A DNA stretch of 64,000 nucleotides from Alkalispirochaeta sp. (GTDB taxonomy: Bacteria > Spirochaetota > Spirochaetia > DSM-27196 > Alkalispirochaetaceae), in contig OZ271854.1 of assembly GCA_965601925.1 (NCBI GenBank), positions 4,096,001-4,160,000 on the forward strand, written 5' to 3'. This document shows positions 1-64,000 of the stretch, piece after piece (position 1 is the first letter of the stretch; every line of letters begins with the position of its first letter). The notes under the pieces are model-generated. The model did not search any database. It saw nothing but the letters and a program-made list of their open reading frames with translations, and was not told the origin of the DNA. The translations under genes were made by a program, and so were the position numbers.

Positions 1-381
1 AAGCTCGACCAACAGGGTCGGGATCGCCAGCCGCGTCACCCCGAGCATCGTGGTGGTAGGGGCCACCCCCGCTGCACCCAACCGCGCGGCCAGCACGCCG
101 TAGTGCCGGAAGAGCAGGTCGACGTCGGTCGTGTACACGTTGAGCCGGACGACGTTCGCGAGGGACATGCCGGCCTCTCCGAGGAGCGCTTCCAGATTGT
201 CGAGGCTCGCGGCTACCTGGGCCGCCATGTCCCCGGCGTGCCGCGGCGTACCGTCGCCGCCCATGGCCGTTTGTCCGGAGCAGTAGAGCGTCCGGGTGTG
301 GCCGGAGACCGCTTCACCCTGGTTGTACCCCATCTCTTTCGACCACTCCCACGGGTTAACCGCCGTTCGTGTTGGTGCCAT
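1..381 (-). CDS. RidA/YjgF (Rid) family protein, 3' end runs off the window
   Basis: Manual translation MAPTRTAVNPWEWSKEMGYNQGEAVSGHTRTLYCSGQTAM...LLVEL; GGAGG RBS upstream; missing from the ORF track because it is open-ended. Confidence 0.85.
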   Translation of the reverse strand, partial: MAPTRTAVNPWEWSKEMGYNQGEAVSGHTRTLYCSGQTAMGGDGTPRHAGDMAAQVAASLDNLEALLGEAGMSLANVVRLNVYTTDVDLLFRHYGVLAARLGAAGVAPTTTMLGVTRLAIPTLLVEL

Positions 382-430
382 ATCATCCTCCGTTCGATTC
401 TTAGAGATGGTCGCCAGCGTAGCACCGAAT

Positions 431-449
431 CATGACATCTCCTGTCGTG
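431..449. promoter_or_regulatory. Palindromic operator upstream of the Rid gene (WYL/YafY-type TGACA-N5-TGTC)
   Basis: CATGACA-TCTCC-TGTCGTG, one mismatch from a perfect inverted repeat; a WYL-regulator remnant lies at 2803-3060. Confidence 0.45.
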
Positions 450-487
450 TATTCCGATGGTTTTCTCTCAATACGCGTGCCGATCGG

Positions 488-1300
488 TCAGTTACCCGTT
501 TCCGGAACGAACTCGGTGAGTCGTTCAAACTTCGGGATCGCATCACGGTCGCCATAGATCATGAGTGCGGGTTGGCCGATGATTGGGTTTACGCCCGCCA
601 ATACGTGCCAGTTGCGGTCGAGGTTCCTATACCAGTTCATACTGCCCATGAACCCCGACGTTTCGAAGGCGGAGACGAAAACGGCCAGCTCGCTCTCGCT
701 CATTATGGGCTCACCGAGCGCCGTTTCCGCTCCGGCAAGACTGATCATAGCCATGCCCGGCTCCGGCGGCGCGGAGGGCACGTTCTTGCGGAACATGTTG
801 CGAAGGAACCGGAATGTGTTCTCTTCTAACACCACGTCCGCGATGCCGGGCCGACGATTGAAGTGGACGAAATAGTAGTCGTCACCGAATACTTCTTCTA
901 TCCACTCGATCCACGGTCTCTCTCCACGCTCTTGGTACGGCACACTGAGGTTGATTACTTCGTCGACACGGTTTGGATGCAATAAGGTCAGCCACCAAAC
1001 GACCATCGCCCCCCAATCGTGACCGACAAAGGTTGCGTCGTTGTAGCCGTAGTGATCGAGAAGGGCAACGAGATCACCGGACAGGTGTTCGATGTCGTAG
1101 TCCGTTACTTCGGTCGGACGGGATGAGTTGCCGTAACCCCGCTGGTTCGGGACGATGACGTGGTAACCCGCCTCCGCGAGAGCGGGCACCTGACGGCGCC
1201 ACGAAAAGGCGTGCTCGGGCCAGCCGTGACACAGCACGATCGGTTTCCCCGCATGTTCTCGGTCCGCTTCAAAGACTTCGAGCTCCACGCCGTTGACGCC
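488..1300 (-). pseudogene. Epoxide-hydrolase-like alpha/beta hydrolase, truncated
   Basis: HGWPE and GHDWGA motifs are present, but the ORF stops at TEFVPETGN before the C-terminal catalytic-His segment; an in-frame stop lies just upstream of GVNGVELEV. Confidence 0.75.
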
Positions 1301-1474
1301 TCCCGGGTTTTAGGTGACAAACCATAGCGAACTCGAAGCCCATATGTTTCGTCGACGTTCGGCAACTCCCCGTGTTGTTCGTACATGTTCGATGCCTCCG
1401 CCAAGCTATAACGATGAACTAAACAGCATCAAACGTGAAGTCGGCGATGCGTCAGCAAACACTACCCGGAATTT

Positions 1475-1867
1475 TTATACCACTTCGGGCGGGTTGGGTT
1501 GCGGTAGCAACCCGACAAACAAACCGGGTCGCCGGATGAACGCGGTAACCCATACAACCACCAGGATAATCGCCGTTGCTACAAACGAACCGTCGTCGAT
1601 CATGTTGGCGGCGATCGCCCCACCCCAATACGCGCTTTGCAATAATAGGCCAACCGGGAGCGTCAGCGGAACAAGAAAGAGTATCGCGGTGATAATCTCT
1701 CCCACACCGATGAGCGCAATGTAGTCGCCCAACCCCATCACGACATAGGCATCCACAATCTCACCGCCCATGATTTTCCCGACACCGCCGCCGCTACCGC
1801 CGAAGGTCATCATCACGGTGATCGACCCGGCAAGAATCCAGCCGATAATTATCCTTGCTTTGCTCAT
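1475..1867 (-). CDS. DoxX-like small membrane protein
   Basis: 130 aa, about four hydrophobic segments, IGVGEII...AYWGGAIA pattern, GGGGAG RBS. Confidence 0.75.
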   Translation of the reverse strand: MSKARIIIGWILAGSITVMMTFGGSGGGVGKIMGGEIVDAYVVMGLGDYIALIGVGEIITAILFLVPLTLPVGLLLQSAYWGGAIAANMIDDGSFVATAIILVVVWVTAFIRRPGLFVGLLPQPNPPEVV

Positions 1868-1900
1868 ATCGATACTCCCCTAACGCCAACTACATATACT

Positions 1901-1945
1901 TGTTGACATCGACAACTTTATGTATAAAAGTTGCTGATGTCAACA
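1901..1945. promoter_or_regulatory. Double TetR-type operator between the divergent DoxX-like and TetR genes
   Basis: TGTTGACATCGACAACTTT...AAAGTTGCTGATGTCAACA inverted repeat; each arm is itself GTTG-N7-CAAC and contains TTGACA. Confidence 0.7.
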
Positions 1946-2094
1946 TCTTGAGAACGAGAGCGTTGTAGCACTGAAATCGGCTCAAATCGCCGGTACACGC
2001 GGTGCAAACCGAAACAAAGGAGCGGAACGATACCGTACAAAACCCTTGTTGCGATATGTGCGGTTATCGGGACATGGTAGAGTAGGTACGCGTC

Positions 2095-2787
2095 ATGGAT
2101 ATCGATTACCGCCAAAAGACCGACCGGTACCACCACGGGAGTTTGCGAGCGTCACTGATCGATGCCGGTATTGATCTGCTGGAAACGGGCGGTGAGGCCG
2201 AGGTCTCACTTCGAGCGGTGGCACGAATGGTCGGCGTGAGTCACAACGCGCCGTATCGACATTTTGCATCCAAAGACGAACTGATGGCCGCGGTCTGTAC
2301 AAAGGGCTACCGGACGCTGCAAAAGACCGTAATCGTCTGCGTTGAGCGCGCCTCAACGATCGATACCGCTCCGATCTACGCGGCTACCGAGGCGTACGTC
2401 GACTTTGTCGTCGCACATCCCGCGCTCACCGAGTTGATGTTGCGGAACCGCGCGTCCAACAGAAAAGAGCTGTTACCCGCGCGTTTGGCCGCGTTTGACG
2501 CGTTAGTACACGCGGTCTCGGCTTCCGGTATACCCGAGTCTGCGGACCCGGCCAACATCGCACTGTTGCTGTGGGCCACCGCGAACGGTGTTTTTCAGAT
2601 CTTCCAGAGTGAGCCGGCGATACCCCCCGCTACGCTCAAAGAGCGCATGCTGTCGTTCTTGGCGATAAGCATCGGGGCATATTGTCGGCATACCCCTCCG
2701 CCGGTCTGGCCGGTGTCCGGCGAACCGATTCGCACACCTCGGTCACGAGCAGCCGATGATACGGACCACGACCGCTCGGAAGCATAG
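2095..2787 (+). CDS. TetR/AcrR family transcriptional regulator
   Basis: YHHGSLR...SLRAVARMVGVSHNAPYRHF helix-turn-helix. Confidence 0.9.
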   Translation: MDIDYRQKTDRYHHGSLRASLIDAGIDLLETGGEAEVSLRAVARMVGVSHNAPYRHFASKDELMAAVCTKGYRTLQKTVIVCVERASTIDTAPIYAATEAYVDFVVAHPALTELMLRNRASNRKELLPARLAAFDALVHAVSASGIPESADPANIALLLWATANGVFQIFQSEPAIPPATLKERMLSFLAISIGAYCRHTPPPVWPVSGEPIRTPRSRAADDTDHDRSEA

Positions 2788-2802
2788 ATAGCCGCCGGCC
2801 GT

Positions 2803-3060
2803 AAACGGGTCACGGTGCCGCTTCGGGTGGACCGAGGGCAACGAGAGACGCTGGGAAAAATCGCCTTGGCCGTCTCCCCCGAGGAGGAGGGTTGAACCGG
2901 CCGGCGAGAGCTGAAGGCTACTTTTCAGGACGCGCGACACGCCGAGTGGGCGCTGTGGTACCTTGCGACGGACGCGGAGGTGCTGACGCCGGAGTGGTTG
3001 CGTACCTCTCTTCGGGAACGTGCGGCGGCCGTGGCCGCACGGTATGGTCCGGGGCCTTGA
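2803..3060 (+). pseudogene. C-terminal remnant of a YafY/WYL-family regulator
   Basis: Manual translation VTVPLRVD...EEEG*TGRRELKATFQDARHAEWALWYLATDAEVLTPEWLRTSLRERAAAVAARY; internal TGA, no start codon. Confidence 0.6.
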
Positions 3061-3435
3061 CCGTCTCGGGTGGTATGGGGCAACACCCTGACATCGATCG
3101 ACAGCTTCACCCACGCACATTCTCTCTTGTGGAGCTCCTTTCTTTTTTCTTCATATCGGCCATGAAGTATGGATCACACACGGGTTGGGACGGCATACCG
3201 TGCTCAGGCTCAACGCGTCTGACACGCCGCGCCCACACGAGCCGAATCAAGGATGACGCCTTCGGTGCATTCGACGGCGACGCGCCCATAACGCCGATAC
3301 GTGGCCCATTCCTCTTAATAGATTTTTAAAATTTCTTGTCGTTTCTCACAGTTTTTTAACGGTTTCTATACGGAAAAGCGATGTGCCCCCGAGTACGCTG
3401 GCGGCGTCTTGGCGAAACACGGTTTAGGAGGAACC

Positions 3436-5022
3436 ATGAAACGAACTATACGACCGATAATCGGTATCGGAGTGCTTCTGGCAGCGCTCGCAACTACCGG
3501 ATGTGCGAGCTCTGCGGCGTCCGGCTCGGCGTCCCGGGAATCGACGGCCAAAAACGTCATTCTGCTGGTATCGGACGGCGCCGGATTCAACGGGTGGCTT
3601 GCAACCGACTACTACCAGGGTTTGGCAGGTCGCCAGTCCTATCAAGTTGCGCGTCCCGACAGCACCACGCCGGTGGTCTTCGGTCTTGCCCATGACTCAC
3701 TGAATCTGATCGATGGGGACGGTAATGTCCTCCCGAGCGGCACCGATCCGGCCGAGGCGGCGGGTGCGGTACTGCAGGGCTATGACCCCCAGACGCGCTG
3801 GAGCGAGTTCCAGGGCGCGTTCAGTAACGACTATGCGCCGGTCTCTCTGGCCTACACGTCCTACACCGACTCGGCCGCCGCCGGCACGACCCTCGTCAGC
3901 GGACGCAAGACCTCGAACGGCCGCCTCAACATGGACTGGACCGGGGAAATCCCGTTCCGCACGATCGCCCACATTGCCATGGACCACGGCAAAGCGGCCG
4001 GAGCCGTCTCCAGCGTGCAAGTCTCCCACGCCACACCGGCGGCCGTGGTTGCCCACAACATCTCGCGCAACAACTACGTCGAGATTTTTAACGAGATGGT
4101 GGACAGCGGCATGACCGTGCTCATGGGCGCGGGCCACCCCCTCTATGACGCAAGCGGCAACGCCGTCGAGCCGGAAGAGGAGCGCCCCTTCCGTTTCACC
4201 GGGGGACGCGAGACGTGGGACGCGCTGACCGGCGAAGAGGGGCTCAACGGCTATACGTTCATCGACGAACGGGCCGATTTTCAGGCCCTGGCGGCGGGTG
4301 AGGACCTGCCGGAGCGCGTTGTCGGCATCGCCCGTTCGAGCAGCACGCTGCAGGCCGGCCGCGGAGACCTGCCCGACGGCGACACGCCCTCGGGTATGGC
4401 GTTCAACGAGGATGTGCCGACGCTGGTCACGATGACCATCGGGGCGCTCAACGTGCTCAATCAGGACGAGGACGGCTTCTTCCTGATGGCCGAGGGTGGT
4501 GCCGTCGACTGGATGGGCCACGGCAACAACATGCCGCGTTTTATCGAGGAGCAGATCGACTTCAACCGGACGGTCGACGCGGTTATCGCGTGGGTCGAGG
4601 CCAACTCGAGCTGGGAGGAGACCCTGCTCATCGTCACCTCCGACCACGAGTGCGGCGGTATCTGGGGTGAAGGCACCTTCACCAATGGCGTGGGCGGGCC
4701 CGTTGCGGCGGATCGTAGCGACGAGGCGCTCCTTGCCGCCCGGTTCGACCCGGCGGAGGACACCTTTAACGAGTTTCTTGCGGTGCAGGATCGTGGAGCG
4801 GGCACCATGCCCGGCTATCAGTTCGCCTCGCGCAACCACACCAACGAGTTGGTCCCCCTGTGGGCGATGGGCCCGGGCGCGGAGAAGTTCGCGCAGTTTG
4901 CCAACACGGACCTCACGGCGGCACAGTTGTGGGGCGAGCCCTACGGCTGGGACGGCTCGTTCATCGACAATACGGCGGTCTTCCACGTCATGGATGAGGT
5001 GCTCGTAGCCGGAATGCGGTAG
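3436..5022 (+). CDS. phoA: Alkaline phosphatase (PhoA family), lipoprotein
   Basis: Lipobox ATTGC; KNVILLVSDG, TDSAAAGT, HATPA, EGGAVDWMGH, TSDHE and NHT motifs; AGGAGG RBS before ATG 3436. Confidence 0.92.
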   Translation: MKRTIRPIIGIGVLLAALATTGCASSAASGSASRESTAKNVILLVSDGAGFNGWLATDYYQGLAGRQSYQVARPDSTTPVVFGLAHDSLNLIDGDGNVLPSGTDPAEAAGAVLQGYDPQTRWSEFQGAFSNDYAPVSLAYTSYTDSAAAGTTLVSGRKTSNGRLNMDWTGEIPFRTIAHIAMDHGKAAGAVSSVQVSHATPAAVVAHNISRNNYVEIFNEMVDSGMTVLMGAGHPLYDASGNAVEPEEERPFRFTGGRETWDALTGEEGLNGYTFIDERADFQALAAGEDLPERVVGIARSSSTLQAGRGDLPDGDTPSGMAFNEDVPTLVTMTIGALNVLNQDEDGFFLMAEGGAVDWMGHGNNMPRFIEEQIDFNRTVDAVIAWVEANSSWEETLLIVTSDHECGGIWGEGTFTNGVGGPVAADRSDEALLAARFDPAEDTFNEFLAVQDRGAGTMPGYQFASRNHTNELVPLWAMGPGAEKFAQFANTDLTAAQLWGEPYGWDGSFIDNTAVFHVMDEVLVAGMR

Positions 5023-5046
5023 AGCGGCCCGGTCGATTGTTCTGCG

Positions 5047-5078
5047 AAGGTCCGCGCGTGTGTGCGGGCCTTTTTTTT
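5047..5078 (+). terminator. Rho-independent terminator after phoA
   Basis: AAGGTCCGCGC-GTGT-GTGCGGGCCTT hairpin ending in a T8 run. Confidence 0.8.
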
Positions 5079-5226
5079 CGGTCGTAGCGTGTGCAGTTCC
5101 GCACCATAGAACAGGCCCCAGTTTGTTCCCAGGACCATTCGGGAGTAGATTTCCCGTGGTTTGTACGTGGCGGTTCAACCATAGCGTACGAGAAGTACGT
5201 GAATCGGGAGGAGCTTTCAACCATTC

Positions 5227-5801
5227 ATGAGCACATCAAACAACATCCCCGTAGTCATCCTCAACGGATTCCTTGGGTCGGGCAAAACGACACTGTTCCA
5301 AAAACTCCTGTCTCAGGCACGGAAGAAGGGCATAACGGTTCGTGCCGTCGTCAATGATATGAGTGAACTGGATGTGGATGGGGCGCTCATTCGCGAGGCC
5401 TGTGGGAGGCGTGCCATCGGCATCTCGATCGGCGCATCCATCGGAGCAAGGGATTTTTCTGGCTCGCGACCCGAGACAAGTACTCGCTGCTGTGGAACCA
5501 ATCCGCGGGTGGAATCAGCCTGGGGATCGTCGGGTCGTGGCGAGCGGGAATCGTAGAAGATGAGAACCACGGTATCTCGGACATGGAGATCCAACTACTG
5601 AAAGAACAGCTCGCCGAGGCGCCGGGCCGGTTTGGTGATCGTCGGTGCGATGTGACGGTCATTGGAGATGTAAACCACGTGGATCGCTTTGCCGATGCCC
5701 TTACCTCGTGCTTTCTCACCGATGAGGAGATAGAGCTGTGGAAGGCCGGCCATGGTTTTGATGACCCGTGGCCAAAGAACATCGTCAGAATGGTAATTTA
5801 G
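5227..5801 (+). pseudogene. CobW/COG0523 GTPase with a large internal deletion
   Basis: N-terminus GFLGSGKTT...VNDMSELDVDG joined out of frame near 5400 to the CobW C-terminal region (HRSKGFFWLATR...GRFGDRR...DPWP). Confidence 0.85.
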
Positions 5802-6301
5802 ACGGGCGAAACGTACTGTCGGCGCGGTCGTTTTCATTCGGAGCCTGCGAAGATTCACGGTACAACGACGTTGAGATTATTCCCACCGGGCCACTCGTTC
5901 CACGCGGGTTTCCGCGTGTTGTGTGACGGCTTCGCTACCTGAGGCCCGAAAAACAAACAGGGCTCCGACGCAACGACTCGGTTGTTTCGTTATGAAATCG
6001 TCACATTAAACAACGCCGTTCTGGACCGAAAGTCCCATGCGAAGTCGTTGGTCCATTGGCTTCCGTCCATCAAAAGGAGCGCACGGAACTGATATCGGCC
6101 CAGTCGTAGATGGCACTTTCGTCATTGAAATCTGACAATTGAATACCCATCGTGTTGGTTGTCCCATCAATGTTGAATGCTGTGGTAAGGACGTCCGGGT
6201 CGACAGTTTCGGTCGCATCCATCGATGAGCCTGCCACCCGGCTGTTTCGGCGTGGATTGAGCGGAGGCGGGCAACCTCATCGTTTGAACCTCTGAAGCCC
6301 C

Positions 6302-7073
6302 CTACTCGTACTCCACCGAGACAAGGGTGAGCCCGGACGCCGGCGCAACCGCAGGCGCGAGCTTCCGGTCACCGGTGGCCAGGAGCGACTTGATTCGACC
6401 GGCATCGACTTCGCCAAGACCGATCGCGACAAGTGAGCCAACCATAGCGCGGACCTGCTTCCAAAGGAACCCGTCCCCGCGGACTGTGATCTCCGTGACC
6501 GGACCACCGGCAAACTCGTTTCGCTCGATCGTGATTGAGTGCACGGTGCGCTCGGTGCTCTTTCCGAGCTTCGACTTTGTGAATCCGGAGAAATCGTGCT
6601 TGCCCACGAAGAGGCCGGCCACGGTTCTCATTGCCGGGATGTCGAGTGGTTGTTGCCGGCGCCACGCGAGACGTACGAGAAAAGGATTCGGAACAGGACC
6701 GTCGACGATCCGGTAGCGGTAGGTCTTCGCTACTGCGCGGTAACGGGCGTGAAACCGATCGGCAGCGTGTTCGATGGAAAGCACCGACACGTCACCGGGA
6801 AGCGCCCGGTTTATCTCCGGCAGGAGGCGAGCAAGATCGATCGCATTGGGCAGGACGACGCTTGCGACCTGGCCCTCGGCATGTGCGCCTGCGTCGGTAC
6901 GGCCCGAGCCATTGACTTGAACGTCGGACTGCTCACCCCCGGGTGACAACGGAAGCGATCGTCTCCTCCAGAGCGCCCTGGACGGTTCGGCCGTTACCGC
7001 GCTGCCACCCTTTGAATCGAGTGCCGTTGTAGGTGATCAGAAGCCGCCATGTACGTGTTGATGGAGCGTTCAC
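6302..7073 (-). pseudogene. truA: tRNA pseudouridine synthase TruA, frameshifted (possibly a sequencing error)
   Basis: GTG 7073 frame gives RLLITYNGTRFKGWQ...TVQGALE then TGA; the second frame carries GRTDAGAHA, FHARY and HDFSGF; deleting one base from the C5 run at 6936-6940 joins them. Confidence 0.8.
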
Positions 7074-7117
7074 GCCGACTCCTCTTCCGACTCATAGCTC
7101 GTTGTTCGCCTTGAGCA

Positions 7118-8857
7118 CTATGACTTCTTGCGTTTGCCTTTTCGTCCGCCGGAGCGGTCGTTTGGTCGTCGCTTCTTTCCATAGTGCTTCTTTGGGGCTC
7201 CATGCTTCCCGAACCCCGGTTGCGTGTCCTGGACACGCTCCACCTGAATCTTCGTTCCCTGGTAGCTGTAGCCGGAGAGGGCCTGTTCAACGCGGACTGC
7301 CATGGCGGCGTCAACCTGGACATCGGTTGAGTGTGCGTTGATGTCGATCCGGCCGAGCCGGATGTCCCCGGAGTCGGTCGCGCGGTTGATGATACCGATT
7401 ATCTGCGGCGGCAGCGCGGCCTGACGGCGTCCAACGTTGAGGCGGAGCCGTACCATGCCGGCGCTCGATGCACGAGAGGACCGGCCCTGCGCCGCGGAGC
7501 GCTGTTGCCCGCCGGACCGACGCTGATGCGGCGCGGGATTGAGATCGGGCGCATCGCCATACTCTTCGAGGAAGCGATTGAACTCCACCGAAACAAATCG
7601 CTGCAACAGCTCCTCGCGGTCAAGGGCGGAGAGCGACTCCTGGATCGCCTGGAGATACGGGCCGACGGCATCCCGATCTACCTCGACTGTTGTCACGCGC
7701 GAGAGGAACTCCAACAGGCGAGCCTCACAGATGTCGCGTCCCCGGGGAATCTTCGCTTCCTCGAGCTTGCGACCGATCGCGCGCTCGATGTGAGGAATCC
7801 GGTGTCCTTCGCGCATGTGCACGAGCGCAAGTGACGCGCCGGTTTTCCCTGCTCGCCCGGTTCGACCGCTTCGGTGGGTGTAGGCTGAGATTTCGTCCGG
7901 CAGATCGTAGTGGATCACGTGTGAGAGGTTATCCACGTCCAGTCCGCGAGCGGCGACATCTGTTGCAACAAGGAGCGACGGGTTGCCGGCCCGAAACCGC
8001 CCCATGACGGAGTCCCGATGCGCCTGCGAGAGTTCGCCGTGAAGCGCATCAGCGGCGTACCCGTCCCTTGCCAACCGAGCCGCCACGTCTTTCGCCGCTT
8101 GTCGCGTACGGCAGAAGATGATTGCGTACATGCCGGAGCTCACGTCGACGAGTCGCCGGAGCGCCGCATACTTGTCGTGGGCATGAACCCGGTAATAGTA
8201 GTGAGAGACCGTGCCGGTACCCCGATTCCGTGTGCCGGCGACGATCTCGTGGGGACGATCCATGTAGGTCGAGGCAATCATGGCTATCTCCGGTTGCATC
8301 GTGGCGGAGAAGAGTAGCGTTCGCCGTTCGGGACTCGCCATTGCGAGAATCGCGTCCAGCTCATCCTTGAAGCCCATGTCGAGCATTTGATCGGCCTCAT
8401 CCAGCACCAGGTATCTGAGGCCCGAAAGGTCTGCGATGCCCTTGTCCAGGAGATCCTTCAGGCGACCCGGCGTGGCGGTGACTACGTGCGCTCCTGCTTT
8501 CAGATCGCGTATCTGGGGCCCGAACGGCGCGCCGCCGTAGACCGCCGTTGTTCGCAAACCCTTCAAATTACGTCCGTAGTCGGCGATCTCCCGGGCAACC
8601 TGGAGGCCAAGTTCTCGTGTCGGCGTGAGAATGAGCGCCTGAGTCGCTCGCGAATGGAGGTCGAGCTTCTGGAGGATCGGCAGTCCGAACGCGGCAGTTT
8701 TCCCGGTTCCGGTTTGAGCGAGTCCCGTCACATCCCGGTCCTCAGCAAGGAGAAATGGAATCATCTCTGCCTGAATCGGGGTGGGCGTAACGAATCCGCG
8801 CTCGACGATTGCATTGAGTAGTTCGGGTATGAGCCCCAGGTTGTCGAACGTTGTCAC
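7118..8857 (-). CDS. DEAD-box RNA helicase with DbpA-type C-terminal RNA-binding domain
   Basis: AQTGTGKT, PTRELG, DEAD, SAT, ARGLD and HRSGRTGR motifs; AAGGA RBS before GTG 8857. Confidence 0.95.
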   Translation of the reverse strand: MTTFDNLGLIPELLNAIVERGFVTPTPIQAEMIPFLLAEDRDVTGLAQTGTGKTAAFGLPILQKLDLHSRATQALILTPTRELGLQVAREIADYGRNLKGLRTTAVYGGAPFGPQIRDLKAGAHVVTATPGRLKDLLDKGIADLSGLRYLVLDEADQMLDMGFKDELDAILAMASPERRTLLFSATMQPEIAMIASTYMDRPHEIVAGTRNRGTGTVSHYYYRVHAHDKYAALRRLVDVSSGMYAIIFCRTRQAAKDVAARLARDGYAADALHGELSQAHRDSVMGRFRAGNPSLLVATDVAARGLDVDNLSHVIHYDLPDEISAYTHRSGRTGRAGKTGASLALVHMREGHRIPHIERAIGRKLEEAKIPRGRDICEARLLEFLSRVTTVEVDRDAVGPYLQAIQESLSALDREELLQRFVSVEFNRFLEEYGDAPDLNPAPHQRRSGGQQRSAAQGRSSRASSAGMVRLRLNVGRRQAALPPQIIGIINRATDSGDIRLGRIDINAHSTDVQVDAAMAVRVEQALSGYSYQGTKIQVERVQDTQPGFGKHGAPKKHYGKKRRPNDRSGGRKGKRKKS

Positions 8858-8975
8858 GATATATCCTTGCGCCGACGGATTCGGGTGCATCATACGAGCC
8901 AACCGTTACGAAGTCAAACCGAGTAGCACTTCACATTCGCCCCGCTCGGTTTAAAAACGAAAGGGATGGAACTAC

Positions 8976-9531
8976 GTGAGCAAATAACGCCTTTAACGTT
9001 CAGACTCTGATTCCTAATGGCGACCCCGACGGTTTACGAATCGTACACAATACCAACTGGACCGGCGTCGCGGTACAGTTTCCACGGGCCGGGTTTACCG
9101 AATTTGGCGATCGCATCCCGAGCGACGGCAAGCCGAACGAAGGACAACGCGTCCGCGTCTATCTGATTTGGGGGCCCGCCGAGGACGGTGGCCTTCCACT
9201 TTTGTACGTGGGAGAAAGTCACCGTACCTTACCACGGCTACGCAGCCACCATGCAGAGAAAGACTTTTGGACGCGCGCGATCGCTTGTTGCACGATGCCG
9301 CTACCGGTGGAGGCGGAGGTCCCACAGGCGAGCCAGAGTAACCCCGTGCTGGGACTACTCCTCAGTCTGGAGACGCCGACGATGATCGAGGCCCTTGTCG
9401 TCGCCGAGGCCGCGGACCGGGTCGGCTACGGAAGTCCGTCCCAGTTCAGCCGCGAGTTCAACCGCCTGTATGGAATGCCCCCGCGGCAATGGGCGACCGC
9501 CGCGATCCCGGCGGGGGTTCCCGGGAGATAG
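8976..9531 (+). pseudogene. Fused remnants of a GIY-YIG nuclease gene and an AraC-family regulator gene
   Basis: IPNGDPDGLRIVHNTNWTG...LYVGES...RLRSH..KDFW runs into CTMPLPVEAEV (AraC N-terminal type) and then VGYGSPSQFSREFNRLYG (AraC HTH). Confidence 0.65.
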
Positions 9532-9625
9532 TGAAGCGTCGGCGTGAGTTTGTGTACGGGTTCTGCGCATACGGGGAGAATGGGCGCTAAGACTATCGTT
9601 CGTTGCGGCCGGGTGGAATGTCCGG

Positions 9626-10207
9626 CTAACGGCGCCCGGACATGCGGGCTGCGGCGATGTATTCTTCCACCGCCCGTTGTGCGGCAGCTGCATTGATCGT
9701 CTCCCAGTCGGAGAATTCATCTCCGTATGCGTTGATCTGCGTTACCAGAATCGGCTCATTCATATTGGTGGGAAAGAACGTGAACTCAAACATCGCATGA
9801 CCTTCCGTGCCGGAATACACATTGCCGTCGATCGAGTAGATATTCGTAACGGCGTTACTGTCCTCAAGATTGGCATAGACAATCATTTCAATGCCCAGCC
9901 TCGTTATGGTATCCCAATGTTCTTCGGCGGTGTACTCGCGCAAAGGCGGAAAGATGTCCATCCAAGAATATCCACGTATTCCATACGTCCTCATCTCATC
10001 AGTGACGGCGTGCTCGAGTGCCTGAGCCATACGATTGTCCGCGAGATTAGACCAGACAGCTACCGGATTATAACTGGCCGTGAGATGGGAGTAATCGTCG
10101 GTTACTACGGTGAAAGCGTCGGTAGTAGTACAACCGGTTATGACGGCGGTAAGGATCAGACCAGCAACCGCAACGCCAATCACTGAGGTGCCTTTAGATC
10201 GGATCAT
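9626..10207 (-). CDS. Hypothetical lipoprotein
   Basis: Signal peptide ending in lipobox VITGC, followed by a globular acidic domain. Confidence 0.7.
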   Translation of the reverse strand: MIRSKGTSVIGVAVAGLILTAVITGCTTTDAFTVVTDDYSHLTASYNPVAVWSNLADNRMAQALEHAVTDEMRTYGIRGYSWMDIFPPLREYTAEEHWDTITRLGIEMIVYANLEDSNAVTNIYSIDGNVYSGTEGHAMFEFTFFPTNMNEPILVTQINAYGDEFSDWETINAAAAQRAVEEYIAAARMSGRR

Positions 10208-10401
10208 ACATTCACAATAGCCCAATGAACGGAATGACACAATTTCGATTACCTGTCCGTCGGAGTATGTCCGTGGCGAAGCTCCCTACTCCGTACTCAC
10301 TTGATGTGAAAGGTCGATCTTAATTGATTACATCCCGTCTAACATTTCTTACTCACGCGCGCCATGTCCATAAACACGCACCCGTGTGTTACAATTTTTG
10401 A

Positions 10402-11508
10402 ATGACCTACTACCTCAACCTCTTTTCTCCCGAAACAGCAAAGGCTTTTGCCGAGTACGGCGGAACCGTCTCCGGCTTCAGTGCAAGTCAGAGGTCCGCC
10501 GCGACCAAGGTAAAGCGAGGAGATAGGTTTATATGCTACGTCACACGAATCTCCCGGTGGATCGGGGTGCTGGAAGTTGAAGATGGGCCCTTTGAGGACG
10601 ACACGCCGCTCTTTAGAACTACTCACGATCCTTTCGTAATCAGGTTCCGTGTTCGACAGCTTGCGTGGTTCGACTTCTCTCACGCGATCCCTATCCACGA
10701 GGATAGCGTGTGGAAGCAACTGTCATTCACCAAGGACCATCTGAAGACTACCAGTTCCTGGACCGGCAAGATCAGAAGCAGCTTAACGGCTCTGACGGAC
10801 TCCGATGGCTCGTTCCTGGAGTGCGTTCTTATTGCGCAGCATAAAGACGAGACGGTCTATCCGCTGAGCGACGCGGACCACCGTAAGATCAAAAAGCACG
10901 TAGTTAAGACCCACGCCAACCAAGAGGTCGAGGTCACCGTACCGGAAGACGAGTCGCGTACCGACACTACGACGCAGGATGACAATACAATCAGGCAGTC
11001 TTTTATCGTACAAGCCCGGTTGTCCGAAATCGGATCGGCGATGGGATATCGCATTTGGATTCCGGCATCGGACAAATCCCGCGTGTTGTCTGCGTTGTCA
11101 TCTCCCTTGGATGACGAACCGCTGAACCAACTGCCCCTCAATTACGACACCACGACGCTCTCAACGATTGAGAACATCGACGTTATCTGGATACGAGGAC
11201 GATCGATCATCCGCGTCTTTGAAGTGGAACACACCACGTCGATATATTCCGGCATATTACGCATGGCCGATCTTATCGCACTCCAACCGAACATCGATAT
11301 CAAGGCGCACATCGTGGCGCCGATTGAACGGCAGGAGAAGGTCTTTGAGGAGCTCAAACGACCGGTCTTCTCGCTCCTGGAAAAGGGCCCGTTGGCCACC
11401 TACTGCTCGTATATCTCATACGACGCGGTGGACGCGCTGCTAAAGGAGCGGTTTATCAGCCATATGACGGACTCGGTGTTGGAAGAGATCGCGGAGTACG
11501 CGGAGTAG
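10402..11508 (+). CDS. EVE domain + PD-(D/E)XK-like nuclease (candidate modification-dependent restriction enzyme)
   Basis: N-terminal EVE-like VKRGDRFICYV...WIGVLEV; C-terminal IDVIW...FEVEHTTSIYSGILRMADL; adjacent to type I R-M genes. Confidence 0.75.
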   Translation: MTYYLNLFSPETAKAFAEYGGTVSGFSASQRSAATKVKRGDRFICYVTRISRWIGVLEVEDGPFEDDTPLFRTTHDPFVIRFRVRQLAWFDFSHAIPIHEDSVWKQLSFTKDHLKTTSSWTGKIRSSLTALTDSDGSFLECVLIAQHKDETVYPLSDADHRKIKKHVVKTHANQEVEVTVPEDESRTDTTTQDDNTIRQSFIVQARLSEIGSAMGYRIWIPASDKSRVLSALSSPLDDEPLNQLPLNYDTTTLSTIENIDVIWIRGRSIIRVFEVEHTTSIYSGILRMADLIALQPNIDIKAHIVAPIERQEKVFEELKRPVFSLLEKGPLATYCSYISYDAVDALLKERFISHMTDSVLEEIAEYAE

Positions 11509-11521
11509 AACGTCGAGTCAC

Positions 11522-14500
11522 TTAGGTCGCTTGCCGATCCAGACTGGAGTGGATGTTTCGTAGCGTCTCGAAGATCCCTTCGACGACCGTCTCTCGTCCG
11601 GCGAAGAGAGCCTCAGGCCCGCCGGAGTGCAGGTCGATAAAGGGCGCCTCGTAGAGGGCGGACGCCTTCATGACGCCCCGCGCCGTAAGCTGGTCGATCA
11701 CCATCTCGACAAAGCGAATCTGCGGCGCCGTGAGACTACGGTCCGCCAGAAACTCCGCGAAGGCCTCCCGAGCCGCGGAGCCGTCCATTCCCACCAAGCT
11801 ACGCACAAAGTAGGCCACCGACGGCGATCCGCTGCGGGACAACAGACCGGAAAGGAGACTCTCTCCCTGTCCGTCGCCGATCTCCACAAGGGTGTGCTCA
11901 AGCCCTTCGAGGTCCGTGGCTGTCAACGGCTGATTCGTGCGCAGGCGATGAATGACGATATGGTCCAGGTGGTTCCGTAGGTAGTCGGCAACCTTCTTTT
12001 CGTACTGCTCGCCGGTCATCGATGGAACAAGGACGTTTTCGACCTCACGGACGCCCATAAGCTCATCCTGGAAGTCGGTGTACACGCCTTTGCGTCGCTC
12101 TGTGTCGAAAAGTATGGCGAGCTTCCGTACACGCTGTCGAAGGTCTTCAAGTGCTCCTAACCCGACTCCGTGCCAGAACGCGTCGTCGCGGATCGCTGAG
12201 AGGTACTCACGGTTGGCCGCTACAACAGGCACCCTACTGCGGCGCTGCACAAGAAACGTCGCGATCTCCACAACACGGTTCCGGGAGCGTTCAAAGGAAC
12301 CGACGTCGCCCTCGACGTGAGCGACCTGCATACGCAGTATGACGAGGTCGAAGAGCCGCGTCTCGATCGCGTCGGAGGGAGCGCGGGAGGGCAGCCCGGC
12401 GACCTCGTGCTTTAGGGTGTGGCGGTCGCTGGAGCTCAGATCGCTCCATACGGCACGATCTCGATACTGCTCGACGGCGCGGTAGTGCATACGCACGATA
12501 AAATTATCGCGGCTCATGGCCGCTACTTCGCTGTGGAGCGTCCCGATCAACGACTCTTTCAGAGTTGAGTCGGCGTCGAGTTCCGGGTGGGCGGCGATAA
12601 GCCCCAACAGGTCGATCCGGGTGCGAAAGAGCCGCGTACCGAGGGGTACGGTCTCGCCCCCGTCAATGCCGTCCGGTTTCTCGCCGAAGAAATCGAAGTT
12701 GAAGCAGAAGTCGAAGATGCGGAAGTCGTGCTTGTCGTCGCCGGGACCGAAGAGGTCGGGGCACAGACGCGTTCCCCTGCCGATCATCTGCCAGAACCTG
12801 ATTTTGGAGTAGACCGGCTTAAAGAAGACGAGGTTTGCCACCTCCGGCACGTCGATGCCGGTGTCGAGCATGTCCACGGAGACGGCGATGTGTGGCGCGC
12901 GATCTTTATGGCTGAATTTGTCGATAAGGTCCTGGGCTTGTCGATCGTACGTGTCGACTACCTCGGCGAAGTGGCCGTTGTACTGCGGATAGTGGTGGTC
13001 AAAGCGCTCCCGAACAAACCTGGCGTGTTCGTGGTTGCGGGCGAAGATGATCGTCTTGGCGAGGCGATCGCCGCCGTCCACGGTATGACCACGCTCCATA
13101 AGGTGCCGCAACGCCGTATCCACGGTGTCACTGTTAAAGAGCCACGTGTTGATCGCCTTCGCGTTCACCTTCTTGGGTGGTGCGCCCTCATCGCCGGCGT
13201 CTCCCCAGTCGAGACCCTCCCACCGTTCCTTTTCAGCATCGCTCAGCCCATCATACTTGATGCCGTGCTTAGGAAACGTGAGATCGATCTGCTCCGCCTG
13301 AAAGGGAACGAGGAATCCGTCCTCCACAGCCTTGGACAGCTCGTAGGCGTCGGTGGGCACGCCGTCCTCCAGGTCGAAGAGCTCGTAGGTGTTACGATCG
13401 ACCTGCTCGCGCGGTGTGGCGGTGAGCCCCACAAGGAGGGAGTCAAAGTAGCGAAAGATGGCGCCGTACTTTTGGTAGACCGAACGGTGCGCCTCGTCGA
13501 TGATGACGATATCGAAGTGCCCCACGCCGAAACGCTCTTCTCCGCCGTCGGTCGTGTCGATGAGGCCCATCATAGTCGGATATGTCGAGACGTATACGCG
13601 CCCGTCGGCGTTCCGCTCGGTGACGAGGTTGACCGGGCTCGACTCCGGGAGGTGGGTCTTGAAGGCGCGCACCGCTTGGTCCACCAACGAGACCCGGTCG
13701 GCGAGAAAGAGGGCGCGCTTGACCCACCCGGCACGCTGCAGCAGATCGACCAGGGCGACGGCCACGCGCGTCTTTCCCGACCCGGTCGCCATGACCAACA
13801 GCGCCTTGCGCCGGGACTGGGCAAAGTGTGCCGCAATACTCCCGATTGCACGCCTCTGGTAGTAGCGCCCGGCGATCTCACCTTTGATGTCCGCTACGTC
13901 TAAGCTCTTGCGCTCGGTGCGCCGGAGGATAAGGCGCGCGAGCTCATCCTTCTTGTAGAACCCGGCGACGAGGCGGGGCGGATAGCTCAAGTCGTCCCAG
14001 AGGTACGTCTCGTACCCGTTAGTGGTAAAGATAACGGGGCGTCGGCCGTGCATCTCCTCCAGGCAATCAGCATAGAGCGTGGCCTGTCGGCGTCCGCGGT
14101 CGGCGTCGACGGTAGATCGCTTCGCCTCCACCACCGCCAATGGCCTACCGTCGTCGCCCCACAGTACGTAGTCCGCCCGGCCTGTGCCCGATTTGGTGGG
14201 CATCCCCGCCACCTCGTACTCCCGGTCGTGTCGTCCGTCCAGGGGCCACCCGGCGCGACGCAAGTCCACATCGATGAGGTAGCGGCGCGTCTCGGCCTCG
14301 GAGTAGTCGTGGGTATCCGGGACGGCGGACTGGGCGGCGCGCACCTCGGCGTACTGCGTCCTAAGGGCCGCAAGCTCCGCATCCCGAGCGTCCAGTTCTC
14401 GTTGTCGCTTGCGAGCGAGTTCGCTCTGTTCGGCAAGGCGCTTCGTCAGAGCCTCCAGCTCGGCGCGCGACGCTGCCGCCTCCCCTTCGCGGCGCGGGAC

Positions 14501-14914
14501 GCGTTCGTCGCGCCACGCCGCACCGTCCCGCGGTGAGTCGTGGCTATAGGTGCGGACGAGCCAGTAACAGAGGTGGTGCAGCTCTTTCACCGCCTGCAGC
14601 GCGTCGTCGCGGCGAACGGGGCTGCGGCTGTGTACGGCGATGTTCCCCTGCCGTTGCACGGCCCGCGCCTTGTGAAAGAGCGCCTCGGGCAGGAGATTTT
14701 GGAATGTCGGTTCGTGGAGGAGCGCCCCCAGACTCTGGTCGTAGGGAGCGGAGAGCGCGGGGTCGTGGCGGTAGAGCCAATGGACCAGCGCCTCCAAAGC
14801 AAAGCGAGCGTGAAAGCACGAGGAGCGCGGATCGCCCTCGATATACCCCTCCGCCCGTATTGACGCCTCCGCAAGGTCGCGGAAGGCCGAGGGCAGAAAG
14901 GCAAAGTTGCTCAT
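11522..14914 (-). CDS. hsdR: Type I restriction enzyme R subunit
   Basis: ADYVL...VEAK nuclease motif, MATGSGKT, DEAHRS, GLTATP, QMIGRGTRL; EcoEI-type C-terminus. Confidence 0.95.
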   Translation of the reverse strand: MSNFAFLPSAFRDLAEASIRAEGYIEGDPRSSCFHARFALEALVHWLYRHDPALSAPYDQSLGALLHEPTFQNLLPEALFHKARAVQRQGNIAVHSRSPVRRDDALQAVKELHHLCYWLVRTYSHDSPRDGAAWRDERVPRREGEAAASRAELEALTKRLAEQSELARKRQRELDARDAELAALRTQYAEVRAAQSAVPDTHDYSEAETRRYLIDVDLRRAGWPLDGRHDREYEVAGMPTKSGTGRADYVLWGDDGRPLAVVEAKRSTVDADRGRRQATLYADCLEEMHGRRPVIFTTNGYETYLWDDLSYPPRLVAGFYKKDELARLILRRTERKSLDVADIKGEIAGRYYQRRAIGSIAAHFAQSRRKALLVMATGSGKTRVAVALVDLLQRAGWVKRALFLADRVSLVDQAVRAFKTHLPESSPVNLVTERNADGRVYVSTYPTMMGLIDTTDGGEERFGVGHFDIVIIDEAHRSVYQKYGAIFRYFDSLLVGLTATPREQVDRNTYELFDLEDGVPTDAYELSKAVEDGFLVPFQAEQIDLTFPKHGIKYDGLSDAEKERWEGLDWGDAGDEGAPPKKVNAKAINTWLFNSDTVDTALRHLMERGHTVDGGDRLAKTIIFARNHEHARFVRERFDHHYPQYNGHFAEVVDTYDRQAQDLIDKFSHKDRAPHIAVSVDMLDTGIDVPEVANLVFFKPVYSKIRFWQMIGRGTRLCPDLFGPGDDKHDFRIFDFCFNFDFFGEKPDGIDGGETVPLGTRLFRTRIDLLGLIAAHPELDADSTLKESLIGTLHSEVAAMSRDNFIVRMHYRAVEQYRDRAVWSDLSSSDRHTLKHEVAGLPSRAPSDAIETRLFDLVILRMQVAHVEGDVGSFERSRNRVVEIATFLVQRRSRVPVVAANREYLSAIRDDAFWHGVGLGALEDLRQRVRKLAILFDTERRKGVYTDFQDELMGVREVENVLVPSMTGEQYEKKVADYLRNHLDHIVIHRLRTNQPLTATDLEGLEHTLVEIGDGQGESLLSGLLSRSGSPSVAYFVRSLVGMDGSAAREAFAEFLADRSLTAPQIRFVEMVIDQLTARGVMKASALYEAPFIDLHSGGPEALFAGRETVVEGIFETLRNIHSSLDRQAT

Positions 14915-14916
14915 AC

Positions 14917-16062
14917 CTACAATTCTCCGCGAAACGCCCGGGATTGCAAGGAGGCAAAGAGTGTATCGAGCTCCGCCAGGTGGGCGCGCATGTGGGTCTT
15001 CTGCGCCTCAACGGACTCGACGATGGCGGCAAAGCGGCGTTGAAGCTGTAGGGGTGGAATGGGAACCGGCAATCGTTTGATGATTCCCATATTCAAGCCC
15101 GACATGATTGCACCCTTAGCTTGTCGATTCAAATAGCGTCGGGCCATAGGATGTCTTAAGAAGTATGAGTGAAGAAATGATGGTAGGCATATCTCTTGAT
15201 TGAGAGTAATGCAACAAAGGTGCTTCGTATTGATTGCTACACCGATATCTCTTGGCACTATGGCACAGCGTCCGCACGTTCCCATGATTGTTATCAAAAC
15301 GTCTCCCGGGTGTACGGTATATCTTCGAAGTTTCTTGTATTTCTCTTCGGTGATAAAACGCGTTTGGCCGTTTCGGAACTCGTTTGAAACGACGTTATCT
15401 ATACCGATGACCGCAATACCTGCATCCACAAACTCGCTATGAAGGAGTTGGCTCCCAAACGGCCCTGTGCGAACTGCTCCTCTCTCTTGACGAGCTATGT
15501 CTTCCACGGTCCTAAACGCCCACGCTTCGCCTGAAGGATCGCCGAACATATCGAGGAAGACCGCCTGCAGAAACGTATCGATCTGTGCGATCGCCTCCCG
15601 ACGCCTGGCCCGCAGGGCGTCCGCCTGGTCCAGAATCCGCGCGATACGCTTTTGCTCTGCAAGGGGTGGGAGAGGAAGTTGAATTCTACTCGCCCCTGCC
15701 TTGGTAAGTTTTGCTCGGGTAGTGCCCGTCAGATATCTCGTTACATCTCTTTGTTTTAAGGCAAGGCAAAGATAATCGATATCAACTATCGATTTTGGCC
15801 TTAAGACGTGGGCGTGGTTGTTGACCCATGTTTTTCCTCTTATTTTGAATGCGATTCCTCTACCTGGGTCGAAAAAATGACCTCCATCTTCAGCTAATAA
15901 AACGAGAGGCTCATTGAAAATGAAGTTGTCGATAGTACCTTGCTTACCGTTAGCGCCATAGTAAGGGTACGGCCCCGGTCTTCTGTCGCTGGCCTTCACC
16001 GGGCGCCGCTTTGAATCCAAAAAATCGACGATTCTACCAAGCTCAACAGCTTTGTACTTCAC
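14917..16062 (-). CDS. hsdS: Type I R-M specificity subunit
   Basis: Two TRDs, each followed by PLPPLAEQKRIA / PIPPLQLQRRFA; ends LQSRAFRGEL; start overlaps the hsdM stop. Confidence 0.93.
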   Translation of the reverse strand: MKYKAVELGRIVDFLDSKRRPVKASDRRPGPYPYYGANGKQGTIDNFIFNEPLVLLAEDGGHFFDPGRGIAFKIRGKTWVNNHAHVLRPKSIVDIDYLCLALKQRDVTRYLTGTTRAKLTKAGASRIQLPLPPLAEQKRIARILDQADALRARRREAIAQIDTFLQAVFLDMFGDPSGEAWAFRTVEDIARQERGAVRTGPFGSQLLHSEFVDAGIAVIGIDNVVSNEFRNGQTRFITEEKYKKLRRYTVHPGDVLITIMGTCGRCAIVPRDIGVAINTKHLCCITLNQEICLPSFLHSYFLRHPMARRYLNRQAKGAIMSGLNMGIIKRLPVPIPPLQLQRRFAAIVESVEAQKTHMRAHLAELDTLFASLQSRAFRGEL

Positions 16063-17702
16063 CCCAACATCCCCTCCAACTCAGCTCTCCCCTTCGCGAT
16101 CTCGTCTTCTAACTCCGCGATGCGCTGTAGGATCACCGTCGGTGGGTCGTACTCTACCTCCTCGTACACGACCTCTTTGTAGCGGTTGATCGAGAGGTCG
16201 TAGCCGTTTGCCGCGATCTCCTCTCTGGGCACCAGAAAGCTTTGCTCGGTCCTCGTGCGCTCCGCCTCACCGGGGAGATTCTTCCACCGTGCCAAGATGT
16301 CGGGGATGTCGTTGCTCTCCGGTTTGGGCGCGCGTTTGTCGTCAAGGGAGAGGCCGTCGCCGTGCATGTCGTAAAACCAGACGCTATCGGTGCCGCCGGT
16401 GTTTGTTTTAGTAAAGAGGAGGATCGCCGTCGATACCCCGGCGTAGGGCTTAAAGACGCCGGAAGGCATGGAGACGACGGCGTCGAGCTTGTGCTTCTCC
16501 ACCAAGAGCTCCCGCACCGCCCGATGCGCCTTACTGGAGCCGAAGAGGACGCCGTCGGGGACAATCACCGCCGCACGCCCGCCGGGCTCCAAAAGGCGCA
16601 GAAAGAGGGCGATAAAGAGGAGCTCGGTCTTCTTTGTCTTGACGATCTTTTGCAAGTCCTTGGCGATCGACTCGTAGTCGAGGCTCCCGGCAAAGGGCGG
16701 ATTGGCGAGGATAAGGGAGTACTTGTCCGCGTCGGACTCGTCGACCCGGCCTTCCCCCTCCGGCTCATCGCTCCGGGTCGCGACGGCGGACTCCCCGCTG
16801 GTGGACGCGGCTACGACCTCCGGCGTATCGGCCTGCGACTCGGCGGTCTCTTCGCCGTCCTTGGAGTTCTCACCCTCCGGCGACTCCTTGGCGGGTTCCG
16901 CCAAGGAGTCGCGGTAACGGATGTCGGGGTTCTCTACACCATGAAGCAGCATGTTCATACTCCCGATTCGGAGCATCGTGGCGTCGAAGTCGTAGCCGTG
17001 AAACGTTTCCGTGTTGAATCGGCGTCGTGACTTCTCGTCCCGGAAGATCGTCGCCTTATGGTGCTCCCGCAGGTACTCCGCGGCGGCCACGAGGTACCCG
17101 GCGGTCCCGCACGCCGGGTCGCAAATGACGTCCTCCGGTGCCGGGGACGTCATATCCACCATCATGCGAATAATGTGTCGCGGGGTGCGAAACTGACCGT
17201 TCTGTCCCGCCTTGGCGATCTTGTTCAACATGTACTCGTATAGGTCACCCTTCGTATCGCGATCGTCCATGTCGATGGCGTCGAGTTGATCCACCACGTT
17301 CGAGAGGACTCGGGGCGTGGGTATCATGAAGATCGCGTCCTTCATATGGTGGCTGTAGGCGCTGCCGTTCCGGGCGTTACTCTTCCCCTCTTGGTCGGTC
17401 GCGCCCAGAGTCTTGATAAAGGGAAAGACCTCATCGCGGACCGTCTCGAACATCTTCTCCGGGGCAGTCTCCTTAAAGTGCGACCAGCGTAAGTGTTGTT
17501 GCTTCTCGCCGAAGATCGGCGACTCTATCCGCGCGCTATTCCGCGCCGCCTGGTGCATTCGTACGGTGTGCACTTCGTCCAGCCGCTTAATAAAAAGGAG
17601 GTAGGTCAGCTGCTCGATGACCGAAAGGGGGTTGGATATACCTCCGGACCACATCGTGTCCCACATGCCGTCGACCTTCGTTTTGAGTTCGCCGCTGATC
17701 AT
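16059..17702 (-). CDS. hsdM: Type I R-M N6-adenine methyltransferase subunit
   Basis: GQFRTPRHI, DPACGTAGYL, NPPF and YDLSINRYKE motifs. Confidence 0.95.
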   Translation of the reverse strand: MISGELKTKVDGMWDTMWSGGISNPLSVIEQLTYLLFIKRLDEVHTVRMHQAARNSARIESPIFGEKQQHLRWSHFKETAPEKMFETVRDEVFPFIKTLGATDQEGKSNARNGSAYSHHMKDAIFMIPTPRVLSNVVDQLDAIDMDDRDTKGDLYEYMLNKIAKAGQNGQFRTPRHIIRMMVDMTSPAPEDVICDPACGTAGYLVAAAEYLREHHKATIFRDEKSRRRFNTETFHGYDFDATMLRIGSMNMLLHGVENPDIRYRDSLAEPAKESPEGENSKDGEETAESQADTPEVVAASTSGESAVATRSDEPEGEGRVDESDADKYSLILANPPFAGSLDYESIAKDLQKIVKTKKTELLFIALFLRLLEPGGRAAVIVPDGVLFGSSKAHRAVRELLVEKHKLDAVVSMPSGVFKPYAGVSTAILLFTKTNTGGTDSVWFYDMHGDGLSLDDKRAPKPESNDIPDILARWKNLPGEAERTRTEQSFLVPREEIAANGYDLSINRYKEVVYEEVEYDPPTVILQRIAELEDEIAKGRAELEGMLG

Positions 17703-17867
17703 CTCTGCGTGCTCATTATCATTGGTTGTTTGAGTATAGGCGGACGGAGGCCTCCAGCCAATAGTAACGGGGTGTGACTATATCATCTCAACCTCGGGCA
17801 AAGGATGCAGCGTCCGACTCCATGAAATAGGTTTATCGTTGAAAGCATTGGAGATTGGAATTACTAT

Positions 17868-18740
17868 TTGCACATGCCTGACCTTCTATCCTCGGCAAAA
17901 CTGTCCGCAGCGGTTGAGGAAATCGTAACGTCGGCAAAAAAGCATCTGGTAATTGTCAGTCCATATCTGCGGTTCAACCGTATCATTTACGAGCGGTTAT
18001 TTACCACCGTTCAACACGGTGTACCGACCGTTCTTCTCTATGGGAAGAGTGAGCTCTCGAGCGCAGAAGAACGGAAGGTGAAAGCGATCGATCGACTCGC
18101 CGTATTCTATCTGGATAATCTACATGCCAAGGTCTATCTAAATGAGTCTAAGGCGGTAGTGACGTCACTCAATCTCCACGAGTATTCGGAACGAAACAAC
18201 TGGGAAATTGGTGTTACTCTCGGTCCGGAAGAAGGGACATCGTGGACCGACTTACTGACCGAACGAAGTAGGCACCATGATTCGCGCCGCGGAGCCGCGA
18301 CAAGGTCGATTCGACGCCGAACTCATCCGTCCATTCGATTACGCGACGCAATCAACGAACTGTTCCCCGAGTTTGCTCCGCGGATCGAACAACATGAGAA
18401 TCCATTCTCCGGTAGCTTCGCTTCGATAGAGGTCGACAGCTTTGGATATCCCGGTCTATCGCTTAGCGTAGATGACAGGCGTTCCGAGTTTGTGGTGTCG
18501 ATCCCCGACGAGGAACGAAGCAGTTTGTTAGAAAAATTGGAGCGTCACGATTTCGGACCCAACTATCGCGTTTATGTCAATGACCACCCTCCAGAAGTGA
18601 CGGTATACAAGAGTGAGTTTTACCGCGACAGATGGTCGACGGTGAACACCGATGCTCGGATCGAGTATGTCTGTGGCGGTGTATCGTTGGTCGGTCGATT
18701 CTTGTTATCGAGCTTGAAGAGTATTACCACGGATACATAA
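17868..18740 (+). CDS. Phospholipase-D-family (single HxK motif) protein
   Basis: LVIVSPY, LHAKVYLNE...TSLNL...NNWEIG; C-terminal half unrecognised; true start probably ATG 17874. Confidence 0.7.
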   Translation: MHMPDLLSSAKLSAAVEEIVTSAKKHLVIVSPYLRFNRIIYERLFTTVQHGVPTVLLYGKSELSSAEERKVKAIDRLAVFYLDNLHAKVYLNESKAVVTSLNLHEYSERNNWEIGVTLGPEEGTSWTDLLTERSRHHDSRRGAATRSIRRRTHPSIRLRDAINELFPEFAPRIEQHENPFSGSFASIEVDSFGYPGLSLSVDDRRSEFVVSIPDEERSSLLEKLERHDFGPNYRVYVNDHPPEVTVYKSEFYRDRWSTVNTDARIEYVCGGVSLVGRFLLSSLKSITTDT

Positions 18741-18832
18741 GCGACGCATCAACGGAAATGAGGCCGCCCATATGAACTCGCCCCGACAAGGGCATAAACC
18801 TCACCGGCGCCGCCCCTACCAACTCCCGGCCC

Positions 18833-20656
18833 CTACGACGTCTTAAACCGCAGAATCTCGTTATTGAGCTCCTCGATCGTACGCCCGTTGTGTTGTTGTT
18901 GGGTGTACACCTCTTGGGTCTTCCGAGTGACCCGTTCCGCCCCGGCATCGATCCCACGGACACGCTCCAGCACCTCACCGGAGATCTCGGCGATGTTCGT
19001 CTCCGCCTTTTGGATGCCGGAGATACCCGTCTTGATTTCACCCGCGCTGGAGCTGATCTGGTGTGTAATGTCCGAGAGTTGCGAGATCGACTTCAACACT
19101 TCATCGGAGTTGGTAGCCATCTCTACCATGGAGTTACTGACCTCGACAAAGGCGCCGGTAAACTCGTCCACCTCGTCCTGGATGCTTTGAAAGCTCTCGA
19201 TATTCTGCGCGCTCGCATCCGCCGCCTTTACGATGAACCCCATCGTCGTGTTCAGGAGCTCGCGAATTTTCTTGGCGTTGACGGTCGTGGATTCCGCGAG
19301 ACTACGGATCTCCTGGGCGACGACGGAGAATCCGGCTCCGTGCTGCCCCGCGTGGGCCGCCTCGATCGCCGCATTCATCGCCAGGAGGTTCGTCTGGGCG
19401 GCGACGGTGTCGATGATTTCGACGACGCGGTGAATCTCGCGTGCGTTTTCCGCCGCCGTAGCGATTTGCTTGTTCGCCTCGTCGGTGTGCTTGCGTCCGT
19501 CTCCGACAACGGCGGCCACCGAATGCGCAGCCTCCGCTCTGCCGGTGGCGATACCGGTTATGTTGCGGATCGTCCCCACCATCTCTTCGGTCGAGGTGGA
19601 GGACTGCACGATCGCGGCGGATTGCGCGGAGATCATGTCGTTCAATGAGCCGATCGTGTGGGAGATCTCGGTAACCGCCGACGAGGACGAGGTGATATTG
19701 TCGTCCAGCGCCTCGAACTGCTCCTTGATCGACCGAATGCCGGCCGAAATCTCCGCCAAGGAGGTGTTTGCCTCGCCGATCGACTGCGCCGTGGCCTCTT
19801 TCATCGCCAGCGAGTCTTGCGCCACGGTCTTCATCCGCTCGAATACGACGTCGAGACCGTCCAAGGTACTGTCGATGTGGCCCGATAGCGCGCCGAGCTC
19901 GTCCTTGGATGTAGAGGCGAGGCGAATCGAAAAATCCTGATCCGAGACAGATTTCATGACCGCCTCGATACTCTGAATGCGCTTCGCAAGGTTCCCGGCG
20001 ACCAAACTGCCGATCAGGAGCGAGATCAGGGCGATCGCCACGGCGACGACGACGAACCAAGTGTTGATTCGGCGCTGCTGTGCCGCAATGCTCTCTTCCA
20101 CCCGTTCTATGAGGCCCAGGAGACTCTCCGCAAAGAACTGGGTGAATTGAACCTTCGCCTCGTTGATCTGCGTATTGAGAGCGAAGAGCGTAGCGACATC
20201 TCCGGTGGACATCGCGATCAGTATTCCCGTGCGCAGCGCACCGTGGTCCGCCTCATAGGCGGCGAGAGCAGCTTCGATTCGGTCCATGCGCTCGTTCCCC
20301 AACTCCCACATCCGCGTGAAATCACTCAGTTGCTCGGCTGTTGCGGACTCCAAGGCGAGCTCGGCCAGGAGTGGGGAGGTCAAAAACCCTACGATGACCT
20401 CCGACGCTTCGAGGCGATTCGCTTGCCACGTTCGGCGTGTGTTATCCATCGAGGAGGTCGAGGCGAGCTCATTCAGATCGCTGTTGAGACGCGCTATCAT
20501 CGCGTATCCGTATAACCCGTCGCGTTGCAAATCGTCGAGTGCCCGCAGGTGCGCATCGCTGTACAACGAGAGTCCGATCATCAACGGGAAGGCGATGATT
20601 GCACTGACGGAAATGAAGGAAAGTTTCGACCTCACGTTCATTGATAGGTCCCCCAA
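18833..20656 (-). CDS. Methyl-accepting chemotaxis protein
   Basis: Two TM helices, HAMP (DELGAL), QTNLLAMNAAIEAAHAG..GFSVVAQEIRSLAE. Confidence 0.95.
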   Translation of the reverse strand: MGDLSMNVRSKLSFISVSAIIAFPLMIGLSLYSDAHLRALDDLQRDGLYGYAMIARLNSDLNELASTSSMDNTRRTWQANRLEASEVIVGFLTSPLLAELALESATAEQLSDFTRMWELGNERMDRIEAALAAYEADHGALRTGILIAMSTGDVATLFALNTQINEAKVQFTQFFAESLLGLIERVEESIAAQQRRINTWFVVVAVAIALISLLIGSLVAGNLAKRIQSIEAVMKSVSDQDFSIRLASTSKDELGALSGHIDSTLDGLDVVFERMKTVAQDSLAMKEATAQSIGEANTSLAEISAGIRSIKEQFEALDDNITSSSSAVTEISHTIGSLNDMISAQSAAIVQSSTSTEEMVGTIRNITGIATGRAEAAHSVAAVVGDGRKHTDEANKQIATAAENAREIHRVVEIIDTVAAQTNLLAMNAAIEAAHAGQHGAGFSVVAQEIRSLAESTTVNAKKIRELLNTTMGFIVKAADASAQNIESFQSIQDEVDEFTGAFVEVSNSMVEMATNSDEVLKSISQLSDITHQISSSAGEIKTGISGIQKAETNIAEISGEVLERVRGIDAGAERVTRKTQEVYTQQQHNGRTIEELNNEILRFKTS

Positions 20657-20875
20657 TCTGCGGTCGGCGGTCGTACGGATAGCGATCGTTAGTGGGTGGT
20701 AATAGTATCGTCTATTCTACTATTTGCAAAGTTCATGGTGCACCACCCCGGAGACACTGAGTGCACGGCGCACTACGCGGGGCGGGCCGTTCGGGATCGT
20801 CGCCGTGGCGAGATGCCGAACGACCCGACCACTCTTCCGCAGCCCGTGCAGCCGGCTTTTATGGTATGAATAGAT

Positions 20876-21406
20876 ATGCAACACGGAACCGTAACGACCA
20901 TACGACCGGTCCGCCGGAGCGATACGGAACAGCTCTTAGCGTTTCTCCACATCCTCGACTCGGAGACGAAGTTCATGATGCACGAACCGGGGGAGCGGAA
21001 GACGACGGTGGCGGAGCAGGCGGCTATCGTCGCCGACTTTGTGTCGAATCCGACAAAGGCGATGTTCGTCGCCGTCGAAGAGGGCTCGCCGGAGATCGGA
21101 GGCTACATCGTGGGGATCGGCGGCGAGCACGCGAGGAACGTACACACTCTCTGGTGCGCCGTCGGCGTCCGCCGGGTCGTCTCGGGGCGAGGTGTCGGCA
21201 CACGGCTTCTACATAGTCTGGAGTCGTAGGCCCGGGAGCGCGCCTTTCACCGCATCGAGCTCACGGTAATGGAGCACAACGAGCGAGCGGTAGCGCTGTA
21301 CACTCGCTGCGGCTTCGAGAAGGAGGGTGTCAAGCGCGACTGCCTACTAATCGACGGCGCCTTTGTGAACGAGCTCTACATGGCCAAGCTGCTATCGGAG
21401 CGATAG
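20876..21406 (+). pseudogene. GNAT acetyltransferase with an in-frame TAG at 21227-21229
   Basis: GRGVGTRLLHSLES*ARERAFHRIELTVMEHNERAVALYTRCGFEKEG...YMAKLL continues in frame past the stop. Confidence 0.85.
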
Positions 21407-21456
21407 ACCGCACGCCTCTCGGTCATGGAGGCGTCCGGCCGTCGATCGCGGGGCGA

Positions 21457-22413
21457 CTATGACAAGCCTTCAAAGTAGTCGAGCAGATCGGATCGCGAAT
21501 AGGTGTAGGTCTCTTGAAGGTCACCATCGTTGTCGTACCGCTCCACTGCCAGTTCGAGTACGTTCGGCTGAATCCGCTGCTCCAGATAGTCCGCCAGTGC
21601 ATCCGGATCCTCGAACATCGCCTCGGTGATCGAGATCGTCTCGTCGTCGCCGAATCCGAAACTAGCGATGAAGTTACCGGTCGGATCGCTGCTCAAAGAC
21701 GAATCGACCGAAATCGCAAGCAGGATAATGGCCGAAGTCGCGTACGCCGCGTCGATCTGTATAGGGACCCCGTCGACGTCGTATGTCGGTACGATCTCCA
21801 GATTGGCGTTCACCGCCATGGCAAGCTTGGCCGCGGGCACGAAGACATCTTCCAACCCGTTCCGCGCGTCGCTCACCGTAACGATTACTTCGCCGAGACT
21901 CGCCTCCAGATCGACTCTTCGGAACGCCCCGGCGTCTCCGATATTCTCGTCCCACGCGATGCTCGCTTGGGCGTCGGCGCTCCCGGAGACAGAGATCGTT
22001 CCGGTGTTTCCCGTCCCGTCGGCGAAATCGAGCGTCTCGTCGGTAAGCGATCCGGTGACGCCGATCGACTCAGGAATATCCTGGAGATCGAATAGATCCT
22101 CAGGCGTTACGGTGAACTGCCCGCTCGTCGGCTCCCATTCGTCGTTTGCGCTTAGAAAGTCGCCGACGTTGAGGCCGATTAACCCGACCCCGGCGATAAT
22201 CGCGTCGAGCACCTCGTTTTTGCCCGTCGGCGGCGTCCCGCCGGCGACCGTTCCGAGATCGCTCGGGTCCACCGTCTCGGTAAGCGTCACCTCGCCGACG
22301 CCGTCGACACTCGGTCCGGTCGAGGCGTCCCCGTTCGTCGGATTGTCACACGCGATCAACAGTGCGACAACCATCGCTGCGATCGTGACGATCCCAAACC
22401 ACGTTCTTCGCAT
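21457..22413 (-). CDS. Acidic hypothetical lipoprotein
   Basis: MRRTWFG...LLIAC lipobox; D/E/T-rich, likely beta-structured sequence. Confidence 0.75.
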   Translation of the reverse strand: MRRTWFGIVTIAAMVVALLIACDNPTNGDASTGPSVDGVGEVTLTETVDPSDLGTVAGGTPPTGKNEVLDAIIAGVGLIGLNVGDFLSANDEWEPTSGQFTVTPEDLFDLQDIPESIGVTGSLTDETLDFADGTGNTGTISVSGSADAQASIAWDENIGDAGAFRRVDLEASLGEVIVTVSDARNGLEDVFVPAAKLAMAVNANLEIVPTYDVDGVPIQIDAAYATSAIILLAISVDSSLSSDPTGNFIASFGFGDDETISITEAMFEDPDALADYLEQRIQPNVLELAVERYDNDGDLQETYTYSRSDLLDYFEGLS

Positions 22414-22506
22414 AGTGAGCCCCCGGTTCGTCGTTCCGTGTGTTAATAGGGAGTATACCATACGGATGCCGATCGCGGGTCGTGAACCCGTACGCACAAC
22501 AGCTCG

Positions 22507-22659
22507 TTAGGCGGCGGCGACCGCTTCGTCGATCGGCGTTGGGCCTTCCCACAGTTCCAGCGTCGCGCCGACGGTGTTCTCGTGCGTAAGCACCGCCACC
22601 AGCGTACGCGCCACGATGCACGCCGTCCTTCCGTGTACCCCTGCAATTAAAACGGTCAT
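22507..22659 (-). pseudogene. NAD(P)H-binding (atypical SDR, YhfK-like) gene reduced to its two ends
   Basis: GGAGG RBS; MTVLIAGVHGRTA joined directly to VARTLVAVLTHENTVGATLELWEGPTPIDEA; only 50 aa. Confidence 0.65.
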
Positions 22660-22699
22660 GTATCCTCCCTCGGTCAACGTCGATACCGATCCGTCCGAC

Positions 22700-22952
22700 G
22701 CACCACGCTTCTGCGACGCCGCTCACGTCGAAGTCGCCGACGGCGTAACAAACATCCTCAATGCGGAGGCGGGAGTATAGGAAAATTCCGAGAGGACGGC
22801 GTGCTCATGCTCACGTAGAACTGGTACTCCTCGCGGGCGTGAAGCGGGAACGCCTCCTCGTCTCCGGCGGCGAAACGGTGCGCCTCAAAGATGATATCGT
22901 GATGGCGGTGTGCGTCTACCGACGAATAGGCGTATTCCATCTTCCTCGCCAC
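22700..22952 (-). pseudogene. Probable AraC-family regulator remnant
   Basis: FPLHAREEYQF cupin-like start, with an EDVCYAVG HTH-like fragment in another frame. Confidence 0.35.
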
Positions 22953-23385
22953 GCTCTCGGTTGACGATGCGCCCCTCGGGAACCGTAATGTTCTCCGGTC
23001 CGCCGATCATCGTCGCATCGATCGCGTTGGTTATCGGAGGAGCGATCGCCGGCGCCCCCATCTGGTGGCTGGTACTCAATCCTTTGGTCGCGCTTACGGT
23101 GCCGCCGGTGGTAGGGCGCGGTTTACCGGCTCCCCTGGGCGGCTATGTCCTCACTGCGGGCGGCAGTTTAGGATTTGCGGTGTTCGGTCTCGCAACGATG
23201 CTTATCGTGTAGTTCCTTGCGGTCCGAGACGGGTTTTTCCGTCATGCACGTAATCCCTACGATACAGTCGGCTATTTGGCGATGTATGTACCTATAGAGG
23301 TCGGCGAGGATCGATTCGGCTTCCGTCCCGGAGTTCTACAAGTACCGTTAGGCGCAGACGAGGCGGCTGGAATCATAGTACCGCG

Positions 23386-24333
23386 TCAGCTTAAAGCGGC
23401 GGGTTCGCCGGAACCGGCGGCTGTCTTCAAGTTCGCAATCATACTTTGACTGCGCTTGCTCATCATGCGCATCAGCGTCAGCGCTTTTTCAGAATCTTCC
23501 ACAAATCGTTTCAGGAAAACATCTCTCGTCATCACCATCATTTGCACGTCGGTTTTGGCTACAACATCGGCGCTGCGACATTCGTCGGTGATTATCGCCA
23601 GCTCGCCGAACATTTCACCGGGTTCCAGCGTAGCGAAAACGTGCTGATTCTCCGGTAATCGTACTTCGGCTATACCATCGATAATGATAAAGGCCTCGTT
23701 ACCCTTGTCTCCCGCTCTGACGATGTGTTCACCGGCCTTACAAAACCATCTTTGATAGTCCATGATGAAATCATACATTTGATTTTTCTTAATAAAATTA
23801 ATGAAATAATCCTTCAAATCATTTATATCAAGAAGTAAAGGTAGTACCTGGTAATCCAGGTGAGGATCGTGAAATTGATCGCCCACCTGTTCAAACCCGA
23901 TACGTCTTAGCAACGGAGCGATGGCAGGGTTAATGGGGGCGACCACATGAGTAACGTTATGGGAAATGGCATAGTAGCCGGCCATCAGGATCAAACCCAT
24001 AGCGATTTTCTCGCCACGAAAATCCTGATGGACACAAAACATACCTGCATGCATGAGCCGAGCATCTTCCGGTACATGAGGCCGGTAGTTGAAATAGTTG
24101 TCGGCAGGCAGTCCGCATACATCATCTAATGAAAACCGAAATGCCCCCACCGTGCGATTGCCGTGTTGCGCGATGAGCTGCACCGTGGATGGAAATGAAT
24201 CAAATTTATCGTACAAACGAGCGTCATCATTCGCTTTTAAGATATGTTCCTGCTCGACAAACACGGTATGTCTCAGCAAAAAAACGCTGTCTATTTCCTG
24301 TGTTGTCTCAGCTATTCGCATGCGTATCGGCAT
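23386..24333 (-). CDS. N-acyl amino acid synthase (FeeM-like GNAT) fused to a cNMP-binding domain, NasP-like
   Basis: RIAET..E...FLLRHTVF...DKFD...VAPINP; C-terminal GEHIVRAGD...GEMFGELA...RSADV. Confidence 0.75.
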   Translation of the reverse strand: MPIRMRIAETTQEIDSVFLLRHTVFVEQEHILKANDDARLYDKFDSFPSTVQLIAQHGNRTVGAFRFSLDDVCGLPADNYFNYRPHVPEDARLMHAGMFCVHQDFRGEKIAMGLILMAGYYAISHNVTHVVAPINPAIAPLLRRIGFEQVGDQFHDPHLDYQVLPLLLDINDLKDYFINFIKKNQMYDFIMDYQRWFCKAGEHIVRAGDKGNEAFIIIDGIAEVRLPENQHVFATLEPGEMFGELAIITDECRSADVVAKTDVQMMVMTRDVFLKRFVEDSEKALTLMRMMSKRSQSMIANLKTAAGSGEPAALS

Positions 24334-24342
24334 AACGGCTCC

Positions 24343-25239
24343 TTACTTTTTTGAAGTCGAAACGGCCACGGCACCATATTCACCTCGGTGAACCGGACCC
24401 GTATAGTGTTGAAGAAAGTCCGCTCTGAAGTCTTCACCGTTTGCCGTCCGGGTAAGCGTAAAATCTGTTTTTTCCATAAAATCACCGAGATGACCTTCAG
24501 GACATATCCAGCTCAACGGCTCTTTTTTAAACGTGAGATAAAGCTTCAATAATGGCCCGTAAGACTGAGGATGACTGGAAGCCGGTTCCAGGGCGGTAAA
24601 TACAAGGTGTCGTTTGGGATGATGCAATAGGTCTACCAGAGATGAAAACAAGTGGTGTATTTGCTCCGGCGTTAGGTACATCAATACCCCTTCTACTATG
24701 CTTACGGTAGGTCGTTGTGCATCAAAACCGGAAAAGCCGCCCAATTCTTCAGCCAGAGTTTGATGGGTAAAATCCACCGGCAAAAAATGTAGGTTGGCGA
24801 GTTTGTGCTTCGCATCCGACAAGGCCGCGGCTTTTACGCTATGCGTGGCGGGGTGATCAACTTCAATACAGTGTAGTTCAGGGCTCTCTTCCGCCAGCCG
24901 GTAGAGAAGCGTATCAAAACCGGCGCCAAGGTTTATCACCTGAGTCGCGCCGTCACCAATTGCTGCTCTGACATGGCGTTCAATGAAGGCCTTGCGCAAA
25001 CCATAATGCAGGCTGATGTTAGGTAGCACTAGCTTTTCCATAAATCGCAAAAATGCCTTACCTGCAGTACTGGTCATTTGTCTTAGTCTTTTTCGCCCCT
25101 CCCGTGAGCTATTCAGAACATGCAGTCCGATGTCACGGGTTTTGCCACTCACCAAATGTTGGTATTCAGGGTTTGCCGCGATAAGCATCAATCCTTGCAG
25201 AACGGTATAAGCAGTTGAGCTGGCCTTGTTGTCTGTCAT
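24343..25239 (-). CDS. SAM-dependent methyltransferase (LCM/YktD family)
   Basis: QVINLGAGFDT, EVDHP, PVDF and EGVLMYL motifs. Confidence 0.9.
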   Translation of the reverse strand: MTDNKASSTAYTVLQGLMLIAANPEYQHLVSGKTRDIGLHVLNSSREGRKRLRQMTSTAGKAFLRFMEKLVLPNISLHYGLRKAFIERHVRAAIGDGATQVINLGAGFDTLLYRLAEESPELHCIEVDHPATHSVKAAALSDAKHKLANLHFLPVDFTHQTLAEELGGFSGFDAQRPTVSIVEGVLMYLTPEQIHHLFSSLVDLLHHPKRHLVFTALEPASSHPQSYGPLLKLYLTFKKEPLSWICPEGHLGDFMEKTDFTLTRTANGEDFRADFLQHYTGPVHRGEYGAVAVSTSKK

Positions 25240-25724
25240 GTCTATAGTTCGAAAATAGGAAACGGTATCTCGAAGGGCAAGCGCAAAATCACGCCGACGA
25301 GGGAGTTACTACGAAAGCGCGGCGTGCGCCGGGATGTCAGTCGCCGAACATCGGTATACTCGCTCGGATAGGTCGGTTAGCCCCTGAAGCTGTGTATCCA
25401 TGATCGCGCCGGACGAGGGTACACAGCCATGAGCGTCCAATCCCCGGTGCTTCCATAAGAGCACTACGTACGGAACAATACGGAGAGCCGGTAACGCTGC
25501 CGAGCGTGGGAATCTTTGCCGACGGCGTGGCGCGGTAGCGTCCGTTCGGCCGGGGGCCCACGCCCGCTCGGCCGACAGACATTCAGGCGGTGACCGGCAC
25601 CGGTCGATGCCGCCGCGCGGAAGCGGCCCGCTACACGTCCGGTACCGCCTATGCGGAAAGAGAGCCGTTTAGCCCCGCGTTCTCCCCGGGTCCCCGGGGG
25701 AAAGCGGGAGTGGTGGTGCCGGTC

Positions 25725-27104
25725 CTAACGCGTCGCGGGCTGCGCGGCGTAGCGCATCTCGCCGCACTTGAGACGCCTGAACTCCGGTATCACCATACAT
25801 GCGGCGATGATCACCACGGCGATATCGATAAGGAGTGACCCCAAGTAGATCCACCGCATACCGAACAATCGCGGCAAAATCAGCATGACCGGTACGTAGA
25901 AAACCAGCTGACGGACGATGCCGATGAGCGCCGCCGGCCCGCCCTTGTCGATGGCGGGATAGAAGGTCATCGCCATGAATATCAGGGGCAGGACGGGCAC
26001 GACGAGAAGAAATATCCGGTAGTTGTCGATGCTCGACGCGGCAAACTGCGAGGCGGGAAAAATGAGAGAGAGTACCGGTACCGGGAAAAGCATCAGCCCG
26101 ACCCAGAACGGCAGAATTACAAAGAGCGCCGCGGCGGTGAATATCCAGAACGCCTTCACGACACGGTCGTTTTGTCCGGCACCGAAATTGATGCCCACCA
26201 CAGGCTGCAGCGCCCGCGTCAGCCCGATAATCGGCATGAGTAACAAGCCGAGAATACGGAATACCGCGCCGTAGAAGGCGAGCTCCCGCACCGATCCGTA
26301 GCGAGAGATGGCGTTGTACACGACGACGGCTTGGAGCAGACTCATGACCATCATAATGAGCGACGAGGCGCCCATGGAGAGAATCGACTTCACGATCTTC
26401 GGATCGCGATGTAGGGAGAACGGCTCCGCCGGGAAGGAGGCTCTCGGCCCGCCGAAGTAGAGAAAGCCCAACAGAACGTACACCGCCATACCGATATTGG
26501 TACCCCACGCAGCACCCGTGACGCCCCATTCGAACGCGACGATGAATAGGTAATTAAATACGATATTCACCGCGAGTCCGATTCCCATTATTAATGCCGC
26601 GGACTTCATGTTGCCCTCGGCGCGCACGATCATGTTCAGAGTCAATCCGTAGATCCACAACACGGCACCGATGGATGTAACCCGAAAGTACTCGACACCC
26701 AGGGCCAACGCGTCTCCGGCTCCGCCCATGAGCCGCACCAAAGGCTCCGCCGAAAGGAGTGCCGCGACGGTATAGACCGCCGAGATCAACAGCGCAAGAT
26801 AGTTCACATTTCCCAACAGGCGCTGTTGAGTACGCGTATCGTCGGCACCCAGGGCGATACTCAGGAGAGAGCCCGCACCGACACCAATAAGCGATCCGAT
26901 CCCTAAGGTCAATGATGAGAGCGGATACGCGATAGAGACGCCGGCCAGCGCCGTCTCACCGACGAATCGGCCGACGAAAATCGCGTCGAACACCGTGTTC
27001 AGCCCGAAGAGGACCATCGCGATGACCGCAGGCCAGGAGAGCGTCCACATGACCCTCCAGAGATTATCCGTAAGGATGAAGGTTCTTCGCGCCGTTTGAT
27101 CCAT
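25725..27104 (-). CDS. MATE family efflux transporter
   Basis: 459 aa, about 12 TM segments; LSWPAVI, DAIFVGRFVG and VRAEG motifs. Confidence 0.92.
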   Translation of the reverse strand: MDQTARRTFILTDNLWRVMWTLSWPAVIAMVLFGLNTVFDAIFVGRFVGETALAGVSIAYPLSSLTLGIGSLIGVGAGSLLSIALGADDTRTQQRLLGNVNYLALLISAVYTVAALLSAEPLVRLMGGAGDALALGVEYFRVTSIGAVLWIYGLTLNMIVRAEGNMKSAALIMGIGLAVNIVFNYLFIVAFEWGVTGAAWGTNIGMAVYVLLGFLYFGGPRASFPAEPFSLHRDPKIVKSILSMGASSLIMMVMSLLQAVVVYNAISRYGSVRELAFYGAVFRILGLLLMPIIGLTRALQPVVGINFGAGQNDRVVKAFWIFTAAALFVILPFWVGLMLFPVPVLSLIFPASQFAASSIDNYRIFLLVVPVLPLIFMAMTFYPAIDKGGPAALIGIVRQLVFYVPVMLILPRLFGMRWIYLGSLLIDIAVVIIAACMVIPEFRRLKCGEMRYAAQPATR

Positions 27105-27154
27105 GTCGTGCTCCTTTCAACCGCCGCCTTCCAAGGTCGTTTCGGGCGGCATAA

Positions 27155-27190
27155 TTTTATTAATCAAAATATATTATTTGATTAATAAAA
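27155..27190. promoter_or_regulatory. Perfect 14-bp AT-rich inverted repeat (operator) upstream of the MATE gene
   Basis: TTTTATTAATCAAA-N8-TTTGATTAATAAAA. Confidence 0.7.
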
Positions 27191-27337
27191 ACAACAGGCT
27201 TATGTTCACCGGGAAATCGGTAGCACGCTCTACGCGCTTCCCGGCTCGGTACACCGCCCCGGCGCCTGCAGCAGCGCGTTTGCGTTTCATCGGATGTCGC
27301 GGTAGCATACAACGCGTCAATCCTGAGGAGGTGTGTT

Positions 27338-27562
27338 GTGATAGACACAGATGCGGTCATGGGTGTGTTCAAACAGATCAAACCGCTATTCCTCGAGCAC
27401 GAGGGCAATTTTGAGGTGCTCGATATTTTCGACGACGGCGACGTACGCGTGAAGCTCATCGGCCAATGTTAGATGTGCATGTACAAAGAGAAGACCGTCC
27501 GAGCCCTTGAAAAGATGCTGGTCGCCGCCAACGCCGGCGTCACGACGATGGAAGCGGAGTAG
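27338..27562 (+). pseudogene. NifU/Nfu-like domain protein with an in-frame TAG inside its CxxC motif
   Basis: GAGGAGG RBS; IKPLFLEHEGNFEVL...VRVKLIGQC*MC; TAG at 27470-27472. Confidence 0.75.
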
Positions 27563-27623
27563 TCTCTCCGCCGCGGCGCCGACGAAATGAGTCGCGCCGT
27601 GTGAAGCGCGAAAGAGTAAGATC

Positions 27624-28487
27624 GTGGAACGCTACCGAGACGTCATAGACCTCCTCCCCCTCTTCGCCGAGGAAAACGGCGATATCGACGCCGTCGTGGT
27701 GGTCGGCTCGCAGAGTCGCCGCGAAACTCCCGCCGACAAGTACTCCGACCTCGATCTGGTTTTCTTCTGTGACGCGCCGCGAACGTATCTCGATGAGACT
27801 GCGTGGCTCGACCGGTTCGGAGAGGTCGTGTGCACGTTTACCGAGCCGACCGTCGGCGGCCACAAAGAGCGACGCGTGCTCTACCGCGACAACCGCGACA
27901 TCGATATTACCGTGCTCCCGGCGTTCGATACGTGCCGACGCGATCTACTCGGCAACCCGGACATCGTAGAGATAGTACGGACGGGATATCGCGTTGTATA
28001 CGATCGAACCGCGGCCGTAGAGGTCGCGTTCGAGAGTACCGTGTCCGTCGGGGTAAAGGAGTCGCATCCTCCCGTGTCGTACGACGACCTGGATCGATTG
28101 CTGAGCGATTTTAACTATCACATCGTATGGGCCGCGAAGAAGTTGCTACGAGGCGAACTGTTGACCGCCGTCTCTTGCATTAACAGCTATCTTGTTCCGC
28201 GTCTCCTTCGGATGCTCTCACACTACCACGCCGCCCGAAACGAGAGGGGGTATCGTCGATACGGTCGGTTCATCGATGCGAACATGCCTGAGGGGCTCAG
28301 AGAGGAGCTTGCGCGCTGCTTCTCACGGTACGACCGCGAGGAGGCGTATCGCACCTTGTATCCATTGTTCGATTTCTTCAATCGGTTGGCTCGGAGTACA
28401 TACGACTGCGCCGGCTATCCTTTTCCCGAGATCCAACACGTGGAGATCCGACGCCTTCTCTCGACACTGGACCGAACACGGGACTGA
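27624..28487 (+). CDS. Aminoglycoside 6-adenylyltransferase-like nucleotidyltransferase
   Basis: VVVGSQSR...DKYSDLDL and WAAKKLLRGEL motifs. Confidence 0.8.
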   Translation: MERYRDVIDLLPLFAEENGDIDAVVVVGSQSRRETPADKYSDLDLVFFCDAPRTYLDETAWLDRFGEVVCTFTEPTVGGHKERRVLYRDNRDIDITVLPAFDTCRRDLLGNPDIVEIVRTGYRVVYDRTAAVEVAFESTVSVGVKESHPPVSYDDLDRLLSDFNYHIVWAAKKLLRGELLTAVSCINSYLVPRLLRMLSHYHAARNERGYRRYGRFIDANMPEGLREELARCFSRYDREEAYRTLYPLFDFFNRLARSTYDCAGYPFPEIQHVEIRRLLSTLDRTRD

Positions 28488-28508
28488 GAGGGTCCGTCTA
28501 CCGGCGGA

Positions 28509-29795
28509 TCACCTCCGTACGCCGAGTCGATCCGTGCCCGACGCCTCGCGGGAACGTACCGCCGCACGATCGAGCGCTGCAAGCAGGATAAAGATCACCG
28601 CCGCACTCGCGGATAGGATCGCGGTAAGCGGCCACACGTCGCGCACCGAAAAGCGCTCGATAAAAGTACCGATCAACAGCGGTCCCAGCGCAAACCCGGC
28701 GCCCGCAATGATCGGAACGAGGGCGTTCATGCGGCCGCGATGACCGACGGGGGTGTGGTCTGCGACGTACACATCGACGTTGGTCGCCGATAGGATCTCG
28801 CCGGCGGTCCAGACCAACGCGGTCACGACGAACATCGCGGCCGACGCGACGAAGTAAATACTACCCATTCCGACGAGGTAGAGCCCGGCGGCCAACGCCA
28901 GGCAGAGAATAGGTCGCAGCCGTTTTGTCGCGGCAATAATGGGTGCGGTGCAAAACACCACGACCAAGGCGTTCGTGGTCATCACCACACCGTACATGAC
29001 CGGACCCGCATCGCCGAGTATCGCATTCATCTGTAGGGGCAAGCCGAACGTGTACTGCGAATAGACCAGAGTCATGAGTACGTTGGTGAGCATGAAGGCC
29101 AGCACGATGGGGCGGCGCAACAGCACGGCGAGCACGCCACCGGTCTCGGCGGCCTCTCGGGGTTGCTCCCGTCCCACGCGCGCCACCTCGGCGCGATCGG
29201 GCCTCGTCTCGCGGATAAAGGCTACGATTAGGACCATCGCCACAATTGAGGTGGCGGCGTCGCCCCAGAACAGTACGCGCAAATCGCGCCGAAAGAGCAG
29301 GCCCGCCAAAAGCGGACCGACGGAGAATCCGATGTTGTGGCCGAGATATGTTAGCGAGTAAGCCGCCTTGCGATTCTCCGGGGTGGTGATGTCGGCGGTA
29401 AGCGCGCGAAGCGTGGGATGGATGAGGCCACTTGAGAACTCGGCGGCGAAGATGAACCACGGCAGTATCGCGACGTTACCGCTCATCCCCCAGGCGACGA
29501 ATGCCGCGATGCCGATTGCGAACCCGCCGACAACTACGCGCTTGCGTCCGAAGGTGTCTGCGATCCTGCCGCCGATAATCGACCCCGGGACAAAACTCGC
29601 CGTCGCAATCGTAACGATACGCCCTGCTTCGGCCGCGTTCAGTCCGCCGCGCTCGGTGAGAATGAGTGTGAGAAACGGTAGGACAAAGTGACCGAGACTG
29701 TTCACTACCTGAGCGACGAACAGTACGTAGACTGCACGCGGCAATCCGCGGTAAATCGCGAAGCTCCGGCGGAGCGGATTGAGAATCGAAGACAT
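28509..29795 (-). CDS. MFS transporter
   Basis: GGRIADTFGRKR motif A; about 12 TM segments. Confidence 0.92.
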   Translation of the reverse strand: MSSILNPLRRSFAIYRGLPRAVYVLFVAQVVNSLGHFVLPFLTLILTERGGLNAAEAGRIVTIATASFVPGSIIGGRIADTFGRKRVVVGGFAIGIAAFVAWGMSGNVAILPWFIFAAEFSSGLIHPTLRALTADITTPENRKAAYSLTYLGHNIGFSVGPLLAGLLFRRDLRVLFWGDAATSIVAMVLIVAFIRETRPDRAEVARVGREQPREAAETGGVLAVLLRRPIVLAFMLTNVLMTLVYSQYTFGLPLQMNAILGDAGPVMYGVVMTTNALVVVFCTAPIIAATKRLRPILCLALAAGLYLVGMGSIYFVASAAMFVVTALVWTAGEILSATNVDVYVADHTPVGHRGRMNALVPIIAGAGFALGPLLIGTFIERFSVRDVWPLTAILSASAAVIFILLAALDRAAVRSREASGTDRLGVRR

Positions 29796-29871
29796 GGGTC
29801 GCCATTATAGACGACCGGGGACGCGGTGTCGCCCCGAACCTCGGGGCGGTGGGCCGGCGATCCGGCGCCCT

Positions 29872-31308
29872 TCACGCGAGATATACCACCTTCTCGGTCA
29901 TGTAAAACTCGCGCGCCGTCGGACCGATCGAGTAGGCACCGAAGCCGCTCTCCTTCACACCGCCGAATGGGACGTGAGCCTGGCTCGCCGTCCCGTGGTT
30001 GACGTGAATCATCCCGCTGTCCATGACGCTGATGAACCGCTTCGCCCGCGCAACATCGCGCGTAAAGACGCATCCCGCCAGTCCGTACGCCGAGTCGTTG
30101 CAGATATCCAGCCCCTCCTCAAACGAATCGACGGTAAGAACGCTCAGGACCGGCCCGAAAATCTCCTCCTGTGCGAGGGGCGAGTCGCGTGCGACGCCGG
30201 TGATAAGCGTCGGCCGGAAGTACCACCCCTCGTGGGGACCGTCTGCGCGCTCCCCGCCGATCACGACCGTCGCCTTTTCCTTTCGACCCAGATTGACGTA
30301 CCGTTCGACGGTCTCAACCCGGTTCCGGCTTACCAGCGGGCCCATCGTCGTACTCTCATCGAGGGCGTCGCCGACGCGCAGTGCGGCGATCTGTCGTCGC
30401 ATCGCTTCCACCAACGGATCGTGCTCTCGCCTACTCACGATGACCCTGCTAATCGCGGTACAGCGCTGTCCCGAGCCGGCAAAGGCGGCGGCGACGATCT
30501 GTTTCGCCGCCCCGTCTATATCCTCGGCGCCGTATACCAACGCGGGATTCTTCCCACCCATCTCTAACTGCACTCGCGAAAGACGTTCGATACTTGCCGC
30601 ATAAATCCGTTTACCGATCGACGTCGATCCCGTAAAGGTGACGCCGCGAATATCCGGGGCGTTCGAAAGGGCGTTGCCGATCGCCGACCCGGGACCGGTG
30701 ACGAGATTCACGACTCCCGGCGGGACGCCCGCCTCCTCGTAGAGCTCGACGAGCTTAACGGCGGAAAGGGGCGTAAGCGTCGCCGGCTTGAACACGACGG
30801 TATCGCCGTAGGCGAGGGCCGGCGAGATCTTGCGCACCGGAGTCACGATCGGAAAGTTCCACGGGGTAATGACCGCCACCGGCCCGAGGGGTACGCGGCG
30901 GCGCATAATTTCGACGCCCGGTCTCTCGCTGGAATAGTGTTCCCCGGTAAGCCGACTCGCCTCGCCCGCCATGAAGCGCGTCTCGGCGACCGCGCGCGAC
31001 ACCTCACCGCGCGCCTCGACGAGGATCTTTCCCTCTTCCCTACTGAGCGCTATAGCGAGTTCGGTCTCGTGTTCGGCAAGGAGCTCCGCGAAGCGGTAGA
31101 GAATCTTCCCCCGTTCGGGCCCCGGGCGTTCCGACCAGGCGGGAAAGCTGTCGCGCGCGGCATCAACGGCCGCCGCGACGTCGGCCGCGGTCGAGGATGC
31201 GAACATACCGAGATGTTCGTCGACGTTTCCCGGATTGATATCCGGTGCGTACCGTCCCGTCTCCGGTGCACGCCACCGGCCGCCGATGAAGTTCTCGTAG
31301 TGTTTCAC
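29872..31308 (-). CDS. NAD(P)-dependent aldehyde dehydrogenase
   Basis: PWNFP, FTGS, LEMGGKNP, GQRCTA and EEIFGPV motifs. Confidence 0.95.
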   Translation of the reverse strand: MKHYENFIGGRWRAPETGRYAPDINPGNVDEHLGMFASSTAADVAAAVDAARDSFPAWSERPGPERGKILYRFAELLAEHETELAIALSREEGKILVEARGEVSRAVAETRFMAGEASRLTGEHYSSERPGVEIMRRRVPLGPVAVITPWNFPIVTPVRKISPALAYGDTVVFKPATLTPLSAVKLVELYEEAGVPPGVVNLVTGPGSAIGNALSNAPDIRGVTFTGSTSIGKRIYAASIERLSRVQLEMGGKNPALVYGAEDIDGAAKQIVAAAFAGSGQRCTAISRVIVSRREHDPLVEAMRRQIAALRVGDALDESTTMGPLVSRNRVETVERYVNLGRKEKATVVIGGERADGPHEGWYFRPTLITGVARDSPLAQEEIFGPVLSVLTVDSFEEGLDICNDSAYGLAGCVFTRDVARAKRFISVMDSGMIHVNHGTASQAHVPFGGVKESGFGAYSIGPTAREFYMTEKVVYLA

Positions 31309-31321
31309 GACATTGCTCCCG

Positions 31322-32491
31322 TTAGAACGCAGCTCTGCACAGCTCCTCGAGTTCGCCGTGAGAAACGGTGCGCGGATTGACCGGTATGTTGCCGCTTTTC
31401 ATCGCCTCATCGCAGACCCGCGGTATCAACTCCTCGGTCAGTCCGAGTTCGCCCAGACCGTTCGGTATCTCGATCTCCCGAGCGATCCGTCGCACGCACT
31501 CCACCCCCTTTTCGACGCATTCGACATCCGAGAGACCGCCGCAGTCGACCCCGAGGGCACGCGCCACGGCGGTGTATTCCGCACGCGCCGTCGCGCCGTT
31601 GAACTCCATGACGTGCGGCAGCGTCACCGCGATTGCGAGACCGTGGGGAATCTTCAAGTCCCAGCTCCCCAGCGGCATCGCCAACGCGTGGGCGATCCCC
31701 AAGCGAGTCGGGTTCATACCCATTCCGGCGAGGGTACTGCCGAGCATCATCGCGTAACGCGCCTCGCGGTCCGAACCGTCGCGAACCGCCCGGACCAGGT
31801 ATCGCCCGATGAGTTCGATCGCACGGTGCGTGAGTACCGCGGAGATCGGTTGATACGAGCGGTTGACAAACGATTCGACGGCGTGGGCGAGCGCGTCCAT
31901 ACCGGTCGTCGCCGTTAACTGCGCGGGAAGACCGATCGTCAGATCGGGATCGCAAATCGCCGTCCTCGGAAAGACGAACTCACCGCCGATCGCAATCTTC
32001 ATCAGGTTCTCATCGTTGGTCATCACCGACCAGTAACTCACCTCGCTCCCCGTACCGGCGGTCGTCGGTACCGCAACCATCGGCGCCGGGGGACGCGCGA
32101 GCGTGTTCAATCCCGCGTATCGGGCGATCGGTCCCGGATTGGTCACCGCCGCCGCGACCGCTTTGCCGGCGTCCAAAGAGCTTCCGCCGCCGATCCCGAT
32201 TACCGCCTGGGCTCCGTCGTCTGCGAACTGCCTCGCGGCGCGCTCGACGACCGCGGTGCTCGAGTCCTGCGGTACCTCACAAAAGAGACTCACTCCGATA
32301 CTCGCCGCGTCGAGACTCGACCGGATCGCATCGACGATGCCGGCGCGCTTCAACCCCGCATCGCTGACGATCAACACTCGAGCCGCACCGATTTCCCGTA
32401 TCTTTTGCGGCAGCTTCCCGATCGTACCGGACCCGAAGAGAACCTCCGTGTGAATCGCCGGAAAGGAAAATGATTCTTCGTATCGTTCGAT
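31322..32491 (-). CDS. Iron-containing alcohol dehydrogenase; no canonical start codon
   Basis: GGGSSLD, PTTAGTGSE, DALAHAVE, HALA..HG; the frame extends upstream (HTEVLFGSG) to an ATC at 32491 preceded by AGGA. Confidence 0.85.
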   Translation of the reverse strand: MERYEESFSFPAIHTEVLFGSGTIGKLPQKIREIGAARVLIVSDAGLKRAGIVDAIRSSLDAASIGVSLFCEVPQDSSTAVVERAARQFADDGAQAVIGIGGGSSLDAGKAVAAAVTNPGPIARYAGLNTLARPPAPMVAVPTTAGTGSEVSYWSVMTNDENLMKIAIGGEFVFPRTAICDPDLTIGLPAQLTATTGMDALAHAVESFVNRSYQPISAVLTHRAIELIGRYLVRAVRDGSDREARYAMMLGSTLAGMGMNPTRLGIAHALAMPLGSWDLKIPHGLAIAVTLPHVMEFNGATARAEYTAVARALGVDCGGLSDVECVEKGVECVRRIAREIEIPNGLGELGLTEELIPRVCDEAMKSGNIPVNPRTVSHGELEELCRAAF

Positions 32492-32499
32492 ATAGATTC

Positions 32500-32535
32500 C
32501 TATCGTTATAACAGTTAAAACTACTATAACGATAG
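32500..32535. promoter_or_regulatory. 11-bp inverted repeat (operator) upstream of the ADH-ALDH operon
   Basis: CTATCGTTATA-N14-TATAACGATAG. Confidence 0.6.
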
Positions 32536-32657
32536 AACATTAGTCTGTCAAACGCGTACCCGTCTCCCCGGTACTCCACCGAGCCTGCGGATCATACCGA
32601 GGAGCTATTTTCGCGCACGCGTCGCGTCCCCTCTCGGAAACGCGCAACGCCTCGGTG

Positions 32658-32990
32658 TCACATGGAGACTTGCGCCATTCGGAGTGTTCCCTCCCCCATG
32701 GCGCGACGGAGCTTTGTCGTCCACGCAACGGCATCCCGCTTCGTATCGACTTCGATGATCGTATACCCCGGAATGAGCTCTTTGCCCTCCATGAAGGGTC
32801 CGTCGGTGACCGACACCTCTCCGTCGCTGAGCGTCACATGAGTCGTTGCGGACGACAACTGACCGGTAGAGACGATCAATCCCGAGTCCATCCCCTCCTG
32901 CATCATCGCCATGAGCTCGGCCATGCCCTCCGGCGAGGGAGGCGTCATCGCTTTGCCGTCCTCCCACACGAAATAGATAAAAAACTGCAT
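32658..32990 (-). CDS. YciI-family (DGPF) protein
   Basis: VTDGPFMEGKELIPGY motif; AGGAGGAG RBS. Confidence 0.88.
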   Translation of the reverse strand: MQFFIYFVWEDGKAMTPPSPEGMAELMAMMQEGMDSGLIVSTGQLSSATTHVTLSDGEVSVTDGPFMEGKELIPGYTIIEVDTKRDAVAWTTKLRRAMGEGTLRMAQVSM

Positions 32991-33094
32991 ATTCTCCTCC
33001 TCGTGGATCGCCGCGCGATCTCCGCCCGCCGTAACCCACTGTGTGTTTTACTATAGTCGAACGGCGAAGGCGAAAAGGGACATCTTCGGTGTGA

Positions 33095-34336
33095 TTACGA
33101 GACGATTTCCGCGAGTCGCCGCTCCAGGTAGCGACGTTCAGGCCCCTGCTCCGCGAGCTCGACGGCGCGACGGTACGCCGCCGCCGCCTGATCAAGATCG
33201 CCCAACCGCCTCGCAAAGTCGGCCCGAGCCGCGTAAAGCTGGTGGTAGTGGCGAAGAGACCCTTCGGCTATAAGATCATCGATGACCTCGAGGGCGACGC
33301 GCGGCCCGTCGCGCATGCCCAAGGCGATCCCCCGGTGCAGCTTGACGACCGGCGACGACACCATAGCGAGAAGCATGTCGTAGTAGCCGACGATGATTCC
33401 CCAATTCGTCGTCGCCACCGATTCCGCCGAGGCGTGGACCGAGACGATGGCCGCTTGCACGCCGTACGGGCCGATTCGCCCGGACATCGCCGATCGCCGC
33501 AACAACTCCAACCCCTCGTCTATGAGCGCGCGGTCCCAGAGCGAGCGATCCTGATCCTCCAGGGCAACGGGCTCTCCTCGGGAGTCGAGGCGCGCGGCGC
33601 TTCTCGACTCGTGGAGGAGCAAGAGAGCGAGAAGGCCGACCGCTTCATGGTGGGGGACGAGATCGACGACGAGACGGGCAAGAAACGTCGCCTCCCTCGT
33701 CAGATCCCTCCTGATATGCTCGTCGCCGCGGCTCGCCGCGTATCCCTCGTTGTATACGAGGTAGATAACGTGGAGCACCGCCCCAAGACGCCTCCCGAGT
33801 TCGCCTTTTGACGGAATCTCGTACGGCACGCGTTTCTCGCGGAGCACCGCCTTGGCCCGGGAAATGCGACGCTTCATCGCTCCTTCGGAGACAAGATAGG
33901 CACGAGCGATTTCCGCCGTTTTGAGGCCGCACACTTCGCGCAAGGAGAGGGCGATACGACCGTCCAGGCTCAACACGGGGTGGCAACAGGTGAAGATGAG
34001 TCGTAGCTGATCGTCCTCAACCGCCTCCCCGTCCCACTCCTGAGGCTCGGCGCCGGTTGCGCCATCGGACGCCTCGATTTCCAGTTGTTCGGTACGCCCG
34101 AGTCGCCGAATCGCATCTATCCCCTTAAACCTCCCGGTCGAGACGAGCCATGCGCGCGGATTTCGCGGCACGCCGTCCCGGGGCCAGGATTCCAACGCAA
34201 CGCGAAAGGCCTCCTGCAGCGCCTCCTCTGCGCGATCGAAATCGCCGAGCAGTCGAATAAGTGTCGCCAGTACTCTCCGCGACTCGGTGCGATAGATTTC
34301 GGCTATACGATCGGCAATCGGGCGCGAGTTCGACAT
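33095..34336 (-). CDS. ECF sigma factor with long C-terminal TPR-like extension (ECF42-like)
   Basis: DRAEEALQEAF..W...P.NPRAWL, DDQLRLIFTCCHP and LEDQDRSLWD motifs; next to a DGPF gene. Confidence 0.88.
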   Translation of the reverse strand: MSNSRPIADRIAEIYRTESRRVLATLIRLLGDFDRAEEALQEAFRVALESWPRDGVPRNPRAWLVSTGRFKGIDAIRRLGRTEQLEIEASDGATGAEPQEWDGEAVEDDQLRLIFTCCHPVLSLDGRIALSLREVCGLKTAEIARAYLVSEGAMKRRISRAKAVLREKRVPYEIPSKGELGRRLGAVLHVIYLVYNEGYAASRGDEHIRRDLTREATFLARLVVDLVPHHEAVGLLALLLLHESRSAARLDSRGEPVALEDQDRSLWDRALIDEGLELLRRSAMSGRIGPYGVQAAIVSVHASAESVATTNWGIIVGYYDMLLAMVSSPVVKLHRGIALGMRDGPRVALEVIDDLIAEGSLRHYHQLYAARADFARRLGDLDQAAAAYRRAVELAEQGPERRYLERRLAEIVS

Positions 34337-34712
34337 GGTGATTCGTATCTGAAGGTACTCAGATATCGAGGAGCGGTCGACGGGAGTCCGCGCGCTCACG
34401 GCTCATTTGAAGAGTCGCAAGAGACACTCGACATCCCGGTCCGTCTCGGTCCCCGATCGACCGCCGGCAAGAACATCGGTCCGCTGAGTTACCGTATGGG
34501 CGCCAACGCGACCTTCTATGCGGAAGGCAGGGACCCGATCTCTTTCGGGAAGCCGGTGTACAGGCATTGTCGGCGATGCGACCCCTCACGAACGGTGCAT
34601 CTCTCCGCGCCGACGGACTGAGTGCCGGAGTACTGAGGCTCGCCGAAACGCATGTACGCAAGCACACCGGCTACTCCCTCGATGAGCCAATCCAGAACCA
34701 CGTCGCTCGGGT

Positions 34713-34911
34713 GGTGACGCCTACGCTCCTCGTGTAGGGTCTACGAGATCCGTGGACAAACCTCGATTTCGTACGCGCCGTCTGCGACGCACTTCCGGTG
34801 GAGAAAGAGCTGCATTGGCTGGAGGAGACGACCCATCGCTTCGACGGCTACAACTGGTTTGGTGACTATCCCGAGACGATGACGACGTTTTTTGGTACGC
34901 ACCTTGCCTAA
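34713..34911 (+). pseudogene. C-terminal remnant of an alpha/beta hydrolase
   Basis: PTLLV*GLRDPWT...EKELHWLEETTHRFDGYNWFGDYPE; internal TAG, no N-terminus. Confidence 0.55.
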
Positions 34912-34980
34912 GCAACACGGTACGTCAATGCGATATCGTCCGCGTTTCGCAGGTGGCACGTTCGGCATGAAGGTCGGCAC

Positions 34981-35685
34981 GTGTTGCCACTGACCGGAGA
35001 CGCGAGCACCGCTACGGTGACGCGACTCGATGTACAAGACTCGGCGTCGATCGCCGACGCCGTCGCCCGAAGTGTCGATCGATTCGGGCGGATCGATGTC
35101 CTACTGAATAATGCGGGCTACGGCGCCTACGGCGTGCTCGAGGCGACACCCATGGAGGCGGTACGACGCCAGTTTGACGTAAACGTCATCGGACTGATCG
35201 AGACCACGAAAGCGGTGACGCCTCACTTCCGCGCGGCCGGCGGAGGAACGATCATTAACGTATCGTCCGTCGGCGGCAAGATCGCCCTACCCCTCGGAAG
35301 CTTGTACCACGGCACGAAGTTCGCGGTGGAGGGGCTCTCCGAGGCGCTCGCTTTTGAGATGGAGGCCGTCGGCGTGCGCGTGAAACTCGTGGAGCCCGGG
35401 GCGATCAAGACCGACTTCAGTACGCGGTCCTTCGACTTCAACAACGACGAAGCCTTGGCGGAGTACCAGGGAGTCGTCGGAAAACTCGTTGACGCCATGG
35501 GTAGCTTCTTGGAGCACGCGGCGGACCCGTCGATGGTCGCCGAGGTTATCTATCGCGCCGCAACCGATCGGTCCCCGCGCATTCGCTATATCGCCGGGGA
35601 CGACGCGCGGCAGTTCATCGATTTGCGCAAGAGCGCCGACGACGCGGCGTTCACCGCGGCAATCAAAGAACGCTTCGGTCTCTGA
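34981..35685 (+). pseudogene. Short-chain dehydrogenase lacking the N-terminal TGxxxGxG motif
   Basis: NNAGYG and YHGTKFAVEG are present; the cofactor-binding N-terminus is absent. Confidence 0.7.
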
Positions 35686-35822
35686 CTTCCACGACCGCCG
35701 CGCGGCCGGCATTCCCCACGGCACGGTGCGCACCCTCGGCATACGGGCGGCGTACCGTCGGCGGTGGGCCACTGTGCGGAGCAGGTTCTCGATGGTGGCG
35801 CGTGTCGGGTATGGTGAGTGTC

Positions 35823-36725
35823 ATGACATCACACACGTTGACCGTCGCGATGCTCCAACTTGACCGTCCATCGCACCTCGCCGAGTCTTTGCAAGTCGGG
35901 CTCGATGCGTGCGCCGCCGCCGCGTCCATGGGAGCCGACATCGCGGTCTTTCCGGAGATGTGGAACGTCGGCTACCGGTTTCCGTCCACCGAGCTCACCG
36001 CCCAAGCGTGGCGGGAACAGGCGATTTCCGAGAAAGACGCGTACTACCGTGCGTTCGTACAATCGGCGACTGACAACGACATTGCGATCGCCCTTACGTA
36101 CCTTCGCCGTAATCCCGACGGCGGCCCGTTCAACGCCGTGTCGATTATCGATCGTACCGGCACGACGCGTCTCACCTATGCCAAGGTACATACCTGCGAC
36201 TTCTCGCCCGAAATCGATCTAACCCCCGGACGCGAGTTCGCGGTATGCGACCTCGCCACACGCCGAGGTTCCGTGACGATCGGCGCGATGATCTGCTACG
36301 ACCGGGAGTTTCCCGAGAGTGCCCGAATACTAATGCTCCGAGGAGCGGAGATACTCATCGTCTCGAACGCATGCGACGTCGACACGCACAGAAAACACCA
36401 ACTGCAGACTCGTTCGTTCGAGAACATGGTGGGGTGCGCTCTGGTGAACTACGGCGGAGAACCGTATCGCGGAAAGTCTGTCGCCTTCGACGGTATCGCC
36501 TACACCGAACCCCGCGGAGAGACCGACGGTGAGGCGCGGGATATGCAGATCGCGGAGGCCGGGAGAGACTCCGGGATCGTACTTGCGCGGTTCGACGTCG
36601 ACGCGTTACGTGAGTACCGCGCACGGGAGTCCTGGGCCAACACATACCGAAAGCCCGCTTGTTACGGCGCACTCGTCGATCGGACGGTACGCGCGCCGTT
36701 TCGGAGAAGCGATGCGCGTCGATAA
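35823..36725 (+). CDS. Carbon-nitrogen hydrolase (nitrilase family)
   Basis: FPE, YAKVH and ICYDREFPE (E-K-C triad). Confidence 0.92.
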   Translation: MTSHTLTVAMLQLDRPSHLAESLQVGLDACAAAASMGADIAVFPEMWNVGYRFPSTELTAQAWREQAISEKDAYYRAFVQSATDNDIAIALTYLRRNPDGGPFNAVSIIDRTGTTRLTYAKVHTCDFSPEIDLTPGREFAVCDLATRRGSVTIGAMICYDREFPESARILMLRGAEILIVSNACDVDTHRKHQLQTRSFENMVGCALVNYGGEPYRGKSVAFDGIAYTEPRGETDGEARDMQIAEAGRDSGIVLARFDVDALREYRARESWANTYRKPACYGALVDRTVRAPFRRSDARR

Positions 36726-37020
36726 GGCCGACTATCCCGACTCACAGCGACCTCGCCGGGACGCACCGTCGGACGCGGCGTGCATCGGTGCTTCGCTCCG
36801 TCTCCGCGGTATCTTGCCGACTGCTGCGTGCGTCGCGCCGCTGCGGGCGCTTAGCCGCAAGGCGCGTGCGCGCACTGTCAAAAATCCATGAGAGGGCGCG
36901 CTCATTCTTGCACCTCCGGAGCGGATGCGCGATCTTTCTCCGTATGGTACACCGGCGCACGCGGGCGCGCCACGGCGCGATCCATCGCCGTGCGGTCGAA
37001 CTACCGAATGGAGGGGGCAT

Positions 37021-38016
37021 ATGTTCAGAATCGCGACATTCAACGTAGAAAACTTGGACGACAACGCAGACGAGAAAAACCCGCCTTTGGCGGAGCGTAT
37101 ACCGGTGTTGCGCCGTGAGTTGGAGCGCCTGGATGCGGACGTGCTGTGTCTGCAGGAGGTGCATGGCCAGGAGCTTCCGGGACATACCGCCGATAGGCCG
37201 AGGAGGGAGCTATCGGCGCTGAGAGCGGTACTCGAACGCACTCGATATGAGTCGTATTCGATAGCGAGTACACAGACCGGCGCCGGCGTTCCTTACAACG
37301 AGCGGAACCTCGTCGTCTTATCGAAACTCCCGATTCAACGCGTAGAACAGTACCGCAACGACAGAATCGAGGAGTTACAATACCGACGCGTAACGGCCGT
37401 CGATCCGCCGGATACGGAGGCCAAACCGGTACGGTGGGAGCGCCCCATTCTCCACGTGCAGATATCGCTCAACGACGCATCGACCCTTCATGTTCTCAAT
37501 CTCCATCTCAAGTCACGCCTCGCGTCGTCGATACCGGGCCAACGGGATCGTTGGACGTGGAACAGCGCCGCCGGCTGGGCGGAAGGATACTTTCTGTCGT
37601 CGATCAAACGTGTCGGGCAGGCACTCGAAACGCGACTGCTAATCGACGAGTTGTTCGACGGTGATCCAACCGCCAAGATAGTCGTCTGCGGCGATTTCAA
37701 CGCCGAACCCGGCGAGGTACCGGTGGAGGCGATCCTGGGTCGAGTGGAGAATACGAACAACCCCGCTCTCAGAGGACGCGTGCTGATACCCTTCAGTAGA
37801 GCTATTCCGTCGTCGGTTCGGTACAGCCACCTCCACCACGGCCACGGGAACCTGCTGGATCATATGGTCGTGTCGCAATCGCTGTTGCCGCACATTCACG
37901 CAGCGCGAATCAATAACGAAAACCTGCACGACGAGAGTCTTCCCTTCGCGTTCGACACCAAGTACCCGGAGTCGGATCACGCCGCCTTCGTAGCGGAGTT
38001 TCGAGACATGTCGTAG
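37021..38016 (+). CDS. Endonuclease/exonuclease/phosphatase family protein
   Basis: ATFNVEN, CLQEV, HLKS, GDFN, LDH and SDH motifs; GGAGG RBS. Confidence 0.9.
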   Translation: MFRIATFNVENLDDNADEKNPPLAERIPVLRRELERLDADVLCLQEVHGQELPGHTADRPRRELSALRAVLERTRYESYSIASTQTGAGVPYNERNLVVLSKLPIQRVEQYRNDRIEELQYRRVTAVDPPDTEAKPVRWERPILHVQISLNDASTLHVLNLHLKSRLASSIPGQRDRWTWNSAAGWAEGYFLSSIKRVGQALETRLLIDELFDGDPTAKIVVCGDFNAEPGEVPVEAILGRVENTNNPALRGRVLIPFSRAIPSSVRYSHLHHGHGNLLDHMVVSQSLLPHIHAARINNENLHDESLPFAFDTKYPESDHAAFVAEFRDMS

Positions 38017-38045
38017 CCGCTCGAAAAAATGAGCACCCCCGATTG

Positions 38046-38771
38046 CTACTCAGCCTCCAACGATGCGAAGAACGTACCGCGCGCCATGTTGCTCCGGCAA
38101 CGCAGCAAGTGGTTCTGAAGAACGTCCACCGCCTCGGACGAGTTCTCCCGCAACAGCTCGTAGATTCGTCGATGGTCACTCTCGAGACGCTCCATATCCG
38201 GCTCGATACCGGCGCGGACGGTGAACGAAATATTGAGGTGGAGCGCGTTCGAACGATACGCACGCAACAGCTGCGCGTTTCCGGCGAGGCGGCACAACTC
38301 CACGTGAAAGAGCTGGTCGTACTTCACGAACTCACCCATGCGTCCGCGATCGTCGCCGACCGGCATGACCGCCTCCATCGCGTCGAGGTAGCCTTCAAGC
38401 TGACCGAGATCCTCGGACGTTACCGAGGGATAAACCCTCTTCACGGCGTGGAGTTCGAGCACGACTCGCAGCTCGAAGGCGTCAAGCATGTCGCGCCGCG
38501 TCGGCATTCGCACGATGCAAGTGCTCCGCGGCCGTACCTCGATGATTCCCTCGAACTCCAAACGACGAATCGCATCCCGCACCGGCATACTACTCACCCC
38601 CAAGATCTCGGCAATCTCGCGGATGCTCAGACGATCGCCGTAGGCGATCTCGCCTCCGATGATGCGGTTGGTGAGATACTCGTATATCTGCGCGCTGAGC
38701 GTCCTCGTCTCCAGAGGCGATTCGGTAACGGCGGCCTTCCGAGTCGCCCCCGATGCGGTTTCGTTCACCAT
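38046..38771 (-). CDS. GntR/FadR family regulator
   Basis: LGVSSMPVRDAIRRL wHTH plus FCD domain (DQLFH...GN). Confidence 0.92.
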   Translation of the reverse strand: MVNETASGATRKAAVTESPLETRTLSAQIYEYLTNRIIGGEIAYGDRLSIREIAEILGVSSMPVRDAIRRLEFEGIIEVRPRSTCIVRMPTRRDMLDAFELRVVLELHAVKRVYPSVTSEDLGQLEGYLDAMEAVMPVGDDRGRMGEFVKYDQLFHVELCRLAGNAQLLRAYRSNALHLNISFTVRAGIEPDMERLESDHRRIYELLRENSSEAVDVLQNHLLRCRSNMARGTFFASLEAE

Positions 38772-38875
38772 AGCCGTTCCTCGTTCCTTTGATATCCTAC
38801 AACAAGCGGGACGATCAAACCACGTCGGATCGGAGAAATCTGTAGAATCCTTTCTTGACGCCGCTACCGTTTCAT

Positions 38876-38894
38876 CACATGATATCTGATATCA
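38876..38894. promoter_or_regulatory. Probable GntR operator
   Basis: Tandem TGATATC-TGATATC between the divergent GntR and dehydrogenase genes. Confidence 0.4.
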
Positions 38895-39020
38895 CAGAGT
38901 AGTCAAATATGAGACGACCCGGAACGGACGATAGCGAGCCCGTCTCGAACGGGCGTGAAAGATGGAGGATGGGCGGGCACAGCTCGCAGATCTCTATGAA
39001 ATCCACCGTGGAGGCGGACC

Positions 39021-40031
39021 GTGTCGCGGAAATCGATCGTTGTCTTTGCAAGTTCATTTATGGATGAGCTGGAAACGCTGCCGGAGCGGTCGCATGCCGC
39101 CTACCGCGCGCTCGAGACCTTTGTGGCCGGCTCCGCGGAGCGGTACCGGATCGAGCTTAAGTGCGACAGAGATCCTCACGACCCGGTACGACGCGAGGAG
39201 CTCTCCGAGGCGGTCGGTGTGATCGCCGACCTGGAGCGCTACTCAGCGGAACTCTTGACCGAGGTGGGAGGCGCCGGCGGCGGTACGCTGCGCATCATAG
39301 CGCGCTACGGTGTGGGTACCGATAGCGTAGCGCTGGATGCGGCGACGCGCTCCGGCGTGGTCGTCGCCAACACCCCCGGTGCGAACTCGTTGCCCACCGC
39401 CGAGTGGAGCGTTGCGACGCTCTTGGACGTGGCGGGGCGTCGGATTCCACACCACGAGCGTGCCCGCGCGGGACGAGACAAACAAGGGCCCTCGCGCCTC
39501 GATGTGTACGGACGCACCTTAGGTGTCGTCGGTACCGGTACGATCGGTCGATTGGTGATTGGGCTCTTGCGCGGCTTTAACATGGAGGTGCTCGCCTACG
39601 ATCCATACCCCGATGCCGCGTGGGCCGAGGCGGCGGGAGCGCACTACGTCGCATTTGAGGAGCTGTTGGAGCGCGCCGATCTCATTACACTTCACGCATC
39701 GGTCCGTCACACTATCGTCGGCGCAGCCGAGCTCGCATGTATGAAACGCAACGCGGTCCTGGTCAATTGCGCTCGCGGCCTTCTCGTCGACAATCGACTC
39801 GCCTACGAGGCCGTCAGAAGCGGTGCGCTCTTCGGCTACGGTATTGACGAGGTGTGGCCGCACCCTGAACTCTCGCTTGCAGGCCTCAATATCGCCGCCA
39901 GCCCCCACGTCGGCAGCGATACCGACGAGGGAAAGGCGCGCATGCAGGAGGCGTCGGCCGCCGCCGTGATCGACTTTCTGTCGGGAAAGCGTCCGCAAAG
40001 CGTCGTAAACCCAGCCGTGTTCGAACGATAG
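39021..40031 (+). CDS. D-2-hydroxyacid (phosphoglycerate-like) dehydrogenase
   Basis: RYGVGTD, GVVGTGTIG, VNCARG and SPHVG motifs. Confidence 0.9.
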   Translation: MSRKSIVVFASSFMDELETLPERSHAAYRALETFVAGSAERYRIELKCDRDPHDPVRREELSEAVGVIADLERYSAELLTEVGGAGGGTLRIIARYGVGTDSVALDAATRSGVVVANTPGANSLPTAEWSVATLLDVAGRRIPHHERARAGRDKQGPSRLDVYGRTLGVVGTGTIGRLVIGLLRGFNMEVLAYDPYPDAAWAEAAGAHYVAFEELLERADLITLHASVRHTIVGAAELACMKRNAVLVNCARGLLVDNRLAYEAVRSGALFGYGIDEVWPHPELSLAGLNIAASPHVGSDTDEGKARMQEASAAAVIDFLSGKRPQSVVNPAVFER

Positions 40032-40066
40032 CCTCATATGTGTCGTAGTGTGGCGGACTCGGACCG

Positions 40067-40432
40067 TCAAAACGTCGTGTCGGTGGCGACCAATACGATC
40101 AACGACGAATTCTGCTCATACGCCTCCTCGGCGACGAGGTGTTTGGCCTCCTCAGAGACGATGCAGCGCGCCGCCGGTACATCCACGGCGCGGTTAAACC
40201 AGTCGGCCGACGGATCGCCCCGCACGGTATAGCGCAGACGCAGCGCCGTGCCGTCGGGCCTCACCTCGACAAGCCCCAGTTCCGGCTGGGCGGCGAGGAA
40301 ATCGTCGTGGAGAATTGCGTCTCGCGGCAATGGTGCCGATTCGTTCCGACCGGAGGCGCATTAGGTCGCGAATACGACGAAGCCGACTCCCAACGCGCAC
40401 TCGTCGTGAGACGAACTGAGGCGGTAGATCAT
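40067..40432 (-). pseudogene. Possible small lipoprotein with a nonsense codon just before the lipobox Cys
   Basis: M...ALGVGFVVFAT*CASG.. is in frame with the 87-aa ORF at 40067-40330; TAA at 40361-40363. Confidence 0.3.
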
Positions 40433-40574
40433 TGAGGTCTATCGATGGCCCAATCTTCCACGTCGGCCGCCGCGTCGTGCAATCGTCCCTATCATAGTTG
40501 CGGAGCGTTCGGCCGAACGCGGAGACATCGTTCCCGTCGAGTCGAGGTACGATCCTTCGTGCGCGCTCGAGATC

Positions 40575-41897
40575 TTATAGCGCCGGCGCGACGGAGACCA
40601 TCTCCTCCGGTCGGTGGGGATCGCCCTCTCGCCCGATGTGTGCGTAGCGTTCGATACGTTGGGATAGTGAGCGACCGGCGAGAGGATTATCGGCGTGGAA
40701 GAGTCCGTAGCGCTCGTCGTGGGACGCGAGCGTCTCGTGGGCGATAAGTGCCCACGTGGTGGTATTGAGATGGCTGAACTCGCTCCGCATGACCTCACGA
40801 CAGGTAAAGGCCTGCCGTCTGGAGTTGATATCGACGCCGCTGATCTCCATTAGCCCCGCCGAGGCGGCCAGGCGCTGGACGGTGCGCAGTTGCTCGGCGG
40901 TATTTCGCGGGGGCATGTAGGTAATCGCTTGGAATCCGATCTCCGGCAGCGCCGCGGCGAGTTCCTCGACATAAGCGTCCTCAAAGCGTTGCGCCTTCTT
41001 ATCGCCGGTCGGAGAGTCGCCCACATCGCCGAGATAGGCGTACGCCGGAATCGAACCCAGCTCTCGGGCCAAGACGGTAACTCGGCGTACCGGCAAACAC
41101 TCCTCTTCCGCGGGCTGAATGAAGAATCGCTCGACGAAACGGCCCTTGAATACCCCCAGAAGGTCGTACAAATAGTGCGGGTTATCGGCGTCGGTGAGGT
41201 GTGCACGTTGCCTATCGGCAAGCGTTAGGCCGATAGCACCTTCTATGAAACGTATGAGAGCCTCACCCCTTCCGTACGCGGCCTCGAGTTTGATCGCCAA
41301 CGCGTAGAGAATATGACGCTCGGTGACGCTCCCTCCGCGATCCGACCAGCTCAGCGGCAACACATCGCTATCGAAGTCGACCGGATCGAGCCCGGCGGGG
41401 ACGATTATGTCGTTGAGGCGCACCACCTGACGGCGGTTGCGAGCGTTGCGGACGCTTTGTAGTGGACGCAGGAACCGTTGTAACTCGTCGATACGTGACG
41501 CCGGAACACCGTGGAGCACTATGTAGGCGATACCGATCGAATCGGGGTTATTCAACCGTACGTCGGCAAAGGGCGTATCGACGAATCGCACCCGCAACTC
41601 GGCGCCGACCGTGGAACCGATGCCCAGGATGCGCGCCGCCGCCGCCATTTCTCGCGCTGCGCCGATCGAATCGTGGTCGACACTCCCGACCGCCTCCAGG
41701 CCGCTCTTGCGCGCCATGTAGGCCGCCGATGCCGGCGAGTACGGGCTGAAGGAGTAGTGGGTGTGGACGTGATTGTTGACTTCACCGGAGGTCGGCGTAT
41801 CGAGAATACCCCGGTCGTTGCGGCCCACCGCATCGCGCAACGCATCCAACCGTTCCTCTTCGGTGGGCGATTCCAGTCCGGAGATGACCTCGTACAT
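40575..41897 (-). CDS. PHP-domain metal-dependent phosphoesterase
   Basis: NNHVHTHYS, VDHD and GAE motifs. Confidence 0.85.
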   Translation of the reverse strand: MYEVISGLESPTEEERLDALRDAVGRNDRGILDTPTSGEVNNHVHTHYSFSPYSPASAAYMARKSGLEAVGSVDHDSIGAAREMAAAARILGIGSTVGAELRVRFVDTPFADVRLNNPDSIGIAYIVLHGVPASRIDELQRFLRPLQSVRNARNRRQVVRLNDIIVPAGLDPVDFDSDVLPLSWSDRGGSVTERHILYALAIKLEAAYGRGEALIRFIEGAIGLTLADRQRAHLTDADNPHYLYDLLGVFKGRFVERFFIQPAEEECLPVRRVTVLARELGSIPAYAYLGDVGDSPTGDKKAQRFEDAYVEELAAALPEIGFQAITYMPPRNTAEQLRTVQRLAASAGLMEISGVDINSRRQAFTCREVMRSEFSHLNTTTWALIAHETLASHDERYGLFHADNPLAGRSLSQRIERYAHIGREGDPHRPEEMVSVAPAL

Positions 41898-41912
41898 CGG
41901 ATCGTACTCCCG

Positions 41913-42839
41913 TCAGCTCTTGAGAGCCGCGACGACCTCATGGAGGACCCGTTGCGCGTCGTCGTTCTCAATCTGACACGTCCCCGCCGCAGGGTGTCCA
42001 CCACCGCCGTAGCGCAACATCAGCTCGCCGATATTCACCCCGTTCGTGCGATTAAATATCGATCTTCCGACGGTGAGGACGGTATTTTGGCGCTTGAAGC
42101 CCCAGATGACCTGGATTGATACGTCGGTCTCGGGGAAGATTGCGTACTTCACGAAACGATTCCCGGCGTAAATCATCTCCTCGCCGCGCAGATCGACGAT
42201 CAACACATTACCGTCGGCGGTGCCGGACGCGCGAATCTGCGTCTGAAACTTGTCCTGATGTTCAAAGTAGAGATCCACCCGCTCGGCAACATCGGGGAGC
42301 GCGAGAATGTCGTCGATATCGTGATCCTTGCAGTAGTCGATCAGATCCATCATGAGCTGGTAGTTCGAAATACGAAAGTTACGAAAACGCCCCAAACCGG
42401 TACGCGCGTCCATAATGAAGTTGAGTAGGTTCCATCCCTCGGGATTGAGCACCTCCTCGCGCGTGAAATCGGCCGAGTCGCCCTTATCGACGGCCGCCAT
42501 CATATCGTCGCTCACCGACGGAAATGTCTTTTTGCCTCCCAGGTAATCGTACACCACCCGCGCCGCGCTCGGAGCGTCGGGATCGATGATGTAGTTTTCC
42601 TTCTCTCCTACGCGAATCATTTCGGAGTGGTGGTGGTCAAAGGCGAGATGAACGCCCTCGACGTACGGAAGATTCGTCGTGATATCGTCTCCCGAGATTG
42701 CGATCAGACCGTCCTGCATATCCTTGGGGTGGACAAATTTGATCTCATCGATCATATCTTGCGCTCTGAGGAGAACTGCGCATACCAAGCCGTCAAAATC
42801 GCTTCGCGTGACCAGCCGGTACTTCTTATCACTATCCAT
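41913..42839 (-). CDS. DHH/DHHA1 phosphoesterase (nanoRNase/exopolyphosphatase-like)
   Basis: TRSDFDG, FDHH and GGGGHPAAG motifs. Confidence 0.9.
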   Translation of the reverse strand: MDSDKKYRLVTRSDFDGLVCAVLLRAQDMIDEIKFVHPKDMQDGLIAISGDDITTNLPYVEGVHLAFDHHHSEMIRVGEKENYIIDPDAPSAARVVYDYLGGKKTFPSVSDDMMAAVDKGDSADFTREEVLNPEGWNLLNFIMDARTGLGRFRNFRISNYQLMMDLIDYCKDHDIDDILALPDVAERVDLYFEHQDKFQTQIRASGTADGNVLIVDLRGEEMIYAGNRFVKYAIFPETDVSIQVIWGFKRQNTVLTVGRSIFNRTNGVNIGELMLRYGGGGHPAAGTCQIENDDAQRVLHEVVAALKS

Positions 42840-42953
42840 AATGCCTCCGCTTGCACCGCAAGTTTAGCCGAGAACCGGCCGTTCCTCAAGCAAACCGCCT
42901 AAACAGCGTCCCCGTGGACAATCGCCATGCCCTGTACTATAAAGGGCGTGACC

Positions 42954-44027
42954 ATGCGACAACTCGGAAATCGAATCGAATTCGATAGCTTGATTCTCGC
43001 CTGCGACGTTGGAGGCACCAATACCGGGGTAGCGGTGGTGGGACGCCTCGGTCGACGGTTCGACATTCTTCAGCGCTATCGCTACTCCTCTCAAGCACTG
43101 TCGTCGATGCTGGAGGCCGTCGAGCGAACACTCGCGGTCCTCGCGGAGACGACGCCTCACCTCACGCCGAGTCTGATTTGCATCAGCGGCGCCGGGCCCG
43201 TACGCGACAACTACTGTGAACTGTCCAACGTCGGGTGGAACATCGACGGCGCTGCGATCGCGGCCGAGACCGGTATCGAGACGCTGGTCATTAACGATTT
43301 TACCGCAATCAGCTACGGGATTCCGCTTCTCGACGTGGAGGACCCCGCTCAAATCACCCCCCTGCCCGACCGGAACGGCACCGTTCCTGCCCGGGAGGGA
43401 CACGTCCAGGCGGTCGTCGGAGCCGGCACCGGTCTCGGAGTCGGATACCTCGTGGAACAGGAGGGCCGTTTCCTCGCGTTCTCGTCCGAGGGTGGCCACT
43501 CGGGGTTTGCGCCGTACGACGCGCTCACACGCGAGATGGTCGATTGGGCGCTGTCGTCGGTCGAAGCAGGAGCGGCCGCGGGAGCTGAACTCTTCGTCTC
43601 CGGCCAGGGCATCGCGAACACCTACCGCTTCTTTCGGGAGACCGGACGCCTGCCGCAGTCTTCCGCGATCTCCTCACCACCTGCGGAAGAGGACGACCCC
43701 GCAGCGTACGTCTCGGAGGCCGCTTCATCGGGCGACGGCGCAGCGACGGAGATACTTAAGACGTTTGTGAAGAGTTACGCACGGTTCGCTTCGGACGCGG
43801 CGCTCCATTTTCTACCCCGCGGAGGGCTCTTTTTGGCCGGCGGTATCGTCACCAAAAACGAGCGCTGGTTTTTGGAGGACGACCTGTTCATGCACGCCTT
43901 CCGGGCGAACTATCGCGAGCACATCGCCCGTGTGTTGGGACAAATTCCGATTTACATCGTCAAGGACTATGCCATTTCCCTGTACGGCGCGGCGCACGCC
44001 GCCTATTCACGCATCGAGCGCGCGTAA
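42954..44027 (+). CDS. glk: Glucokinase
   Basis: DVGGTN, AGPV, INDF, GAGTGLG, SEGGH and GGLFLAGGI motifs. Confidence 0.92.
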   Translation: MRQLGNRIEFDSLILACDVGGTNTGVAVVGRLGRRFDILQRYRYSSQALSSMLEAVERTLAVLAETTPHLTPSLICISGAGPVRDNYCELSNVGWNIDGAAIAAETGIETLVINDFTAISYGIPLLDVEDPAQITPLPDRNGTVPAREGHVQAVVGAGTGLGVGYLVEQEGRFLAFSSEGGHSGFAPYDALTREMVDWALSSVEAGAAAGAELFVSGQGIANTYRFFRETGRLPQSSAISSPPAEEDDPAAYVSEAASSGDGAATEILKTFVKSYARFASDAALHFLPRGGLFLAGGIVTKNERWFLEDDLFMHAFRANYREHIARVLGQIPIYIVKDYAISLYGAAHAAYSRIERA

Positions 44028-44041
44028 GAAAGGAGACCGCG

Positions 44042-45610
44042 ATGGCCCATGATAAGAGCCGCAGCACGGTGAACGACGACGGAGCCGTAGAGCGCCGTAT
44101 GCACGAGATCGGAATTGATGTCGAGCGCTCGAAACACATCCTCACCGCCTTTAATCGCGGCGACTACGACGGAGTACGCCCACTTGAAGCGTCGGGAGTG
44201 CCGGAAATCGACGGCACGACCATTCTCGACCGCCGCGGATACTCGACCCTGACGCTTCCCGACCGCGCATATCGCGCGCGCCTGGCAGAGATAGCGCCGG
44301 AGATACCCACGGATCGCTTTGGTACGGTCGACGGCGACACGCGACACCTCGACGACGAAGCGCTTCGCACGATCGGTATTCTCCTCTATCCGTACCTCTC
44401 CTACGGCGTTCTCAACGGCGGCAGCGCCACGAGCTACGCCGACACACGCAAGAACCACGCCTTCGACTCGGATCTCTTTGCACTGTATCGCGAAACATTC
44501 GACCGGCTCGCCGAAGGCGCACGGGGAAAGCCGAAGGGAATCACTCCGGCCTTCATTAACCCCGACGGGAGCGACGGGGCGAGCTTTCTCGAACTCAAGT
44601 TTCGTATGGTCCTGCGCGCTGCGGAAGCCTATCGCGCCGTGGCGGCCGATCTGGATATCTCCCCTCCGACGGATGCCGACGGTGCGCCGTTGCGTCCGGG
44701 GTTTCCCGTCGTCGAGATGACGAGCATCTTCACCCGTGATGCACTCCGAGACGCATACGCAACCTACCGCGAGAGTCCTCTGCTTCGCGACCTTCCCGCC
44801 GCTGATAGTGTTCTCCAGACGGCATCGGCCGCGCAGCCCCTCATCGCGGCGATGACCCATTCCGAGGAGGGGCGTCCCAAACGGTTCTTCACGAACGCCG
44901 GAGGAGAAAGCGGACACCCACTCGGGCTCCCCGGCGGCCACGGCCAGAACTTTCAGGTGCTCACGCCGGTCTACCGGCGCCTTCATCGGTTGGGAAAACG
45001 GTTCGTGTACCTCGGGAATGTGGATAACGTCGGCTTCACGATCGACCCGGTCTCTCTTGCGATTCTGGCGCTTCGCGGCGCACAGGGCGGATTCGACTTC
45101 TCCTTTCGTACTCCCGTGGACGTCAAAATCGGCATCCTCGTCTACGACCAGAACGGGAGGCTCAACTGCGGTGATATCGGTCCGGCAATCAGCCGCGACG
45201 AGATGCTGGCGGTCGAGCGGCGGGGAACCAAAATCCTTTGTAACTGCGCCTCCGGACTCTTCAACCTCGACTATTTGGCACCCAACCTGGATCGCATCGT
45301 GGCCGAACTCCCGATGCGCATCTCCGACCAGGACAAGGACGCGGGACGCTATAGCCAGGCCGAGCAGGTGACGTGGGAGATCATCGGGATGCTCGACGAC
45401 CCGCTCATCTTCGGAATCGATAAATACCGGCGCTTTCTCGCCGCAAAGATGCTCCTGGAGACGATTCTTACAAGCGGCGTTGCGCTCGAGACGGCGCAGA
45501 AGATACAGCAGACCGCGCCCGCCTTGGCGGCCGGCCTCCGGGGCGTATTGCAGGAGCAGTACGGGCTGTCGCTACAGGCGGGGCGTTGGCGGCCGGCCGA
45601 AACGGTGTAG
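44042..45610 (+). CDS. UTP-glucose-1-phosphate uridylyltransferase (UDPGP family)
   Basis: LNGGSATS, PGGHG and GNVDNVG motifs; directly downstream of glk. Confidence 0.8.
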   Translation: MAHDKSRSTVNDDGAVERRMHEIGIDVERSKHILTAFNRGDYDGVRPLEASGVPEIDGTTILDRRGYSTLTLPDRAYRARLAEIAPEIPTDRFGTVDGDTRHLDDEALRTIGILLYPYLSYGVLNGGSATSYADTRKNHAFDSDLFALYRETFDRLAEGARGKPKGITPAFINPDGSDGASFLELKFRMVLRAAEAYRAVAADLDISPPTDADGAPLRPGFPVVEMTSIFTRDALRDAYATYRESPLLRDLPAADSVLQTASAAQPLIAAMTHSEEGRPKRFFTNAGGESGHPLGLPGGHGQNFQVLTPVYRRLHRLGKRFVYLGNVDNVGFTIDPVSLAILALRGAQGGFDFSFRTPVDVKIGILVYDQNGRLNCGDIGPAISRDEMLAVERRGTKILCNCASGLFNLDYLAPNLDRIVAELPMRISDQDKDAGRYSQAEQVTWEIIGMLDDPLIFGIDKYRRFLAAKMLLETILTSGVALETAQKIQQTAPALAAGLRGVLQEQYGLSLQAGRWRPAETV

Positions 45611-45635
45611 CACAACCGTCCGTTACGTGGCCGTC

Positions 45636-46307
45636 CTATCGGTCGGCATAGTGCTCCGCCTCGTCGATCATCGCGCGAAAGAGGCGCCGCGTACCACCGG
45701 GCGCGAATGCCCGCAGGATGCGCGGAAACCCTCGAAACGGATCGCGAAACTCGGTCGTGTTTCGCTGCCTCATATAGGTAACGGAGCGCCCGTCGACCTC
45801 CATCTCCTCCATGAAAAACGCCCCGCGACTCGATGTGAGCTTGCCGTCGAGTGACTCGATCATCTCGTATTCCAGAATGAACCGACGCGGCTCCTGCAAG
45901 CGTAGATCGATCGCCTCGGAGCGCTGGCGTATATGGTAGGTCGCGTCGATTCCCATAAATCGAACGCCGATCCGCTGCACCTCGATCACGACATTGCCGG
46001 GCTCCGAGGTAACGGGTGTCCATTCATACTCGTGAAGGTTCGGCATGTACTCAGCGATCCGATCACGATTGAGAAAGACCATCGCCAACGCGTCGATCGG
46101 AAGGTCGGCGATCAGATGGTAGTCGGTATCACTGCGCACGATCGTCTCGCCCGCGCTGTCGGCGTGCGTGGTAACTTCGAACGCAAGCTGGGTCGCCCGA
46201 CGACCGACTTCGAGATCATTGTGTGCAACGGCAATCTCTCGCGCGTAGATGGGTGAGGCTATTGCAAGCGTACAAAAGAGTCCGAGCAATACATATATGT
46301 TACGCAT
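45636..46307 (-). CDS. Hypothetical exported protein (possibly START/SRPBCC-like)
   Basis: Signal peptide MRNIYVLLGLFCTLAIASPIYA; EYMPNL...SLDGKL..S.G. Confidence 0.6.
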   Translation of the reverse strand: MRNIYVLLGLFCTLAIASPIYAREIAVAHNDLEVGRRATQLAFEVTTHADSAGETIVRSDTDYHLIADLPIDALAMVFLNRDRIAEYMPNLHEYEWTPVTSEPGNVVIEVQRIGVRFMGIDATYHIRQRSEAIDLRLQEPRRFILEYEMIESLDGKLTSSRGAFFMEEMEVDGRSVTYMRQRNTTEFRDPFRGFPRILRAFAPGGTRRLFRAMIDEAEHYADR

Positions 46308-46591
46308 GGAGGAGTATGTTTGGTCCTGTTTCTGTTGGGCCGAAGTATCCCACAGCGTATTGAACGGCCGAGTGTAAGCAGTACTGCCGCGATGATTCTG
46401 CCATTCGATCCCACGCGGTCGACTTGGAAGTACGTACGGTGAACCGAGAAATACGCGGTTCACGGTCGCCGGATAGCCGGCTCTTGATGTCGATAATTAT
46501 CGAGGGCTGCCGCATCAGAAGGCGAGGATATCATGTGAATCGCGGGGGGTACAGTGCGGCGGGGAGTATGATTACGCCTTTGCACCACGGT

Positions 46592-47011
46592 CTTCGGGCG
46601 CGTCTCCCCTTGTTCAACGAAGGGAGCGGCCGTCGGTGTCGATCACTCAGCAGGCCCTTCGGGCCAGAAGTCGTGCTCGCCACCGCCGTCCGTTCCCCGG
46701 CGCGTTTCAACAGAGATGTCTCGTCCTCTTGTGAGATGTCGGGGGGACCGGGCTCCGGGTTCCGGGTTCCAATTCCTCGGCCCGATCATGGGTGGATGGT
46801 GGTGCGGTAGTTCTTACGACGGCTTGTCGTACCCATCACGCACCGACCGCTTCTCGGCTCACTTCGGCCGCATACCCGAGCAGCACGCAGTGCGTGCGAC
46901 CAGGGGCCGATCGCCGGCGGTCGTCGCCCCGGGCCGGCTGCATGGGCGCGCGGCAATCCGCCAAGGATTGCGACCAGCCCCTGTGGGATTTCCTCCCTTC
47001 GCACTCGCGCT
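46592..47011. repeat. Hairpin-rich intergenic element, copy A (longest)
   Basis: Shares TCGGGCGCGTCTCCCC, CGATCACTCAGCAGGCCCTYCGGGCCAGAAGTCG and GCCACCGCCGTCCGTT with copies B and C; has two extra hairpin insertions relative to C. Confidence 0.9.
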
Positions 47012-47116
47012 ACGGTAAGTCATGTCGCGTTTGGTTCAACTGCGCGGTTTCGCCCCACTTCATCGTCCAGATGAGGTTTTGGATCTCCACGTTATTGTAA
47101 AAACATATACCGACAG

Positions 47117-48037
47117 TCAGGGTCCTGACGGCACGTTGAACTCAAGCCGGAAGTCCGGATTTCGTGTTTGTAGTTCGTCAAGATGCTCATTGAACCACGA
47201 TTCGAGCCGCTCGTACGTTCCAGTCCGCGGTCCAAATACCGTGTTGTTGATACTGTCGATATACAAGGTCCGAATATTCGACTCCAACAATGCGTCGATG
47301 TTGTTGAGTTCGGGTGTCTGCATAATATTCAAATCAAACTCGCCTGGAGTTGTATCAATGTTGTCGAGCGAACGAATTTGCGTCGAATCGACCCTAAGCA
47401 CACTAAGTCGCGTCATCCCTGACATATCCGGCAACGAGGTAATCCCCGTAAATGCAACATCGAGATACTCGATGTGTTCGTTATTCACGAGGACATCAAT
47501 TGATGAAATATCAGACCGGAAAAGTGTCAAATGACGCACATCGGTGTCAGCAATATTGGCAATGTCTTCGACTCTATCATTGAATGACAACTGCGATAGG
47601 GACAACTCCTTAGGAAGCTCCGGAACAGTTCGGACGTCAATATAATAGGTGGAAATGCTATCAATCCAACTGATCGCCATAGGGGAAAGTCGTGCTAAAT
47701 TATGAAGCAATCCTGTATCAGATCGTATCTCGTCGCGCATACCGGGAACACCCAAGTTACGCGTCCTCGAAGACCATTCGCCATCATATTGGTCCGCATA
47801 TGCTGTTAGCTCGGCGTTGATTGCGTCGATCGTCTGTTGATCCAACTCGCCATCCGGCGTCATTAAGCGATCAGTTCCAAGAACTTCTGTCGTCGCCTCC
47901 TCATTGACCAAAACTACCGGTGCCGATGATATCGGCTCCGAATCGCTTGTGCCATCGACATCTTTCGAACACGCGCTAAGGCTAAGAAGCAGAAGTACAA
48001 AGCATATGAGAAAATACCATACTTGTTTCTTCATCAT
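47117..48037 (-). CDS. Leucine-rich-repeat lipoprotein (putative orphan immunity protein)
   Basis: Lipobox LSAC; LxxLxLxxxxI repeats (IEYLDVAFTGITSLPD, LSVLRVDSTQIRSLD). Confidence 0.75.
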   Translation of the reverse strand: MMKKQVWYFLICFVLLLLSLSACSKDVDGTSDSEPISSAPVVLVNEEATTEVLGTDRLMTPDGELDQQTIDAINAELTAYADQYDGEWSSRTRNLGVPGMRDEIRSDTGLLHNLARLSPMAISWIDSISTYYIDVRTVPELPKELSLSQLSFNDRVEDIANIADTDVRHLTLFRSDISSIDVLVNNEHIEYLDVAFTGITSLPDMSGMTRLSVLRVDSTQIRSLDNIDTTPGEFDLNIMQTPELNNIDALLESNIRTLYIDSINNTVFGPRTGTYERLESWFNEHLDELQTRNPDFRLEFNVPSGP

Positions 48038-48062
48038 TACCGGTAAGATGACGATTCAAACA

Positions 48063-49082
48063 CTACTCGGCTTCGCGGTACTGATTTTCAGGTACTTTCC
48101 AAGCTCGAACGGTACGCTCAAGTCGCTCTATTGGTCGCTCCCATGTGTGGTTGCGAATGATGGCGCTGATGGCGGTGTCGTCCCAACGACTCCCGGGGTA
48201 CACATCCAGAATCTCGAGTTGCACGGATCGAGTCGGCGTAGGGAAGTTAATGTATGAGAGCTCGACGACATCTTCAAATGTGTATTCAAACTCAAACCGT
48301 GTTTCCGGGTCCGTCGATCGGATCATCGCCGTACGCACACGATTGTTCATTCGAAACAAATGACGTCGCTCAGGATCAACAAATCCATTGAGCACGAGCA
48401 TGTGATCAGAGGGCTCTTCAAAGGTGATATCAAGCGTTACGCCAATCCCCGGCCCCTCTTCGCCTTCGACCCACGGATTATGGAGTGCGTTCCAGTACAT
48501 TGAGATTTGGTCACCAAAGAAAATGCTGCGAAGCAGCTGTGGTCCATACACAACCTCTTCTCCGTTAACGTCTTCTGACAAGATAGAGTGCGCAGATATC
48601 GACTCAACCCCAAAGCTGTATATTCGATGAGGTTCATTTCCCTCCGTTGCGGGCTCCAAAATCCAGAGTGCGTTCGGATTGTGGGCATTTATCTCAGTGC
48701 TGAAAAGCTGAAGGAAATTACCGCCAAACAACGTGAAAAAATCTTGACCCATGATCGTCGTTTCGTAATATCCACTCTCTGTCAAGACAATATCGTCGAC
48801 ATTCATCTCTTGCCAAATGGTGTCGAAGAACCACGTCATTGTGTCGCCCTCGCGCACAACGAATGATCCCGCGACCGGGAAATACCCGAACGCATTAGCG
48901 GCCACTTCGACTATCGGTTCAGCCGAGCCTGCATCGTCACTAGGTTCAACCATCAAAAGATGTGTTTCGTCAGCTAACATCGGCTCGCCGTTTGCATTGA
49001 TGGCACGGGAATCCCCTTCGGATTGCCGACAAGAAATAACCGTGATCAGAAAAATGATAATACCGACTGTTACTCGTCTCAT
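48063..49082 (-). CDS. Lipoprotein, putative immunity protein for the 49086 cassette (NADase-type glycan-binding-like C-terminal domain)
   Basis: Lipobox VISC; PWVEG..GPGIG, NGFVD...LF.MNNRV, ILDVYPGSRWDDTAIS; starts 3 nt after the upstream stop. Confidence 0.7.
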   Translation of the reverse strand: MRRVTVGIIIFLITVISCRQSEGDSRAINANGEPMLADETHLLMVEPSDDAGSAEPIVEVAANAFGYFPVAGSFVVREGDTMTWFFDTIWQEMNVDDIVLTESGYYETTIMGQDFFTLFGGNFLQLFSTEINAHNPNALWILEPATEGNEPHRIYSFGVESISAHSILSEDVNGEEVVYGPQLLRSIFFGDQISMYWNALHNPWVEGEEGPGIGVTLDITFEEPSDHMLVLNGFVDPERRHLFRMNNRVRTAMIRSTDPETRFEFEYTFEDVVELSYINFPTPTRSVQLEILDVYPGSRWDDTAISAIIRNHTWERPIERLERTVRAWKVPENQYREAE

Positions 49083-49085
49083 AGT

Positions 49086-50984
49086 TTAATAGTACCAACT
49101 GTACCACGTATCTTCGAAGGGGACTTCGAATAACGTTGCGTCGATATGGTACCCACTCTCCATACCGGTCGATTCTAGAAATCCGAAAGTCGATTGAATC
49201 GTATCGTGCGATGTCACAAAACATCCGTCAGAGAAACATCCACTCGCCCAATCGGATGTAGCACCGGCAGCTCTATTTGAATGAAGAAGCCACCGTTCCC
49301 AGTCTGTTCCGTTACGCCCATCGTTACCGATCGCCTGTCCATCCAGTGTTGCGGCATTGTTAAGAATCAGTACTGCGTTCTGATTGCCGTCAATCTCTCC
49401 TGCAAATCCCGACGACTGACCATAATACGTTATACCCAACGATCCCGGCGCGATCGTGTTTCCCTGCACATTGCCGTGTACCGGATGATCGAACGGCTGG
49501 CTTAAGTTATCACCGCGCCTGTTCGTTGTCATATTGTCGACGGTGTGATACCCGCCAAACGCATCACCCGCGATGAGGTTACCGTCCAAGTCGTACTGCT
49601 GAATCACCAGATGATCCTGACTCTGGCTTCCTGGGTTATAGAGGTCATCCTCGTAAGCCGACCAGCCATTGTAGGTGTCGGGATTGCGAAAGATCTCGGC
49701 CTTCACGGTCGAGTATTCATACGCGCCGTCGGTGTACTCAGCCAAAATCCGACCCTGCTCGGCAAGATTTCGGTCGGTCAACGTCATGCCCTCAACTGTA
49801 AAGCCGCCTTCTCCGTCTGCTTGCCAACGACCTGCATCACCATTCCACTCCGCTCCCGCATTCTTCAACAACGCCTCGCCCACTAAGCTGTTCCGTTGCG
49901 CATCCGTCAGCCCATCAAGGCTTGCTCCCGGGTCGTGGCGTAGTATCTGCACATCAACCGCCGAAAATCCAAACACATCCATGAGTGTCTGGTCATCGTA
50001 GTTGCTTGGATCTGTTATGTCGCCTCCTAATAGCTGTCCCGCGCGTTCGTCGTCAACAAGGTTTCCCAGCGATGCAGCCCACCCCATTTCGTTCTGAGCG
50101 CCCTGTCCTTCTGGCGTCATCGTGCTGATCACATCGCCTTCGGCGTTTAGATACTCGACGGTCAACTCTTTGCTCCCGTCGTCGATGAGCTCATGAGTTC
50201 CATCGGCGTGTACGACCAGTTTCCAATAATCCGCACTGGAATCATAGGCACCGCCCACATACGAGACAAAGTCGCTGAAGTCACCTGTCTTCTGCGCCTC
50301 CACCAACCGCTTCACCTCGTCCTGTTGCATCCCCGTCAGCTGCTCGTCTCCGTAGATCCCCGCGACCTGCTGCGCCACCAACGTGTGGCCGACGACCGCT
50401 TGTACCGTCTCCTGCTGTTGTCCCAGCTCCCCGTTATCCACCCCATCCCGAAACGCCTCGTGCGATAACGTCAGTCCCAGCTGATACTTACTCCCCGCAC
50501 TCGCGCCGTCTCCCAGGTAGATCTGCTTCTGTCCGTTGACCAGCTCCGTCTCGGCACGACCGTCCGTACCGCCCCGTACCAACCGCGCCTCGCCCGACAT
50601 CAACTCATCATACAGCGCTTCGGTTTCGGCCAGTCCCGACGTGTCCAGCATCCGCATCGCGATCGCCTCGTCTCCGCGGAATCCCTCACGATGGATGTCC
50701 AAGCTCCGCCGGTACGATGAGAATCCGCCCATCCCTTGCATCACCTGGCCCACGCTCATCCCGATGCCCCCCATGCCCACATTGAACACCGGTCGATCGC
50801 CCCCCAGATTCAGCTCCAGTAGTCCCGTACCCGTGGGTCCTCCGAGGTCGCTCATGCTCAACACATTCAACGTCGTTTGCCCCGTCGGGCTTCGGGCGCG
50901 TCTCCCCCGGTTCCAATTCGGGGGGAGCGGTCGTCGGTGTCGATCACTCAGCAGGCCCTCCGGGCCAGAAGTCGCGACCGCCAC
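49086..50984 (-). CDS. Orphan toxin C-terminal cassette 2 with a Tlde1/YkuD-like tip
   Basis: TGQTTLN...GLLELNLGGDRPVFNVG is homologous to the giant protein; HEAFRDG, DYWKL; tip WLLH-x16-SDGCF; homology starts near 50886, and GTG 50984 lies inside element B. Confidence 0.75.
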   Translation of the reverse strand: MAVATSGPEGLLSDRHRRPLPPNWNRGRRARSPTGQTTLNVLSMSDLGGPTGTGLLELNLGGDRPVFNVGMGGIGMSVGQVMQGMGGFSSYRRSLDIHREGFRGDEAIAMRMLDTSGLAETEALYDELMSGEARLVRGGTDGRAETELVNGQKQIYLGDGASAGSKYQLGLTLSHEAFRDGVDNGELGQQQETVQAVVGHTLVAQQVAGIYGDEQLTGMQQDEVKRLVEAQKTGDFSDFVSYVGGAYDSSADYWKLVVHADGTHELIDDGSKELTVEYLNAEGDVISTMTPEGQGAQNEMGWAASLGNLVDDERAGQLLGGDITDPSNYDDQTLMDVFGFSAVDVQILRHDPGASLDGLTDAQRNSLVGEALLKNAGAEWNGDAGRWQADGEGGFTVEGMTLTDRNLAEQGRILAEYTDGAYEYSTVKAEIFRNPDTYNGWSAYEDDLYNPGSQSQDHLVIQQYDLDGNLIAGDAFGGYHTVDNMTTNRRGDNLSQPFDHPVHGNVQGNTIAPGSLGITYYGQSSGFAGEIDGNQNAVLILNNAATLDGQAIGNDGRNGTDWERWLLHSNRAAGATSDWASGCFSDGCFVTSHDTIQSTFGFLESTGMESGYHIDATLFEVPFEDTWYSWYY

Positions 50985-51122
50985 CGCCGTCCGTTCCCCG
51001 GCGGAGTACCGTAGGTGTGTCTCATTCTCATATGGGATGTCGGGGGGAGACCGGGCTGCGGACTGATAGTCCTCAGCCCGGCAATGGGTGGATAGTGCTG
51101 TGATTACTCTTACGTCGGTTCG
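50890..51122. repeat. Hairpin-rich intergenic element, copy B (truncated)
   Basis: Same conserved blocks as A and C; lacks their distal (higher-coordinate) part; abuts cassette 2. Confidence 0.9.
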
Positions 51123-51185
51123 CCGCAACTACTCTGCGTACATTCTCTTGCAGAGACTTCTCGATCTCTGCTCGTATCATCCCCG

Positions 51186-51836
51186 CTAACGAGTCCCTTG
51201 TGGGCAGTTTCGTTCAGGACTGCATTTGCTCGCCATTAGGCCAAAGTGATTGAGAAACAAATCTATCACTCGATTGCCGTCGTAAGGTTCTAATGACTCG
51301 CCGTAGTCGAGCCATCCATGGGCTGCTAAATCATGGGCAGTCATGCTCAATAGCCAATTGTAAGCCCCATCATTGCGTACGGTGTACTCAACTGCGCGTA
51401 CTACGAATGCCATCATTGCCTCATGGGCGCGCGGTTCTTGCGCAGGATCCAGTAGCCCAAGAGTTCCGGAAACTCCTTGCAAGCCAGCAATCGCCAAGGA
51501 ACTCGTCGCCCAACGGCGAGTCGATTCAGATCTCTCGATGAGCTTGACTTCCGACAAGAGAGAAACAACGTCGTCAACTTGCAGATCCGTCCGTCTCTCC
51601 AGCGCTAGGAGCGCGGCATCTGCAGAAGCCGACATGGGAAAATGGGCCGCGAAACGATACATATAAACTTCGAGCAAAACAGACGTATCGAGCTGCGAAA
51701 GCTCATCGTGAGGGATCGCTTCAACTCGCTCTATCATCTCACGTAGTTCGTTATCACTGTCCCAAGGGTCGGCATGTGTAAGTGTTGCGATAACGCAACA
51801 CTGCAAAATAAAAAGTAATCCGTAACGGTTCTGCAT
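51186..51836 (-). CDS. Exported putative immunity protein, paralogue of 52290-52916
   Basis: Signal peptide; shared WDS....R and LDPxQEPRA.E.MM.FV.RA.E.TVRND motifs; TGATG overlap with the upstream tip remnant. Confidence 0.78.
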   Translation of the reverse strand: MQNRYGLLFILQCCVIATLTHADPWDSDNELREMIERVEAIPHDELSQLDTSVLLEVYMYRFAAHFPMSASADAALLALERRTDLQVDDVVSLLSEVKLIERSESTRRWATSSLAIAGLQGVSGTLGLLDPAQEPRAHEAMMAFVVRAVEYTVRNDGAYNWLLSMTAHDLAAHGWLDYGESLEPYDGNRVIDLFLNHFGLMASKCSPERNCPQGTR

Positions 51837-52045
51837 CAGTGGTACCATCCCGTGAAAGGTGTGCCGGGCCGTGATAGCAAGCCGCGATACGAGCTCGGAT
51901 TGTTGCCTAAACCACCAGGAGGAATGCTACCACCCACGGCAAACGCCATGAGTCCCTCCGTGTGTCCAAAGTACGGAACTGGAGGTGGGGCCGGATTGTT
52001 GATACCTTCCACTGCGTAGTTATACAGCCACTGGCCGGCGGGCAT
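51836..52045 (-). pseudogene. Toxin-tip remnant paralogous to the end of cassette 1
   Basis: AGQWLYNYAVEGIN...YFGHTEGLMAFAVGG...PFTGWYH versus AGQWVYNYGVEGIN...YFGHTEELMAYAIGG...PYTGWYY. Confidence 0.85.
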
Positions 52046-52289
52046 CTCTTGGCAGGTATCTATCAGGTCGGTCGTCAAACAACAATTCGGAACTCTGCTC
52101 CAACGCGTCGACACTGTTAAAGCATATGCTCTGATTGTTGTGCTAAAAAACATTGATCGCTCGTTTGTTCCTACCGCTTCATCTCCCGTTTCTCCACTTC
52201 AGCACTTGCATGAAGTATTGGATACCAAAAACCTGCTGCGTTCGCCGTGAGTCCTCATACAATTAACCAGCTTTAGTCTCGCCGTATCC

Positions 52290-52916
52290 TTACCAGCCCT
52301 CGGGTCGTTGCATTGTCGCGGTGATTCCGTAGTGATCCAAAAACGATTGGACAAATGGTCGAACTGCGTTTCGATCATCAGGCGGATCAAATCCCAACCA
52401 ACCACCCCGATGTAGTGTTCCGACAGTGGCGGTTAGCAAAAAGTTTTCCGCAGCGTCATTTCGCACAGTGAACTCGATCGCGCGAGCAACAAAACCCATC
52501 ATAAGTTCAGCTGCGCGCGGCTCTTGATCGGGATCCAGCATATCCATCTCTTCGGCTAAATCCTTTAGTCCTACTAAGGCCCACATACTAGAATCCGACA
52601 AATAGACGGACTCAACTGAAGCTATAATCGGGATGTCAGCCATAGTCACCAATATATGATCAGGCTCAAGGTCAGACCTAAAAGCAAGCTCATTAAGTAC
52701 ATCCAATGCGGTGGGTGATACATCTATATAATGGACTGAATGATATGTATAAGCCTCAACGAGCTCAGTGGTAGAAAGCTCATCGAAATCCTTTTCGGAA
52801 ATCGAATCAAAATACTCTTTAGAGGACCGTAAAGCGTCTTCACTGTCCCACCACTGTGCATGTATCGCGTCGATGAGTAACCCCAAGATGATTGAACAAA
52901 TTATCCATTTCTTCAT
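52290..52916 (-). CDS. Exported putative immunity protein for cassette 1
   Basis: MKKWII...AIHA signal peptide; TAATG stop/start overlap with cassette 1. Confidence 0.78.
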   Translation of the reverse strand: MKKWIICSIILGLLIDAIHAQWWDSEDALRSSKEYFDSISEKDFDELSTTELVEAYTYHSVHYIDVSPTALDVLNELAFRSDLEPDHILVTMADIPIIASVESVYLSDSSMWALVGLKDLAEEMDMLDPDQEPRAAELMMGFVARAIEFTVRNDAAENFLLTATVGTLHRGGWLGFDPPDDRNAVRPFVQSFLDHYGITATMQRPEGW

Positions 52917-55510
52917 TAATAATACCATCCTGTATAGGGTGATGGAGGCGTCAGCAAACCATCAAATGATGGAGCACCAGGATAAGCCCGATCGGCTCCC
53001 ATGAAACCGCCAATAGCATACGCCATCAACTCCTCAGTGTGGCCAAAATATGAATAGGGAAAACCTGGACTGATAGACCTGTTGATGCCCTCGACACCGT
53101 AGTTGTATACCCATTGGCCCGCAGACGTCGTCTGGCCGGTCTTCAGCACACCGGTCGTCAATGCTCGCAAGCTGTGTACACCTTCATGCATAAGAACGGC
53201 CGCGCGACTCTGACTAATACGACCAGGCTGAAGATCGCCGGCTTGCAATGGAGTAAGCACAAACTCTCCAAAGCTCATCATACTTGGAAGTCGATTTAGA
53301 TTTGGTGCACTTCCCGCAATCTGTGAGCTGATTGATGCGGCTAACTCGAACTGTTTCGTCGTTAGTCCGAGCACACTCAAGTTATCTAACACATCTTGCG
53401 TACCCTGCTGCCCCAATCCGTTCAATGTTCCTTGCAACTCCTGCAGTGGCCCAACAAACACTGAATCCTGAGGATTGTTGAATAGTTGGTCGCCGAAACT
53501 ACCCGATGTCCGATCGTGCAGCATCTGAGCAACCATCTGGGTGTTAATTAGAGAATCGAACGATACGTTCACATTGGGCAAGAGTGCACTACCGGCAGGG
53601 TTCATATCGATTGCCTCACTCACCCCTTCGGCAAACGTCTCGGCCTGAAACGCCAGGTTGAACGCTTCGTTCTGCGTGTCCAAGAACTCCCGAAGCGGGA
53701 CCGTATTGCCGTTTCCGTCGACAACTTGGGTACTATGTTGATTGTTCGGTAGATTGACTTCTTCCCCTACCTCGATAGAATCCCGATCGACAAGATGCGG
53801 GTTCATCCCCACGATCATATCCACCAGCGCCGCAGCCTTCGGATCGTTTGGGTCGATGCCGTAGATCTCTTCAATTAGGCCGCCTAAGGTGTCCCCGGCC
53901 TCTACCTCAGAAACGAATCCTAAATCTCCCGTAGCATTGATCTCCTGCACCGTATGAAGCCAGTTATCCTCACTGAAATCATAGCCGGTCATCACGTGTT
54001 CGGCAAACGCACTGAAGTCGCCGCTCGCCAATGCCTCCTCCATCATGTCCGCCTGCTCGCGTAATGCCGCGTCGCTGTCCAAGAATCCTTCGTAGTCCTG
54101 CTCCATCCGCATCGCCATCAACGTGTGCGCCGCCACCGCATCAAACGTCTCCTCATATTGTCCCCGAAAACCGTCTCCGATCCCGTTCCGGTGCGCCTCG
54201 TGTTGTAGCACCACCCCCGCCCGCAGACGGCTATTCACATTGTCCCGACCCCGTTCGCCCAAGGTCCCCAGATGGATCGTCTTCCGGCCATTCTCCAGCG
54301 TCGTCTTTCCATCCTGATTCACAAACCCGATCGCCATATCCGTTCGTCCCGCCAGAATATCCTCGCGGGCCGCCTGTAGTTCCTCATCCCCGTACGAATA
54401 CGCCGATCGCAACATCGTCCCTTCCCGCCGTATCCCCTCATATCCTGCCGCATACCGCGTTCCGCCGAACAGCTCGTACGCTGTGTTCCGCATGTTCTCT
54501 TTCCACGTTCCGAACCCGGCAACTCCCTGCGCTACCGTCACCGCGCTCGCGTCGATTCCTCCCATACCCATATTGAATACCGGTCGGTCGCCGCCGATGT
54601 TGAACTCCAACAACCCCGTCGACACCATCGCACCATTCGCCATCTCGATGCCGAACATGTTCATATTCAGCATGTTCAACGTCGTCTCACCCGTCCACGC
54701 GTACTCCAGTCCCGCCTGTGCCGCACCGCCTACCAGACCGCTGAAACTCCTCGCTTGGCTTGCGTGTTCCGCGCTGAATCCTTCGAGGTTTCCTGCAACA
54801 CCCGCGCCCACAACCGCGCCGGCCAGTCCCGCCAGGGCGTCCTCGCTGATCGTCGCGTCCTGGAACGTGTCGGTGTTGAAGTCGATGTCAAAGAAGCTGT
54901 CGCTATTCCACTCCAGCGAGTTGATCGCCGCGCTCGTCGTCGTGCTTGCTACGTACTGCATCCCGGCCATCGCCGCCTGGCCCACCAACGTGCTTCCCAC
55001 GTTCACCACTTCACCCAATCCGCCGCTGATCAGGTTCGTCATGAGTGTCGCCGCGGCCTTCTTCCCAAACGCTTCCCACGCATCGTCCGCGTCTTGCGCT
55101 CCTACCGCCACGTCCAGGCTCGTGAAGATCGCGTCGTCGGTCATGCTGATCGCCGTCGAGACCGCCGCTCCCGCCGCGTTGCCCGCCACCGCCGTGACCG
55201 CCGCCCCCGCAACCGATGCCGCGACCGCAAACCCGATGTCGTACGCCATCGTCACCGTCGGGGCGCCCAATAGTCCGTCCGGCTTCCCGTCGTTGTTCGC
55301 GTCGTCGTCCCAGAATCGTTGGCGATACAGTGGTACTTCCATCGCCGCCAGTCCGCGGCCCAACCGCCCCTCGTTTTTCATGAACGATTCCATGATCCGG
55401 CCCATCTCGCCGTAGAGTCTCGGGCGCGTCTCCCCTGTTCCAATCACGGGGGCCGGCCGTCGATATCGATCACTCAGCAGGCCCTTCGGGCCAGAAGTCG
55501 CGATCGCCAC
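52916..55510 (-). CDS. Orphan toxin C-terminal cassette 1 (LysM-like + HExxH tip)
   Basis: About 205 aa after the leader are nearly identical to the giant protein (GEMGRIME...GAVVGAGV); HEAHRNG, DNW, VEAGDTL...NP....I.VGEEVNLP, HEGVH; GTG 55510 lies inside element C. Confidence 0.8.
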   Translation of the reverse strand: MAIATSGPKGLLSDRYRRPAPVIGTGETRPRLYGEMGRIMESFMKNEGRLGRGLAAMEVPLYRQRFWDDDANNDGKPDGLLGAPTVTMAYDIGFAVAASVAGAAVTAVAGNAAGAAVSTAISMTDDAIFTSLDVAVGAQDADDAWEAFGKKAAATLMTNLISGGLGEVVNVGSTLVGQAAMAGMQYVASTTTSAAINSLEWNSDSFFDIDFNTDTFQDATISEDALAGLAGAVVGAGVAGNLEGFSAEHASQARSFSGLVGGAAQAGLEYAWTGETTLNMLNMNMFGIEMANGAMVSTGLLEFNIGGDRPVFNMGMGGIDASAVTVAQGVAGFGTWKENMRNTAYELFGGTRYAAGYEGIRREGTMLRSAYSYGDEELQAAREDILAGRTDMAIGFVNQDGKTTLENGRKTIHLGTLGERGRDNVNSRLRAGVVLQHEAHRNGIGDGFRGQYEETFDAVAAHTLMAMRMEQDYEGFLDSDAALREQADMMEEALASGDFSAFAEHVMTGYDFSEDNWLHTVQEINATGDLGFVSEVEAGDTLGGLIEEIYGIDPNDPKAAALVDMIVGMNPHLVDRDSIEVGEEVNLPNNQHSTQVVDGNGNTVPLREFLDTQNEAFNLAFQAETFAEGVSEAIDMNPAGSALLPNVNVSFDSLINTQMVAQMLHDRTSGSFGDQLFNNPQDSVFVGPLQELQGTLNGLGQQGTQDVLDNLSVLGLTTKQFELAASISSQIAGSAPNLNRLPSMMSFGEFVLTPLQAGDLQPGRISQSRAAVLMHEGVHSLRALTTGVLKTGQTTSAGQWVYNYGVEGINRSISPGFPYSYFGHTEELMAYAIGGFMGADRAYPGAPSFDGLLTPPSPYTGWYY
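54799..55413. repeat. Direct repeat of giant-gene segment ~58299-58915
   Basis: Near-identical DNA over about 615 bp, with mostly synonymous differences. Confidence 0.92.
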
Positions 55511-55742
55511 CGCCGTCCGTTTCCCAGCGGTTTCTATCAGGTGTGGCTCGTCCTCGTATGATGTGTCGGGGAGACCGGGCTCCGGGTTCCAATTCCTCGG
55601 CCCGGCAATGGATGGATGGTGATGTGACTAATCTTGCGTCGGTCCGTTGGAATCACGCCGCGACGGCCGCTTCTCGGCTCACTGCCGATCGCCGGCGGTC
55701 GTCGCCCGGGCCTGTGGGATTTCCTCCCTCCGCCCTCGCGCT
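55420..55742. repeat. Hairpin-rich intergenic element, copy C
   Basis: Same conserved blocks as A and B; ends CTGTGGGATTTCCTCCC..CGC.CTCGCGCT as in A; lies 6 nt from the cassette-1 homology arm. Confidence 0.9.
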
Positions 55743-55791
55743 CGTTGAGAGTTATGTTATTCCCAATAGCGATAGAGAGCGGCATAAAACG

Positions 55792-56463
55792 CTAAACCCC
55801 TTCGATCATGATGTACTGATCCGCCGGCACCTCTTCGATCAATTCAAGCGTCCCCGCATCGGGATCGATCCGAATAATCGCATCCGGATGAAACCACTGA
55901 TCGTATACCAACGGATCGGTTTCAAAGTCCCAGTGCTCCAACCCAAACGAGTACTCCACCCGCTCTCCGATGAGCGATGAGGGATCGGAAACCGCCGCCA
56001 AGTCTTGGATCGTCACCAACGTGTTCTCCTTCTCCACGATCAGCCAATCGGAGAGTCGATAACTGTCGCCGTCTCGACGTGAGTAGAAAAACACAGCTCG
56101 GTCGGCTAAAGCAGCAATGTTAAACCAGCCAGTATCTCCCGTTCGCGGGATCGACATTCCTCCGCTATGATAAGCTCTATTTTCTTGTTGTTTCTCTCGA
56201 ATCCATCGACTCATGGTTGGAGTTGGCAGTTGTGCTCCACGATATTGCTCAAAGTCCACCGTCTCGTTGTTTCCTGCGTCAATCTGCTCGAGCAATTCGA
56301 TCAACTCCTCGTCGGTCATGGTCGGTCGCTGTCCCTCGGCAACGACCGGCTCGCTCGCGGTCGTGTCCATTTCGGCACTCATCGGCTCTTGCGTCTCTGC
56401 AGGGCGTACACAGGAACCCAACATCACTACCAACACTATCGTCATCATTATTATCCTGGCCAT
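55792..56463 (-). CDS. Lipoprotein, putative cognate immunity protein for the M23 tip
   Basis: Lipobox LGSC; starts 2 nt after the giant gene stop. Confidence 0.75.
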   Translation of the reverse strand: MARIIMMTIVLVVMLGSCVRPAETQEPMSAEMDTTASEPVVAEGQRPTMTDEELIELLEQIDAGNNETVDFEQYRGAQLPTPTMSRWIREKQQENRAYHSGGMSIPRTGDTGWFNIAALADRAVFFYSRRDGDSYRLSDWLIVEKENTLVTIQDLAAVSDPSSLIGERVEYSFGLEHWDFETDPLVYDQWFHPDAIIRIDPDAGTLELIEEVPADQYIMIEGV

Positions 56464-56465
56464 CG

Positions 56466-59400
56466 TCAGTTCCCGTAGATGTGTGCGTCGAGATGAAAGG
56501 TATATTCGGTCGGATCCAAGAAGATGAACGGATCATAGCGATACCCCGTTCCTCGTGGCAGACGCTGATTCGCGTTGCTCATCAAGCTGTCCACCAACGG
56601 ACTTCGCTGCTGTGTCGTTATATCCACATGCAAGTGATTCCCATACGGCGACACACCTGGCCATACCCCTGTGTTGCCCGAGAGCCCGAGTTGCGTATTA
56701 CCGAACACCAACTGACCGTCTGCAAGGTTCTCGTTTCGTGACTCAAGATGAAGGTAGCGGGTCAGGATCGAATCGGTGCGAGGCTCTCCCTTGAATGTAT
56801 ACGTAACATCCGTGCGTGTCTCCTGAAAAAGTCCTGCAGCCACATTCAAATCGTCTCCAAAATTGTTGAATCGTGTATTTCCCCCGAACATGGAATGGAC
56901 CGGCGTACCCGCGGGCACGGCAAAGTCCACCCCGGTGTGCGGATTGGCCGAGTATGACCCGGTCGCGCCGAAGATCGCCGTCACCTCCGAGCCCGCCATG
57001 ATGTTATTCACCTGCAGATTCGTCTCCCCCGTGATGAAGTTCTGCTCCTTCCACTGCTCGTAGCTGATCACATCCACCTCCGGTTGCCGCCCGTCCCAAT
57101 AGTCGGTCTCCGGTCCCAATACCACCGGTCGCTCCACGTCCATCAACCCTCGCGCTACCAGGTCATTATAGATATTCAGCGTGTTGTGTCCCGCCAGCCG
57201 CTCGTTATAGATCGCCGCATACCGCTCGTTGTCCAGTCCAATCGAGCGGCCCGCGTTGCCCTCGTGGTTCCACCATACGCCCTCTCCGCGAAGCTCGAAC
57301 TCCTCGCCCCGCAAGAGCTCCGCCGCCTCGGCCGCCCCGATTCCCAGGATGTTCTGCAATCCTCCCTGAATCCCCTCGGCACCGATCCGGTTCCCGTCGT
57401 CGTCCAGGATGTAATTCCCGTTCGAGTCCTTCAACCACCCGTCTTCGGTCATCACCAACGAGCCGTCTTCCATCAGTTTCCAGTTATCCACCGGTCCCTG
57501 ATTCGGGAGGTAGCTCCGGCCGTCCGCCAATGCATCCTCGATACTCTGCTCAAAGGCCGCATTCCCCTCCAACTCTAACGCCGCGACCACATTGTTGTAC
57601 ACCGCATCACCCACCAGATGGGCGTTCGCCTCCGTCGTCTCCCCGGTCAGCATCCGGTCAAACAAATGCGTTCCCTCGTGCGCCGCCACCGACGCCAACA
57701 TCGCCGCCGTCTCTTTGTCATTCGCCAGCAGGTCTCGGTTCATCACGATTGTCGTCGGATCCGCTCCATGGTTGTAGTATCCGTAGTGTCCTTCGTCCAG
57801 ATCCTCATAGCGCGTCTGGATGTCTTTATTCCACACCCCCGTTGCCAACGCCAGATTCCCCGCGATCGCATTGTAGTTCACCAGATTCAGGTCACCTCGA
57901 CTCTCAATTCCCCGTTTAGTACCCAATGCGCCGCCGATCTTCGCACTCCCGATCCGCGCAATATCGCTCATACCGCCCATCGCCGTCGCAATCGAGCCCA
58001 CGTCAAAGCTCGTACCCCCGCTTCCCACGTTGAACGCAGGGCCGTCGCCGCCGATGTTGAACTCCAACAGTCCCTGACTCAGGATTCCAGGCCCATCGCC
58101 CGTCTCATACTCGATACCCAGCATGCTCAGGTTCACCAGGTTCGCCGTCGTGTCTCCCGTCCATGCGTAGTCCACACCCATCTTGGCTGCGTTCCCCGCA
58201 AGACTCGAAAAGCTCGTGATCGCGTCGGTGTCGAATACCTCGCTGTTCAACGCAACGCCCGTGCCGTCCGATCCCAGGAAGTCTCCCAGTCCGCCGGTCA
58301 CCCCCGCTCCCACAACCGCGCCGGCAAGGCCCGCCAGGGCGTCATCGCTCATCGTCGCATCCTGGAAGGTGTCGGTGTTGAAGTCGATGTCGAAGAAGCT
58401 GTCCGAGTTCCATTCCAACGAGTTGATCGCCGCACTTGTAGTGGTGCTTGCCGCGTATTGCATGCCCGCCATCGCCGCCTGGCCCACCAACGTGCTGCCC
58501 ACGTTCACCACTTCTCCCAATCCGCCGCTGATCAGGTTCGTCATGAGTGTCGCCGCGGCCTTCTTCCCAAATGCCTCCCACGCATCGTCCGCGTCTTGCG
58601 CTCCTACCGCCACGTCCAGACTCGTGAAGATCGCGTCGTCGGTCATGCTGATTGCCGTCGACACCGCCGCTCCCGCCGCGTTCCCAGCCACCGCCGTGAC
58701 TGCACCGCCGACCACCGATGCCGCGATCGCAAACTTGATGTCGTACACCATCGTCACCGTCGGTGCGCCCAACAGTCCGTCCGGTCTCCCGTCGTTGTTT
58801 GCGTCGTCGTCCCAGAATCGTTGGCGATACAGCGGCACTTCCATCGCCGCCAGTCCGCGGCCCAACCGCCCTTCGTTCTTCATGAACGCTTCCATGATCC
58901 GGCCCATCTCGCCGTGACCCGCTTCCTGCACTCGCTCCGGGTTGTCGCTGCGCATGATCGGCGCGTAGCCGACGTGGAAGTTGAATAGTCCTTCCGTGTC
59001 GTGGTGCAGGTACTCCTCCTCGCCGCTCTCTTCATTCTCCCGCGTCCGGTGGTAGCCCGCCGCCGCTTCCCAACTCGCGGTGGCTGCCGCAAAGCGCTCT
59101 TTGAGCTCGCCGTTCAGCTCCTCGATACTGATCGCGCCGGTTCCTTCGTCTTTCTGGTCGTCGTTCCGTCCGAAGATCAGAATCTGATATCGCTCCATCT
59201 CTTCGTACGCCGCCGCGATCATCGTCTGGATGCCTCGACTCGACAAGCCGTCCAACGACTCCTCCGAGAGGTCCACCTGGGGTGCAAAGACCGGTGAGGT
59301 GAAGTAACGATAGTCTTCTACTCGCTGTGTCTCTCGTTCGATGCCCCCAAACAGCGTCTCATCGATGATGATCCGGCGACTCCATTCTCGTCCCGATAAG

Positions 59401-62400
59401 CGGTATCCTTCCCGCTCGAAGGTGTCCTCGATGCTTCCCGCCATGTTCCGGTTCGCGTCGTCTATCCCGTCGGTCGCCGCGTTGATCCCTTCGCGGATCT
59501 GTTCCCGCATCTGCAATGCCGTCACGCGCATCGCGCGCCGCTGGATCTCTTCGCCCAACTCGTCCGATAGCGCTCGGGCGCTTCGCGCACTCTGCGTCGT
59601 CGAGCGTACCCGCGGCAGATACGCCGCCACGATCGGGCTCCCGCCGGCGCGGTCGGCGATCCGGCCCGCCTCGCGCACGATCGTCGAGAGCATCCGTCCG
59701 TCGGTCGCCTCCCGCACCGTGTGTTCCAGATTCCCCACTTCGATATCCAGATCCGGGACTGCGATCGCTTCGCTTTCGGCGATCAGCCGTTCGGCGTCCA
59801 GTCCCACTTGTCGCGCCGTCGCCTCGCTCCCGGCGCGCACCGCGTGCTGCGTCGTCCGTTCGATCCATTCCGTACGCGATTGCGTCATCCGGTCGTAGCG
59901 GGCGTTCCACACCGCCACCGCCTCCGCATACGCCTCCTGCGTCTCTTCCTGGAACCGTTTCCGCTGTCCCGCCAACCGGACCGATCCCGCCTGCCACTCC
60001 GTGAGGCCCGTCGCCACGAGGCTGTTCATCCGGACCGTCCAGTCGTCCTCGCGACGCATCAGCGTCTCGTACTCCATGGTCAGGCGGTGGGATTGCGCGG
60101 TATGGACGCCGCCCAGGCGCATCCCCGCCGCGTCGTGAATGTGGGCGGCGATCAGCTCCAGCTGAAATGCCCGCGCCTCGTCGTTGAAGGTCGCAAGAGC
60201 GCCGGTCGGCGCTCCCGTCGTACCGCGGCGAATCAAGACCGCCTCCATCGATCCCTGTCGATACGCCATGTGGTCGGCGATGTCGTAGGCGGGGTCGGCA
60301 AAGCGCGTGCGCGTCACCGTCTCCAGCTCCGCCTCGGTGACCTCTTCGCCCCGCAGATAGCGTCCCAACACCGTCTCGTAGGATATCTGGTCGTTCTGTT
60401 GCACCGTCGCCAGCTCCGCGATCCGGTCGGCGACCGCCGTTCCCGCGGTATGGACGTCCGATGCCAACCGCGCCTCGGCGGCGGCAAGGACCGAGAGGCT
60501 CGTCGCGCGCTCCGATGCGCTTCCGCCGCTCACCACCTCGGCAATCATGGCGCTCAGTTCGGCCGAAATCGCACCGGTACCCGACGCGGTCAGGGAGGTA
60601 CGCACCTCCGCCGCGGTGGGGCGTTTGCCCGCCAGTACGCGCAGCTCGGCCGCCTTCGTATTCTGATCGTCAAGCGCCGTCGTTCCTTCGCCGAATAGTT
60701 CCATCGAGACCGTCCGCTCGTCCGCACCGGAGTAGTTCGGCAGCTGTCGCCGCAGGCTTCGGATACGCTTACCTCGGCGTCGCTTGAAGATCCGTCGGAG
60801 CCGCATGTAGTCCCGCTGCTTGTCCCGCGCCCGGTCGTCCACGTACTCGCGCGCGATATGTGAGACGTCGTCGGCGACCCACGTAACGTGGTCGGCGGCA
60901 AACGATACGTTCTCCCCGCCGTGCACCACTACCATAGAAAAGAAGCGATAGGCGCCCAGTGCCAAACTGTTCCCGTGCACCCGATGGTGTGCCGCCTCGA
61001 GGTCGTTTCTGACGCGGCTGTCCACGCTTCCTTGAGACCATCCGATCTTGCCCAATAGGTTATTGAAGGTCTGATTGTTGTAGATCGGCGCTTTGGTCAC
61101 CGCATAGTCATCCTCAGGATGAACACCGGCAAAATAGAGGTCGTAATACAACGCCAGGCCGATATCGCGATATACTCCGCCACCCAGTTGGTTCATCGTG
61201 CGAATCCATGCACCCAAATCGGTCGAAAAGGCTTCCTGCCAGTCGCCGGAGAAGTAGCCGGCGGTCTGAAACCGTTCCGAATTTCCCGAAATCCGTCCCG
61301 TACCGATCGCGTCGTAGTCCGGTGCGAAGGTATAGTCCGCGCCGTATACCAGCTGATGGGCCGTCCGTGCGACCTCCATTTGGCTCGCCGCCAATGCACC
61401 TTCGGCCCCCGAGGTCTTGACCGCCAACGTCTCCCGGACCACCGCCGCCTCTTGGTAGGTCAGCATCGCCTCGCGCTCCTCGGCGATGAGGTCTTCGTAG
61501 CGCTGGTCCCGACTCGCGTCGGTCACACGCTCGGCGTGCTCTTCCACCAGACGCAAGGCGGTGCGCGCTCGTTCCAACTCCTCGCTCCGCCGCAGCACCA
61601 CCGCCGCCGGGTCGATCTCGTCGGTCAGATACCCGGTGCGCGCGTAGTCCATGATCTCCTCGGCCTCTTGTAGCTCCCGGCGTGCCGCAGTATACGCGCC
61701 CCGCGCCGTATCCACTCCGCTCGCCGCCGCCGCATAGTCCGTTACCGCCTCATCAAAGGCGCGAATCGCCTCCTCGTACTCCCGTCGGGCGTCGTCCACC
61801 CTCCCGCGCTGCGTCTTGATATCTTCCTTCAGCGGGGCGATGGTATTTGTCGCAAACTGCGCGGCATCCGCCTCAAAGTCCGCCTGCGTCGCCCGCGCCG
61901 CATCCAGGTCACCCAGCGTCCCCAGATAGGTCGACTCGGCACCCAGAAAGGTCGTCCGGGCGCCGGATCGTGCGCTCCCCGCCGCCCCGTCGGTCACCAA
62001 CTCCACGATCTCGTCGCGGCTGCTCGTCGTCAACGCCGCGATCGCCTCGCCGATCAGTCCCTTGATCGGCGCGCTCGCGATCCCCCCGGTAGTCGTCGGG
62101 CTGGTCAGGGTGTGATAGCTCGTGTCACCCGCCTCGTCCACCAGATGTCGCAACCACGCCGCCCCGGCGTTGGCTTTCGTCAGACCCTCGTACTCACTCC
62201 GCAGGGCGCCGACACCCGCGTCGTCGGCACTCCCGCCGACCGCGGCCGCCGCCGCATCGCGATCATCCGTACTCGCATCCGGGTCTTCCAACACCTCCAA
62301 CGCCGCGGCCAATACTTCGGCGCGCTCCCGATTCTCCACGGGACCCACGAACGACACCGACCCACCCAGCTCCGCGATCCGCGCCCGCGTGTACACCGTC

Positions 62401-64000
62401 ACCAGGTCCGCCACCGCCGTGGGAATGTCGTCCATCGCCACCAGCTCTTCGTAGATATCCCGCAACGTCGCAATGGACGGAACGGTGTCTCCCGTGGTGA
62501 TCGGCGCCACGATCGCCGTTACCGTCGCCGCGTAGACGGCCATTCGCGTCCCGATCGTGGTGATCGAGACCTCCCGATACGCCTCCCACGCGTCCCGTAA
62601 CGCCTCGGCGTCGGCGAGTGCCGTCACCTCGTCGCGAAGCAGATCGTCCACGAGTCCCGCGTAGTCGACGCCGAAGTCCGTATCCCGCTCTCCGGTCTCA
62701 AAGACGATCCGCGCCGCTCCCGCCGCATCGCTCCCGTCCGAAAGCGCATCCACGTCGATCGTCACCAGAGACGGGTCAAAGACCACATACGCCACCCCCG
62801 GCGGCGGCGTGCCCGCTCCCGTGTCGTCGGTCATGATATAGACCGTGCCGATCGCCGGATCCGCGGGGATCTCGCTCGCATCGGCTACCGTCACCACCGT
62901 CGGCTCCGTCGGCGCACTCAGGCCCGCGTCCACGGCCGCCGTCACCGCCGCCGCGTAAGCACTCGTCACCGCCGTATCTCGCGCCGCATCGATCATCGCG
63001 GCCTCCGCCGCCACCAAGGTGTCGTAGTGTCCTTGGATCGCGTCGCGCGCCGCCTCTCGCGCCGCGTCCAGAGCCGTGTAGGCCGCCGTCACCGCCGTGG
63101 TGTGGCCGTCCCCGATCACCGCGATCTCATCCGCGCTCGCCCATCCCGCCTCGTCGGTCACCACCGTGCCGCGCAATACGCGGATCGCGTACTCGCTCCG
63201 CGCCACATCCCGTGCCGCCGCCGCGGTCGCATCCGCCAGCAGCCGTTCCGCCGCCAGCTCGCGCAGCCGTCGTTCCGGTGTCCCCGTCCCCACCGCCGTC
63301 GCCGCATCGATCGCCGCCACCAGGTCCGCATACCGTCCCGTCTCGATATCGAGTCCCGCCGCCGCCAAGGTCAGTCCCAGCTCCTCGGCGTCCACCGTCG
63401 CCCAATCGATCGCGAGCCCCGCGAGTACATCTCGGTGCGCGATCAGCGTCGGAAGGTCGACGTACTCGTCGCTCTCCGCATCGTCACTCCCGGCAAGGTC
63501 ATGGGCGATCGAGAGCGCGTCCTCCCACGCCGTCGCCACGTGCGCATCCGCGTCGGCTCTCGCATACGCCTCCGCATTCGCCGCACGCCCTTCGCCGGCG
63601 TGCGTCGTAACGTGATCGGAGAGGGTGCGAATCAACGTGTCGTAGACGCTCGCGTCGTTTAACCGCTGCACCTCTTCCGCCGCCGCAAGCTCCGCGGTAA
63701 TCCGTCGCAGCTCCGCCTCCTCGATCGAGAGCGCCGCCTGCCGGTCCGCCAACGCCGCCTGGGCGTCGGGTAACAGCGTCCGCGTCATCGTCTCCAAGGT
63801 CGCGATCGCCTCGGCAAACGCCGCCTCCGCCGCCTCGAACGCCGCCCGCTCCACAGCATAGCGCGCCTCGGTCTCGGCCAACGTCGCGCGGTCCGAGGAG
63901 GTATCCGCCGCGTATGCGGCCACCGCCTCGGCAATGGCGTGCTGATCCTCCAGCGCGGCGACCATGCCCGCCAGTCGCGCCGCCTCCACCTCGCCGGAGC
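56466..64000 (-). CDS. Giant polymorphic-toxin-like protein (5' end outside the window) with a C-terminal M23 peptidase
   Basis: >2507 aa open frame; Ala/Glu/Asp/Thr-rich helical trunk, Gly/Ala-rich region, HEGTH, DNWKL; M23 motifs HTGVD, YLHL, GLSGNTG, HLH, YDP. Confidence 0.88.
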   Translation of the reverse strand, partial: SGEVEAARLAGMVAALEDQHAIAEAVAAYAADTSSDRATLAETEARYAVERAAFEAAEAAFAEAIATLETMTRTLLPDAQAALADRQAALSIEEAELRRITAELAAAEEVQRLNDASVYDTLIRTLSDHVTTHAGEGRAANAEAYARADADAHVATAWEDALSIAHDLAGSDDAESDEYVDLPTLIAHRDVLAGLAIDWATVDAEELGLTLAAAGLDIETGRYADLVAAIDAATAVGTGTPERRLRELAAERLLADATAAAARDVARSEYAIRVLRGTVVTDEAGWASADEIAVIGDGHTTAVTAAYTALDAAREAARDAIQGHYDTLVAAEAAMIDAARDTAVTSAYAAAVTAAVDAGLSAPTEPTVVTVADASEIPADPAIGTVYIMTDDTGAGTPPPGVAYVVFDPSLVTIDVDALSDGSDAAGAARIVFETGERDTDFGVDYAGLVDDLLRDEVTALADAEALRDAWEAYREVSITTIGTRMAVYAATVTAIVAPITTGDTVPSIATLRDIYEELVAMDDIPTAVADLVTVYTRARIAELGGSVSFVGPVENRERAEVLAAALEVLEDPDASTDDRDAAAAAVGGSADDAGVGALRSEYEGLTKANAGAAWLRHLVDEAGDTSYHTLTSPTTTGGIASAPIKGLIGEAIAALTTSSRDEIVELVTDGAAGSARSGARTTFLGAESTYLGTLGDLDAARATQADFEADAAQFATNTIAPLKEDIKTQRGRVDDARREYEEAIRAFDEAVTDYAAAASGVDTARGAYTAARRELQEAEEIMDYARTGYLTDEIDPAAVVLRRSEELERARTALRLVEEHAERVTDASRDQRYEDLIAEEREAMLTYQEAAVVRETLAVKTSGAEGALAASQMEVARTAHQLVYGADYTFAPDYDAIGTGRISGNSERFQTAGYFSGDWQEAFSTDLGAWIRTMNQLGGGVYRDIGLALYYDLYFAGVHPEDDYAVTKAPIYNNQTFNNLLGKIGWSQGSVDSRVRNDLEAAHHRVHGNSLALGAYRFFSMVVVHGGENVSFAADHVTWVADDVSHIAREYVDDRARDKQRDYMRLRRIFKRRRGKRIRSLRRQLPNYSGADERTVSMELFGEGTTALDDQNTKAAELRVLAGKRPTAAEVRTSLTASGTGAISAELSAMIAEVVSGGSASERATSLSVLAAAEARLASDVHTAGTAVADRIAELATVQQNDQISYETVLGRYLRGEEVTEAELETVTRTRFADPAYDIADHMAYRQGSMEAVLIRRGTTGAPTGALATFNDEARAFQLELIAAHIHDAAGMRLGGVHTAQSHRLTMEYETLMRREDDWTVRMNSLVATGLTEWQAGSVRLAGQRKRFQEETQEAYAEAVAVWNARYDRMTQSRTEWIERTTQHAVRAGSEATARQVGLDAERLIAESEAIAVPDLDIEVGNLEHTVREATDGRMLSTIVREAGRIADRAGGSPIVAAYLPRVRSTTQSARSARALSDELGEEIQRRAMRVTALQMREQIREGINAATDGIDDANRNMAGSIEDTFEREGYRLSGREWSRRIIIDETLFGGIERETQRVEDYRYFTSPVFAPQVDLSEESLDGLSSRGIQTMIAAAYEEMERYQILIFGRNDDQKDEGTGAISIEELNGELKERFAAATASWEAAAGYHRTRENEESGEEEYLHHDTEGLFNFHVGYAPIMRSDNPERVQEAGHGEMGRIMEAFMKNEGRLGRGLAAMEVPLYRQRFWDDDANNDGRPDGLLGAPTVTMVYDIKFAIAASVVGGAVTAVAGNAAGAAVSTAISMTDDAIFTSLDVAVGAQDADDAWEAFGKKAAATLMTNLISGGLGEVVNVGSTLVGQAAMAGMQYAASTTTSAAINSLEWNSDSFFDIDFNTDTFQDATMSDDALAGLAGAVVGAGVTGGLGDFLGSDGTGVALNSEVFDTDAITSFSSLAGNAAKMGVDYAWTGDTTANLVNLSMLGIEYETGDGPGILSQGLLEFNIGGDGPAFNVGSGGTSFDVGSIATAMGGMSDIARIGSAKIGGALGTKRGIESRGDLNLVNYNAIAGNLALATGVWNKDIQTRYEDLDEGHYGYYNHGADPTTIVMNRDLLANDKETAAMLASVAAHEGTHLFDRMLTGETTEANAHLVGDAVYNNVVAALELEGNAAFEQSIEDALADGRSYLPNQGPVDNWKLMEDGSLVMTEDGWLKDSNGNYILDDDGNRIGAEGIQGGLQNILGIGAAEAAELLRGEEFELRGEGVWWNHEGNAGRSIGLDNERYAAIYNERLAGHNTLNIYNDLVARGLMDVERPVVLGPETDYWDGRQPEVDVISYEQWKEQNFITGETNLQVNNIMAGSEVTAIFGATGSYSANPHTGVDFAVPAGTPVHSMFGGNTRFNNFGDDLNVAAGLFQETRTDVTYTFKGEPRTDSILTRYLHLESRNENLADGQLVFGNTQLGLSGNTGVWPGVSPYGNHLHVDITTQQRSPLVDSLMSNANQRLPRGTGYRYDPFIFLDPTEYTFHLDAHIYGN

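Follow-up and report, generated by a model that had tools for sequence, protein, structure and literature searches.

How does an orphan toxin cassette come by its cut-off 5' end? The toxin locus in the window (the whole 64-kb stretch of DNA analysed here, from the genome that we call G000) resembles loci shaped by Rhs/CDI C-terminal displacement, in which a full-length gene is followed by orphan tip–immunity cassettes with trunk homology; as described in the available part of PMC10433429, displacement explains the swapping of tips, and it is silent on the origin of the cut-off 5' end of the orphan. An element-defined junction, as found here, addresses this gap.

The array is read from the minus strand. 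The full-length polymorphic-toxin gene T2 (56466..64000, minus; 3070 aa, start outside the window) has a C-terminal M23 peptidase domain and is accompanied by a putative immunity lipoprotein gene (55792..56463, minus), so named for its position, signal peptide and low GC. Orphan cassette C (52916..55413, minus) combines a cut-off trunk with a different C-terminal domain that carries an HExxH motif, and it precedes two paralogous putative immunity genes (52290-52928 and 51186-51848, with a short ORF between them; region 51186..52928, minus). Orphan cassette B (49086..50885, minus) consists of a short trunk fragment and another C-terminal domain, whose 204 C-terminal aa gave no sequence match in the PDB, and two putative immunity lipoprotein genes follow it (48063-49082, PF25302, and 47117-48037, LRR-like; minus).

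Results

Three copies of a folded element in the array

An earlier note on this DNA had reported three copies of a structured element, all in the same orientation and each after an immunity-like gene. All three are present and are the only ones that a search of the window returned; they share 79-83% pairwise identity in aligned columns, and each lies 49-105 nt past the stop of a minus-strand low-GC gene. Copy A (46588..47011, minus) is a full element, stands last in the array with no trunk match beyond it, and carries extra hairpin inserts at 46864-46905 and about 46930-46979 (minus). Copy B (50886..51122, minus) contains the junction-side module and only the proximal part of a second, Flavo-1-like module, the distal part being absent, and copy C (55414..55742, minus) is again a full element, with short imperfect end repeats (55421-55428 and 55737-55744) that are able to close the fold. 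The junction-side module of C holds a long covarying hairpin (55447..55522, minus) with the cap C-GAA-G at 55480-55492, to which caps at 46653-46665 in A and at 50954-50966 in B (C-GGA-G) are equivalent, and the Flavo-1-like module spans 55567..55744 in C and about 46741-47015 in A (minus). The finer details of that description were found as well: a 33-nt core occurs three times in the window with TTC/TCC in its loop as the sole difference, the differing stem interior of B, GGACTGATAGTCC, lies at 51060-51072, both insertion hairpins of A are present (46883-46897 and 46953-46971), the motif GGGGAGAC stands at 51044 and 55568 and reads GGGGGGAC in copy A (46741; one mismatch), and the recurring motif GTTCCAAT occurs four times in the window, every time within a copy.

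That the copies vary in a structure-preserving way was supported by a permutation test on 26 of 29 copies in register, which counted 341 Watson-Crick cells as compared with 274 ± 8 after permutation of the arms, a value that none of 10000 permutations reached. On the plus strand, A-C mismatches outnumber G-T mismatches (37 vs 12), and 11 of 14 triloops read C-GNA-G on the minus strand, with all four bases occurring in the middle position; this triloop is stable in DNA (PMC3201870). The mismatch bias and the triloop type thus agree with the folded single-stranded DNA that had been suggested, and, given the covarying stems and the triloops, it is likely the minus strand that folds, as single-stranded DNA. 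The folding energy of the whole element was no better than that of shuffled sequences (z 0.41 to -1.40).

Relation to Flavo-1

The element had been called unrecognised. In the Rfam scans neither the window region, with chance matches only, nor G000 gave a Flavo-1 match; the word is too strong, because the distal module is a divergent Flavo-1. The distal modules of relatives match the whole Flavo-1 model (RF01705) on the same strand at E 0.004-0.28, with a best E of 1.9e-5, and at 25.7-34.6 bits none of them reaches the gathering cut-off of 42 bits. With the Flavo-1 pairing register laid on an alignment that includes copy C (A2, 21 sequences), 84.7% of the cells were paired and 8 of 11 pairs showed two-sided changes; none of 500 shuffles was as good, and slid controls gave 25-45%. 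One of the 11 pairs, 45/172, fails in 17 of the 21 rows. Judged by this conserved pairing register, the element is an enlarged relative, below the cut-off, of the orphan Rfam motif Flavo-1: it is likewise dispersed and intergenic, and differs in being 2-5 times longer and in having an extra covarying hairpin module. Our literature search, which left subscription titles largely outside, found no function, DNA reading or toxin link for Flavo-1 in the texts available.

Base-precise junctions in the G000 lineage

All seven orphan toxin-trunk fragments of G000 (six from tblastn, the seventh, at genome position 1327045, read by eye) begin at an element. At T1 nt 6554, T1 nt 7040 (two cassettes) and T2 nt 6764, trunk homology begins exactly 8 nt past the end motif GACGCGCCC, at ACG(A/G), and the fragments concerned are 91-98% identical to the resident gene. 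For cassettes B and C, the elements had been said to end close to the start of trunk homology. In C the ACGG core at 55410..55413 (minus), exactly 8 nt past the end motif, is the same four bases as in intact T2 (nt 6764), with 93% identity onward; in B the same position is indicated, less strongly, by an ACGG core 8 nt past the end motif (50882..50885, minus) and by ACGG at the aligned codons of its 67% homologue T2. A contig of run X5, from a different sample, also speaks for this position in B, since it departs from the cassette at 50886 and runs on into trunk sequence. Run X5 thereby shows a new junction site at window position 57784 with the same spacing, seen in one contig only at depth 3.4 with a short side of 31 nt.

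In total, at five independent sites in the G000 lineage the end motif and the trunk start are separated by exactly 8 nt, and the trunk starts with an ACG(A/G) that is present in the intact trunk or homologue, a core found by background at 2.5-3.5% of trunk positions; offset and core stay the same while the 8 spacer bases vary among copies. The seventh junction reads ATG, with no donor for comparison, and at genome position 1329645 trunk homology continues through the 8-nt spacer, so that this junction is uninformative. The bases shared at junctions range from 4 to about 10. At cassette heads the trunk is fused to one end of the element only, and copies at array ends stand without trunk (A, genome position 4313394 and G017 position 358561). 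A common reading frame of the junctions was considered and rejected, as B breaks it and 99 of 216 ACG(A/G) fall in that frame anyway. The contigs of runs X1, X2 and X4, in which assembly drops rare variants, held no readable circle joint, and the traced joints, a set that excludes the trunk-internal joint 60683-61267, match other copies.

Element-headed cassettes in other genomes

In four other genomes, cassettes belonging to three unrelated toxin families likewise begin with a homologous element, at a less strict spacing. G017 has five element-headed cassettes of an SpvB/RHS gene and two trunk fragments without an element; in G028 all four full copies found by BLAST lie at toxin junctions; in G012 two copies are fused to pieces of a gene from an eCIS-type locus, with the joint at (G)ACGG; and in G009 the element stands in place of about 128 codons of an RHS gene. 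G009 has a spacing of 0, G017 spacings of about 3-14 and 9-11, and G028 one of 10-13 (core ACCG, with no such core at the RHS copy), and the strict 8-nt offset belongs to the G000 lineage only. An array of the same trunk family is also present in G030, where the element found no match. The precise tie to cassette junctions that the earlier note had proposed is therefore supported by the G000 junctions and by the copies of G028 and G017; most family members in the other genomes are single intergenic copies distant from toxins.

Genome-wide spread and the search for an enzyme

Confinement of the element to toxin arrays is unsupported, because 24 of the 34 copies of G000 (three in the window and 31 further) lie away from toxin loci, often at stop codons of housekeeping genes; such genome-wide scatter had been named beforehand as counting against the idea. 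At these 24 copies the immunity-side DNA is GC-poor (p 0.0015) and that of the opposite side is not (p 0.21). Target-site duplication was not significant in direct orientation (p 0.05, 18 copies) or inverted (p 0.65). A lagging-strand bias of the copies (25 of 34, p 0.009) was set aside, since it falls to 15 of 24 once the toxin-locus copies are removed.

A search for a linked recombinase, HUH or RT gene had also been suggested, and neither these nor another enzyme gene was found beside any copy examined. G000 (96.7% complete) has no match to Y1_Tnp/RAYT, RVT_1 or PF02371, and its five PF00589 matches include none near a toxin locus. BLAST matched no copy to the regions of two Y2 remnants in G000, whose ends are unrelated, and the ten Y1 loci of relatives (from 5 of 22 genomes) match neither module, so that a cognate Y1 transposase flanked by the repeat was found neither in G000 (0 matches) nor in relatives (0 of 10). 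Pattern searches for an autonomous copy returned eight loci in genome contigs without a consistent transposase or recombinase neighbour, and eight in metagenomes (three real, all one RHS locus, and five chance) without a consistent enzyme neighbour; viral patterns gave three chance loci and 0 loci, plasmid BLAST nothing real, and the class-wide pattern matched one of 301 genomes, G000 itself. Rpn/YhgA (PF04754-type) genes adjoin a few copies in relatives and were rejected as the required enzyme, because tblastn with two of them gave no match in G000.

Discussion

Directly established are the existence of the family, the covariation of its stems, its spread over the genome, and fusions, precise to the base, between its 3' end (minus strand) and mid-gene trunk positions. 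As an element stands at the cut-off start of every spare cassette in G000, and of most in several relatives, it is likely a joining site by which toxin and antidote genes are packaged for swapping. The proposal of a mobile, non-autonomous element is supported. We regard it as probable that this Flavo-1-like interspersed element, likely folding as single-stranded DNA, serves as a joining site at one end only, a putative trans enzyme fusing its 3' end to short ACG-containing targets and capturing trunk tip, toxin and immunity gene, and that homologous recombination then builds the arrays. What is new here is the junction, the precise fusion of an element end to toxin-trunk fragments; within the literature available to us, subscription titles again largely excepted, we found no description of a link between orphan toxin cassettes and such an element.

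The strongest alternative, which we nevertheless consider unlikely, is a passive REP-like repeat whose hairpins cause replication slippage or nuclease breaks, with microhomology repair deleting the adjacent DNA, immunity selection keeping the products, and no dedicated joining enzyme. The 24 copies unrelated to toxins, the differences in spacing and core between genomes, the bases shared at junctions and the lack of an enzyme beside the copies would all suit such a repeat, but it does not readily account for five independent sites in one lineage with the same offset and core despite differing spacers, nor for the fact that only one element end is ever fused to trunk at cassette heads. The element does resemble REP/BIME sequences (PMC3733652, in its accessible part) in being dispersed intergenic palindromic DNA that often touches stop codons, in its nested hairpin inserts, and in having, on the plus strand, a CGTC where the first hairpin has its foot; unlike the 20-40 bp tagged REP palindrome, its units are about 120-420 nt and multi-branched, and unlike REP/RAYT systems it has no RAYT in G000 and no match in the Y1 loci of relatives.

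A non-coding RNA or RNA signal (terminator, insulator or processing site) could control read-through between cassettes, the precision of the junctions then being a by-product of shared ancestry. The position of the element past gene stops in sense direction and its covarying stems would fit, as would the cataloguing of Flavo-1 as an RNA motif (Weinberg et al., 2010; PMC2864571, as far as the available text goes). However, C-GNA-G triloops in which any middle base is allowed are characteristic of DNA (PMC3201870), Flavo-1 matches in Flavobacterium lie sense, antisense or outside transcripts indifferently, according to the available part of PMC9723704, and one ancestor is impossible for junctions at different trunk positions. 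The RNA reading is thus disfavoured by loops that look DNA-like in the sequences, and we hold it to be improbable.

Still less probable is that the folded element serves the integron integrase of the genome as an atypical attC and is recombined with attG-like trunk sites. IntI joins folded single-stranded sites to very short genomic targets, and integron attC/attG sites, like those of Bacteroidales rAID-1, are repeated intergenic sites between acquired low-GC cassettes with immunity genes, as here (10.1101/2022.09.11.507474; 10.1101/471110; both as partly available). The cassettes of our array differ from those in including a trunk fragment and a toxin tip, and no recombinase gene heads the array, unlike the XerD-like gene of rAID-1 (10.1101/471110, same part). 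An intact IntI is present in G000 (genome positions 3568284-3569585; TIGR02249, 401 bits) and also in G012, G017 and G028; yet 18 of 41 genomes have IntI matches, the element-less array genome G030 among them, and none was found in G009 (81% complete). In sequences and folds, the R boxes (AAC...GTT) are absent: the fold is not closed by an AAC/GTT pair, and relative to the AC the hairpin stands on the wrong side. The GWT consensus fits one of six target sites.

Remotest of all is a non-autonomous derivative of an IS110/IS1111-type element or a remnant of a group II intron. The element has short end repeats set in about 7 nt from one end, as IS1111 does, and its 3' boundary is often AC or AT, like an intron 3' end. 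Yet G000 has no match to PF02371, the profile searched for a cognate DEDD recombinase, or to RVT_1, no group II intron family is among the Rfam matches, and an RNA guide would need more than the 3-4 bases that the targets have in common.

The one-ended joining site that we favour has a parallel in the one-ended rolling-circle transposition of IS91/ISCR (PMC13181058, in the part available), where unlike ends, a target of tetranucleotide size that is not duplicated, and adjacent DNA co-mobilised from one end lead to the same junction topology; unlike the IS91/ISCR targets CTTG, GTTC and GTCC, the target here, beside one end at five sites, is ACG(A/G). The element also differs in containing no transposase gene and in its lack of similarity to the ends of the frameshifted IS91-family remnant of G000. 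DDE-type MITEs have terminal inverted repeats at their very ends and a target duplication; here 8-bp imperfect repeats lie about 7 nt inside the junction, and the duplication test gave p 0.05. By analogy, our guess for the enzyme is an HUH single-strand transposase, which we would give about half of the remaining likelihood, followed by a tyrosine recombinase needing only a short core. Among the candidates is a short tyrosine recombinase encoded at genome positions 5023716-5024354.

We tentatively extend this reading: Flavo-1-type elements may be att-like sites of an undescribed single-strand gene-capture system, in which a trans enzyme would link the folded element, by one of its ends, to a target of 3-4 bases and package upstream DNA, and by which spirochaetes could repeatedly have made orphan cassettes of three unrelated polymorphic-toxin families and dropped other foreign genes around the chromosome. 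This suggests a possible job for the long-unexplained Flavo-1 motif, and the hunt for the enzyme now has a substrate (the folded minus strand), a position (at 8 nt from the end motif, on its far side) and a target, ACG(A/G). If found, the enzyme would represent a new horizontal-capture route for toxin, immunity and other genes, and possibly a one-ended DNA-joining tool.

The course of events may have been as follows. A copy would land downstream of a toxin–immunity pair, and its 3' end would be joined to an upstream ACG(A/G) in the trunk, so that the trunk tip is excised as a circle together with toxin, immunity gene and element; deletion of the DNA beside the element after a duplication would be equivalent at the junction. 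A single homologous crossover could then put the circle into the resident trunk gene and shift the previous tip downstream, where it would persist as an element-headed orphan; the oldest copy would keep the last place and lack trunk. Jackson 2009 and Poole 2011 are reportedly works on Rhs/CDI C-terminal displacement by homologous recombination. Finally, trunk fragment and element would serve as two homology arms, by which, we propose, junctions are reused and elements become mosaic. Mosaic copies are found at genome positions 1324152 and 1333065, where the likeness is 98% for the junction half and 41% for the remaining half, and at 1333065 and 1337597, where the corresponding values are 77% and 92%.

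Junctions between the element and the toxin trunks

The three copies of the element that the earlier note had described in a single orientation, A (46588..47011), B (50886..51122) and C (55414..55742), are present on the minus strand of the window, are mutually 79–83% alike, and follow immunity-like genes, as had also been claimed, lying 105, 63 and 49 nt past low-GC genes of that strand. The five structural remarks made on them all stood, with the correction that only A carries GGGGGGAC, in place of the GGGGAGAC of B and C.

Three full-length trunk genes (T1, T2 and T3, T2 at 56466..64000, minus strand) and six orphan, 5'-truncated trunk fragments were found by tblastn in G000, the genome holding the window, and a seventh fragment, interrupted by an IS3-like element, was found by eye. 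The element stands at the start of 7/7 orphan fragments. On the minus strand the join reads GACGCGCCC, then eight variable bases, then ACG(A/G), which is also present at the corresponding point of the intact gene, and from there identity is 91–98% (T1 nt 6554; T1 nt 7040, used by two cassettes; T2 nt 6764). Copy C, eight bases beyond its end motif, ends at the T2 site, where trunk homology begins, as proposed; the same probably holds for B, where ACGG aligns with a distant homologue and a contig of X5, a sequencing run of a different sample, departs from B at 50886. The same run gave an additional site at 57784 with identical spacing (one contig, depth 3.4). As ACG(A/G) makes up 2.5–3.5% of trunk positions, the rough chance of five such sites is 1e-5, with any tetranucleotide allowed for. 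Two observations count against the rule: trunk homology continues across the spacer at the junction at 1329645, and the seventh junction has ATG instead of ACG(A/G). No trunk sequence adjoins copy A or the copies that lie behind T3.

No description of such an element placed repeatedly and precisely at the heads of orphan cassettes was found in the literature searched on Flavo-1 (Rfam RF01705), polymorphic toxins and Rhs, two supplements of PMC2864571 lying outside this scope. Two local duplications were also seen. At G000:C1:1324600-1328068 an immunity gene is duplicated, with a different element right after each stop codon and the IS3-like insertion in the trunk fragment between, and the terminal part of the cassette C toxin domain recurs as a degenerate duplicate (51836-52153, minus strand) that precedes a second, paralogous immunity gene.

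The trunk family (56466-64000 and 49086-55413, minus strand, in the window) has homologues in 10/41 genomes, and its 3070 aa gave no Pfam or NCBIfam match outside the M23 tip. As the toxin tips comprise M23, an HExxH domain and a domain with a His...Ser-Gly-Cys motif known from L,D-transpeptidases, the sequences suggest an unnamed delivery family of antibacterial toxins directed at the cell wall.

Possible mechanism and enzymes

The layout would be explained if the 3' end of the element were joined to an upstream trunk site to give a circle, which would return to the trunk gene by a single crossover, leaving the oldest copy last. Alternatively, duplication followed by a deletion starting at the element would yield an identical junction; the case in genome G009, where ~128 codons of an RHS gene are replaced by the element with the trunk directly adjoining, resembles one. 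Copies compared in halves (98%/41% and 77%/92% identity), together with the reuse of junctions, indicate recombination inside elements.

A search of G000 for Y1, RAYT, RT and PF02371 gave no match. An intact IntI is encoded there, as is an IS91-family remnant that is frameshifted and has ends unrelated to the element; frameshifted or fragmentary IS91-family transposases lie at G000:C1:3753892-3755228 and 3626282-3626790, and further fragments at 1.49, 1.54, 2.18 and 3.74 Mb. The topology of IS91 one-ended transposition (PMC13181058) fits the element junctions, and the attG consensus GWT (10.1101/2022.09.11.507474) is matched by 1/6 element target sites. By strict criteria the element belongs to none of the families Flavo-1, REP, IS91, attC, group II introns and IS110. 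A tyrosine recombinase of 212 aa without obvious cargo (G000:C1:5023716-5024354) has only the catalytic domain, its first Arg replaced by Lys.

Relation to Flavo-1 and folding

The element is an enlarged new form of the orphan motif Flavo-1, with a junction-side module that contains a long hairpin and a Flavo-1-like distal module. Rfam gives no genuine hit in this region of the window. Shorter relatives align with the full length of the Flavo-1 model, minus strand (25.7–34.6 bits, below the cut-off of 42), and the earlier claim of an unrecognised element was too strong. When the Flavo-1 register is applied to 21 aligned family members, copy C among them, 84.7% of cells are paired, with two-sided changes in 8/11 pairs, a fit reached by 0/500 shuffles (kinship uncontrolled), slid controls giving 25–45%. 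Literature for comparison comprised PMC2864571, PMC13700133, PMC3733652, 10.1101/471110 and PMC10433429.

The covariation expected for the long hairpin was borne out over the 26 of 29 copies in register (the other three were dropped): own arms gave 341 paired cells vs 274 ± 8 for permuted arms (0/10000). Plus-strand mismatches are A-C 37 vs G-T 12 and pyrimidine-pyrimidine 61 vs purine-purine 17, and therefore wobbles and purine pairs on the minus strand. Triloops account for 14 of the 22 short loops at hairpin tips, and 11 of these are C-GNA-G on the minus strand, any of the four bases occurring in the middle; this loop is described as unusually stable in DNA (PMC3201870). Folding energy of the whole element did not improve over shuffled sequences, and in a Flavobacterium transcriptome Flavo-1 matches are sense, antisense or off-transcript (PMC9723704). 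We infer that the element may fold as single-stranded DNA of the minus strand.

Distribution in the genome and beyond

The 5.05 Mb single contig of G000 holds 34 copies (iterated nhmmer, E ≤ 1e-4), many of them the junction-side module alone; a 40-base hairpin is nested inside several loops of the element. Ten copies lie within three toxin loci, which together occupy just 1.1% of its length (p 3e-12 by a binomial test, too strong as neighbouring copies are not independent), and the other 24 lie outside toxin loci, so that confinement to toxin arrays had to be abandoned. Several non-toxin copies start on the TAG or TGA stop of housekeeping genes, presumably fusA, guaA and ilvD (named by eye). 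Non-toxin copies have GC-poor DNA on their immunity side (p 0.0015; opposite side p 0.21), which hints that the polarity may be general. Same-orientation copy pairs flank one or two GC-poor genes, or sit in tandem beside them (G000:C1:2923113-2924194; 3515139-3517489; 3870691-3870969), and so resemble free-standing cassettes at housekeeping loci.

The family was detected in 34/70 genomes of the order (sequence-only model), the long junction-side module being narrowly spread (G000, G009 and run X5) and most members elsewhere being single intergenic copies. Genome G017 has an SpvB/RHS gene (3382 aa) and five cassettes that begin with an element, at one or other of two junctions; a sixth element, at the end, has no trunk next to it, and two further trunk fragments are without element. 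In G028, four full copies were found by BLAST, three at cassettes of the window trunk family (TACCGA next in 3/3) and one at an RHS cassette; the sequence-only model gave nine matches, context being read for the four. G012 has three near-identical copies, one located after a tRNA and the other two fused at (G)ACGG to trunk fragments from an eCIS-type locus. Spacing thus varies, the element–trunk offset ranging from 0 to 14 beyond the G000 lineage. In G030, an array of the window trunk family gave no element match.

Other short repeats take the place of the element in that array, and Rpn/YhgA-like genes lie at cassette boundaries of the window toxin family (G030:C1:1016000-1042000; G028:C1:1415153-1416073). 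Such genes adjoin Flavo-1-like copies in three loci (L027, L074, L121), and PF04754 was confirmed in L100 and L027. The spirochaete phage-tail-like (eCIS-type) locus has variable toxin–immunity ends and the eCIS core domain PF13699 (G012:C31 and C61, L116 and L117; G015:C46, L115). A second distal-module type, sharing the terminal CCTCGCGC, stands in for the Flavo-1-like one at G000:C1:1333065, 1337597 and 4931214.
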